Source of the DNA: Balanoglossus misakiensis
Taxonomy: Eukaryota > Animalia > Hemichordata
Reading direction: 5' to 3'
Assembly: GCA_040954595.2 (NCBI GenBank)
Contig: CM082576.2
Location: forward strand, 2,144,760 to 2,208,759
Length of the DNA: 64,000 nt
Each line of letters opens with the position of its first letter. Position 1 is the stretch's first letter. The translations under genes and the position numbers were made by a program. The notes under the pieces are model-generated. The model searched no databases, was not told the DNA's origin, and saw only the letters and a program-made list of their open reading frames with translations. This document shows, piece by piece, positions 1 through 64,000 of this stretch.

Positions 1-668
1 GGTAAATGCCTATTCTATCCATGAAGTGTTTCCTCAACTGTGTTGTCATCAAACTGAAAATTCGATTTGAAGAAAAGGTACTTTTTGTTGATTTCATGTT
101 GTGTGTGTCCCACACCCACGCTTGCCCAAACCTCACATACATTTAGGAGATTTGATGTTTTGTTTATCGCACGGTTGCTAGAAATAAGCCTAATACCTGA
201 ATGGAATCCTGTTTGTACAAGATGTTCTAGCTGGGGACAGAAACTCTTTGATTTTATGGAAGCATTGCTGTAAGTGGTGTCCACTTTGAGTATAGATGTA
301 AAAATGATTGTTTTCCTCATCATAATTGTTCCCCTTCAAGTGTTTTGTAAGTTCAAAGTAATTAATACCAAGCGTTGCAAGGTTAGGAATGTTTCCACTG
401 CAGAAACAGTGTGATTACAATTCATGGGTAGTCCATAGTTGCGGGGACTGTCAGCGGTTGTCTCTCACACACCATTGTCTCTGCAAAGAACAAAGCCTTC
501 ATTTACATATCAGGGATAATGTCAGACATAGCTGTGGTCCTGTGCTTGGTTGCTGTTGCCAACTCTGTGGGTTCCGCATGTTTTTTGTGATTCCACCGAT
601 TGTCTTCTGTTGCCTGCATGTGCGCTTCTCAAGAAGGGAAACGTGAGTGAGGAACAGAGAGACCAATC

Positions 669-800
669 ATGGATGATTCGATTGTGTTTGCCATGAGTGA
701 GGCCGAGTTGCGAGCCTTACAATACACAGACGCTCAGCTGGAACAATATCTTGACTCCGAGCAGCAGCAAGAGCCTGATCGGCCAGAGGGGACAGTAGAG
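669..800 (+). CDS. Candidate alternative first coding exon of ASPP (MDDSIVFAMSEAELRALQYTDAQLEQYLDSEQQQEPDRPEGTVE)
   Basis: ATG in ATCATGG context, 44 protein-like codons, ends GAG|gtatta in phase 0, matching the phase-0 acceptor at 2820. No transcript evidence available. Confidence 0.55.
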
Positions 801-1966
801 GTATTACAACCACTTCAGTCGCTCATTTTGTGGGAGATTTTATGTCTTTTCATTCTTGACTTAACTGTTTTTCATGTTCTACAAGTACTTCACTGCCGGC
901 AGAAAATTGGCACACACAAAAAATGCTGAACGTAGACAAATCAGATCTATACAGGTATTGATTTACTATTGAGCACAGTGGTTCATGCTTGACAAAATAC
1001 TCCTTTCAGCGTCCTTTGTACAGTCCTGTCAGTTATTTGCTCCACTGTAACTTTTTTCTTCCATTCAAGCGTTGAAGTATCATTTATTTGAAAACATGTT
1101 TCCCCATCAATTTACCTTGTCTGTGTTTGTGTGCCTGCAGGCAACAAGACGTCTGTGTGTGCTAGCTATTCAGCGACCATGAACACGAAGTCACGTAGTG
1201 ATCTTACCCAATACTCACACTCTCCGTAATATGGCATTGCTGATTGATAATGAAACCGTGATACCAGATAAATGAAATTGGGAAAAATATTGACGCGCGT
1301 AAATTTGCAGAATGCGTCACTTGCAGTTGCACTTTGGAGAATGTATAAAGTAATTGCCCAAATGCATACTATGTGAAAGTTAAATTTACAGTCCTGGCAG
1401 TCAGATGAAAACTTCAAAAAGTCTTTGAATGTAGACATCATAGTTATGTGCACATAAACATCCTGTTATTCATCTACTGTGAGTCCCAAGCTACTTTCCA
1501 AATCCATAACATGTTTACCTATAAACCATTAGTAAAATTGTTGAGTTTACCTTTATTTTAAACACCAAGTGGGATGTGTACGATAATCTCAAAGTTTATT
1601 GGCTGTGAATATTTTCCGGAGTGACCATGCAGAGAGCATTCAAGATTCAAGCGTTGTATGTTGTTTGGTTGTAGCTGAAGCCATCTTTGCGTAAATTGTT
1701 TGTGAATCTTGTTTTTGTCAGAAAATGCACATAGGAAACTTTATGTGTGGTTTTCAGGTGTGTTAGTACACATTGTCTTCAAGTCATTGAAGGGTGCTAT
1801 TTGTAGGGTCCTACTGTTTCAAATTCAAAGTGTAGGAAAAACCACATTCCCTGGGAAGATTTAACCAAGTAGGATCAGTCCGGATTAAACCCAGAAATAA
1901 TGAAAAGCCTTTCTATCCATCGTCTGATAAAGGTTAAGTAGGCATTCTAATTGTTTCTGTCTACAG

Positions 1967-1995
1967 TTATGTCTAAATGCCCCATTATCATAAAG
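1967..1995 (+). other. Candidate 29-nt alternative micro-exon in ASPP intron
   Basis: ctaat branch-like sequence + ttgtttctgtctacag acceptor and AAG|gtatgt donor. Internal ATG at 1969 gives MSKCPIIIK in phase 0 with exon 2820. Confidence 0.35.
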
Positions 1996-2819
1996 GTATG
2001 TTAAAAGTTTCAAGACAGCTTCTGAACCACCAGGATTCCTTTTTAAAGGCTGCTTCCCTTGTCTTCATTGATTTAATTAACAAGGAAAAACACACAAGGA
2101 CTGGTAATCATCTTTGGAAATCCTCAATTGTTTATGTGCTTAGGCCATTTAGTACTCATTACTATTGTACTGTGACTTTACACTAAGCACCCCTGTCAAC
2201 CACTAGCCAATAAATTAATCATGTCCTCAGCCATGTCTCCTGAAACCAATTATTGATTTTTTGGCTTGCAACAAATAGTTTGTTTTTACATAGCAGTGGG
2301 GGATATAACTGTACATAATCCAACAGGCCTGGTCACCAGTTGCCTTTTGTTTGAAGTATTTGTGGGAGTCCCGGTTGTTTTCTGTATTGCAGTTCACCTT
2401 GTAGTGGATTGTCGAGTACAGTGATGAGTAATATTTTCCCAGGCAGATACCAATCTACTTATTAAACAGAAATAGCTTCTGTGAGAGTTGAATCATTATG
2501 TGCTTACTCAGCACTCATGATTTGCTACAATTGGTGCCTAACATTCCCCTGAATTCATCCCACAAGTCTGATTTTCTTTTGACGTGCAGGAGTCTGTAGC
2601 TTTGTACTTGGAGGCAGAGTGAGCATTTTTACTTTGTATATTGTCAGCCTTTTAACTAACTAATTTTTAACGCTCTCAGGTATTCTGCAACCGCAAGAGT
2701 TCAAATTAATTTCCAGAAGAAGCCAGCTTGATTGACAGGCCAGAATCTCTCTCTGGGTCAGCCTTTTCCTTATGTAACATACTTAAAGATTGCCTGTGTT
2801 TCTTTTATTGATTTTTCAG

Positions 2820-5800
2820 CTCCCTGCTGGTGTTGACCTGACACTGACTGACCTGCAAGAAATGGCAACTCGTCAACAGCACCAAATTGAATCTCAGCAA
2901 CAGATGCTGGTTGCCAAAGAGCAGCGGCTGAAGTTTCTGAAACAGCAAGAGAAGAAACACCAAGTAAGTCGAATGCCACAGCTGTAACCTTCCTACTCAT
3001 TATGTCACCAAACCCTATGGACATCCTTTTGTACGTTTGCGGCAGTGATTCCTGCAGTGCTATGAATTAAATGTTCATTGGGAAAAAACGACGTGCATCA
3101 CATATTTAAACGCCTTCCCGCTGCTGAAAAGTGATTGCCTTGTTATGTTTTGGCCTGAACCACTGAAAAATTTGACCTGTTATAAGAGTGGGTTCTGACC
3201 TCCTCAGTTGTTAATTGTACATTCTGAATTTATATTTGGAAGACTGATGACCAGTGCTTGTCTCGTGTTCTCCAGGTCAGAATCGCAAAAAGTACGGGAC
3301 ACCTATTGTGTGTGTCTCCCTTCCCTATCAAAGTTTTCTGGACAGAGGGCTAATAGTGTTTCTTCCTCTCCCCTCCTCTCTTCAGCAAATGACAGCAGAA
3401 AATGAGCGCCTCAGAAAACTTCGAGAAAAGGTGGAAAGCCAGGAGCAGAAGTTACGCAAGCTTCGCTCGATTCGCGGACAGGTGGATGCTACCAAAGGGA
3501 ATAACTCGACCCTCAGTAAGTCTCAGTGTGTGGTATTTGGCATCTGATGTGCAGAATACCGTGCTATGATGAATTGCAGTCCGCATGGGGTGTTTCACAC
3601 CTGTTCCTTATGTGCGTGATGGTGTGGCAATTCTGGTCATGAGAAAGACAAATATAGAAGTCATATTTCATGCACGGTACTGAAATGTTCAGGGATAAGG
3701 CAAGGTTATTTATTTTCAAACAATTCAGTGGTCTTTGTATATAAGAATCATGGGAGGAATGATCGAAATGATCTGCTTCGAAAACAGCATCACATCCTTG
3801 AGAATCACTTATCTATTCCCAAAATTCACCCTCCAGCTTCGGAATTGGAAACAATCCGTCAACTCTTCAACGAGAAAGAGAAAGAATTGGCCATTGCCGT
3901 AACCAAAGTAGAAGAACTGAGCGAGCAGTTGGAACTACTGAGGAAGGGGAAGATGAATGGCCTGAATGGAGATAGCACACACAATTCACCGACAGCGGCT
4001 GAAATAGAGAGATTACGCAAAGAACTCCTGGTGAGTGACTCCACTGGAATGTTTGATAATCTCTCTGGAATAATTCAAGAGATTCGGCAGCTTTTACAGA
4101 AGTATTCACAGCCATGAGGAATTTCTTAAAGGTCCTTGAATAAGTGCTCAGCATTTATAAGCATTTGACATTAACACAGGTGCATTAAAAAAACTATAAT
4201 GTGTCATTGATGACTCTCAGATTAAATCAGACTAGCAGGTGCAGGTCATGAAATGAGAGATATCATGCTATGAATGATGCAGTCTATTGGCTGTAATCAG
4301 TGCCTTGGAGTCCTAAGTAAAGGGCAACCGATCGTTATAATAATGTCAAGGAAAATGACATGTTGTTTTCTGTGACTTTACTGCACCTTTTACATTGATG
4401 TCATTTCAGAAACAGTTATGGTAAATGTACAATTATTAACCTCTTTATCAGAAATTTATGAGGTTTTTTTCTCATTTTTCTCGTCAGATTCGTAACAAAT
4501 TAAATGAGCAGCAGAGCTCCAAGCTGCAAGCCCAGCAGCAGTTAATATCAGAACGCAGTAATGACATGGGAGTAATGGATAAGAGAATAGAGGAACTGAC
4601 AGAGAGGCTGAGAAAAAAGAAGGCACAGCAAAAGCTGCACCAGCAACAAAAACAGCAACCCCAACAACAGCAGCAGCAACCCATACAGCCACAGCATCAG
4701 CAGCAACATAGTTTCCATGGTCTGATTGGCAACTCACTGGCCAATGGAATGGTAACGCTTCCCCGAACACCCAGCAGCAGACCCACAAACATTGCTGCTG
4801 TGGAACCGTACAGCATTCAGGCTCCCAATAAGAGTAACAAAGGAGATACAGTCAAGGAGACTTATTCCATTCCAATTAAACCAAAACTTGTGGAGTTCAA
4901 TGCGGAAAAGCCCGAGGAACTGAAAAAGCCAACTGATTCAAAGCCTGCTAATGCTAATTCTGAAAAATTGCATGACAGCATGCCTGGGAACGATAAGGCA
5001 TCTGAAAAGGGTGGCAACAAAACACAGAGCACATCCTCGCCTCAGCATTCTAAAGGACTTGCAAAGGCTGCAGCTCCTCAAAGTGTGGATCTGGTACCGG
5101 CAAATAGTATAGAGCCAATTGTACCTGGAATAAGAGGTCAGCCGGAAGGCAACACTGAGAGCAGCAGTGACACGGCATCAATAACGGACACTTCGAGCTC
5201 GGAAAATGGGCCGGTCTTCCCGAGCAACTCCAAACCCAATCACATGAGTAACGGCAAACTCGGAAACACTGGCAAACAGCCAGCGACCACAACATATGTG
5301 CCGCCGTATTCTCAGGCTGGGACTGTAAATAATCAAGTTCCGCCCGCGAAGCCAGCAACTACCAAACCAAGCCAGCCCCCTCAAACACTGCCAAAACCAC
5401 ACCCTGCCATGCAAAACCAGCAAAAGATGTCACCTCAGCTTCAGAGGAATGCTGCGATTAAGAATGGAAGGCCTAAACCACCAGTGCCTGTGAAACCAAC
5501 AAATCTGCCGTTGAATAATGATCAAAACAGAAAACCAGCTGTGCAGGCCAAACCAGTAGCTGCACCTCTTCCACCTTGGCAGCAGCAGCAGCAGCAACAA
5601 GCTTCACAGCAGCATCCTCCCTCTCCAGGTGCACTGGGAAGACAGCATGGAGGAAGCCACCCTCCTTCTCCTGTGATTGCGTCGACACCATCACCACAGC
5701 TGCCATCCCCCACACGGCCTCCCACATACGCACAGAAACCACCCTCACCAACAACGAGCCATGCACCGCCATCACCGCTGGTAAATTCCCAAAGCGCTCA

Positions 5801-8800
5801 GCAGCGTTTAGCTCAGCACCCGCCGTCCCCACACATGGTGAGCCAAGCGCAGCACCCATCATCACCGGTCTGGCAGAAACGACAGCCACCATCTCCAGAG
5901 GTGCCTCCGAAGTCATCCGCTACAGATGTGTCTGCCACCATCACGGTTCCTCCAGACAATGTTCAGAGAGCAGCGCAGGGAAAGCCTGAGGTGATGACAT
6001 ACAGACCTCCTGCAACTACCCAGCCAAACTCGGCACCACCTGTGTTTCCGAAACCACAAGTTTCACACAACCAAAATAAAGGTGCCACGCCCACCACCCA
6101 AGCGCAAGAAGCTAACAGGGGAGGGGAGAGTGTGGCACAAGGCAGTGTCACAGGCGTCAATGATGCCCTGTCTATACTCCTTGGCAATGGTGACCCTGCT
6201 GCAAGAACTACGCAGGGCTATCAGCGATACGTACCGACGAAACCAACAGTCAGTACGACATTCACCACAATAACTCCGCCAGTCGTGTCAGACCAGAGAT
6301 CCCCATCCACTGCTGCCAACATGGGAAGACCGCCATCGTCACCACACACCCCGACCACCACTACAACATCGACACGACCATTCTCGCCCCCGCTGTCCAG
6401 ATCCGCAGCTGTACAGGGTAACACTGCCACAGCCACTGTCAAGCCGATGAGCCAAAATGCTGAGCCGATCTACGATGTGCCGCCTAAAATCCAGCCCATG
6501 CACCCAGCGTACAGGGATCAGCCGCCACCCCAGTACAGCCAGGCCACAGCTAAACCACCATTCCATCCACCCCCTCCTCACCCTTCAGTTCAGTCGGCCA
6601 ACAGTACCATGCCTGGTCAGCCCAATGCTCATCAAGGCAAACAGGTGCCTCTGCAGTCACAGTATCTGTTCCCCAACGTTCCCAAAAATCAGCCTGGTTC
6701 AAGTGGACAGAATTCACCTCCCATCAATGAAAATAATGACCCGAACAGGAGGCCACCGAGCCCAGTGAAGTACTTTTCACACAAATATCCTCCGGGCTAT
6801 CCACCTCTGAAACACTGGGACAACGATAGGCTCAGAAACATTCCTAGGCCACTGAGAAGACGACATTCGTACACAGAGGAAAAAGAAGCCATGCCAATGG
6901 TCAGGACGCCAGGCAACAGAGTTGATAGGAGTTTATCCGAGAGTGAAGGCACTGTACCATTCTATCAGCCCGACAGACCTCCAACCGCGTTCAATAACAC
7001 AGCAAATATGGACCCTGTTAGGAGGACTTATTATCAACAACAGAGTCCCCAGCAGCCCCCACTGCAGCAGCAACCCTTGCAACAGCCGCCACAGAACAAC
7101 CATTCCCCGGTACCTGCACGTCAGAACTACCCTAATCCCTACCCAGCACAAAACGGACCCAGTTACAGAACTGAAATCCGACAGCCGAACATGTATGATA
7201 GCTTGGAACCCTCCCCACAGCAGTACAGGGAGGCGCTATCACAGGTGGCCAGATCATCTGCCATGGAGAGTCTGCAGGTCAGGCAGCATTACAGTGTACC
7301 GCCCAAGAAGTCCAATCTGAAGAAACCCAATGGAACCAAGAAAACCAACCGTGTCAGCTTTGATCCACTGGCGTTGCTCCTGGATGCCTCCTTAGAAGGG
7401 GAATTCAATCTGGTTAGGAAAGTTATTGGCGAGGTAAGATTGGGGGAATGCAGTTGCATGTAAGGGAAGTTAATGAGTAGTTTGAGCCAATTTGTATTAT
7501 TTTGTATAGTTATACTATTCTGAAATGGGTGGGAATGAAGAAAAAAATCCCAAATTATATGCTGATAAATGGTTGAAACTTGACAAAATGACTTTGATAC
7601 TTAATTGCAGGTCTCAAATCCCAGTGGTTCAAATGACGAAGGCATAACAGCACTACACAATGCCATATGTGCCGGTCACTATGACATTGTCACATTCCTG
7701 GTGGACTATGGCTGTGATGTTAATGCTCAAGACAGTGATGGATGGTGAGTGTCAAACACAGATTGAATCAGCACTATGGAATGCCATTCTTGGTTCAAAT
7801 CAGTGAGGAAAATAGTTCAAAGAGATCCGTGTTAAACAGAAAACCCCTCAAAAAAGTTAATTGTTTAGCACTGTGCTCAGTCCACATGAGTTGTGAAAAT
7901 GTGACAGTAAAGTGCTAAATTTGCTAACCCACGCTGGCCTGGGGTTAGCTCAGAGCAGACCTACTTGGAAACTTGTTTCTCATCTGTGCTGTACTTTCCT
8001 CTGTGCCTAGGACTCCACTACACTGTGCAGCATCCTGCAACAATCTGGCAATGGTTAAATTTCTCGTGGAGAGGGGCGCTTGTCTGTTCGCGACAACGAT
8101 AAGCGACGTAGAAACGGCAGCGGAGAAGTGTGAAGAGGACGAGGAGGGATTCGATGGTTGCTCTGAGTATCTGTATGGTGAGTGAAGAAGCAAGTTCTGT
8201 CTCAGTGAATCTATGGTTTGTTTCAGGCTGTATTGAACAGAAGCCAAACATGCCTAAGGGTAAATGTGACCCCTGTATATACGTGCTGACCTCTACATGA
8301 CAGATGCGTTTTCCTAATCGAAATGTCAGCGACCTTTTTCCAAAGCAACAAAGTATCTATAAATAAGGGCCTGTCTGTGTCTGCAATGCAGTCTGATTTC
8401 AGGGTACCTAATTTACATGCATTTGCATAAAATCATTTCAAATGAACAGCGCCCCCGTGCTTAAGTATGTGTCCGTTAGGATTTTTTCCCGAGGTACCGA
8501 TAATCTCACTTTTCCAGCTTAATACTGCGTTAGAAGAATTATTCTCATCCCGAAACTGACGTATACCCGGTAAGTTGCTGTTTCTATCATATTTCACGCC
8601 ATTGTTAGTCCAAAGAATTAGGTTATACGCGTTTCGAGTGGTGTGCCCGTACGGACTTTCACGATTTTTCCGTGATTTTCAACACTGCCCCGCGTCTAAG
8701 TGCCGGTTTTTAAAAATCGAAAATTGACATAAATCGTTGAGTTGATTATTGTTTTATCGAAATTTGCGTATTTTTAGTCTGCTCAAGGTCCGGAAAAATT

Positions 8801-11800
8801 GCGAACGCCTGTTTACTGAGTGTGTGTATGTACCGTGTTCTAACATGGCGGCGTAAGGAATCCATACCCGGAAGTAGCGAATGCGCGACTGTGGCAAGCT
8901 ATTTTAGATCATTATGTCCCGGTCCAATTTCGTAATTTTCTTGCTGAGAGCTCTGATTGGACGTGATTTTTGGCGCAATGATGGGACAGTAGGTGTCCAG
9001 ACGTCACCGTAGACCTTATAGGGACAAAGTCTCTCTCTAGCTGCCTTTTTTTCCATTAATTATATTTGATACAAGACACCGTTTGTTATTCTACATGTGG
9101 ATATATAGTGAATCAACGTTCAACCACACACAACTTCCATCCCTCTTATAGACAGGAGAGTGAAAAAACTCCCCAAAATGAATAATCGTTCTTTACCATT
9201 TATTCATTTTGGGCGAGTTTTTACTCTCATATCTTACAAGTGGGATGGAAGTTGTGTGTGGTCGAATGTAGATTTACTATATATCCACATGTACATTAAC
9301 ATAAACAGTGTCTTGTATCAAACATAACTAGTGGGAAAAGGGCAGTGAGAGAGACTTTGTCCCTTTAAGTAAGCGCGCCTGAGGGAAAGTTTCCCCGGCA
9401 CCATCATTCCTTGCTTGGCGTGCACTGTTGCAGCAGTGTCGTGTGTGTGTGGAAGCCGGAGCAAGTGTTTCTCAAATCTCTTGTTGAGACCTTCACCAAT
9501 AATTATCGTACGCCTTACAGTTTGTTTCTTTGTCTTTCAGGAGACAACGAAGAAAGAAGTGCGTCTGTGCTGATCGATCGGTGTTTTACTGCCTGTAGTG
9601 TGGTTGGTGGCCAGTTCCCACACTTTTTTGCATTCAGGAGTTTCCTTTATTAATCTTGCTTTCCTCAGTTGTTACCTTTTATATATTATATTGTATTTAT
9701 TTGACAATAAAATTTAAAAAGGTAAATTTCATTAACTGTTATTGTTTGAGTATTACTGAACAGGCATTTTCCAGTCTGTGTAGGAGTAGTCTGTGTGGTT
9801 TTAGTTTGACTGACAATTGTCTAGTCTGCACTGTGCAGAGTTTTTGTGAACTGATATTTAGTCTAGTCTTTGCAGGGTGTGTGTGTGTGAACTGGCATTT
9901 GTATGGGCTGTCTGTGCAGAGTGACAGTGAAAGGCTTTTGTCCAGTCTGGGCATAGTAACTGATTGGGCATTTATCAGTCTGTCTATGCAAGTCATATTT
10001 TTCTATAGTCATTTTCAGTCTTTTAACTGCAACATACTTTGTCTTTGTGAAGCTTTTCATAATGGTGAGAAAGGGGTCGTTTGTGTTTTCCTCCAAGAGT
10101 AGAGATAGTTTGCTGGTTTTAAATAGACTGCTGAGGTCTATGGCAAATGCCACGGATGGAAGGAATAACATTCTAAACTCCATAAAGACCACTATACACA
10201 AACTGTGAAAACACTAGAAGTGGTAAAAACACCAGTAGAAGTTATATTGACAGAGTAAGTGAAGATGATTCAATTCTAGAAATGATTATGAATGAAGAAA
10301 TGGTGGATACTTTTGAAACGTTTGACATACTAGAGATAGAAGAGGTAGAACAGGAATACCAATTACCTGAGGAAGATTTACAAGAGAGTACAACAAATGC
10401 ATATGAAAATGATACAAATAATTACAGTGATTATTCAGATATGGAGTTACATGTAGAAAACTAAATGTAGAATTATAAGGCTGGCAATAATTTTATTGAT
10501 TGAAAAAAATATACATAAAATTCTTAAATTAGAAATAATCAAAAAGAAAAAAAAATGTTTTTAAAAATTGCCAAATTACCAATCAATGTCAGAAAAAGGA
10601 GAGTTGGACCAGTGTAGTCTGTTGTAGTACACCATGATTTCATTGTCAGATTAACCTCACAGTCACCACTATGCATACTATGTACATACTGTCTATGCAG
10701 ACCGCCACTTATCCGGGTTAATCTCTAAAACACATGAATATCCATTGTCAAAACCTAGGCTGTTATCGAGCATTGATTGTCTCATAACTCATCTGCAATG
10801 TTATGTTCAGTGTAAAGTCCCGGCAGACTGCCGGGGACTGTGATTTGATCTGCCGAGTTTCCGTGTTACGCAATCGAAACACCCTTACGGAGGTCCTATA
10901 CATATAGTATGTTGCTTGAGAGGTCACATTCAACACTGCCCCGCGTCAAAGTGCTTCACCGTAGGCAAACCAAACTTGGCACAGTTATAGCTAATATATA
11001 GACCCTGTGAAAAACCGTATTTACGCTTCTGCTCAAGACCCTCTAATTTTTGTATCGCTTCTCAAAAATTAGCATTCACATTCATAACATCGTACGATCG
11101 AGTCACTGCCACATCGCCAGTATGCAGGGTTTCAAAATAATTTATTACAGCTAAAACGAGCGTCATAAAGCGTAAGACAACATCCTTTTAGACAATAATT
11201 GATGGAAAACGAACCTTGTCATCCAAAATTAAAGCGTGTACACCTCTTTTCATGCCAGCATGCAGGTTTCAAGTTTTCGGTAGGCCGCCATATTGGATAG
11301 AAGTGAAAACGAGGCTCTCTGTTGTAAGATTTTGGCGAATTTCAATAGGCTGAGATCAGACTGATGTGTTGTACACAAATACATTGCAATCTTTGGCAGG
11401 TTATGTAGCACAAATGGATAGAGATGTGTAATTAATTTCCCAATTTTAAACAGAAACATCTTCTGGTGACGGTATGACAGTGATTGTGGAATATTTGTTA
11501 TTTCCACACACTTTAGGTATACAAGAAAAGCTAGGCATCATGAACAAAGGTGTGGTGTACGCCGTCTATGAATATGAGGCTGAGAGCCATGATGAGCTGA
11601 GCTTCAAATTTGGTGACGCCATGGTGATCCTGAGACGAGGAGATGAAAATGAAAGAGAATGGTGGTGGGCGAGGAAAGGCAACAGAGAGGGTTATGTGCC
11701 AAGGAATTTACTGGGAGTAAGTACATGTTATTGTACAGAGAAGGCGTTTATCAGACCTACACTTTTGAATGGGTGATCAAATCACGAAATGCAGTAACAT

Positions 11801-11893
11801 AATGAACATAGGTCCAGTTACAGGTGACTTACTTACAGCTATCATGATCTCTCTCTGCAGATGTTCCCAAGAGTAAAGTCCAGGAGAGAGTAG
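2820..11893 (+). CDS. ASPP: Apoptosis-stimulating of p53 protein (ASPP1/ASPP2 co-orthologue), 5'-partial; coiled coil, Pro/Gln-rich region, ankyrin repeats, SH3
   Basis: Exons joined in frame with GT-AG sites: 2820-2963, 3386-3515, 3837-4030, 4488-7433, 7611-7744, 8011-8177, 11517-11716, 11861-11893 (TAG); 1315 aa visible. Recognised ASPP segments: [39 protein letters not shown]1-binding RVSF followed by [15 protein letters not shown], ankyrin [16 protein letters not shown] and [18 protein letters not shown]3 [17 protein letters not shown]...EWWWAR...[15 protein letters not shown]. The N-terminal ubiquitin-like domain is not seen and probably lies upstream (window starts G|gtaaat, a likely donor). 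Confidence 0.96.
8389..11363. mobile_element. Non-autonomous TIR DNA transposon (~3 kb, possibly Academ-like) in ASPP intron
   Basis: CAGTCTGATTTCAG (8389-8402) and CTGAGATCAGACTG (11350-11363) are inverted repeats matching at 13/14. Identical ATG flanks (8386-8388, 11364-11366) form a 3-bp TSD. Ends are CpG-rich compared with the CpG-poor host introns. No transposase ORF. Superfamily call rests only on YAG termini and the 3-bp TSD. Confidence 0.75.
9020..9364. mobile_element. Fold-back MITE (Kolobok-like termini) nested in the larger element
   Basis: Arms of ~167 bp (9020-~9186 and ~9198-9364) are imperfect reverse complements: AGGGACAAAGTCTCTCTC...GAGAGAGACTTTGTCCCT, plus TTTGATACAAGACAC, TACATGTGGATATATAGT, ACCACACACAACTTCCATCCC and CCCAAAATGAATAA blocks. 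Loop ~11 nt. Flanks TTAT/TTAA resemble a degenerate TTAA TSD. Confidence 0.8.
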
Positions 11894-13694
11894 TGTGAAG
11901 AAGAAAGTCACGGAAATGATATCAAGAAAAAAAAGGATCACCAATGAGAAAAAAATGACTGAACTGTGACATTGTTGTGTCTGTATATTTTGCAGACATA
12001 TAAATATGTAAAAACTGTGACATATATAAATATGTACAGAAACCCATGAGAACAAAATCGATATTGACTGTACCATTGATGTATATTTCTGTCACTGTTT
12101 TTATGCTATGCTTTTAGTAAAAATGGGAGAAATCACATCAGTGGGAATGTAATTCGCCCTGTGCGGGGCAAAACGTTGAGAAAAAGTGCTTTCCACAAAC
12201 ATGTAAGAGAACCAAAGTGCTTCATGTGAATATATTTTGCCAAGCATGTATATGTGTTTGTGTCCTTGGAATGTGAAATGCCACGTCTGAAAAGAGAGCA
12301 CATTTTACGGTGACTGTTTGGAGATTAAAAGCCTGGCCATGTGGAAGCACCCATGTAGTGCTATCGGAACAAGGTCAGATGTTTTTTTTTCTTTTATTTG
12401 AAAAAATAAATATTTGATGGTGCCATTGAATCCTTGCGAGGGTTTTAAGGAATACAACTCAGACTTGCGTCTTACCCTTGCATGAATTTTAAAAATTCAC
12501 CGGATTTGACTAGAATGCCTTTTTTTCCTCACGAAAAAATGGCATTTGATTTACATGTCTTTTGTGTCCCATGAAGTGAGAAAAAGTGCTTACCGAGAAA
12601 GTGGAGATGGATACTTATTTATTTTAATGGTTTTAGTGATGTAGGGAATGTTGCTCAATTTTAATATCCCAGTTTTACTGTTGTTTTAGGTTCTAGCAAT
12701 AATTTTTGACCCAACTGCCAGTGGAGCGCATAGAATCATGAAATCCAGATATCTGGATAAAATCCTTGTGATTTGAATGCAGCTTTGAATAATTATGGAC
12801 GGTGCAGAATATACTGTTTTTCCTGTTTGCCCTCAATATATATGTACCTTTCCTACTCAACCCTTTTTTTAGTTCATTTGCTTTTATGTATATAAAAACG
12901 ATACTGTGGATAATATATGTACTGTTTTTACCCGGAAATGTGTATTTTTCAAATTGTACAGATGTTTTGCTTCTGTCTTGAAAGGAAGGTTGGGAAAAAC
13001 CCAGCCATAAATAAAGTGAAACTTCCAAAAGCAGTAATATACTTTCGTATGTGTATGACTGTTCCCTGTCGAGTCAAGGCTTTCCTGACTGTCTTCACAT
13101 CCATGTAAAGGTGACATAAGAAAACCACCTGGAAACTGAAGGGAAAATCCACATGGCTGTTAAACTAAACCAGCTACTGCCCCAACTGTTTTGAAGATGG
13201 AATTCACAAGAGTTCGCCTATTAATCTAGGAGTGGCTGCTCCACTCTCTGCTTCAACCAGTTTTTGTTCCTTGATATAGAAGAAAATCTATGGGGACCAA
13301 AAAGATCAGTATATTTCGCCAGAGATGGCGCTATCATCCATTCACTATTAGGAATTCAACAAGCAACTGAGCATCAAATTATGATATCCCACAAAACACC
13401 ATGTTAGCATTGAATTTTTTTATTTCCATAAAGCAAAAATAACAGCTATACTTGGGGTTAATTTATAATTTTCAATGTTTGGTGTCCAAACATAAGCAAT
13501 AAACAAGCTACACATCTCAATACCTCAAGATTACCTGGAGTATCATTATTTCAATTATCACAACAGAGACTGCTTTGGGCTGGATTAAATAAAGTGATAT
13601 TGTACCATTACATTTTCATTCCACACACCATTTGGTCAATGAGCCTAAATGCATCATCACTGAGAAATGATCTTTTATGAAAATCTTGAATGTT

Positions 13695-14771
13695 TTATGA
13701 TGTGGAGTGCAATTTGGAGACATCATCTGATGACTTGTGAGGCCACCATTCTGGTATTGATGCAGTAAGTTCACAAGTACTACCATTATCTGTGGCCACC
13801 TGAAGAACATTGTTACTTAGAGCCATCCTTATAAGAGCAAGTCCATAGATTCCCAAACGGTTCCGGAATTTCCCAGCGTTCTTCCCATCGGCAGTTTTGA
13901 CAGTTTGCCCACCACTGATGATGCAGTCTCCATGATCACCGATCAATTTGACTGGCATGAGCCTCTTTCTGATGACACCGGTGTGGTAAGTCCTTGCCGT
14001 GAGCTCCTGGCCTAAATAACAACCTTTACGGAAACTGACCCCATTCATATAATCCAAGTTGGCCTCCAGAGGGAGAGCGTTCCCCGGTGGTAGATCTTTT
14101 ACTCCTTCGGATATTCCATGTTTGTATCTGTGTGTGTCATAAGTATCCAAAGGCTCCTCTGACATGTCCTTGATCTTGTCTGCTACTGAGGTACCCTTTG
14201 GAACCACAAGCCTTCGACCAAAGGATGGCACTCGTGGATCTGCCACAGAAATTGTGGGATTGCCTACAGAAAGATTTGCATCACTGTCAACATCATACAC
14301 TGCCCATACTTCAAACTCTGAGGAGACGTCTGTGACTTGAACCTTTTTACGCAATTTGTAAATTTTCAAGTGTCTCTGTAACTCCACCACAACATCTTTA
14401 TCACACTCAAGGTAGTACACTGGTGCTGCACTGCCATCGCTTGGCTCAGTTGCATAAATGATTGCATCATAGAGCACCCTCCCTTGCATGTTCAGTAACA
14501 TTGTGTAGATCGCCTTCTCTTTCGCCAGCAGGTCCATGTCGTTTGTGATGAGACCCTGCAGGAGGTTTTCTGAGTCTTTACCACTGATTCTGACCAAGGC
14601 TCTGCTGCTCAGATTCGAGCACTTAGCCACCCCAGAACTGGATGATGAAAACGATGACGCTCGTCTGATACACACTTTATGTTTTGTCACAGCTCGACAC
14701 AGAATGCTGTAATTTCTAGCCAGGTGTCCAAATGAGCACCTGCTGTAGACATACCCGACAATGCCAGACAT
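13695..14771 (-). CDS. IBA57: IBA57 / CAF17 mitochondrial iron-sulfur cluster assembly factor (YgfZ/GcvT-like), uninterrupted CDS, 358 aa
   Basis: YgfZ signature KGCYLGQELTARTYHTGVIRKRL; RALVRISGKDSENLLQGLITND and LLNMQGRVLYD; Arg/Ser-rich N-terminus resembling a mitochondrial presequence. First ATG is at 14771 (the ORF track starts at a GTG at 14885). Confidence 0.96.
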   Translation of the reverse strand: MSGIVGYVYSRCSFGHLARNYSILCRAVTKHKVCIRRASSFSSSSSGVAKCSNLSSRALVRISGKDSENLLQGLITNDMDLLAKEKAIYTMLLNMQGRVLYDAIIYATEPSDGSAAPVYYLECDKDVVVELQRHLKIYKLRKKVQVTDVSSEFEVWAVYDVDSDANLSVGNPTISVADPRVPSFGRRLVVPKGTSVADKIKDMSEEPLDTYDTHRYKHGISEGVKDLPPGNALPLEANLDYMNGVSFRKGCYLGQELTARTYHTGVIRKRLMPVKLIGDHGDCIISGGQTVKTADGKNAGKFRNRLGIYGLALIRMALSNNVLQVATDNGSTCELTASIPEWWPHKSSDDVSKLHSTS

Positions 14772-14929
14772 TGTGGAGCACAAATGTACCTGACAACGCA
14801 AATGTTCTGGAAGGATGTCACCAGTTCCCAGCCAAGCCTTTCTGGGGCCAACAAGTGCAGACGATATAATAGTGCGCCACCACACTGACTTCCTGTCTGG
14901 ACGGACCCAGAATGCAAAGTAATACCAAC
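14772..14929. promoter_or_regulatory. Compact bidirectional promoter between IBA57 and PSMC6
   Basis: Divergent ATGs 158 bp apart; ETS-type ACTTCCTGT (14888-14896), TATAAT (14865-14870), YY1-type AACATGGCGGC overlapping the PSMC6 start codon. Confidence 0.7.
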
Positions 14930-18397
<3,468 letters not shown>

Positions 18398-21300
18398 ACC
18401 TTGGAGCATTCTATACATAGGATGTTTTGGGTGGTCTTTGGAAAAAAGAGGTTCACTCAGAGTGTTACAACAGTAGTGATGTCATTCTTCCCAATTTCAA
18501 CAATATAACATACAACACAGTACACATAGTTCCAATACGGATGACACAAAGGCGCGTTTGGTCTATTTGACCTGCCGAATGTAAAAAGATTTTGTGGTGC
18601 ATTTACACATGACACATGACAACATTTCTCCACAGGTCATTCATACCACACATTAAAAAATACAATGAACAAAAACGGGATATGCACTGCAGAGAAAGTT
18701 ACTTGTGGGCACGGTGCAAACTCAGTTCTGCGGTAGGGTAAAGCGCGTTTCCATTCAAAGGTGGTGCGTCTCATCAACCATTGAACTGAAAAAAACCCTA
18801 AAACTATGTTACAGGTGCATAATAATAATGGGTTATGCACAAAATATGGCCCTGTACGGACAAGGGCTCAATGAGTGGACGTATTGGATGACGCGGACAG
18901 CAAGTCAATTGTGAACAGCGCCCCCATTCACCAGTTTGCCCCCAGGTTATGAAGTTTGTGTCAATGACCGGTTGGGCCTCCCTCAAGACTGACACTCTGG
19001 GATCCATGAACCATCACACTTCTGTAAGGACCTTATCAGTTCCATTACATATTTTTCAAAATCCCTTTGTGGACCTCTTCTGTGTCATTTGTTTTATTGG
19101 TGTTCCATAATTGTAGAAATAAAATCAGCACGGTTTCACCAATTTCTGTCATTTCAAATGATAAATTCATTCCCTACTTTGTGTGTGTGGAAATGGATAC
19201 AGTTTAGTGTTCCTGATTGTCTAGGTCTTGTGCTGATTGTTTTGGTCTTGCTGCATTTCGTTATTGTCTTATAAGTAACAACTCGGCAAAAAGTAGGAAA
19301 TTTTTGTCTGTTTGCCTAGTAAAGTTTGTTGGAAATGACAAAGCTTTACTACTGGTGGTAAGGTTGAAGATATGCATGAAGGACATATATGAATCATCGT
19401 CAACTGGATTAAAGTTCAAGCGACTTGTTTTTAATTTAGGATGTTGACACCAAAGTTTAGTTCTCTGTGAGAGAGATTACAAATGAGCCATGGACTCTAC
19501 CCTTCTGACTCATCTTACTGTTATCTGATGAATTATCCGAACAGCAAACTGCCATAGTGAGACTTTGCTCTGTAATTGCAATGTTGAAAGCTTGTTTCTA
19601 CAGGAAACATGGTCAGTTGATCTGGTGGCATGTCATACTTAGTTTTTGTAAGATTGACCCACAGGCAATGTTCCCCCCCCCCCCCAACAAGTGTCTCTGT
19701 AATTATCTAACAAAGTCTCAATGATGGCCTATAGCTGGCAAAGGTATTCTGCTGATACGTTTGTTGTCAGGGTGATCCATCAGATAAGTGTAAAATTGAT
19801 ATGGTTGTCCCTTTGATGTCACATCAGAGTACACCTGACTCAGTTGACCCTCTTCTGATATTGACAAACACTTGACAGTAACAGGAAGACAAACAAAATC
19901 ATCAAAACATTCCCATCAACAACATTGAATTATGTAGTTGGAGACAGTTGAAACCGGTTGGTTGTGTTGGAGTGTGTGGAAATGTGCATGATGTTTTATA
20001 TCAGAGTATCTGTATACTGTGCCGCCTCTCGCTCACAATGGCGCCCTCTATGGTATAGAACTAATGCCACTTCAAGAAAAATTCAACAAGATCCATATGC
20101 AGTCATTATTTGCTTTTATTTGCCAGAGACATTTTACAAAATTACAAAAAAAGGCAACACAAGTCACAAAGCAAACAATACTAAGTACCTTACTCTCAGA
20201 GAAGGTATGGCCATTGTCAAATGTAGCAACACGTGCAAATCCCATCACCAGTGTAGCCACATGTATCTGTTTATTTATGAAAACATCAAGAAGCACTACC
20301 AAAATATTTATGGCAGTGTTTGTTGTGCCGTTGCCACAGAAACACCACTTTTATTATATCAAGTCCCTTTGTGATGAGTGCCGTTTTGTTTGGCAGGTTA
20401 AAACCTGGTCTCTTCTGCTGATGTCCTAAAAATGACGGGTTCATGAAATCTTTTGAAGCATTGCTGTGTGGCCAGGCCTCAATTCCGCAGATTACTCATT
20501 GCAACACAATGTCCATTACAGATAAAAACACAGTCATAATACAAATAATAACATTAACACTAAAGTCTGTTTCCTGTTTGGATGAACTGTCACCTGCACA
20601 GTCACAGACAAAACCCCAAAGGACGCAGAAGATTTCATATTGCTAATCATGATCATCTGCCATGTTTTTTCCCCTAATTCCTTTTTTTCAAATTTTTGAA
20701 ACAGTCCTGATGCAAATCACAGTGAAAGCTTTGAGATCAGAACTGGTGCGCCAAGTGACAGTGTGGAAAGATTGCATATAAATGATCTGGACAGAACTAC
20801 GATTTTTATTGTTCAGACAAATCTTTCTCTGAACTCAGCACAACAGTCACATTACATGTTTGACTTCCAGTTCAAATTGAACAGGTTTTACTAGTATTAG
20901 CAAGGCACATTGAAAAGTGAAATGCATACAAGTCTAAAAAATAAAGTCCAGGCACTTGGTGTTAAATGCAAACTTTATACATACCACATGTACACACATA
21001 GGATACATGTACTATATTGGAGGTTTTGATTTGGTGAATATTTTGACCAAAAGTCAAGCACTCTTGTCACATTTGTGGCTGTCCATGAAGTTTAATCCCA
21101 TTTTCTCACATCCAAATATAGTTAGTTTGCTTATTACACAACTACAGTACATTTTTCAAATAAAAACCTCATCAATCGACAGAGAAGTATACTTGAGTAT
21201 GCAATTCTTACATGTACTGCTTCTGATATAATTTGAATTGACTGCATTTGCCAAAAAAGAATATTCAGTTCTTTGTTGGGACGCAACTGATTGTCCTTTC

Positions 21301-22772
21301 TGAGCTGTGAATGACCACGAAAGTTTATTGCATCCAAGCATTGGATCTTGTATCCAGAACAACAAAAAGGACAACACTGTAAAATCTAGTAAAATGGCAA
21401 TTGCCATGATTTGGCATCAAACTTGGTGGGCAAAATCTTTCTAAATTCAGGACACAACATCTAAAATTCCCAAATAATAGTGAATTCCTTATAAGAATTC
21501 TTATTCAGTATGTGCAATATTTATCATGATTGTCTTTTATGTCTTGGATAAATCTCACTGAATGCTGTACACACATTTTTTTGGGGGGTCAAAACCTGGG
21601 CAGCCACTGTCCAAAGCCAAGAGTTTGGCGATTTTAGACCAGTATATCTCTCACACAAATAAACTTTAAACAGGAAAAAAGTGGTGTCCATTCTCGACTT
21701 GACTTGTATTTCAAATTCTGATTATCATGACAGAACAGACTGTCCACACAAGACAGCGCGATGAAATCTGCAGACAGGAGATGATTAGCATTCCAAAGAA
21801 ATGGCAGCACCACAAGAAACTATTACAGTTGCATAGATAGAAAAAGACAATATGCAAATAATGAAAAGAGGTCATCTTGATTATCCTCTGGATGTAAGAT
21901 TGTCACTAGATACAATTGTAAGTTTTTTCTTGATTGTTTTTGTTTATAAATCAAGGCAACAGTTAAATTATAAATCTTAATGTGGAATGTTTTTTTGTCA
22001 TGAGTAGAAGCTTAGTTGCCACCTAGGTAAAAGTTGAATGAGGCATATAATATATTGGAAGGTTTGACCTCTGGCCTCGATGACTCATTGTCATGTGACA
22101 TGACCAGAATGCTTTGCAATAATTACCTCAGATACTGTAAGACACAACACCACTTGAAAAGCTAAAAAATACTGCCAGTCAAATTGCATAATATACAGCT
22201 TTGAGAGGATACACCTGGTATTTACATCATATAAAAAAGTCGCGGCATTTGACAAACAAGTTTCAAATTACAAAGAAACAGATGGCAACTCTGCTTTGGA
22301 ACTGTTAAAATTTCAAAAAATTATACCAAAAAAATACTGTGTGTAGACTTTCAAGCAAAGGTAATTATTTCGAAAAGTCCCACAGTAAGATTTAGTTCCA
22401 TGATGTTCTTCATTTCTTGACTGCACTTTTCCTTATGAACAAAAAAATGTCATTTTCCACAAAGATTGTCCTCTTCGGTCGTAGGTCACCAAGACAACGA
22501 TTATCAATGTTTAAGTTCAAGGTCTTGAATTACATCATGGATGGATTTGTATTTTCCCACACAGTAAGATCACACAATCACACATCGTGCACAACGACAG
22601 ACAGAGAATATTATGCAGCTCTGTCTATGACACAGCGCTTCTTTGGTTTGAAAATGTTCAAAGAACTCCGATGATGTCCCACTTGCAAAGTTTGTTAAGA
22701 TTTGTCGAGGGGTGTCCCGATTGCCATGTATTAGGGTACCCCCCAAATGGGAACAGCACCGGGAGAGCGCTA

Positions 22773-25700
22773 TCAGAGCTCCGCTAAGCCAAAGTTGCAC
22801 CGACATGTTGCCATACTGCTGACTGTAGTCCACTTATCAGTTACGGGATCAAAACATTCTGCTACGTTCAGGTACGACGACCCAGAGTGACCTCCGACTG
22901 CGTAAAGCTTGTGGTCCACCACAGCCACACAAAGTCCTGCAAAATAAAAATATGCAATTCTTTTGTAAATGATTCAGTACTTTGATCTGCAAGTTGCAAC
23001 TTTGCATCAAAATATTCCCTTCTCTGAAAAGATCTCGTCTTTTGTCAGTTTATAGATATTATTAATCACCTTCAAAGTATCAGTATATGACATAAAATAT
23101 TAGCTTGTCCCAGTCATGAAGATACTGACATCAAATGCACTCATAAATAAAGTGTTGCCTATTTTTAGAATTCTCTAATAAACACCAATTCAGAACAGAT
23201 GACCTGATAACAGCTGAAAAGTTTATCACAGCCTTCTGACAGGTTTTTCCAATGTTGGCTGACACCAGTTTCAAACATCACATTCTCAATGTCAAATTTA
23301 ACCCTTTAACCACCATGGTTTGACCCAAATCCATTGTTGTCTTTTAAAGTTGGACCTCTACAGAGGGAAAAGGGGGATGAAAGGGTTAAAGCACAACAAA
23401 TCCAAGGCTCAGAGCTCCCACACATAAAAAAGGGAAAGCTGGTCTCACCTGTCCTGGGTTTGTCCATGGGCGTCACTGACGTCCACTCATTTCGATGAGG
23501 ATCGTATCTCTCCACGCTGCTGAGATGCGAGACTCCATTATGGCCGCCAACCACATACAGAAACCCGTGAACCACACCAATGCCAAAATTAATCCTCTTA
23601 TCCGACATCGGGGCCACCATTTCCCAGCTATCCTGGCTGGGATCATAACGCTCCACGCTGTGGGGGGGATGATGATAGATGAAGATGTTTGTTAGAGGAT
23701 CATTAAAAACTGTGTGATATCAAATTTGAAGTGCCGGAAAGGACGTGAGTGAGCCATATGGCAGAGGAGGTGAATGACCACACAACATGACTTCCTCAGA
23801 ATCATGCAAGGAATGTTACATTGACCATGTTATAACCTTCCTTGGGGTTATTCCAGCACACAAGTATTCCGCCATCGCTCTCAATTGTACCATTTTGACA
23901 TTTCCATTTCAAGTTGTCAATTTCGGCCAATGTGATCAAATGAGTATGCTGTAATTTGAACATGTGCCATTTGCACAAAATCTGGAGCATGTTGTAATTT
24001 TAATGTGTACTGAAATCACGTCGACACATTAGCACAACACGCAAAACATCAAATAATAGCCGAAATAAATGATAACGACACGCGATGAAAAGGTTCATAA
24101 ACTGAAAGCTGAAACCTGATTAAAAATGTTATGTGGGTGCAGTGTGTGCAGCCACACATTATGCCGTATATCACACAAGATTGAAAGGGACCAACTGTGC
24201 AAATGGAGAATTTCATATTATCCATGCCAACATAACGAAAGGCTGTTCATTTCCATAAGCTATCAAAACCTGTAACTTACTGCAAAACACTTTATTTTAT
24301 AATCTGATTTATTTATATCATCTGAAATCAGAATGGCTTGAAATTCATGATCCAATCATGGGGGTTCATGGATAGGTCAGCCAAATACTGTAGTTGATGT
24401 ATTACGTAAAACAAAATCAGTAAATTCAGCACTGCAGGCACTTGTGTTTCGACCTTCAGTGAAAATGGACTGCTAAACCACAGCAAAATGAATAATGTGT
24501 ACATTAGAATTGTCACATCACCCAAAATGAATCAACAGTGTCAATTAAGTCAACACAACATCGCAGTCTTCTCTTTTTTTTTAAATGCAGCACCAATTTT
24601 TATAACATAATTTACAACCTAATACGTACACGAGCCAACAAATCCTGCACAGATTCAAATAGAGATACGAATTAATTCACACTGCCAGTCTCTGTGTAAT
24701 GCGTTTCTTTATTATTGGTGTCACCACCAATCTGTATCACAGCCACCAGACATCTAAAAATAGCATCTGCACACAATATCATGTACTTCCCGTCTTCAAA
24801 TCGGGAGATGTGACTCGACTTCATAATGAGGCACAGACCTGCAAACTGCATGCATGTCACGCACTGGTCTTTAATCAGTCAACTCATTCACACTTGCCAA
24901 TGCACCAGTTTATGAAACATCTTTTTTGAGATGCTACTGAACACAGTGATTAGCATGTCAATCATTCGGAGACAAAATCTGAATTGGTCAGCCTGTTCCC
25001 AGCAGGACAGACACAGCCCGTCAAAAAAATTACATCTATTCTGAAATGAGTACAGGTAGCTGGTTTGATTGTTGTCGAGTTTTATTAAACAACACCTGGT
25101 TGCTTTATTGCCATTTGTCTCAATGTGGTACTTTTTAATAAAATCTGATTTCCTTTCACTAATCCAGACAGTGTAACAGCAGCTCTTTCGATACATTGTA
25201 AGATTCACAAAATATTATACTGATGCAAGGGTTTTTTTGGGGATAAAAAGTCAAAAGAACAAGAATGTGTACATGTACCTGTTCAAATACGTGGGACCGT
25301 ACCCACCAACTGCATATATCATACCATCCAGAACAACAGCTGAAAAACAACTTCGGCTTTTCAGCATTGGAGCTACGAACTTCCACTGGTTGGTCTTGGC
25401 GCAATACTTCTCCACACTCCGCAGATAGGTGTCGCTGTCGTAGCCGCCCATGGCATACAGCTCTCCTTCCAGCACCACGACACTGAGTATACACCGACAT
25501 GTCTGCATGTTGGCCAGAGAAGTCCAGGTGTTGGTGTCAGGGTTCCACCTCTCCACGCTGTTGTTATGGAGACGGAGACTGGACCGCATCCCTCCGACCA
25601 CGTAGAGCTTCCTGTCCAACACGGCACTGCTGCATTCATATCGTGGGCAACTCATCGGTGCAACCTCCGTCCATGTGTCATTCTCGGGGAGATACACTTC

Positions 25701-28700
25701 GACACTGCCAGGAAAAATAATTCAAAATCTTTCAATCATATGATTCTAATTTCAAAATAATAACATCATGCTAAGCAGACACTGGTGGTATTACGTCAAG
25801 GATTTTTAACTGAAACAACACATTTTTTAATGAAGTATTTTTGTTGGCTTATATAGGGCACAATGTGAAACACTGCTTGCTATCTTCTCATGTTCACACA
25901 CACGATTGCTGTCAATCATTTTGGGGTCCATTTCTTTTGGAATTGCAGCTAGAGTACATGCAGTTGGTGTTCAGCTCACTTTACCACATAGCAATGATTT
26001 CCAAATGATTTTGTGCGCAAAACCTAATATATCATGAAGGATTTGTCTATAGCACACAAACATGACACAACTGATAGTTTTCATTTTTGACAACGTAATC
26101 AAGGGAAACTGCTACTGTTATCATCAGAGCCATCTTTAGGGTCCTGGACTCACAGCAAAAATCACACTGACGAGACAACATATTAGATCAAATAGAAAGT
26201 CCCTACTTGTAGAGAAAATGTGAAAAAGCCTCATCAGGTTGATCAGCCCACAAGGTGGGATTATGGCCGATTTTCAATGTCCATAAAACTAGACGATCAT
26301 ATGCCAAATGTCTTTTCAAATAAACCCCCATTTCACTTTTAACATAATTTCTGCCATCATATTATTATGAATCCATGAGTGCATTTCATTCCAGAGAATC
26401 CATTTTTGATTTTTGTTATATATGATAACCATTATATGGGTTGGAGATTTTCTTTCTATAAAAGATTCATGTCATGTGTACTTTAGCAGATCTTACAAGT
26501 ATAAAGTCTATGTCCCTTGTCTGTGGTGACTAATGTCTTCACGTACCTAATCCATGTCAGGAATTTGAACCAAAAAATTAGCAACCCTTGCAATGAGGGC
26601 AGGGTTATGTAACATTATCTCCTCTGTGCTGTGGGGTCAAATTATACGATTGACACTCATAACGCAATCTTTTTCACCACTGTTCACGTTGTGAGATGGT
26701 GTAGGCGTCTTTCATGATATCACTCTTCGCATTTGAAATCTTGCAAAACTGAAATCTGACCCGAGGGTGGGCATCAGTGAGAGTGAGACTGCATAAAGAC
26801 GGTGTACTATTTGGCTCGGCCCACAAGTATCTAAAAATAGTCTTTCTAATCCTCTCCTTGGCATTTGGTTCTATGGTTCGCACGTGTCAACTGCAGGTTA
26901 ACTTTATGGTGCTCATCAGGAAAGGATTACAAAAATTCACCCCTTTCAGCTGAAAAGAACAGTGCCCAAAAGACAAAGTACAACGTGTATCACTCTGTAC
27001 ATTTGGGTGGAAAATACGACAAAAGCAGGGGCCAGGTTTTTTGGATTGCTTCCAGAATTGCTGCCTACGCTTTATCCAGACCAACATTGAAAATAACCGA
27101 GGGACATATTTTTTTCAAAACTATCATCTGACACTTCCCACCAGGGCTTTTCTCCCAATCCCCATCACCATGGAGATCTACAACAAACAAGTCATCAAAG
27201 CTTTGATGTATCCCAACAGTGCACAGGCCAATCAATAGATTTTGTCAAGTAGCCCACGTTTCCATTGTTCCTGGCTGACTCCAAGCCCCCTCTTGAGGGC
27301 GACTAAATTCAGCATCGGTAAAAGCTCACACCGTCTGTTATAATTGCTGCTTCACCTTTGAAGGTCAAAACCAGAAGACATCCTCCACAGAACACAAATA
27401 ATGGATGGGTTTTCATTCATCACAGAGAGATGCAGACAGATCAGATGCACAGTGCAGATGAGTTACTGCACTTTCTGACAGTACAAATGGATTTTTGCTC
27501 AATATGACTGTGTATGGTGATCAGATTTCTAAAATGATACTGCATTATATATAATTGTGTAGCCAACTTCTAAAGAAGACAGAAATATTAGGAAAAATAG
27601 ACAGTTCATCACATGAAGGAATGAAGTAGGACATTTTTTAACCAAAAAAGATCAACGATAAATTAGCACAAGGGGCCGGCTGTTTACAATTTCACTTTCA
27701 AGTAGACTATGACTTGAGAAAAATATTTCAAGTAGGAATTTTAAGTATATGTTCTGAAAAAGTAGCTGGTCAGAAAAGGTCAAAGCAGCCAGTTGCTTAT
27801 GAACACCCCTGCTGTATTCATGATGGTCTTTCTATGACAAGTTGGATTTCGATTCCCCTGTACACCTGTTCTTGGCTTGGAGAAACATTCCAGCAGAACA
27901 TGACAGATCAAACGACGAAATCAGTCACCAACTGTGGTAGCCATTTACATGCACTATATTAATGAAATCTCGGCCATCCAATGAACACCTGTCGTGCAAC
28001 GGTGCAACTTTGAAATGATAAGTGTGTATACCCCTGGCAGGGCTGTGCAAATCTTGCAAGCTCCATGCAAGACCCAGGAAACTGATAATCCACACACCCT
28101 GGGCAGGTTTCCCAGATTACCGATCTGTCAACCAGAAATGGACGACATATTAAAAAAACCCATGCTAATGGAAGCTATGACAGGATGATGCATCGCTTGT
28201 ACACTATATTTAGAAAGTGTGTAATGAAAAGTAGGAGAGAGTTCAGCGACTGGCTGCAATCTCCTGACATTGGAATGACATTTGTGCAAGCGCCAACATC
28301 ATCAATCACTTGGCTTGAGCAAATTGTCAACATATTTCCAATGAACCTGGAGACTTTAGCCAACCAACTAATTTGACATGTAAGAATGCACTGGGCAACA
28401 ACTGGCTATCAGTTAGGCCACAGTCTATCCCTCATGGGGGGGGGGGGGGAGGGGAGGGGTAACTTGTCTATTTGATTAGGACAAGATCAAACCTAGTTCC
28501 ACATCATAGCAAACTGCATAGTAATGGCTGTCGGATCACACACAGAAGGCAATGCTTTTCTGAATGATCAAGTAGATTTTCAATTTAAATTTAGCATAAC
28601 ACAGAATATCACAACAAACAGAGGATGAATGGGCAGGGGTGTGGCGGCCAGATTTTAAGGACAAACTCCAAAACAACAAAAGCCAACCTATTGTCCTAGT

Positions 28701-31700
28701 CTTCCCTTTGTTGTGCAGTGACCGTGGGACATCTCCTCTCTGAGGCAAACCTGTTTGTGACTTTCCATCTAATCTATAAACAGCACTCAAAATCACTACC
28801 TATACAATCGGATGCCGTTCCTGAAAAAACTCGAATGGCATTTATCAGTAGGTTTCTCGCCTGAATTACGGCACTGACCCCCTCCCTCCTTTATGCGACT
28901 GCCCGTGCACTGACCCCCCTCCCTCCATTGTGCGACTGCCCACCCATTTCCAATCCAACACAGCCCTAGTTACCAGGACACAACAACGCCACTGAAAACA
29001 ATGTGATATCATTAGCCAGACACAATGCCCCTGACACATTGTGTCGCCATTGTCCCTTCCTCGCGTACATGGTGATAAAGGAAGATTTCTTACTAATGGC
29101 TACCTGGCTCACTGACTGTGGTGACCTTTTGGTCATGCTCCGACAAACTTACATCAGAAAGATTCATTGGAAAGCTAGCTGCCCTACATTTCAGATTTGT
29201 CTAACAATATGATTGCTACACAAACATTCATACTTGAGTCCATGTGTAAATAATCGTTTATTAATTGCCAAGTACCACATTATGGAAATTATCAAAGGAT
29301 AACTGATTTATAATGCATATTGTTGCAATGACAAACAGCATCTTCAACCCAATGGCCGCCTTCTCATATTCTGATCTGATTGGAAGATGATAAATGACAA
29401 AAAAGAACAGGTCCTTGAGTTTTCTGCAAGAAAAATGAATATGAATGTGTCACCATTTCCCTCCCACGGCCAAGGAATATTGGAGAAGAAAGGATTAATT
29501 TAGTCTTCTTGGAGGTGTTTACAATACACGGTCTCTCAAGGACAGCATAAATAAGATGTACAATATAGGAGACTTGAGAAAAGTCATGCATTTATCTCGA
29601 GTCACAGACATAATCCAGATGGATATGCAATGAGTAGAAAAATTTATTTTTAAATATGAAAATTAAAGGACATCTCTGGTACATATGTGTTTAAAGCTCC
29701 ATGTACTATACATAGATTCCTTTTTTTAGATGTTTTATTTTAGCAATATTAATTGATCAATCAATCAATTCTAAACATAAAATCAAGGATCAGTCATCTG
29801 AAATCAGGGCTAGAATAAACCCATAGAGGCAACTGGGATGCTTATTAAACAATTTGCTATTTTATTTTTAGCTCACTCTGATAATCTCATACATGAATTA
29901 TTAAAAGAGCAGCTCTTCTCAAGGACAAGCGTCCATATGATAAACAAGCATGGAATTTCAGCCTTGGTATGATTCAGTAATATCACTCAAACACTGGACT
30001 ACACCCCATTTTCTCCCCTGTTCCCAATCTGACAGCCTCCATTATTTACGACTGTTTTGAAGTATATCGCCATTTAATCACTTGTAAAGCTAAGGACATT
30101 CTGCAATTACCCAGTAATGCATTCCGGTCGCTAGGCAACTGTCAACACTGGTTAGTTTTGTTCAAAATTTTAATAAAAACCTGTGGAAACAACATATTAG
30201 CCCCAAGCTGGCCAGATTGTATTTTTATGCGTGTGTCTGTCTGTGTGTGTGTGTGTGCCTGTTTCTGTGTATATTATTAGCTAGGGATGCATGTACTGAT
30301 TATGGTAAAATCTGAGCTGTTTTTATTTCTTTGAGTGAAAGTACACTGCCTGTATATTATTAAAGAGAACAGTCTGACATTCAGAGTACAAATAGCAGGG
30401 GCACAATATTCAACCACCCCCTAAATGTCAAATGATGACCTAGGTCTATTTCTCGCTTTTTTTTCATTAGTTATCCAGGCTCAACCTGCAAATGTCACTT
30501 ATTGTCCCCGTCTCCACTCTCGTTTGGTTCAACCCTGTCATCTCCAAGGCAGTTTTGGACCTCTTCACACACAAAATGGGGGTGGGAAGATCAGGCTGGA
30601 GGATAGTTTTTCTCTCCTCCTGCTGACAAGTCTGAAAAATACACAGGCATCTGGGCTGAAAACCCCCAAAATGTTGCATCCTAGACCTCGTCACATTGAA
30701 AATGGGGTGGCAGGGTTAGACCAGCCATGGCAACTGCCATCTCCTGTAAAAAGCACATGTTTAAATCTGTCACACAACTCCCATCTCAATCAATGTATAC
30801 ATAATCCAATAATACAAGTCTATTTATAGCATCTGTTCATTACATTAATAGTTCTAACAGCTTTCAAAAGTTAAAATTGAACACAAGACACAAATGCAAA
30901 TATTTGCTGTTATAACAACCTGACATCAATCTATTTTTTTTCCTTCAGTGGGAGAGCTGAGAATCGAGTGGCCCCTGTCGAGAAGTCTTTTTTATCTGTA
31001 AAGTCATCAAAGTTTAATATGAGAATATATTAGAGTGTTTCCAAGAATAGATTGAAAAAGCGAGGGTCCCCCTGAGGTTGGGTTCTTCAACTGTTTATCA
31101 TAATTCTCTCTCTGCCCACTTCTTGATGTATAATTCATTGTCTACCTAAGGGGTATAACTTTTCAAGGTTTTCCACTAGTGGTTTGGTGGTTTGTTTGTT
31201 TGTTGTCTGTCTCATTTTTGGGTGGGGTCGGAGTATTATTGTGTTCTTTTTGCAAACTGTGGATTTTTAAAACTCAGAACCATTTCTTTCCTTCTTGAAA
31301 TTTTCAATCAAATTGTTTTTATGCTGATGGCTCGCAGACAGTCTGACAAATCAAAATAACATTATAAACTACAATATCTTTAGAAGAAATCAGTGAATGC
31401 AACAGTTCTTGTCTCTTGATAAAAGATATCAGTACTTGGCTGAAAGGAAGCCCCTAGATCCATGCATACTTTAAAATATAATCAATTGTATGCACCACAA
31501 TTCAAACACACACAATGACCACATTCATATCAAATATATAAATAAAGCATGAATAATTTGAATTGGGTCTTGTCAAAATAGCGACAGAAGTTGAACCCGC
31601 AAATACCTTTCAATTCAGACTGCACAGACAGTTCCATGGAATCCCAACAGTGCACTGGCAGTCTTGCTGAAAACTAGCCACATACAGTTTTCTTTTTCAG

Positions 31701-34700
31701 AGGAGTATATTCCCACCAAAGCTTTCCAATGTTACACACGTGTCAGCACCAGCTGAAAACCTTTAGTTTCCATTTTGGGAGTTTTTTTTATATAATATGA
31801 CTGACAATAACTGCTTTGATCACTACTCAGGTAGAATCATTTTCTAATTTCTATATACACTTAAAACATTTTTTTACAATACAGTGCTATTATTTTCCCG
31901 GGGATTTAGTGCTCAATGTGGGAAATGCATATTAACATACTTTCTATTTTTGGAAAAATCATTCTATCCGTAATAACTTGGGGGCAATATCCAAACACAA
32001 TCAATCTACCTCACTCCCCACCAGGCCTCTACATTTTTATTGAGTCACGTTTGGAAATAAAAGAGACAGACAGAAATGAAATAAAAATAGGCTTCTTCTG
32101 ATAGATGATTGAATGGGTGTTAAGTCAAACCAATGAAATGTACCCTCAACGTGTTATTAAAATGCATTAATTTTTTTTATTATTCATTAGTACACAGTAA
32201 ATATTAGCAAAATTGCTGACTCAACTTCCCTTTAAAAAAAGAAAACCCCACAGAAAAACCCCCACACCTGAAACAATTTGGCATAATTCAATTTGCCATG
32301 ATTAATCCTCGTGTCTGTAAGCATGAATAACAAGACAGAAGGGATTTACACTAAAATTGACTTGACCATAGTCCGCCGCGTCGCTGAAAGGAAATGAATA
32401 GGCCCCCATAGTAATTGACAAAGCTGATGGAAAAGCGTGGATATTGGAAAGAAATCAGGCTGGCTTCGTACTATTTAAAGCTGCAAGATACATGCGTCAT
32501 ATACATCGGCAAATTCATGGAAGCCGCGTTACAATCAGATACAAAAGTCTATTTTTACACTGCTAATACTTCGGCAAGCCCCAAACAAATCAGTTTTCAG
32601 CTTCTATTTTTGAATATGAAACCAGAAGGCCTTCAGTTGCTACGACAACAATCCCATCACTGTGCCTTGCTGACTGTACTACCAAAACTGGTTTCTGTAC
32701 AGCAAATCTGTATGTGATGCATTTTCCAAGGATTTTAATAGGTTTTTTTCCCGTAGGTTTCTAGTGATAACCATGTACAAAGCTCTGTGCTACTAACAAA
32801 TAACCAGTTCGTTCAAAATTTACAGGTAGAATGAAATATGGACAAACTACTTCTGGAAGCCACTGTCAACAGTCAATTCTTTCATTTTTCACATCTCTAA
32901 GCTGGCTTTTATCATTACTACAATTTAACTGCCTTATTTGCACAAGAATCCATTTCCTGATTGTAGATATTGATGGAGTGGAGTAGTCCCCACCAGTAAA
33001 ATATGAATAGCATTTCTAGAGTCATTTAAGCAAAGGAGAGTCAAGATAGCATGTAATCACACAAAGTCATGCCCAGAATATGATATGTCTCTTTATTGCA
33101 AAGGAAGTGGGTTCAGGGCCACAATAGAACACACACACTGCCCAGGTTCTTTTTCATGTTTACTCCACAGTTTATTGTAGCACAGGGGATCAGAAACAGT
33201 TTTCAAGGATTTCCAAGGAAACGATTTACCGGTAATTCCCCTCCCCACTTCCAAGAACTTTCCAGGAGGGGCTTAAGATTCCAGGGCTTTTCATGTGTGC
33301 ATAAATGTTACATATTTAGCCATCAAGACAAGTGTGTGTCAAAAGTATCCAGTCGTAGGTCTTTACTTGTTAAACAGGCAAACTCACCCGCAAATTTTTA
33401 TTATGCTTGATTGCCAATTTTTATGTTCACAGTAATTCTAAAGGGAAACTGGATAAACAGTAGTGTTTGTACATTCCATTATTTGAGCAAACACCGTAAA
33501 TTCAACACTGGAATTCAGCATTTAAATCACAGTCTCCACAGAACACTTGGTGCTCCATTTCGCGTGAATAATATGACGGCATGTGTGCTCCTGAACAAAT
33601 CGTGGGGAAAACCATCATAAACTTGGCCAGTCAAAACCAAAATTGTTGAAGTTTGGGCTGATTTGACAGGCTAAAAAATAATATATTCTGACAGCCTTTT
33701 AATACTGTCACCATGGCAGATTTGATTTCACCTTTTAGGAAGAGGGCAGTGTGATTTCTAAAACTTGGAGGGTTGATAATGGTGTCATTTCCAATCTGAC
33801 TGATTTCAAACAGCAAGGGATTTACTCCCATGAAATATGTTCATTTATTTTGCGTTGACAATAAGTCATAAACTAGGTGGCATTATTGCTGGGGCTTAAG
33901 TAGGTCAAGCATACAGACTAAAATCAGTCTCTGCACACAGATGTACATATAATTGAACAGGGATATATTAAGATACTGCTAAATAAATTCACTCAATCTG
34001 CCATTCGGACCTGTCACCGTGGCAACCTTTCAAACATTTTAAATGGCAACGCCATATCTATGTGAAATAGTGGGAGGGGTAATTTTTTTGGATTACTGAT
34101 ATTTTGGCTACTGATATTTTCTTCTCAGTAAAATATTTATGTATGTCTGTAACTCACTTAAGGCATATCATATGAAAAACAGTTCAAGGATTTTTTTTAT
34201 TGTTCTGCCATTACTACTACTAGGCAATATCAGCACATTCAGAAGTGTTCAGCTAAGGTATTTGTTTTTTAATAATAGGAATCTTGACGTCAAATGAGCG
34301 AGAACTGTTGCGTTGGAAGTGAAATTGCACTGCTACAAATGTATGCTATTCTCGCCAATCCAAAAATACCCTGCCGTCGACAAAATTAGCAACTCAACAA
34401 TTGCAAATATGTCACAAGCAGATGTATGGCAGGGAACCAAGTTACTCATTGTAAAGAGAAATTACTATGGATGTTTATGTCTGCAACAGTCAAGATGTGT
34501 AAAGCCGATCATACAGTGTGAATGGTTACACTTATTCTTTGCTTTTATGTTCTATTTATTCCCCCGCAATGGCTCCTGGTAACAGAGCGGCCATTGGTTG
34601 ATGTTGGTTACATGCTACACAGCAGCGACGGCAGTGCGTTGCTAGACATATCAACACACGGCCCCTATTTTGTTACCGCAACATTTTGTCAGGCGTCCGG

Positions 34701-36541
34701 TTTCTGTCAGTCCCCTTCATTTCTGCCACTGGCAGCTGGCAGGTTGAAACCACACACTGGAGCTGGTTTCAAATTACCAGGACCCAGCAGTCGACCCAAC
34801 CCCAGCTCCATGCTAAAGGACACCTGTTGCTAGCTGCAGGCAGGGTAGGCCTTCTGCCAAGCAGGGCCAGCCATGCCATCGGCCACCCCTGTGAAAGCAC
34901 CCACAACAAAAGTATGCTATTATAGTATATGCCACTATAAATGGCTCTGGCCATTATGTACTTTTCCTTGATGGTCTTTTTTTCACTCCTGACGCTATTC
35001 GTACACACTTGTTTATTCGTTTGTTAGGGTAATCAGGACAGGTATTTACTTGCTTCTGGTGGGGACCTATTGTCATTCTGGGCAATAAAATTCCATTGAT
35101 AATGCACTGGGCTGGCTCCTGTGTGTCAATAAATAAATCATTGTCCAATGAACTCTTTTCACTGAAGATTATTGCAGTAAACACACCCCAAGACCTTGTT
35201 TAACACTTGTTGGCAAATATATATGACAGGGGGAAAAGTTGGCACTAGTTCATTTTACTTCAATTGAACAAGTTCGTTGGCACAGTTCCCTTGTTCCTGA
35301 CAGCTTTTCTCTCTCTTTTTATTGCTGTTACTCACCTTATTTGCAAGGGATGTGGAGTAACAGCAAAGCATTTACCTTTTGAAAAGGCTTACTGGGGATG
35401 CCCATAGCAGAAACGCTGAAAGTGGTAAACAATTTGAACAAGTATCAATGTTTATGTTTACTTGATCACACTGTCATGCAATCAAATTCAGCTGCAATGA
35501 TTGTAGCGGGTGCTGCTTGGTTGATGATCTTCTTCGCACCACTACACCAGTCAACCTTGCAGCAACTGCTACAATCATTGCAGCTATATACTTTCCCCTG
35601 GGCTATCCCTATACCTACCTACTCAGCGTGGCGAAGAGTCCATTCTTACCACCAACAGCACAGATCACTTTAGGTTGCCTCCTTGGTTGGATACTGCTCC
35701 CCATCTGCTGTGAAAGTTGCACTCTCTCTTCAGGCACTAGCTGGTATTTCAGGGCTTTATTGATGAGCTCCTGGCAAGCATAGTCGTCCCGGATCAGCTG
35801 GTCTGCTTCGTAAGACTGGGTCAGAAACTTGACCGTCAGCAGAGGCAGGCGTATGCAGGACAGTAGTTTGGACAGATGTCGCCTCCTCTTGTTGATGTCG
35901 TATTTGATCCACTTCTCAAATGCGTGGAACACCGATTTCTCCGACTTGACGTTCAGATCGTTGCTTGACAACAACTCCGAGACTTCGTTCACCTCCAGCT
36001 GACAATATTCGTCAGTTTCCAAAACTTCTTCGAAGTGCTGACATATGTAACTGTATGTCTTGCGGTAAAGCTCGTTACATGCGTGGGTTTCTGCAAATTT
36101 GGCGATGCCGATGCAGTTGCTCGGGTGGAGCTGGCCTTCCAAGAAATCACAGCACTTCTTGGTGACCGATTTCAGTTGTAAGATGTTGGCGGCTGGGATG
36201 AGCGCCTGCACTGTGACCTGCGAGATGTGCACTTTTCCTGTATACGCGAAATCGACAAGCAATTTCATCGCCGATTCGTCTATAGATTTAAATTCGATCT
36301 CTTCCTTTTCTCTCTCACACATGTTTCCAGTAAACATGGCCTTAAAATACGGGCTACAACTTGCCAACACGGCCCGGTGGGCCCGTATTCGGCTCTCATC
36401 AATACGAAGCACAACATCGCAAAGTTCTTCCCGTTCCCTTAGTTCGTTCAATCCCTGGAGTAAATGTTCAGGATATAATTCAACCTCACCGATTGTCACC
36501 AGGCTGTTGGCGTTTTCAGCGTCTGCTTCCACACCATCCAT
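22773..36541 (-). CDS. KLHL28: Kelch-like protein 28 (BTB-BACK-Kelch), 573 aa
   Basis: Coding exons (minus): 36541-35619, 25704-25279, 23657-23449, 22936-22773 (TGA), phases consistent. BTB LCDVVL...AHRAVLASCSPYFKAMFTG, BACK domain, kelch repeats. KLHL28-like segments VICAVGGKNGLFATLS, DKRINFGIGV, GGHNGVSHLSSVERYDPH and C-terminal CRCNFGLAEL. Possible 5'UTR intron 36629-36760. Confidence 0.93.
23302..23385. mobile_element. 84-bp piggyBac-type mini-MITE in KLHL28 intron
   Basis: TTAA|CCCTTTAACC ... GGATGAAAGGG|TTAA: TTAA at 23298-23301 and 23386-23389, with CCC/GGG termini characteristic of piggyBac. Confidence 0.7.
28871..28941 (+). repeat. Two-copy ~36-bp tandem duplication
   Basis: GCACTGACCCCCTCCCTCCTTTATGCGACTGCCC (28871-28904) and GCACTGACCCCCCTCCCTCCATTGTGCGACTGCCC (28907-28941). 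Confidence 0.85.
30231..30257. repeat. (GT)n/(GTCT)n microsatellite
   Basis: gtgtgtctgtctgtgtgtgtgtgtgtg seen directly. Confidence 0.7.
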
Positions 36542-39101
36542 CGCGTTCTCTTCGTACACCGATCGTAAGGGCTGAGATGCGTTAAAACTACGAGTGTGTC
36601 TTCACCATAGTGCTACCGCAGCGATTGTCTAGCAATGAATGATGATAAATATCAATGAAAAGGTAACTTGGGGGAGACACTCCCCTGTCTGTAAGATTTA
36701 CAATACGGCCGCCTTTTCCTCGGTGAATCCTTTTCATAAAATATCAGCTTATCAACTTACGCGGAGAAAATGCCACTGAAACTTAAATATATATAACAAA
36801 GAGTTATATTTTTATGATTCATCGAACATTTCGCAGTCTACAAAAAATAATGCTCTACTGTTTGCATATGTTTGTCTGACTTAGGGGTTGTTCGTTGGCG
36901 ACTGCGCGTTGCGTGGATATGAACTGAGCTTCAAGATCACGAAGATCAACATCACTCGAAAGCTGGACCAGAGCAAGAGTAAGCGACTTTAAACTTGTAG
37001 TAAAGTTTGAATCACTTGTGTGATTTTTATTTAAGGCGTTATCTGAGTCCAGTTCCAAGATACGTTCAACAAAGGAGAACTTATAGGCCTACTTTGTAGT
37101 AGTTCCTAGTTGTCCGAGAAATCCACTTTATTAAATTTAGGCAACCGAAAAGCTGTGTAGTTTTGTTCAACTCACAAGTATAAACGTACCGACGCAACCC
37201 ATGTTATCATGCTCATAGCCCACAAAAATCCAACGTTGGGCCATGGATATTTTCCCAGTATTTTTGTTTTGGTTAGCAACTTTGATTTGTTCTTGTACTC
37301 TTCAAGCATAAAGAATTGTACTGCATTTGTTATTGTTGGAAATTGAATTATGGTCCGGACTTTAATTCGTTTGTCAAGAATAACAACTGCCGTTACTCAT
37401 ATACAAACTTTAATGAGCATTTCATAAAGCTATCCAGAGTTTTTGCGAAGTCTGAGGACATCAGTGGGTGAGCTGATGGAAAATTCGTGAGGACGCCACT
37501 CAAGAACTCGAGAACACAAACTTTTGTTTTGTGGAAGTGAGGGCGCTGTAAAATAATGATCTCCGAAAGACTTCAAAATAAAGGTCTCAGCTGATATCAT
37601 TGCGTTACCGACATGCTATACCTTCAAGTTGTGCCAACAAGTTCGAATGCTATCAGCTGCATAATTGTAGCCCGGAGGCGTGGGGTTACATGGTTAGGTA
37701 GGACTGGGACAAAATGGGCCTCGGAGCCATTCAAGCCGACCCTAACCCTAACCCCACTCCTGGAAACAATTAACTGTTTTGCAATTTGCAGATTGCCCCT
37801 CCCCTCTTTTAGGGAAAACAATATTTAACGTTTTGCATATATTTACCTGACATAAAATATAATCGTCACCGTATTAAACACTTTATGACATCCGAGTTTA
37901 AAAAATTTCTGCGTATTTCATAAAAAAATGCTTGGGGCTGAGAAACAAATATTTACTGTTTTTCCTATTGTTTACCACTGATATCGAAAATAATCGTTGG
38001 GATATTAATTACTTTATTAACTGCGTTTTAAAATCAGCCCTGCGTCTTTCGTAGAAAAAACTGCCCGGGGCTGGGTATTCTGTGTATGCTTTCATTTTCC
38101 GTGGGTGCTTAATCGTTGGTGGCGCGCGCGGAAAGCTTTATTGGAGATTGTACAGACGGGGATGGCGTATTACTATTAGTCAGATCGTGGCAAAACTAAA
38201 CCCCGCCAAATGATTAAGAATTCTTTAATGGAACCACGGAAGCGCAGATCCGCAGCAGGTTTCTAGTGAATGAAAATATCAGTGGCGAGTTTTAGCTCTT
38301 ACACCCGACTATACTTGGGTTGAAGATACGCAATGTGACGTCAAATGTTTTGTACTGAACTTCATACGCAGAAACCAGACGAATTTCTCAACAATAACTG
38401 CATGCGAGACATGGTTGAACTCTCGACCGACATTCAGATCCCGCATCATCAAGTTTTTTACCTTTATTTCATGCTTTGTACTGAAATAAATACCCCTATA
38501 CCCCTCCTGCATGCAGTTGGCGAAGGAAGGCGAGACGGCCTGTCTATTTTCCACTTCGTCGGAATGATAAATGCCGGTAATAGATGAAATAGAAGAGAAC
38601 GTGTCATTGACGTGATAGAGGCATATCGTCTAAACAATTACATCTATGATAGCTAGAGCACGGCAATGGCACCGAACATTATTGCGCCGATTTGAAATGC
38701 ATGATCACGGTGTCCATTTCATTAAAGCCTGTTCACTTTTGTCGCGTCGCCAGGTAACGAAGGTGCGTGCGTGCGCACCCAGTGAAAATCTCTACTTTCT
38801 TTACTGTAGGCCTAATATATCGGTGCCTGGTCTCATATATTTTGTTCTGTTCCTGCGATTTCTGGCTCTGCGAATTCAAAATCACTAGTGGTTTTGGAGT
38901 CGCATATGGCGATTTTGGTCTATAATGGCAAGCGAAGAAAATACAGCTAATGTCGTGACACACATCACGCACATGAATCAGGTCTTGGAGATCGTTTGAT
39001 GATACTGGATGTTTTGTGAAAGTGTTTCTCGATGGATTTAATTTGAAATTCACGAATTCCTTTGCGATCTGCTTTACAAGTAGCCAAGCCTGTTGTTTTG
39101 A

Positions 39102-39137
39102 TTGTTGCTGTTGTTGTTGTTGTTGTTGTTGTTGTTG
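39102..39137. repeat. (TTG)n microsatellite
   Basis: About 12 TTG units with one CTG interruption. Confidence 0.9.
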
Positions 39138-41359
39138 GTAGTGTAAAATAAAATTTAAACTTATATACCGCTGCTAATAGATGGCAGGAGCCATATGAAA
39201 TGTCTCAGGTCGGATTGCAGTAAAATGCGTCACTGTACGTTGTACTCGATGCTAAAAAAACACCATCGTGACGTTAAGCCCAGAAGCCTAATCTCGTGAC
39301 ATTGGGATTTACAGCCTCCGCATAAAGATGTACTTGAATTCATAGAACCGTGTCATAGCTACATACAACCTTCACCTTTTACGCAGAAATAGTTATTGGG
39401 AGAAATGCTTCTATGATCGTGTGTACCGGATTTTTATTATTTCAATAGGAGGGGGACAGTGCCCCCGGAGAATGCTATGTTGATGACGCGCGTGAATTTT
39501 TTACTGAGTGACTACTTTTATCACTGCCGAAAAAACGAACACAGAAAATGATTACTTAAACCAAGGCTATAACACGGGGCGGATATGTTGATGACATGAT
39601 TATGGCAATGAAAATCAGTGTGACTACTGCAGATTGACTCTTCTCGAACTTACAACTATATGCAGTGATTCAGAGAAATCGTCGTAGGCGCAGACACATG
39701 CATGAGTTGGACCACGGTAACTGTGTTGAATGACCGTGTCTGGAAAGGGGACTGAAATATGGCCATGTGGCATCTATGAAACAATTCACCTGACAATTTT
39801 ATCTTTTGCCCAAATCTTTAGAGTCATACTGAACAAAGTGTCAAAGCAGCTCCGCAACTGATATTGCAGTCATTTGGAAGGTGACGGGATGTTAGCAAAA
39901 TCGGTGATCATGACACAATCATCACAATGATTGTATTTCACGTTTCTACGACTATTCAGCGATCGCATATTATTGAATGAATCAATAAAAAACAGTGACG
40001 CGGCTCTAGTCTCCTATCCACATTGTAAAAGTCTGTTTGTTTGGGGTGGATTTGGGTATGCAAGTTTACTTGCCGACATGTTAGTAAAACTTAAATTTAA
40101 TCTGCTTCAGGAAATAATAGATTTCCTGGCGACGTCGAGGAAATCTAGTCATTGAGTCCCTAATTCTCGAGGTACACGACAGGAGTGTGTTCAAAATCTG
40201 CGGAATTACCGTTCAATGTTTTGTTTGGGATTTGTCGCACGATCGCTTGGACGGTAATCTTGTTATATGGTTAAAACGTAAATCGCACCGATTACTAAAC
40301 TGACTTATGTTGAGAAACAGCACAATGTGAACAACTCCCCCCTTCTCTCCTTCTCCACCCTCTCTCTCTCCCCACAAATAGTGGATAATTTCATTCTATT
40401 ACATAATTTCCAAAAACGGTTACCCCCCCCCCCCCAGTGAGAAACCACATGTGGGGAAATGCGATCGATCTAAAACCATAATAATGATCGGATGGTGTAA
40501 TAGCACATGAAAATGACAAACTCCACTATTTTCCAGTTGATCATAAATACACGAGGATGCTAATCATAATTCGATGACTGTGTTCCAAGCACCCGCGAGA
40601 GAAAATTTAATAATCTCACTTAGCGCAGTTCTGAACTCCCCGAAGGCCCAACTCGTGAGTAGTTTCCAATAACGAGGTAAAGTGGTAACCGCCATAAAAC
40701 AATTTCGCGCGCAACGGATTGTCAAATTTTTGAAGGTGTCACACTCATGAAGATAAATAAATAAACCGCCTAACAAACCGACAAGATATTAAATTTTAAA
40801 TTTATTTAATCAGTTTGTTCTTTTTTTGTTCGCGTATGTCGGTGTTTATAATACAGAACAAAAATTCTGAGCTGAAGTTTACGGTAGCAGTGCCTTCACC
40901 AACAGAACGGAAGCCACCGCTTTAAAAGCGAACTATTATATTTTGTCGCTGTGGGAATTTTATACCCTTCGGCCGGCCGAGCGAAAGCTTTTTCATTTAT
41001 GCAGTGGTTGCCCGGGAAACTGTACTTTTCTTTGAATACGAGCTTGGACGCTCAGAGTGTGTGTTCATGTTTTGATATTCGTCAAGGTGATACTTTTCAA
41101 AAAATTCCGTTTCCTCTACGTGTGAAATCTAACACCTGAAGGAAAAAAGTTTCACGCGGATGAAATTTATCGAGACTAACAATCGATAAGTAAGTGATTT
41201 TTTGGAAGAGTGGGGGAGGGTAGGAAAACCAATGAAATTAATCATAAAAACACCGCTTTTAAAAATATTATACTTCATATTCACTAGAAGTGTTACCGAT
41301 TCGTCAATAATGAAAAAGATACAGTTATCAAGTACATTGTATAAAGAATACGCGATGTG

Positions 41360-41428
41360 TGACGTCACTGCACGGGACTCTCTATATCCCACGCCCCTAC
41401 GCAAGCAAACCGCCTGTGTATGACGTCA
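41360..41428. promoter_or_regulatory. Candidate enhancer: paired full CRE palindromes around a KLF/SP box
   Basis: TGACGTCA at 41360-41367 and 41421-41428, with CCACGCCC at 41389-41396; ~3.4 kb upstream of the peptide-precursor gene. Confidence 0.45.
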
Positions 41429-44400
41429 TCACATTTATTTTCTTCTTCCAAATAACTCAGCATGTTTCCTTGAGACAGCCGCGGATGCTCATTTGTTCGT
41501 TCGAGACCTAAATGCTTGGCCATGAAAGTAAATGAATTAAGAGCGTGTTGCGAATATCAATGTAAATGAAACAGATGACCAACCTTAGTCATCGCGAATG
41601 GCACACGTGAAATGAAAATGGAGATATATCATCTTGGTCCATCCTTTCCTTTCTCTTTGAAGGGAGATGTGACAGAAAGTTTGACTCGTTTTTGTCGCTG
41701 TTAGCTAAACTTCCGTCTCTGACATATGTTCCATCTAACATTCTGGTGTATTCTACGGCACATTCATTCAATTCTTTGCGTTGTTGTTTTATTCAGGAAG
41801 AAAATAGCGGTAGATAAGAAACGACCATTTTTGTTCGAAACAAAGCACCAAATGTCATGAATGTATATAGATGAACGAAATGTGAGACCTTAATCATGTA
41901 CAAAATTGTTGATGGTCTTGGTGACAGCTGCAGGGAGACGCGATATAGAGCGTGAAACAAAATAGAGTTCCCATTAAAATTTGTTTCTCCGCAACCTGAC
42001 AGGTACATCAAGTTCCGCGACGAACGCCACATCGATTGTCCAACCCCCCCCCCCTCCCGCTTCGTTATTTAACGACTTTACAAACCCAATTTGCACCGCA
42101 TAGGTCTCGCATCATCAACCGAGTAATCAAATGCTCACTAATTATCTGTCAAAGCATTCTCGTAATGACAATCCTTAATTGTCGCGAAACACTCAACAGG
42201 GCCTCGGAGACATCTACGAGTATCGACTTCAAAAATCCGCGCTGATCAAGTTGAAGTCGTATAGTCCCGTTAACGGATAGCTTCTTCCAAGGGAAATGGG
42301 TTTGCTTGGAGAGAAAATTGATTTCGAATGGCCTTGCGGATGAACGGGGATTGACGGTGGATGAAATCAACATTATCATCCCTGTCGTCATCATCGTTAT
42401 TATTGACCCTAGGAAATATATGAGGTGGACATTAGTATTGTTGTCATCGACGCTCTGATTATTCTGACCAAAAAATAGAAAGAGAATATTCTAGGTACAT
42501 CCTCGACTTTTTCTTTTCCGTTCGATTGATCCCTCTCTGGCCATTCGGGAATATAAAACCAATTATTTTTTTATACATTGCCAGTTTAGTCATCCATTTC
42601 CATGGTAACAACTTTTTACCGGAAAAATAACAGTTCCCGTCAATTTGTAATATCGATTAAATGGACATTAAGGAACCAATAATACGATTTGATGGTCATA
42701 AATCCGATGGCAGTCGTGCAGATTAAAACAGCAATGACAAAGTCAATCTTGTGACTGAACTCAGAGACAGCAATTATAATACCAGTAACAGGGTGATGAT
42801 TTCTGGTCTCCGTGGTGCAACGACTCTGCCTCAGAGCCAATAACGACCGTGTGGCTCATATAAAGCATAACAATTCTTTCAAAAGCCAGGCATGCAGTCG
42901 CATATATCTCATTAGATATTACAAGGATCGTCGGTCTCAGAATAAAACCGTCCAAGGAATGTCCCGTGGATTTGTTCAAGTCTGACAGGCAGCTTGGAGA
43001 ATATAGGATAAACTGTCTAATTTGTAATCTCAAATTCACTTCTCCTTGTCGAAGGTCGTCACTTTTGTGTCACTTGGACATGTTTCTTGAGATTTACAAC
43101 AACAATGATTATTGTTGTAGTCAAATGATTTGAAAGTTGTTGGTTGTTGGTAGCGAACTTAGTAACATATCATCCTTCTAGTGCTCCTAATCAATGTACA
43201 AATCGCAAAAAGTACCATGGGTTTTTTTGTATTCCCTTTAAGTAACGGAATTCCAACTTACTTTTCCGTTGTAGATAGGTGTTCTATTTTTGTCCGCAAT
43301 CTAGTTAAAGGTGCTTACAAACTAACGCCGTCACCGAAACGTGTTTGATGAGAGCTCAGTGTAGTAAATTTGGAATACATTGACAAATTAATCGAACTAA
43401 GGTATGGTATATTGGATCAAGAATATCCCACATAGCTAATTAGAGATTCCGTCTAAATTATATACATATGTATTAAAAACGAATAGTTATTAGACGGGCC
43501 CGCGTCGCTGCTGTTCGTATGGTTGGCGTCAATATAACACCCGCTAATCATGAGTTGTGGCGAGGAATTTCGCTTGCGCTGCCGCTCGCTCGGCCCTCGT
43601 TTACTCAGCCAGATTCTCGCTTCCGCAGACCTTGCGAAAGTCACGACTTCGAGGAAATGACAACAATGTCGGTGGGTCTTGGGTTCTCTTCCCTGGTGTG
43701 CGGGTAATTTGCCGTGCCAGCTTCTATTTACATTTTGAAGCGGACAGTCGAAGTTTACGGAGAAAAGACCTTCACTATATATTTGACGTGTCCATAAAAT
43801 GTTATTTGAAAAGTAAAGAGCCATAAAATTCACCGAATTCTGTATTTTGGAAGTTGTTCATTGTATTTAGCCTGAAGACGATATATCACCCCTTATCCAA
43901 TTTTGATCCAAAGGCTTCATGTCGCTGAGCAGTATCACTCGAATTGACCACAGCCTACTAAGCAAGTCATCTGGGCGTCGAGGCCACTCTTAGCGTTTAT
44001 GTGAAATTTGGTAAATGTTCCTATCGTCAGTACCGCGAAACGGTTCAGTCCGCTTTCATGAACATTCAGTGTTCCATTTATTCTCCATGGCATAATTGAA
44101 TATTCGCTTGTGTGATCTTGCTAATTCCCTTCACCTCTTATCAACTGTTATGAGATTATTGTACATTATTTGGCCATGTTACTGTTACTATGTGGATTAT
44201 TTCAGTCTTAAGTGTTCCCTTTGGGAATATTGCAACTATAAAGAGGACTTCGTTGAAGTCAGGCCTCCCCTGAGAAGAATTCCAGGTGTCCACTTTTTAT
44301 AATCATTGTATACTTTTCTGAGAACGAAGTTCTATTTTTTTTATCTCGCGTATTTTCGAATCGATCCAAGGTACGCCGCAACACCACAGCCTGCCTACAC

Positions 44401-44689
44401 TCTGGAGATACACAAGATGTTTCTGTCACACCCGGACGCGTATTGTCGTTGTTTCCAAAACATGTTTAACCGTGCTCAATGCTGCCTTGTTTATGGTGAA
44501 AGAAAACGTGATGCGCAAAATCGATATTGCATTAATTCTTAAAAGTGACTTTTTTTCCATGACGAAAGTACGGAATTATAATATTCTGACACAGATCGAT
44601 AGCTCGAGGGGTTTTGTGCTTATTTGTTTATGGAGACGCTTTTCCCCGTGGATGATGCAGGGATAGGGGCGCCACTTCTCATGAGGCGT

Positions 44690-44801
44690 GCCCTGATTGG
44701 TTGAGGAGCTAATATCAATTGAGAAGTGCGGCCATTAAAAGGGGAAGAGAAACGCGGCCCGATCCATTCGGCGAAACTACAAGCAAGGCGACAGACGCGA
44801 G
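44690..44801 (+). promoter_or_regulatory. Core promoter and non-coding first exon of the secreted peptide-precursor gene
   Basis: Inverted CCAAT (CTGATTGG, ~44693-44700), TATA-like CATTAAAA (~44733-44740), Inr-like TCCATTC ~30 nt downstream (~44763), consensus donor GAG|gtaagt at 44801/44802, and a matching acceptor atcctttttgcag| at 45263. Confidence 0.65.
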
Positions 44802-45300
44802 GTAAGTTACGCGTTACCTTGTACTTACTATGTTCTCTACTTCATTATCTTGTCATTCAGTGATTTTTCTTTTAACTTTATACATGCCCGAGAGTATTAA
44901 TTTCCCGTTTCCTTCTGAAGCCTGTACCCAATTGCAATCTTCCTACGCGTGTGCTGATCGCGTTTGGCTTTTAATTAAAAAGTCCCATTCAGCTTAAAGG
45001 TGCGCATTCAAAGCTTTCAGGCCCTCTTTCGACTCTGCAATCGTGCTCTGTGGTACTGTTTACACGAATAAGTTGCCTAGGGGAGTTTTCATCAACACCA
45101 TCAAATGTGTGCTCCCCTAACAAAGGAAACGCCGTATCGACTGGTGTAGGTTTGTAACGCCTTGTCCGTGCAAAACGCTTGAGGGTGAAATGGCGACCCT
45201 AAATTCCGTGTGGGTGTTTCTGCTTCTGACCACATGTAAAATAATTATGTATCCTTTTTGCAGAATCTCGAAAAGAAGAATCTTCACACAACTCGACACT

Positions 45301-45571
45301 ATGAATCAAGTAACTCTTATTGCTGTCTGTGCCGTCTTCGCAATCCTACTGTGTGCACAGACTTCGAACGCCAACCCGTTAACAAAGAGAGTGCTGTCGA
45401 GTAGCCGGTGTTTCGGCGACTCGCTACTGAGCCGCGACTGCTACGGATCAAAACGGAAGAGGACGTCCGCAGACGGTGTTTCTGAACTCGGGCTGATCAT
45501 CCAGGAATGCCGAATGGCGGAGTTCAAAGCCCCGGTCTGTCAACTTGCTCACTACATACAAGGCATGGAGG
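45301..45571 (+). CDS. Small secreted neuropeptide/peptide-hormone-like precursor, family unassigned (main coding exon; last exon unresolved)
   Basis: MNQVTLIAVCAVFAILLCAQTSNA (signal-peptide-like, predicted cut SNA|NP) - NPLT - KR - VLSSSRCFGDSLLSRDCYGS - KRKR - TSADGVSELGLIIQECRMAEFKAPVCQLAHYIQGME. Exon 45264-45571 bounded by cag| and G|gtgagt. Candidate terminal exons: 51114-51187 (strong polypyrimidine tract, AATAAA at 51368) or 47074-47135. Unspliced read-through stops at 45600. Confidence 0.8.
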
Positions 45572-48500
45572 GTGAGTCGAATGCAAAGTATCTTTATTGA
45601 CGGGAATAATTATTGGCGTACTCATCTATTCTCAATCGGTGTTATATCCCGCTTAACTGAAAAAAGTTAGTATTGGCCATTTTTACAAATGGCAGAAGGT
45701 TTACTACAGTTGGGATGATATTGGAAAAAAAGTTTCAGAGCTTTCTCCAGAAAGTTTAAAACAGGTGGTTTCTGCGTGCGTGGGTGTCGTTTCTATTTTC
45801 GTCTGAACATGTCGATGAATATCAAGTTCAAAAGGAGACTAATTGGTTGTCACCGACCCAGTTAGCAGTAAAAGGTGCGCTCTATAGCGACCGAGAACAA
45901 TCGTGACGGAGATTGTATTTTTGTTTAATTTATTCCCGTCGTTTATCCATAAATTGTATCCCGCGCTGTCAGTTTTCTTTTACGAAAATAAACTGACCAT
46001 AAAAATAATAATAGAGCCGATTAATATTGGGCAAATAAGATGTTCTGTCATTGTAATATAGTGAAACCATTCAATTCGTGGAGCTTGTTAACAAAGGTCT
46101 TGGATCGAAGAGATTCATGTCACTCTACACATATTAAATTAAATTAAATTGACATTTATGTCATCTAGGATATGTATTCCAGTTGACAATCGGTTATTTG
46201 TCACAAAATAATAGAAAATTTATGTATGGGGTAACGAGAGATCGATATTTCACCGGCAGTCAATAAGACGGATGTTGTCGGATGTGTAACGATCTATACA
46301 TCAACGCGATTATTATTTTACTCTTCTTTCTTTGGCAAGTGTGGTAATTTGTGAAATCCGTGCGCAATGCATAGGCCCATATTCGTGAGCGACTTCAATT
46401 AGTGTCCTGACAAATCGGAGCGCAATATTGAACCGGGTTGGGGTCAGATCTCATATTAGGGCATCAGACACTCACCTGGCGTGCCTACAGGTCTCACCGT
46501 TGCAATAACCCAGGTTCGTATCTGAACCTGCGTGGCAAGGGTGTGTGGACGGAGGAACGAGCCAGACACCCCCGGGCAGACACCCATAGCGATTTACACC
46601 AGCCACGAATATCAGTTATAGGCCTACGACAGAGAGATGATTTACGATTCGACTGTTTTACACCGTTTCTAAAACGCGGGTGTTATAGCAGTAACGGACC
46701 CCACCCCCGCGTTAAAGTTATCTTTTACGAGTGGAGCGTGAGACTTCAGTTGGGTCAAAACCATGCCGACTGACATCCTTTACTAGTAAATTTATTTACA
46801 ATTTTTCCGCTCACCTGAATTTTGCACGCCGTAAAAATCGCACGCGTTCCTTCCGCAATATAAAACTATAACCGTGGAAGTTAATACACCCCAAACAACA
46901 GGAACTATTTGGTGCGGTCGCAAAATGTATACCAGCGGTAAATTTCCATTAAATGTTCATCACCCATCGAGAAACTTTCTCGTTTTACGGTTTTGGCAGA
47001 GCGGTCAGCTTATCGTCACGCCAACGCACATATTAAACTGTTTTTTTTGTTAAATTACCTCTATCCTCCTAAGAACGATTCGGCACTGTTGCCAACGGAG
47101 AAGCTATAACCACATACAGACAAGAATGTTTATAGATTCCATTGTAGATTGACAAGTTTAGTGGTTTGACATCATCACATAAAAAATTGAACCCCTTTTT
47201 GCTGACAATTTTTATCGATACATTATTATTGATTTAATGCCAAGAAAAACGAGTCGGTTTCTTATCAAATTGCTGTTTGTACGTCAGAGAATATGAAGCC
47301 AACTTTTAGCATCAAATTCCTACATGTTGTACGTCAATCAAGAGGGAAAAAACATGGTATCAGTTTGCAATTCTTGTAATCAAGTTCTACAAAAATGGTG
47401 CCATGCGTTCGTCATAGGTCACCTCTCTCAGCCAATCAGTTTGATGTATCATTTACAATATATCCTTTGCTTATATGGAGCGAACACATTCAGCCACTCC
47501 AAGCAGTTATGCGTCTCCTAGGAGAGTACAATAACACGGCATAGCTTGACAATTCGTTAGAAACTAAAATCGTGAAATTAATATGAAATGCCGCTGTCCC
47601 TGGGGGTTTAATATTTACTGTCATTCCAGTTATAGATATTAGCCTCACCACCGCTTGTGTGCATCACATATGTTGTCATGAAATAACACACAGACTAAAA
47701 CTATAAATGATTTAGATTTGTCTCAAGGTATCAATAATATAAAAAAGTCATTGCACCGCGTCAACAAAAAAACAAGATTGCACCGTTTGCATGGAAACCG
47801 AAATGAACAGCAGTGAACGAAGAGACCGAATATCAAATAAACCATATAAGTTTTAATCGCGTGGAATTTTCATAATCGATTGATATCTTTACATTTCCGC
47901 TCCAACCCGGGGGGCTCTAAATTTCATAATCACGTCACACAATGATGGAGGATTCTCTAAATGTTTGTCGCTGGCAGTGCAATGTTCAACTGGCAAGATC
48001 TGCAAATGTCAATATAATACCTGTATTTCCCCCCATATCTAAACAGCCCCGCAGGTGGATTGGCTTTGTGTTGCCGATCTCACAAGATGCTATACCTTCG
48101 TAATTGAGAGATTAGACGACGGAAATTGAGAAATGTGCTGTAATACCATAACATCATGTTGCATACTCACGGGCAGTTCATAGAAAAGGCGGTCAGGCGT
48201 GCTGGTTGTGTCAGGAGCGATGGGTGACCACGATTGATTATCACCAAATCACAGAATATCCATCCTCCTGGTAGCGAGGTTGCGATGAGTTCATACATGC
48301 CAGATTTGACAAAAAAGAGAAAACACGACGGTGCGTTAACTTTCCCGCTAACAGCCTGGTTTAATACAACTGCTGTTCTGTCTCGTGTCGTTCTTCCTTG
48401 TCAGAAAACTTAATATAGGGCACAAAGGTTTGACAGGTATTGCTCATGTGGTACTCTGTCACATTCAAAAGTTTTCTATGGCAATGTTCTCTCAGAAAAT

Positions 48501-51026
48501 ATTCAGAAGATCCTAGCCAGTATTAAAGGGTTTACACCGAAATGTTGAAAATGACCGAAAGAGATTATTATTCGAGAAGAAGTTTATTAGATTTAGATAA
48601 AAAAAAGGACAGAAAGTATGAGTTATAAGAACGCCAGTTGCCTCTTCTATGATTGTAAGGCGGGCTAAGTCCGAGATTTATCGTTGTCTGTAAGAATCTG
48701 TCACTTTAGAGAAGCATGAAATTGCATATGTTCAGAATGAAACCACCAATCCTATGATTTCAGGTGGCTGGTTGCAAAAAATATTACGCTGACCGCTGAT
48801 GTCAGTACATGTATACGTTTTGAAATCTCATTACTGGGGTATTAACTTTCATCATGCACTTTAAGTCTTTATAATATCCAGATCATAGTCAGTATTTTCC
48901 TCGATATTTCATTTCATATCGGCTACGTTTGAGTAGCTAATTTTTCCTCACAATAATGCGAATTAAGTCACGGAAAGTGATTTAATCGAAAGTTAGTATT
49001 TTTTCTAATTCCTTGATAGGTTATTCGGATCAGTAAATTCCTTACTGGTCGAGACCGCCAAGGATGATGACTGATCATTCCCCGGTGAAAGCAAGTATAC
49101 GGTGTAATTCTCATGTTTGGCGTTCCCCTGGCAACCGCATACTTCTGATCTTTTTTTTAGAAACACGTCCAGTATTTGTCAGTGTCGGAACATTGGAAAT
49201 CGGTTAGCCAAGCGGGGTTATTAGTCGAGTGCAACATCGTGAGTCTGTCGTAGACGTTCATTATCTCATCCATCGTAAATATTTAATGCCAATGTATCGG
49301 TGAGGCTCGATAAACTTAAAGCAGTCATTCTTCCGTGAATTCTGCGGCTTCAATCTGCAACTGCAGTTGTGTCAATATTGGAAGATGGGCGATACAAAAC
49401 AGCATTATTGGCCCTGCAGATAGCCTCGTTTCTTGTGACCGAACGAAAAGGGAAATGTGTCCGTTACTTTTCCCAATAATGCGTGTTATCTGAACTCGCA
49501 ATTATGAGCTAGCGGAGACCTAAAACACTTGAATAGTTCTGTGTGGTTTGCAAACAACTCCGCGCCCGAAAGAAATGAGAAACGGTTTTCCCCGAGCGTA
49601 GAAGTTTCGAGAAACACGACTATCCTCTTTCATGTGCTGCGTCGTCAGTCTTCTTGTATTACCCATACTGTTTGTCTTTAGAAAACAATTTTGACACCCT
49701 CGCCCGAACAGGAAATAACCACTTGAATACTCGCATTTGGTGACCTACTCGATGACGACATTGATGCCAACAAATTCACCGAATTATGTTGTTGAATTGT
49801 TTTGCGATGTATCTCAATACGGCTGCCAGTTAGCCTTGTTGATGTTGAGCAGTTACTTGGACGTGACTGAAAGTATTTCTTATGAAGTTAGGTTTAGTGC
49901 CCGGATCTCATCCATTATGGCTGCCACTGAACTCTGGCACATTTTGCACTACCGTTTATTACAGGAATCTAGCGTATAAAAGTATGTCGTTCCAGATTTT
50001 AAAAGTGCTGACTGGAACCATCATTTTATTGGAAGTGTCTTCCTTAATGGTTAATCGGGAGCAGCGCAGCTGTATGACGCACTGACTTTAATCCACCTAT
50101 GATATTATGAGCACTGTGTCATAAATGATGACTTGTTTTCTGCGAGTGGTATGACTGAACTTTTTCTTCTCAATTTGCCTTGCAGAGAGACTGGCTTACG
50201 CTTTTTCACTTCTTGACGAAAAGGACGGCATCGTTGGAGACAACTAAATTCGTGTAAAAAGTGTGTTTCTATAAGTAAGTTTAGGTTCATATACCGTTAT
50301 ACTGTATTTGGTGTAAACATTCTGTGTATATGCGTGTATCTCAGCTCGGGTTGAGAATGATAAGAAAGGGTGAAGATAACAAATGAGGCCGATAGAAATG
50401 TTGTCACGTCGACATCGCGATAGCACAAGTGGTTGAAATGACGGAATTCAATTCAGAGACCAATTTCAAAATCAATATCGATAGCCTAGTCTGGAGAGCG
50501 CATTTTATTGCCACCAACGTTTAAGATATGCAGGGTGTACATTAGAGTTCTGGCAAATCACGAATGCCGCGAGAGTTTTACAAGACTTCGCATACATTCT
50601 GCCATTGAAGGTGGTTTGTCCGTCCTTAGCATGCAGAACTGGCTTCGGCAAGTCGGCGATAAAGTCAGCGGGATAAATTGAATGCCGAAGACGAGGATGG
50701 CAGAGGAAGGTTCACACCTGCTGTGTTTATGCCCATATTATCGTTGTCGTCCCATTTCCTTCTGAGTCATGATTGACTTTTACGAGCCTCTAGATTGATA
50801 AACTTTTATTTAAATGTACGGGACTATTAGCGTACATATGGCGCAGTGGCGCGTCTGATCTCGGATTTCCATGGCAACAACGACCGATGCCGCGTGCTTA
50901 CAACACCGACATTACTGTCGATTCTTCCAACGCCGCGCTATTGCAATATAACTCGCGAATTTTAAATTATGCAAACGTATTTTAGATAGAGGTATTTCAT
51001 ATTCATCATTTACTATTTTATTGAGC

Positions 51027-51047
51027 CGAGAGAAAGAGAGAGAGAGA
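51027..51047. repeat. (GA)n microsatellite
   Basis: gagagaaagagagagagaga seen directly. Confidence 0.6.
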
Positions 51048-54000
51048 TGTTTCGTTATTTTCTATGCCATCATACTTCTCTAAAATGTTTTCTTTCATTT
51101 TCTTCTGTTCCAGGTAGTCCCCACAGGTTGAATCATTTCTCCTTGTTACGTTTCAGTTGTCGAATTGTCAATCCCAATCCAAGTTAATCCCCGGATCCCT
51201 CGGATGCAAGACTTTCATAGGCTGTACAGCAAATTATGTTGATTATGTTGAGGTCACCCCGACTCAATGGCTCTTCAAACTGTAGTCTGAAACCTTCAGA
51301 TGATCCTCACCGGATCAAACTGCTGTCCTGTAATATTATTTCACAGTAATTACATTTAGCCCGATGCAATAAAACTTTAATATGTGATTTTCTTGTTTGG
51401 GTAAATTTCCTTAAAGAAGGTAAACAGAGTTTCGTGTATCATTCATTGATATCGGGTTCGGCGGAGCGCTGCCTGAATTGGGGGCATGCGTCACATTTTA
51501 AAGTTAACTGTTCCAATTGAAAAAAAGCGGCAAATGAAAGATGGTATTGGAAACAAGTAAACGTGTGTATGGAATCGATTTTTGAACTCGCCTGACGAAT
51601 TACCATTATTCATTCTCCAAGGTACATGCTTTCATTCACGTACTTTCCAATATTGGATTGATTCCTTTTCTTTAGCAAAGGCACAAGAAAGATTTCCCCT
51701 TTTCAACTGTTTCTGGTGTCGCTAATTTAATATATTGGGTAAATATGTCATAAGGAAACAAAGCAAGCTGGATTCATCCGTGACCGATACACTACACAGT
51801 ATACCCTCTGCTGTTACACAAATATTTAGTAGTTTCCACAACACAGAAATGCTGAATTTCCCCCCGAAGAAATGATACGCAATTCCGCAACTTGAAACTA
51901 TGCGTGAAGGAAGCCACCTATAACATCGTCACATTACTCTCGTTAATTGAATTCTGACGACGGAGCGATTTACGCAATCCATTCGTAAGAAGTGGAATTT
52001 AAAAGAGACAGAGAAAGAAGAAGAAAAATTGTCCAAGGTGCGGGTTTTCAGAAACCTCGTCTTACTGCTACTGATATGAGAACGAATGGGCGTACATGTA
52101 TAAGGAAGCGTTAATCTTTCTGCACGTCTTTCTGCTAATAGCTGCCGTCGACCAGAATGCGAATCTGTCCGATGTCTCACACGTTTTGACGGTCGCCAGG
52201 CCCCAATAAAACTTTACTAGTGGGTTTTAAGACGCCTTAACCATACAAAGAGGTAATTTCCTGGTTTGCAGTCTGTAATGCTTTCCCCGTTTTGCCATTT
52301 TCAACGGGAAGGATCGGTTCGTTAGTCTTGAGAGTCTCTTACGACCTCAGTTCTGGAGAAACCCTTCAGAATGGAGCTGTAAAAGTTATTCACTTCGTTT
52401 ATCGCCAATACATTTAGTTCGTCGGATACGCCATATACGCCGTGGTATGGGCTCTGTCCCCCACTCTCGGACGGAAACACATTTGATGTTTTATGCGTCT
52501 GTTTGCAGAAACGAGACATGTAGGCACAACTACCAGGGGAACTATAATGAAGTGGTAAAGCTATGATAACACTCAGTGAAAATGCGTTCCGTCTGCCAGT
52601 GCGTTTTGTTTCGCTCTTATCCAAATGATTTAAAGACTTAACACCTGTGTCTCCTGGTAACCACGGTAATTTAGGAGTTCTTAAACAGAAAATAAGAGAA
52701 GTGGACATTCTTCTCCCTCTGGGTGTCGTTAACTAGGGCGGATCTCGAACAGCAGTCGGGACTATGACCTAATCTCTACCTTGTTAGAAGAAGACAACAG
52801 ACACCGGAGATACCTCTAGGGCCGATGGAAAGACCAATGCAAGTTACAATCAGTGAATTTCTTTTGGTCACATTAAAACCCCTAACTCCTGAATATCGCA
52901 AATGTCATCCAAGACACGCGTTAACAAATCTTCCAAGTGTCGGCGACTTCATTAGGGGATCAACCCGAGGACAAGCATACACTGGCGTCAATGACAAACC
53001 GTTTGACAATTATATTGTGTATATGACAATGTACAAGTGGAGTGCAATGTCTCCGGCCTGAATGGAGTGCAATACACGAACGATTGCACGACATGAGTAC
53101 ACTATCCGGCTTACAGCACGTAGCCTTATGACAACATCTGTGATCTTATGCTAAACAACTTCTCAATCACATCGACCAACCACAAGCTACAACAAAATGC
53201 ACCTGGTGGATGACGCAATCCGATTGGATAGTTGTCAGCCAGGTCATTTGTCACATGGTCAATGTGGTGCCACTTCCATCATTCGAATCTCAATCTTTGA
53301 CGTACAAACATCATGGCTGAAAGTAGTGACAACAACGACCTGTTTATTAGTACTCTGAGCAATTTCCGACAGCCAAATGAAAGTGGCGGTCATGACTGTG
53401 ACGGTATGGACCGGATTTTCCAAGATTTTCGTAGACTCGTTTAAGATAATGTACATAAACCATCGGTTATGGAAAGTGACTTGGCGAAAATCAAGGGTGC
53501 CCTTCTCCTGGCTTGCAGCGCCCATTGCGCACATCCTCAACAGTAAGTAACAGTTTTCTGTCATTTTTTCTCGAAACATTTAAATTTAAAGTTGTTTCGA
53601 TTGTACGTCAGCAAGGTTCTTCAAGGAAGTTCGTCGAAAAAATGGAACTTTCAGGCGAAACCACGTGCGAGGTAGAAATGAAACCCCAACCAAAGGTCAA
53701 AGGTCGAGCCCAGCGCAGAGATTACAAAAAAGATGGCCGAACTAAGTATGCGCACCTGGTGCAATGCAATATTCATATTGCACTGCGCCTTTGCAGTATA
53801 CGTAATAGCACAGATAATGTCCCAAGAGAACAAAGAGTCTGGGCACGTGTAGTGTTGTAATCGTTGAGAATAACTGAACCCAGATGTTGAACATATATTA
53901 CTAATACACTGTCTGGTGAGCACGTCAGTAGTAGAATGACGTCAGTCCCGAGAAAACTGTGGCGACCAAGGGGTTACGCCGAAAAGCCTGCAAGTAACTT

Positions 54001-56899
54001 ATTAAGCGAACAATTTCGAGCTGGAAAATTTGTCTTAATATCTGCGTCTCCTGTGTAATGGTCTCACACACAGCTCCTAACGAATTAAATAAAGCTTATC
54101 ATTATCGCGATGAATACACCTGAAATTGATGGCTTATTTCTAGATCCGTTTAAATCATCGACGGCTTGTTTGACTCTGATTGAGAAGCGCGTTTCGTCAC
54201 AATTTGCGCGATGCACAGATTGGTTTCAACGCGTCAGGCGACAGGTGAATCAAATTTTAAGACGGCACACGATCATTGTGGCAGATTTCTTCTCTTTTCT
54301 AGAGTTAGAATAACCCCCAAAATTAAACTATGGGGTTTCGAACGCCAATTAATTATTGGTACAAAATGTTAATTATTTTCAACATAAAACTCAGTCGTCT
54401 CCATAAATAACCAGAGGAAATTGAGTGGGGTCGCCTATGTTGTTTACCATCGACATGCCTATAGAAGAAGATCTGGGTAATCCTAATTAAAACTGTTCTT
54501 AGTTTCTTGGTACGTGTCCTGCTCTGATTCACACCGACAAAATGAAGAAGCACAGGCCCTGAGTATCCCGCGGCGAAAACCTGATTGCTTTCAGTTTAGG
54601 AGACAATTTCCTGATCGCATACGTTCATCTAAGCCGTCAGAATGGATTTTCGAATAACGCAGTCTACATTCAAATAACTTGCAGATAAGACTTGACTTCC
54701 TGTTGGTAATTAGGCTATTCAGCGCGACACTGAGCGCTTTGTAACGCAACCTGTTGATTTTCACACGATGGGTGTGTTAGTGGAACTGAAACATCCCCGT
54801 AAACTAATGATAGTTCCCTCGTGTACAGATTTGTCCATAAGTCAGTTCGTCCCGACGTGATGGGAATTACAGAATTAGGCCTACACAAAATTTTCGCGTT
54901 AGTCTCAAAGACAAGACCCTCGATTTTTCAAGGGTCTGTGGTTTGCAGGAACTTGCACACCAAAACTGATGTGACAAGTCGTGTTACTACCAATTTAAAT
55001 CAAATTGATGCCGCTTTAGACGAACCGTGTTCATCATAAGTTCCCATGGAAACAAAAATAGTAACGACGTGTATCTACATCGCCGTAAACCACGAGCCTG
55101 TACATGCATTACCGAAAAGTCCTCTTTTTATGCTACGAAAGGCGTGAAATTGGAAGGTTTTGTTTCCAATCAGATGTCATGGACAGCTTGGTAGATGTCT
55201 TATTTAGTTTGTATTGCTTGTATCAGTCCTCGTACTTAATCACTTCCCGGAATGTCATCAGTATTTTGGCGGGAGTAACCAAGCACAAATAACAGTGTAA
55301 TTTTGGATACAAGACACATTCCCAATTCTTTAAGTGAGCGATACACAATTTCACTTACCGGAAAAAGATCGTTTCACGCCGCAGTTCCGATAAAGTCAGT
55401 CACATAGGCACGATAGCTGCAGCAGCTGAAACACCGCGGAGAATCCATTTCCCCCGGGAAATCAATATCGTTTTCAGATTAGCTGAGTTTGTAACTCGCC
55501 ATTGTTATCAGTGTAAACAGGGGACAATAAAAATGCAACTGGGGACATGCACCCTACATCTAAATCAGGCGCATTGGAGAATGGAGAACTATAAAAGAGT
55601 CGACAATACAAACATTTGTACACATTTACATCCATAAACCTTATATGCAACAACAAATAAAGGACACTTTTTCACTCAGAATCTTAATGCATCTGCTTTG
55701 TACGAACTGCTACTGGTGTGTACTTCACCCACAATGAACCATCTGGATTGTTGAGAGAGAATTTCTTATATAAACCTGTTGAATGAAATCTTTCATGCAG
55801 TTGAATTTCATTACATAAGGCATACCCATCTTACCTGGACACACACCAACACACGCATTCATGTGTTCACACATTCACACTAGATGGCTTTGCTGAACTT
55901 GTACCTTAACATCCAACACACAGGGTCTTTGTGTTTCTTCAGATGGTGCAAGACTGACAAATCCTGAGTGTTCCTTCATTTGCGATTGGCACCACATGGG
56001 TATAACAGGCGATGGCTGACAGTGTTTGACGCACAATGCTGCAAACATAATGTCACACAACAGACGTTGCACAGAAGGGGATTTTGTGTTTTATTAAAAG
56101 TAAACTTCACTGGCATTACATCTGAAGGTGGCAATAGGTGCTGAAAGTACACGACTCATTGTGGGAATTTTAACTGCCTTAAATAGATTTTTTGCTACCT
56201 AGGGTTTCTAGGTTACATGACTGTGAGCAAGCATGGAATGTTGGATAAAAGAAAACCTCAGCACTGTGGTCTGACAAGTTCCTAATCTCTTCCTTTAGGA
56301 AGAACATTCTCAGTAACTGAAGTCCAGATCAGACTTTGAACATAGTCAGTTCTGAATTGAAACATCAGTGGCAGTGCATGCACAGAGTTAAGAAAGTTTC
56401 ATTGACTTGGCACGCCACAGACATGTGATTGGCAATGCCTTCTGGAAGCAGACTACTGAGACAAAACTTATTTTTTTACAATAACATTTAAAAAAAAAAT
56501 TTGAATTTCACGTTTACAATTCCACAGGTTAGTCTTGAAAGAAAAAAACGTCTGTAAATCCAATCCATTCTTTTAATAATGATTTAGAATATCTTGGTAT
56601 GATCTTCATAAACTACAAGACTATATTGCACATTATCTTATTTTCGCTTTCCAAACAGTGGGCTATTTTAACTATAGGTACATATATTATTATTTTTATC
56701 ACTTCTTTCTACAGCTTGGCCATCCTTTCGTCAATACTTTTACTGCAAGGCTATACATGGCATTTCTGTTTCATCAACTACAGAGTCTGTGTCTCGTGTG
56801 ATGAACTGCTTGGACAGAATTAGCTTTGCAATATGTCTACAGCTTGGCAACATATCAGCTTGTCTATTGCGACTGCTGTGTTTCAATCTTGACATGTTT

Positions 56900-59800
56900 C
56901 TACTTCAACTGCTGGGCAATCTTGGCAGTTTTGAAGTCTGCTCGGAGTCCAATAAATGATGTCACAGTCGCCCTGTCGATACCGGCCTATGAATGAAAAA
57001 TAATTTGTTAGAGCTTGAGCTGATAATAAGAGACCGAGATTTCAAGTTCGTCAAGATTTTGCCTTTTGATGCTTATATGTTTAGGCTCCAAATGTGATTC
57101 TCACATAGGGACTTCTTAGTCCCTCTCACATCAAAAACAATGCTTGCCTCGAGCATGGACAAAGGCAACGAAACACAGTGACAAAAAGTGCAAATGCATT
57201 TTCTCATCAAATCAGATCATTATCCCAGCAAATACTTGTCATTTTCCTACACGTTTCCACTCTCATGGTTTCTGTTAAGACCCACTCCCGGCAAAGATCT
57301 CTGCTGTCGACAGCAGCTCAAAACCTCCTCAAGATACACAATTCAATGCAGTGCACTCAAAAAGCCCTGGTTAAAAACTCACACCTACCCCAATACAGTT
57401 TAAGTGTTAGAATCAGAGCTCCCCTAATGAAACTGCCGCACTCAAACAACAAGCTTCTATGGCGGATCATGATCCACTTAGACGTTTTAATAAAAAGAGG
57501 TTGAAATCGCCACTTGAGGAGATCTTGGAGTGTCCTTGCAGCAAATGGCTTGTTTTGGTGCAAATTACACTTTGGTTTGCCGCCAAACACAAAACAGCCA
57601 ATTCAAAACTGGAATGTTTGAACACCTGTCATAAAAACCTTAAGTTGCTTTTTTCTGATTTTGTTCAATGCTATCAAGTTTACATTAATGAAAATAGTGG
57701 AGGAAATAAGACATTTGTTTTTTCTTAGCGCCAGCCAGCCAAGTCCAACCTGTAGCAATTAATAATCATGCTCTATTATTTATAATAAATGCCAACTTAA
57801 AACACACCATCACTTTTATATTCAAAATGAGCTCTTTTATTTTTGCTAAAGAACCACCATGTCTTTCACTATTATGCGGGGCTGTTTCACAGAATTTATG
57901 ACTTCCAAAGTTGGGAACTCATTACTCCCTTAATGGCGTCAACCGATGCCGTATTTATTGAACAGTGCGGTTGTTGTGGATAATGACAGGAAATTGAATG
58001 CTACAGAAGTCACACCACTTTATTTTGTCCATTTCTCAAATTAGACGCTGACACTTTGTTCTGATTCCACCACTCTTCAGAGAGCGACTTTGGGGAGGGA
58101 AAAAAAGTCGAATTAATGATTTGTGTCGCAGATATAGCACGTTGTGTTGGCTCAATGAGTCTGCCGTCTGGTCATTAAGACATAGGTGGGTAAATTAAAT
58201 AGGTTTTCAAAGCTGATCAAGTATCCAATATATGCCACTCAACACTGAAATTATAGGCCAGTTTATGCTGAGTGAAAAATCCCTCGTGAATCTGAAAATG
58301 TTACTTTGTGATTTTACAGCCTTTTTTTCATCGCAAAAAGTGCAAGCCTTTCATTACTAATTCCATGTTCTAGGTTACAGTAGTAATAGTATCCATTTCG
58401 GATGGTAGATGTGTGGATATTAAAAACTTCAGTTAAAAGAATAAATTTTACATATATTATGGAAAGTGGTAGTTTGGTAACAACAAGGAAAGTGATCTCA
58501 GGGTAGATGAATGAAAGCTTATTAACTCACCAACTGTTCTCCAGTACAGACTTGCTTGAGATTTTCAGGTTGAACCACTAGTAGATTACAGAGAGCGTGT
58601 AGAACTTCAAATAGCGACGACACTAATGGACTCTGTAGACGTAGAGGAAACAAATGTGTGGTACTGAGATTAAAAGCAAATCTCTGATGTGCAGATATCA
58701 ATGGCCAGTACAGAAATAAACTATTGAAAGAAAACATTAATGTGTAATAAAGTCTCTGAATTTTGCTTTTTGTACAGAGATGAGTATCAGGGTTGTTATC
58801 TGTATTTCTTACAAAATCTGTCCCTAACAGACATCGGATTAAAGTGGGAATGTTTCAAATCACTAGGGCTGCCCGTAAGAAATATAACACTTGCACTGTG
58901 CAAGGTGACCTTTCCTTTATATGGCCACAAACAATCCAATAATCTCATTTTTTATGCAAACATGTTAAATCCGATGCCTGGTCTCACTAGGAGATGACAG
59001 CGTTGTTTCACTAGGATTAGCTTTGAGAAACAAGTGATATTTCATTGAACTATTAACATTATAATGCTCTTGAGGTCTAATATATTGAACTCTTATTCGA
59101 TGTTACTATGAAAAGCAGCGTAAAACTTAAAATGTATGTCAAGGCACATCTGCCATATTGGATCACATTAATCCCTACCATAAATGAATGGCAAAAATAG
59201 GCAATCTTATATTGACTGTGAGATTTTTATTTTCTCATCCAGACAACGAAAGCCTAAGGTAGGAATTGATGGTTTTAAAAATTGTCACATCACATCACCC
59301 AGAGGCACACGTATCCCAGACTGAAAGATGCAGTTGTGTCTGCATCATTCCTATTGCACATGATGTCTGTTGGGCTGTTGCTGTCTGCCTCATTCTGATA
59401 AGGAGAGCATGCCAGATTTAGAACTTGACGAAGTCAATATTTCACTCTGTATGATTGCTTTCTCTGTTGCCATGGGTGCCAAAATACATCTTTCATCAAA
59501 ATAATTATGCGAGGACATGGCAACTTCATAAACACTGCAGTAATTTCACATAATATACTTTTGTGTCTCCCAGAATTTTCCGCGGTGTCCTCAAATGAAC
59601 AACAGCTGAACTAGAAAATCGGACTACATGTACTTTAGACCAAGTTTATGGGAAAAAAATCACTTATGTGCAATTTTGTAGTTGTCTTGATGCGACAATG
59701 ACTTTGATAAATTGAATTCTGAAAATCACTTTGGTGATAGACCACAACAGTGTATTTTAGATACAATATTAGGCCTTACATTGTTTCACCTCCATTTTTA

Positions 59801-62800
59801 TGAATATTGAGTCAGTAGTTACAGAGACTTTATTAAAAGAATGAGAAGCGTTTGTTTTCTACAAACCTTAAGCATTTTGACGCATTTTCTGTACTCATTT
59901 ACATCACAGATAGCCAGCATACCACCTGTGAAGAAATAAATAAAACAAACTGTGAAATGGCAGCGTTTGCAAATTAAGAATCAATCAAATTTCCTTCAAA
60001 AAGTTTTGTGACAAATAAGCCCAGTCAATCCAATAGGCAATGCACGGATTTGATTCACCCAAGGATCCATTTCCAACTTTCACTAAAAAATGACTGACAT
60101 ACAGTCTTTTGCCACCTCTGCAGCAAAGTAGTGTCTATTCAACAACGAATACAAATCTCATTGAGGTATCGTTCCAAGTTTACCTACCCACATCATTGTA
60201 CGTAAACTGCTGCAGATGCTCGTAGATTGTACGGTGAAACCGCACCCCGAACTCCGTCAGAACTGTGCTAACATTCTTACCATCCAGTGGTTTTCTGATG
60301 TTTGTGGCTTGTGTGTTCACAAATTGCACTACTTTGCTGCAAGCCTGGAAATGGCAGAAGAAAATTTAGGACTGTGCTGGATAGTCAGATGGTTTGAATG
60401 TATATCTGGGTGATTTGTCCCATTCTTTGTGCAACATCTGATGATAGGATTACTTACATTGGTGTACAGTGTCATTGGCCCCAGCATTTCTGATTCAGGT
60501 TTGAAGTCGGTCTTCTTTTGTTCTGTGCTCAGGATGTGTTTAACATACCCCATCACAGCATTCAACCCTCTGTTTAAAAAAAAACATTCAGGCAGGGTTA
60601 AAATCCTCTTTTCTATAATGTTTCCAGTTTCAATGGTTAAAACTCTGACTTCCGAGACAGACTATTTACCCTAAAGTTGAACCGGACAAGACAAGAGGGA
60701 TGATGCATAAAATATGCATAACATGACAATGTCAACCCACTGTCTGTCTGAATGACAGAGCCTAAATGGATAAACTGAATTATTTGATCAGTGAAATTCA
60801 GTTTCACTTTACCTGGAGGCAACTGAAACTCGCCATTTGCAATGGGCAAACACATATCAGCAGAGGTCATCAGATGTGTCAATTTGAAGAGGACCAAAAC
60901 GCATACAGTGATTTTGCCAACTACTATAGATCTTTTGGCAATGCAAACTTGTCAGTTTGCAGCTTTTTTATTGACTGTTAATTTGGATTGTCAGGAGGGT
61001 TGAGAGTCTGAGGGTTTATACCTGTCAAGTCCAGTGTCTATCTTCGCTTCGATCTGTTCCATGATCTCTCGCTTCTTCTGAACACATTCAGTGTGTTTAC
61101 GGGAAGTACTGCAAAACAAAATAGTTATCATTCAAAGGTATAAAGTATTTCATATTTAGCGAAGGGGACAAGAACAGCAGAAAAAACTTACTTTATTAAA
61201 GGAACCAGAGTATCACTGAACTGCCTCTCCAAGAGATGAAATATAGCATTTGCTTCGCCAACAACGTCAAAGAAATAAACCTTAGGTGGGGCTTTAGGGT
61301 CCGGTGGAGGGATACCTGTAGAAAACACACAGAAGATTTAGACAACTGCTTGTGGGTTCTACACAAGAGCCGACTGATACATTACACTCTTTCATCAGTT
61401 CCACCCTCTACAGTCGACTATAGATTTCCTATTGTGACTGAAAATATGTTTTTTTGATCACTTTACAGAAATCTCTCCCAGCAATCCATTACAGATCAAA
61501 AGCAATTCAGTCAAGGTCAAAGTCAAATTCAAATCTTCCTTTCAGAAATATATAAGGAAAATGAACATTAATGCCAATGGTTGAGGGCATAAATTCAATA
61601 AATGGAAGTCTCTTATTCTGTGCCCATTGTTACCATCCAGAGAAGATTTATTTTTTAGAGGAATTAAATACTGGTTTGTAATGTGAGATAGAAAATGAGG
61701 TATCTAGTATGAAAAATTTGCGTCAAGGTTTGGTCGGGAAATGCTAAGCCCCTCGGATCTGTGTAGTTACAATTACGTGGGAGTCAAGGTAAATGGCAAA
61801 CGATACTCCATAGTGAGAATACATGCCTGTAGTTTGCAATAAGCGGTTAAAATGACAAATGTGAAAGAATAAAAAGCAGAAGTGAGAGCGGTTTGGTACC
61901 AATTACTGATTAGTCACATCTCCCAGTGATATTCAGGCTCTGTCGTATTCAATCATATCCACTCCCCCAGAAATCTGTCCTCCTCTGCTTCAGCTGTCTC
62001 AATTGACCTGAACTTTAATTGGCTGAAGAGGTTGATCACGAAATATGACAGCCCACCCACGCGACATGCGGCGCGCAAATCCCCCTGGAAAGTGGCAATA
62101 ACATCACCAGGTGTAAATTGTTTTTATATGATAAATTTGTGCGATTAAGCTGCCAGTCAAATTAAATCTGTTTTTTATTGGACCTGACATGCATTATAAA
62201 AAGGGTGGTCTTTCTGTGTGCCTGGTGAAGTCAAGCCTGAAAATCTTGTGACTGAAATATGCATGCAGCTGGTTGATATTATCGAGGGGAAGTTTTGAAT
62301 TCTGTCAGTATGACACTATGAAGTGACCATGGCAAGCCAGCAAACACACTCTGTGAAAACCGAAATGTCAACCCCACTGAAATGTCGCCCTAAAGAAGAA
62401 TTTCAGTGGTCTACTTTATTCCATTTTAATGGCTGCAAGATACTTTGTGTTAAACAACCTCTGTATTGAAAGTAGGTTGAATGCCGATTTGCCAATTTGA
62501 ACTCAAAGCATTCATTTGGAGATAGCTTCTCATTTTTCCCACCCATACATGTATCTCTTAACATTAGTAACTTATGACCATTTTTTATCATCTTGAAATT
62601 GAGATCTGGGTTTACAAGAAAGTATCATAAATTTGTAAGCGAGTCCAGACATAAAAGAATACAACAGTGGGGAAGATTGAAGTCTGTGGCCTACAGTAAA
62701 TGCTGTTCTCCATAAAATGGTTGCTGGAACACCATTGATTTCATTGTAATTGTATCTTACAATTGCTCCCAAAATCCAGTCTGGTTCTGCTTCATTAAAT

Positions 62801-63687
62801 GGGATCTAAGTCGGCACTGGGTGTAGACCCATTAATACGAATCTGGACTTGTAGACATCAAGGCTTTGCACAATTTGCTAACTGTACAAGGGAGTAAATG
62901 TCACACATTCTTCTATTCTTTGGGGAGCTTAATGTTTTCCCATAAAGTCAAGTACTTAGGGACTTTGAAGTTGCAGACGTGTGACATACAGCAACTTTGA
63001 CCTTGTTTGTGTACAGTCCTGTTTGTCTGTCAGGCGACTATCATAAATGACCATTTTATTTCATTTTTGATAATTTTCTGAAAATTTGCTTGCATTTTGT
63101 CATTTTTTACATGCAAAAGTTGCAGAACTGTTTTCAAACAGAATAAATGACAGCATTTGAAGGAATTCTTTGTGAAAAGTGGCGGTAGGCCAGACACTTT
63201 CAATAATGGCTGCAGACTACTCAATGCATTGTGATGATAACACGTGTAAAACAAATCCTAATGGTAAAAGTCACTCTAGCATGTTATAAGAGAACTGTGC
63301 CATGCTCACTGAAGTATCTGAAAACTAATCCAACGAGGATTTTTAGTTTCATCAATATTTTATACGTCAATGATGACTCTCCTGGAAAAATTATGAAAAC
63401 AGAATCAGATATTCAAAGTGTTTTAGCTCCTGTGTTCACACCATGAGTGCGTGTAGTTTTTACAGTAAATTGACAACACTAAAGCTCATTATAATCAACA
63501 TGAAATATATGGTTTGAGGGGGTTCGATTCTCAAACACAGGCTGGGATTAAAAGCCGATTGTAGTTTTTCTATCTCACCTTGAAGTCCTATGTCCAACGC
63601 ATAGTCAATATGTTCATAGCACAAGTTCTCCACGAGAATGTAGAAAATGCTTGTAGCATTATTTGGCAGTTCTGATTGGCTGGACAA
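56900..63687 (-). CDS. EXOC5: Exocyst complex component 5 (Sec10), 3' portion; upstream exons lie beyond the window
   Basis: Minus-strand exons in frame: 63687-63579, 61315-61192, 61108-61022, 60569-60458, 60344-60188, 59925-59867, 58632-58531, 56986-56900 (TAG). Translation LCYEHIDYALD...ECVQKKREIMEQIEAKIDTGLDR...EQKKTDFKPE...DGKNVSTVLTEFGVRFHRTIYEHLQQF...GGMLAICDVNEYRKC...LHALCNLLVVQPENLKQVCTGEQL...LRADFKTAKIA matches the EXOC5 C-terminus. Confidence 0.95.
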
Positions 63688-64000
63688 CTGCAAAGAGGTG
63701 AAATCAGTTTATGACATTTGCACAATCACCTTTTTTATACAATTAATACTTGCCAAAATTTTTGGAGCTAAAATTTTCTTCTATAATTTGCACAATGTTC
63801 TCAGGTTTCTAAAAAAACACACACACACAACTTTTAGTGGAAAACAAGCAAAATCTAATGCTGCTTTTAATAACAAGAAAGCAGATATAATTATGGAAGT
63901 ACTAGTAACCATAATCCTTGGCTGTTCAGATTCATACCTGGTTGTTGAATGATTTGATTGCTTTTGCAATAAATTATTTATTTCTTAATCATAAGTATGA

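Follow-up and report, generated by a model that had tools for sequence, protein, structure and literature searches.

Hemichordates occupy a place between the protostomes and the vertebrates, and missing links in neuropeptide evolution have come from them time and again. The locus considered here lies in a 64,000-nucleotide stretch of DNA from the acorn worm Balanoglossus misakiensis (GCA_040954595.2, contig CM082576.2, forward-strand positions 2,144,760 to 2,208,759; hereafter the window), and it raises the question of whether a short reading frame with a cysteine pair between two basic sites encodes the precursor of a signalling peptide and, if so, to which family this peptide belongs. The hemichordate neuropeptide set has been described as incompletely annotated, with peptidomics lacking (bioRxiv 10.64898/2026.04.13.718258). 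We conclude that the gene is genuine and, judging from its sequence, encodes a small protein that is predicted to be secreted and cut to a 20-25-residue peptide with a likely disulfide ring. The gene probably represents an undescribed enteropneust prohormone that would release a non-amidated cyclic peptide for a GPCR (G protein-coupled receptor), with processing, expression and receptor all being predicted. What is new is the reading as a peptide-hormone family, along with the motif and the gene structure; the gene itself is already present in RefSeq for three species.

Gene structure

Translation confirmed the core of a first-pass annotation of this DNA, which had described a frame that opens at ATG 45301 and runs from a hydrophobic N-terminus through KR (residues 29-30) and a 20-residue peptide to KRKR (residues 51-54); the peptide, VLSSSRCFGDSLLSRDCYGS, comprises residues 31-50 (nt 45391-45450). 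A scan for Met and a hydrophobic core, then a Cys ring with a dibasic site on either side, found this locus and no other in the window, and found nothing in 60 windows simulated with similar composition; the pattern had been formulated after the locus was already known. The precursor is present as one copy within the window, with no tandem expansion there.

Table 1. Positions of observed and predicted features of the precursor gene in the window
Feature	Position	Strand	Basis or description
Predicted core promoter	44693-44742	+	Reverse CCAAT and TTAAAA TATA variant; consensus match
Predicted non-coding exon 1	44760-44801 (start approximate)	+	Consensus donor GT 44802; prediction
Exon 2	45264-45571	+	Short 5' UTR and, from ATG 45301, residues 1-90 with one extra base; donor of phase 1 at GT 45572
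Predicted 24-aa signal peptide	45301-45372	+	Hydropathy; 11/24 positions invariant in four species
KR, predicted convertase site	45385-45390	+	Invariant 4/4
Predicted mature 20-aa peptide	45391-45450	+	Contains Cys37 and Cys47; motif of the family, xLxxxRCFG-(x)n-L-xxx-C[YF]G
KRKR, predicted convertase site	45451-45462	+	Orthologues KK, KK, KR; one Lys only invariant
Second conserved region	45484-45571	+	Short helix ending at Cys70, variable loop, Cys80 opening a long amphipathic helix
Exon 3	50186-50274	+	Last 20 codons, stop ends 50247; candidate donor GT 50275
Candidate non-coding exon 4	51114-51373	+	AATAAA 51368; splice and polyadenylation consensus

The coding part of exon 2 is matched by the Ptychodera flava orthologue (tblastn, E 1e-29 across 45301-45570) and is separated from exon 3 by a 4614-base GT-AG intron of phase 1 after codon 90 (splice sites of the model: GT 44802, AG 45262-63, GT 45572 and AG 50184-85). 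Independent support for exon 3 comes from an HMM for which only the orthologues' three C-termini were used; it matched the exon with E 3.1e-6 as compared with E 6.9 for the runner-up in six frames, and the P. flava protein matches it by tblastn at 50188-50238. Splicing completes a window protein of 110 residues. The first-pass annotation had named further exons that make the product a large non-peptide protein as evidence against its reading; exon 3 adds only 20 residues, and since the protein stays small, this objection is removed. With regard to the proposed CCAAT/TATA promoter, a reverse CCAAT box (ATTGG) is present near 44696, whereas the second element, TTAAAA near 44735, is a TATA variant and not canonical TATAAA. 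Predicted exon 1 (44740-44801) is free of upstream ATGs, and so is the 5' part of exon 2. Beyond what had been annotated, the locus holds coding exon 3 and a second conserved Cys pair (Cys70 and Cys80), and ring size varies among the orthologues.

Orthologues and taxonomic range

Orthologues were found in three enteropneust families, one per species: XP_070578408.1 in P. flava, XP_078001098.1 in Glandiceps talaboti and XP_006819291.1 (LOC102801056) in Saccoglossus kowalevskii. All three (108-117 aa) are named "uncharacterized" in RefSeq, show 47-58% identity with the window protein as spliced, and share its layout, its six-Cys pattern and its motifs, but have a ring spacing of 11, 12 and 11, respectively, versus 9 in the window. 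The earlier proposal of a peptide of an invertebrate deuterostome thus holds for these acorn worms.

An exhaustive single-sequence search of 1.84 billion representatives returned 10 matches, namely these three orthologues and seven proteins that were dropped. One of the latter, from Nucella, is long and repetitive and lacks a matched stretch; the other six, three of them from Styela clava, are long multi-stretch proteins that matched mainly residues 50-90 through summed repeats. A search with a four-sequence profile, word-seeded and confined to lengths of 49-205, retained the same three orthologues among 206 candidates, and none of the seven dropped proteins came back. Neither search (1.84 billion representatives with the single sequence, 206 candidates with the profile) thus yielded a relative outside acorn worms, and a metagenome scan gave 127 pattern matches, none of which was confirmed. 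By eye, no similar precursor was seen in a brittle-star repertoire (PMC5627052) or in the descriptions of starfish Arnp21-25. The family is likely a new one of a well-known kind, seen to date in enteropneusts only.

Topic searches of the literature found no paper on the precursor gene. Its accessions and motifs occur in no main text searched; subscription papers, bioRxiv supplements and the 2013/2015 survey datasets lay outside this scope and could list the gene. They are likewise absent from the searched supplements of PMC6188537, PMC5627052 and PMC10508912 and from the searched part of those of PMC6425005, where line breaks can hide motifs, and the available parts of PMC13554239, PMC10386233 and PMC10508912 hold nothing on the gene.

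Conservation within the precursor

Counted over four sequences (the window protein and those of P. flava, G. talaboti and S. kowalevskii), conservation forms blocks. The invariant positions of the peptide are L32, R36, C37, F38, G39, L43, C47 and G49 (8/20), and those downstream of it are one Lys of the basic site, E62, C70, C80, L82, A83, I86, E90 and R92. By region, KR is invariant at 2/2 positions and Cys80 with its helix at 6/19, while the spacer (0/4), the linker (0/7) and the Cys70-Cys80 loop (0/9) have no invariant position; no other part of the mature region is as well conserved as the peptide. A short conserved peptide thus stands between basic sites with variable spacers, as expected of a prohormone. 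The expectation that conservation would concentrate on the Cys ring and the basic sites was borne out, with two qualifications: the downstream site is KRKR in the window, KK in P. flava and G. talaboti and KR in S. kowalevskii, and the C-terminal half is also conserved and may, from the alignment, be functional. The basic site after the peptide is retained in 4/4 species and is followed by Ser or Thr in each.

The predicted peptides comprise 20, 24, 25 and 22 residues (window, P. flava, G. talaboti and S. kowalevskii, respectively), with a variable loop and a net charge of -2 to +1. The C-x9-C ring of the first-pass annotation describes the window peptide but not the family, in which the spacing is 9, 11, 12 and 11 (ring of 11-14 residues). 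The peptides end in S, I, F and M, and without a terminal Gly, already noted as missing from the window peptide, they would not be amidated. All four Cys of the mature region are invariant, with spacings of 9-12 in the first pair and 8-10 in the second, and the C-terminal helix is conserved in 4/4 species and amphipathic. An AlphaFold2 model from the four-row alignment was poor overall (mean pLDDT 52.7); in it, two helices of the Saccoglossus protein (residues 69-76 and 84-113), one on each side of the second Cys loop, reached a pLDDT of about 70.

Hydropathy (Kyte-Doolittle, 11-residue window) peaks at 3.25 at residue 7 and does not exceed 1.27 beyond residue 30. By the same heuristic, all four species have signal-like hydropathy and no membrane anchor; as there is no second hydrophobic segment, the precursor should not be a membrane protein. 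The signal peptide (45301-45372) is unusually conserved across three acorn-worm families, and its invariant positions include Cys10; its mean pairwise identity is 0.62, versus 0.63 for the peptide.

Comparison with described families

No Pfam family matched the window protein, the four full members or the four peptides (E 10 for the peptide profile). Among PDB sequences, one chance keratin match (E 0.56) was obtained and none for the peptide profile (chains of at least 20 residues); Foldseek with the AlphaFold2 model gave no match at E 0.001, the VIA structure search gave a best Z of 4.6 to generic helices, and all ESM Atlas structure rows were below threshold. The absence of a Pfam, PDB or literature match agrees with the earlier statement that no described precursor fits. 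Partial resemblances to MCH, natriuretic peptides and CCHamide had also been listed there without a family assignment, and rightly so, since the defining features of each are lacking.

Natriuretic peptides (ANP/BNP/CNP) have a 17-residue ring with a CFG-x3-DRI core, end in LGC and lie at the C-terminus of their precursors. The acorn-worm peptides share the CFG after the first Cys, but were rejected as members because their ring of 11-14 residues is N-terminal and lacks DRI, and no Pfam or PDB sequence match was found. Insulin/relaxin-like hormones are defined by six Cys distributed over B and A chains, the A chain having a CC; with four mature-region Cys and no CC, the acorn-worm protein was rejected here as well. 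Bombesin/GRP peptides are amidated and have a phase-1 intron inside the peptide and a phase-0 intron in the C-terminal region (PMC12002301), whereas the present peptide lacks amidation and an internal intron, its gene having a single phase-1 intron after codon 90. MCH shares the Arg before Cys1 and a similar ring size, but it is C-terminal in its precursor with Met or Ile after Cys1 (PMC4772807) and has a basic residue penultimate to Cys2, unlike the acorn-worm peptides, which are N-terminal with Phe after Cys1 in 4/4; in addition, an MCH-type precursor of S. kowalevskii has already been described (PMC4772807). Finally, CCHamide/EP/GGNG peptides are likewise single N-terminal two-Cys peptides with a Gly two positions after the second Cys, and CCHamide-2 also has a dibasic site after the signal peptide (PMC5627052). 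By definition, CCHamide/EP peptides are amidated at the C-terminus and have GG or GA behind their second Cys (PMC6617912); none of the acorn-worm peptides does (0/4), and the group was rejected on this ground. The aromatic residue that the group has between the Cys, often His, is matched in part, by Phe in 4/4 and by His in 0/4.

Proposed mechanism and alternative explanations

The precursor has a classical prohormone layout, in which a predicted signal peptide and a short spacer lead to a convertase site and the conserved cyclic peptide, with the second site and an associated peptide behind it, and the ring peptide likely constitutes a new neuropeptide family; it is possibly the partner of an acorn-worm receptor without a known ligand. 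By analogy with prohormone biology, the signal peptide would be removed after Ala24, as the S(-3)/A(-1) pattern indicates, PC1/3 or PC2 would cut at the basic sites with carboxypeptidase trimming, a Cys37-Cys47 bond would close the ring, and neurons or endocrine cells would release the peptide. Because the loop of 9-12 residues varies and the residues beside both Cys do not, the face that contacts the receptor is likely the ring neck (RCFG paired with C[YF]G), together with the N-terminal Leu. The C-terminal half, in which the Cys70-Cys80 loop stands between a first and a long helix, would likely be a disulfide-stapled associated peptide, serving as a folding or sorting aid or being co-released. 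A GPCR is proposed on general rather than direct grounds, since most neuropeptides signal through one (PMC10508912). Feature neighbours in the ESM Atlas were GnRH, corazonin, CCAP, galanin, CCHamide-2 and neuromedin B precursors (0.83-0.87, lead level only). Against the prohormone reading stands the KK of the downstream site in P. flava and G. talaboti. KK is a weaker convertase site than KR. The near-equal identity of signal peptide and peptide, a pattern that is known from defence-peptide and toxin precursors as well, also counts against a neuropeptide. On the same side are the net charge of -2 to +1 with the variable loop, the linkage to IBA57 backed in only one of three species (see below), and the outcome of the two sequence searches, which gave no relative beyond acorn worms.

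These points bear on two other explanations. One is that the whole four-Cys mature region is active, either as an uncut small secreted protein with two loops or as a cut two-chain hormone with inter-chain disulfides; the invariance of all four Cys, the conserved amphipathic C-terminal helix and a second site that is only KK in 2/4 species speak for such a product. We consider it unlikely, given that a basic site is retained in all four species (KR-type in two), that an insulin-type six-Cys pattern is absent, and that the two Cys-Cys spacings vary independently (9-12 and 8-10), which is less in keeping with a rigid fold of two chains than with separate loops. The other, to which we give slightly less credence still, is a secreted peptide with a non-neural role (defence, mucus or gamete signal) for which, as for natriuretic peptides, a membrane guanylyl cyclase is a possible receptor. 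The strong conservation of the signal peptide, the confinement to one animal class, and the CFG after Cys1 with S/T-x-L before Cys2, which resemble natriuretic peptides, are consistent with this role; by contrast, the peptides are not cationic, the gene is single-copy within the window, the peptide profile found neither a PDB chain (at least 20 residues) nor a Pfam family at E 10, and the ring is too short (11-14 versus 17 residues), lacks the DRI core and is N-terminal, not C-terminal.

A further explanation, nested within the prohormone reading, places the peptide in the elevenin/CCHamide/endothelin group as a divergent member. It would then be the ligand still missing in deuterostomes for receptors of elevenin type (or for related ones of the CCHamide/endothelin group), having kept the C-x-G tail while its loop drifted, on a precursor that carries a second disulfide-stapled helical peptide. 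Elevenin-type receptors are bilaterian according to both PMC11004728 and PMC5818035; S. kowalevskii and B. floridae are predicted to have elevenin-like receptors, for which no precursor is known (PMC10175484), and echinoderms are also named (PMC11004728). Elevenins (L11, SNET-1) are two-Cys peptides without amidation (PMC5627052); the acorn-worm peptide, also with two Cys and predicted to be non-amidated, shares with them a length of about 20 aa and the N-terminal position in the precursor. The C-x-G after the second Cys is present in 44/44 rows of an elevenin table, mostly with about three residues more (PMC10175484), and in 4/4 acorn-worm peptides, two of which have three residues beyond it; its Gly was the most important residue for activating two of three Aplysia receptors (PMC10175484). 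However, the remaining elevenin features are each found in 0/4 acorn-worm peptides: the spacing, which is 8 in Aplysia as well as in those table rows that were inspected visually (PMC10175484), compares with 9-12, the C-R-G of 42/44 rows (C-L-G in 2/44; PMC10175484) compares with C-Y/F-G in 4/4, and the conserved Asp before Cys1 and in-ring Pro are missing, the one Pro of the Glandiceps ring lying elsewhere. In addition, lophotrochozoan elevenin precursors are conserved in the peptide only (PMC10175484), whereas the acorn-worm precursor has an extra conserved Cys pair and a conserved C-terminal half, and no echinoderm or amphioxus orthologue was found, though elevenin-like receptors are reported there. 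An elevenin-group identity is thus about as improbable as the four-Cys product.

The preferred reading, an enteropneust prohormone for a cyclic peptide, provides a four-species candidate that is ready for synthesis; one of the genes belongs to Saccoglossus, for which there are in situ and single-cell data. Should the ring peptide activate elevenin-like receptors, the existence of deuterostome elevenin signalling would be settled; should it not, the peptide would represent another lineage-restricted system, of interest to specialists.

Neighbouring genes and other features of the window

In the window, an IBA57 gene (13695-14768, minus strand, single open frame) and a gene for a proteasome AAA-ATPase (about 15700-17300, plus strand), which from its translation we take to resemble PSMC6, stand head to head; the two possibly share a bidirectional promoter. 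The closest matches of IBA57 are in P. flava (67% identical), G. talaboti (62%) and S. kowalevskii (52%), which points to an acorn worm whose likely nearest relative is Ptychodera, though as a different species. The G. talaboti records of IBA57 (XP_078001085) and of the precursor (XP_078001098) are 13 accession numbers apart and both refer to a contig of 33,943,121 bp, which suggests that the linkage is conserved. In P. flava, the contigs of the two genes differ in length and the accession numbers are far apart, and in S. kowalevskii the genes lie on different scaffolds, so that linkage is backed, by accession numbers only, in one of three species. As precursor and IBA57 are apart in P. flava and together in the window and probably in Glandiceps, a translocation in the P. 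flava line is suggested. The precursor is also flanked by an ankyrin/SH3 gene whose Pro/Gln-rich open frame spans 1007 aa (3620-11776, plus strand; presumably ASPP-like, from its translation), a BTB-BACK-kelch gene (23306-36601, minus strand; presumably KLHL28-like) and an exon at 60329-60661 (minus strand) that we take to be EXOC5-like; these three are handy anchors for synteny searches.

Perfect CRE palindromes (TGACGTCA) occur five times (34285, 38336, 41360, 41421 and 53937), as compared with 1.2 expected from simulated windows, in a weak count made after the palindromes had been noticed; three of the five are in intergenic DNA upstream of the precursor gene, with 61 bases between two of these. 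A short (TTG)n microsatellite occupies 39090-39140 in the upstream intergenic region. The sequence CCATGG[CT]AAC, presumably an RFX X-box-like half site, is found at 42600, upstream of the gene, and at 50869, in the last predicted intron.
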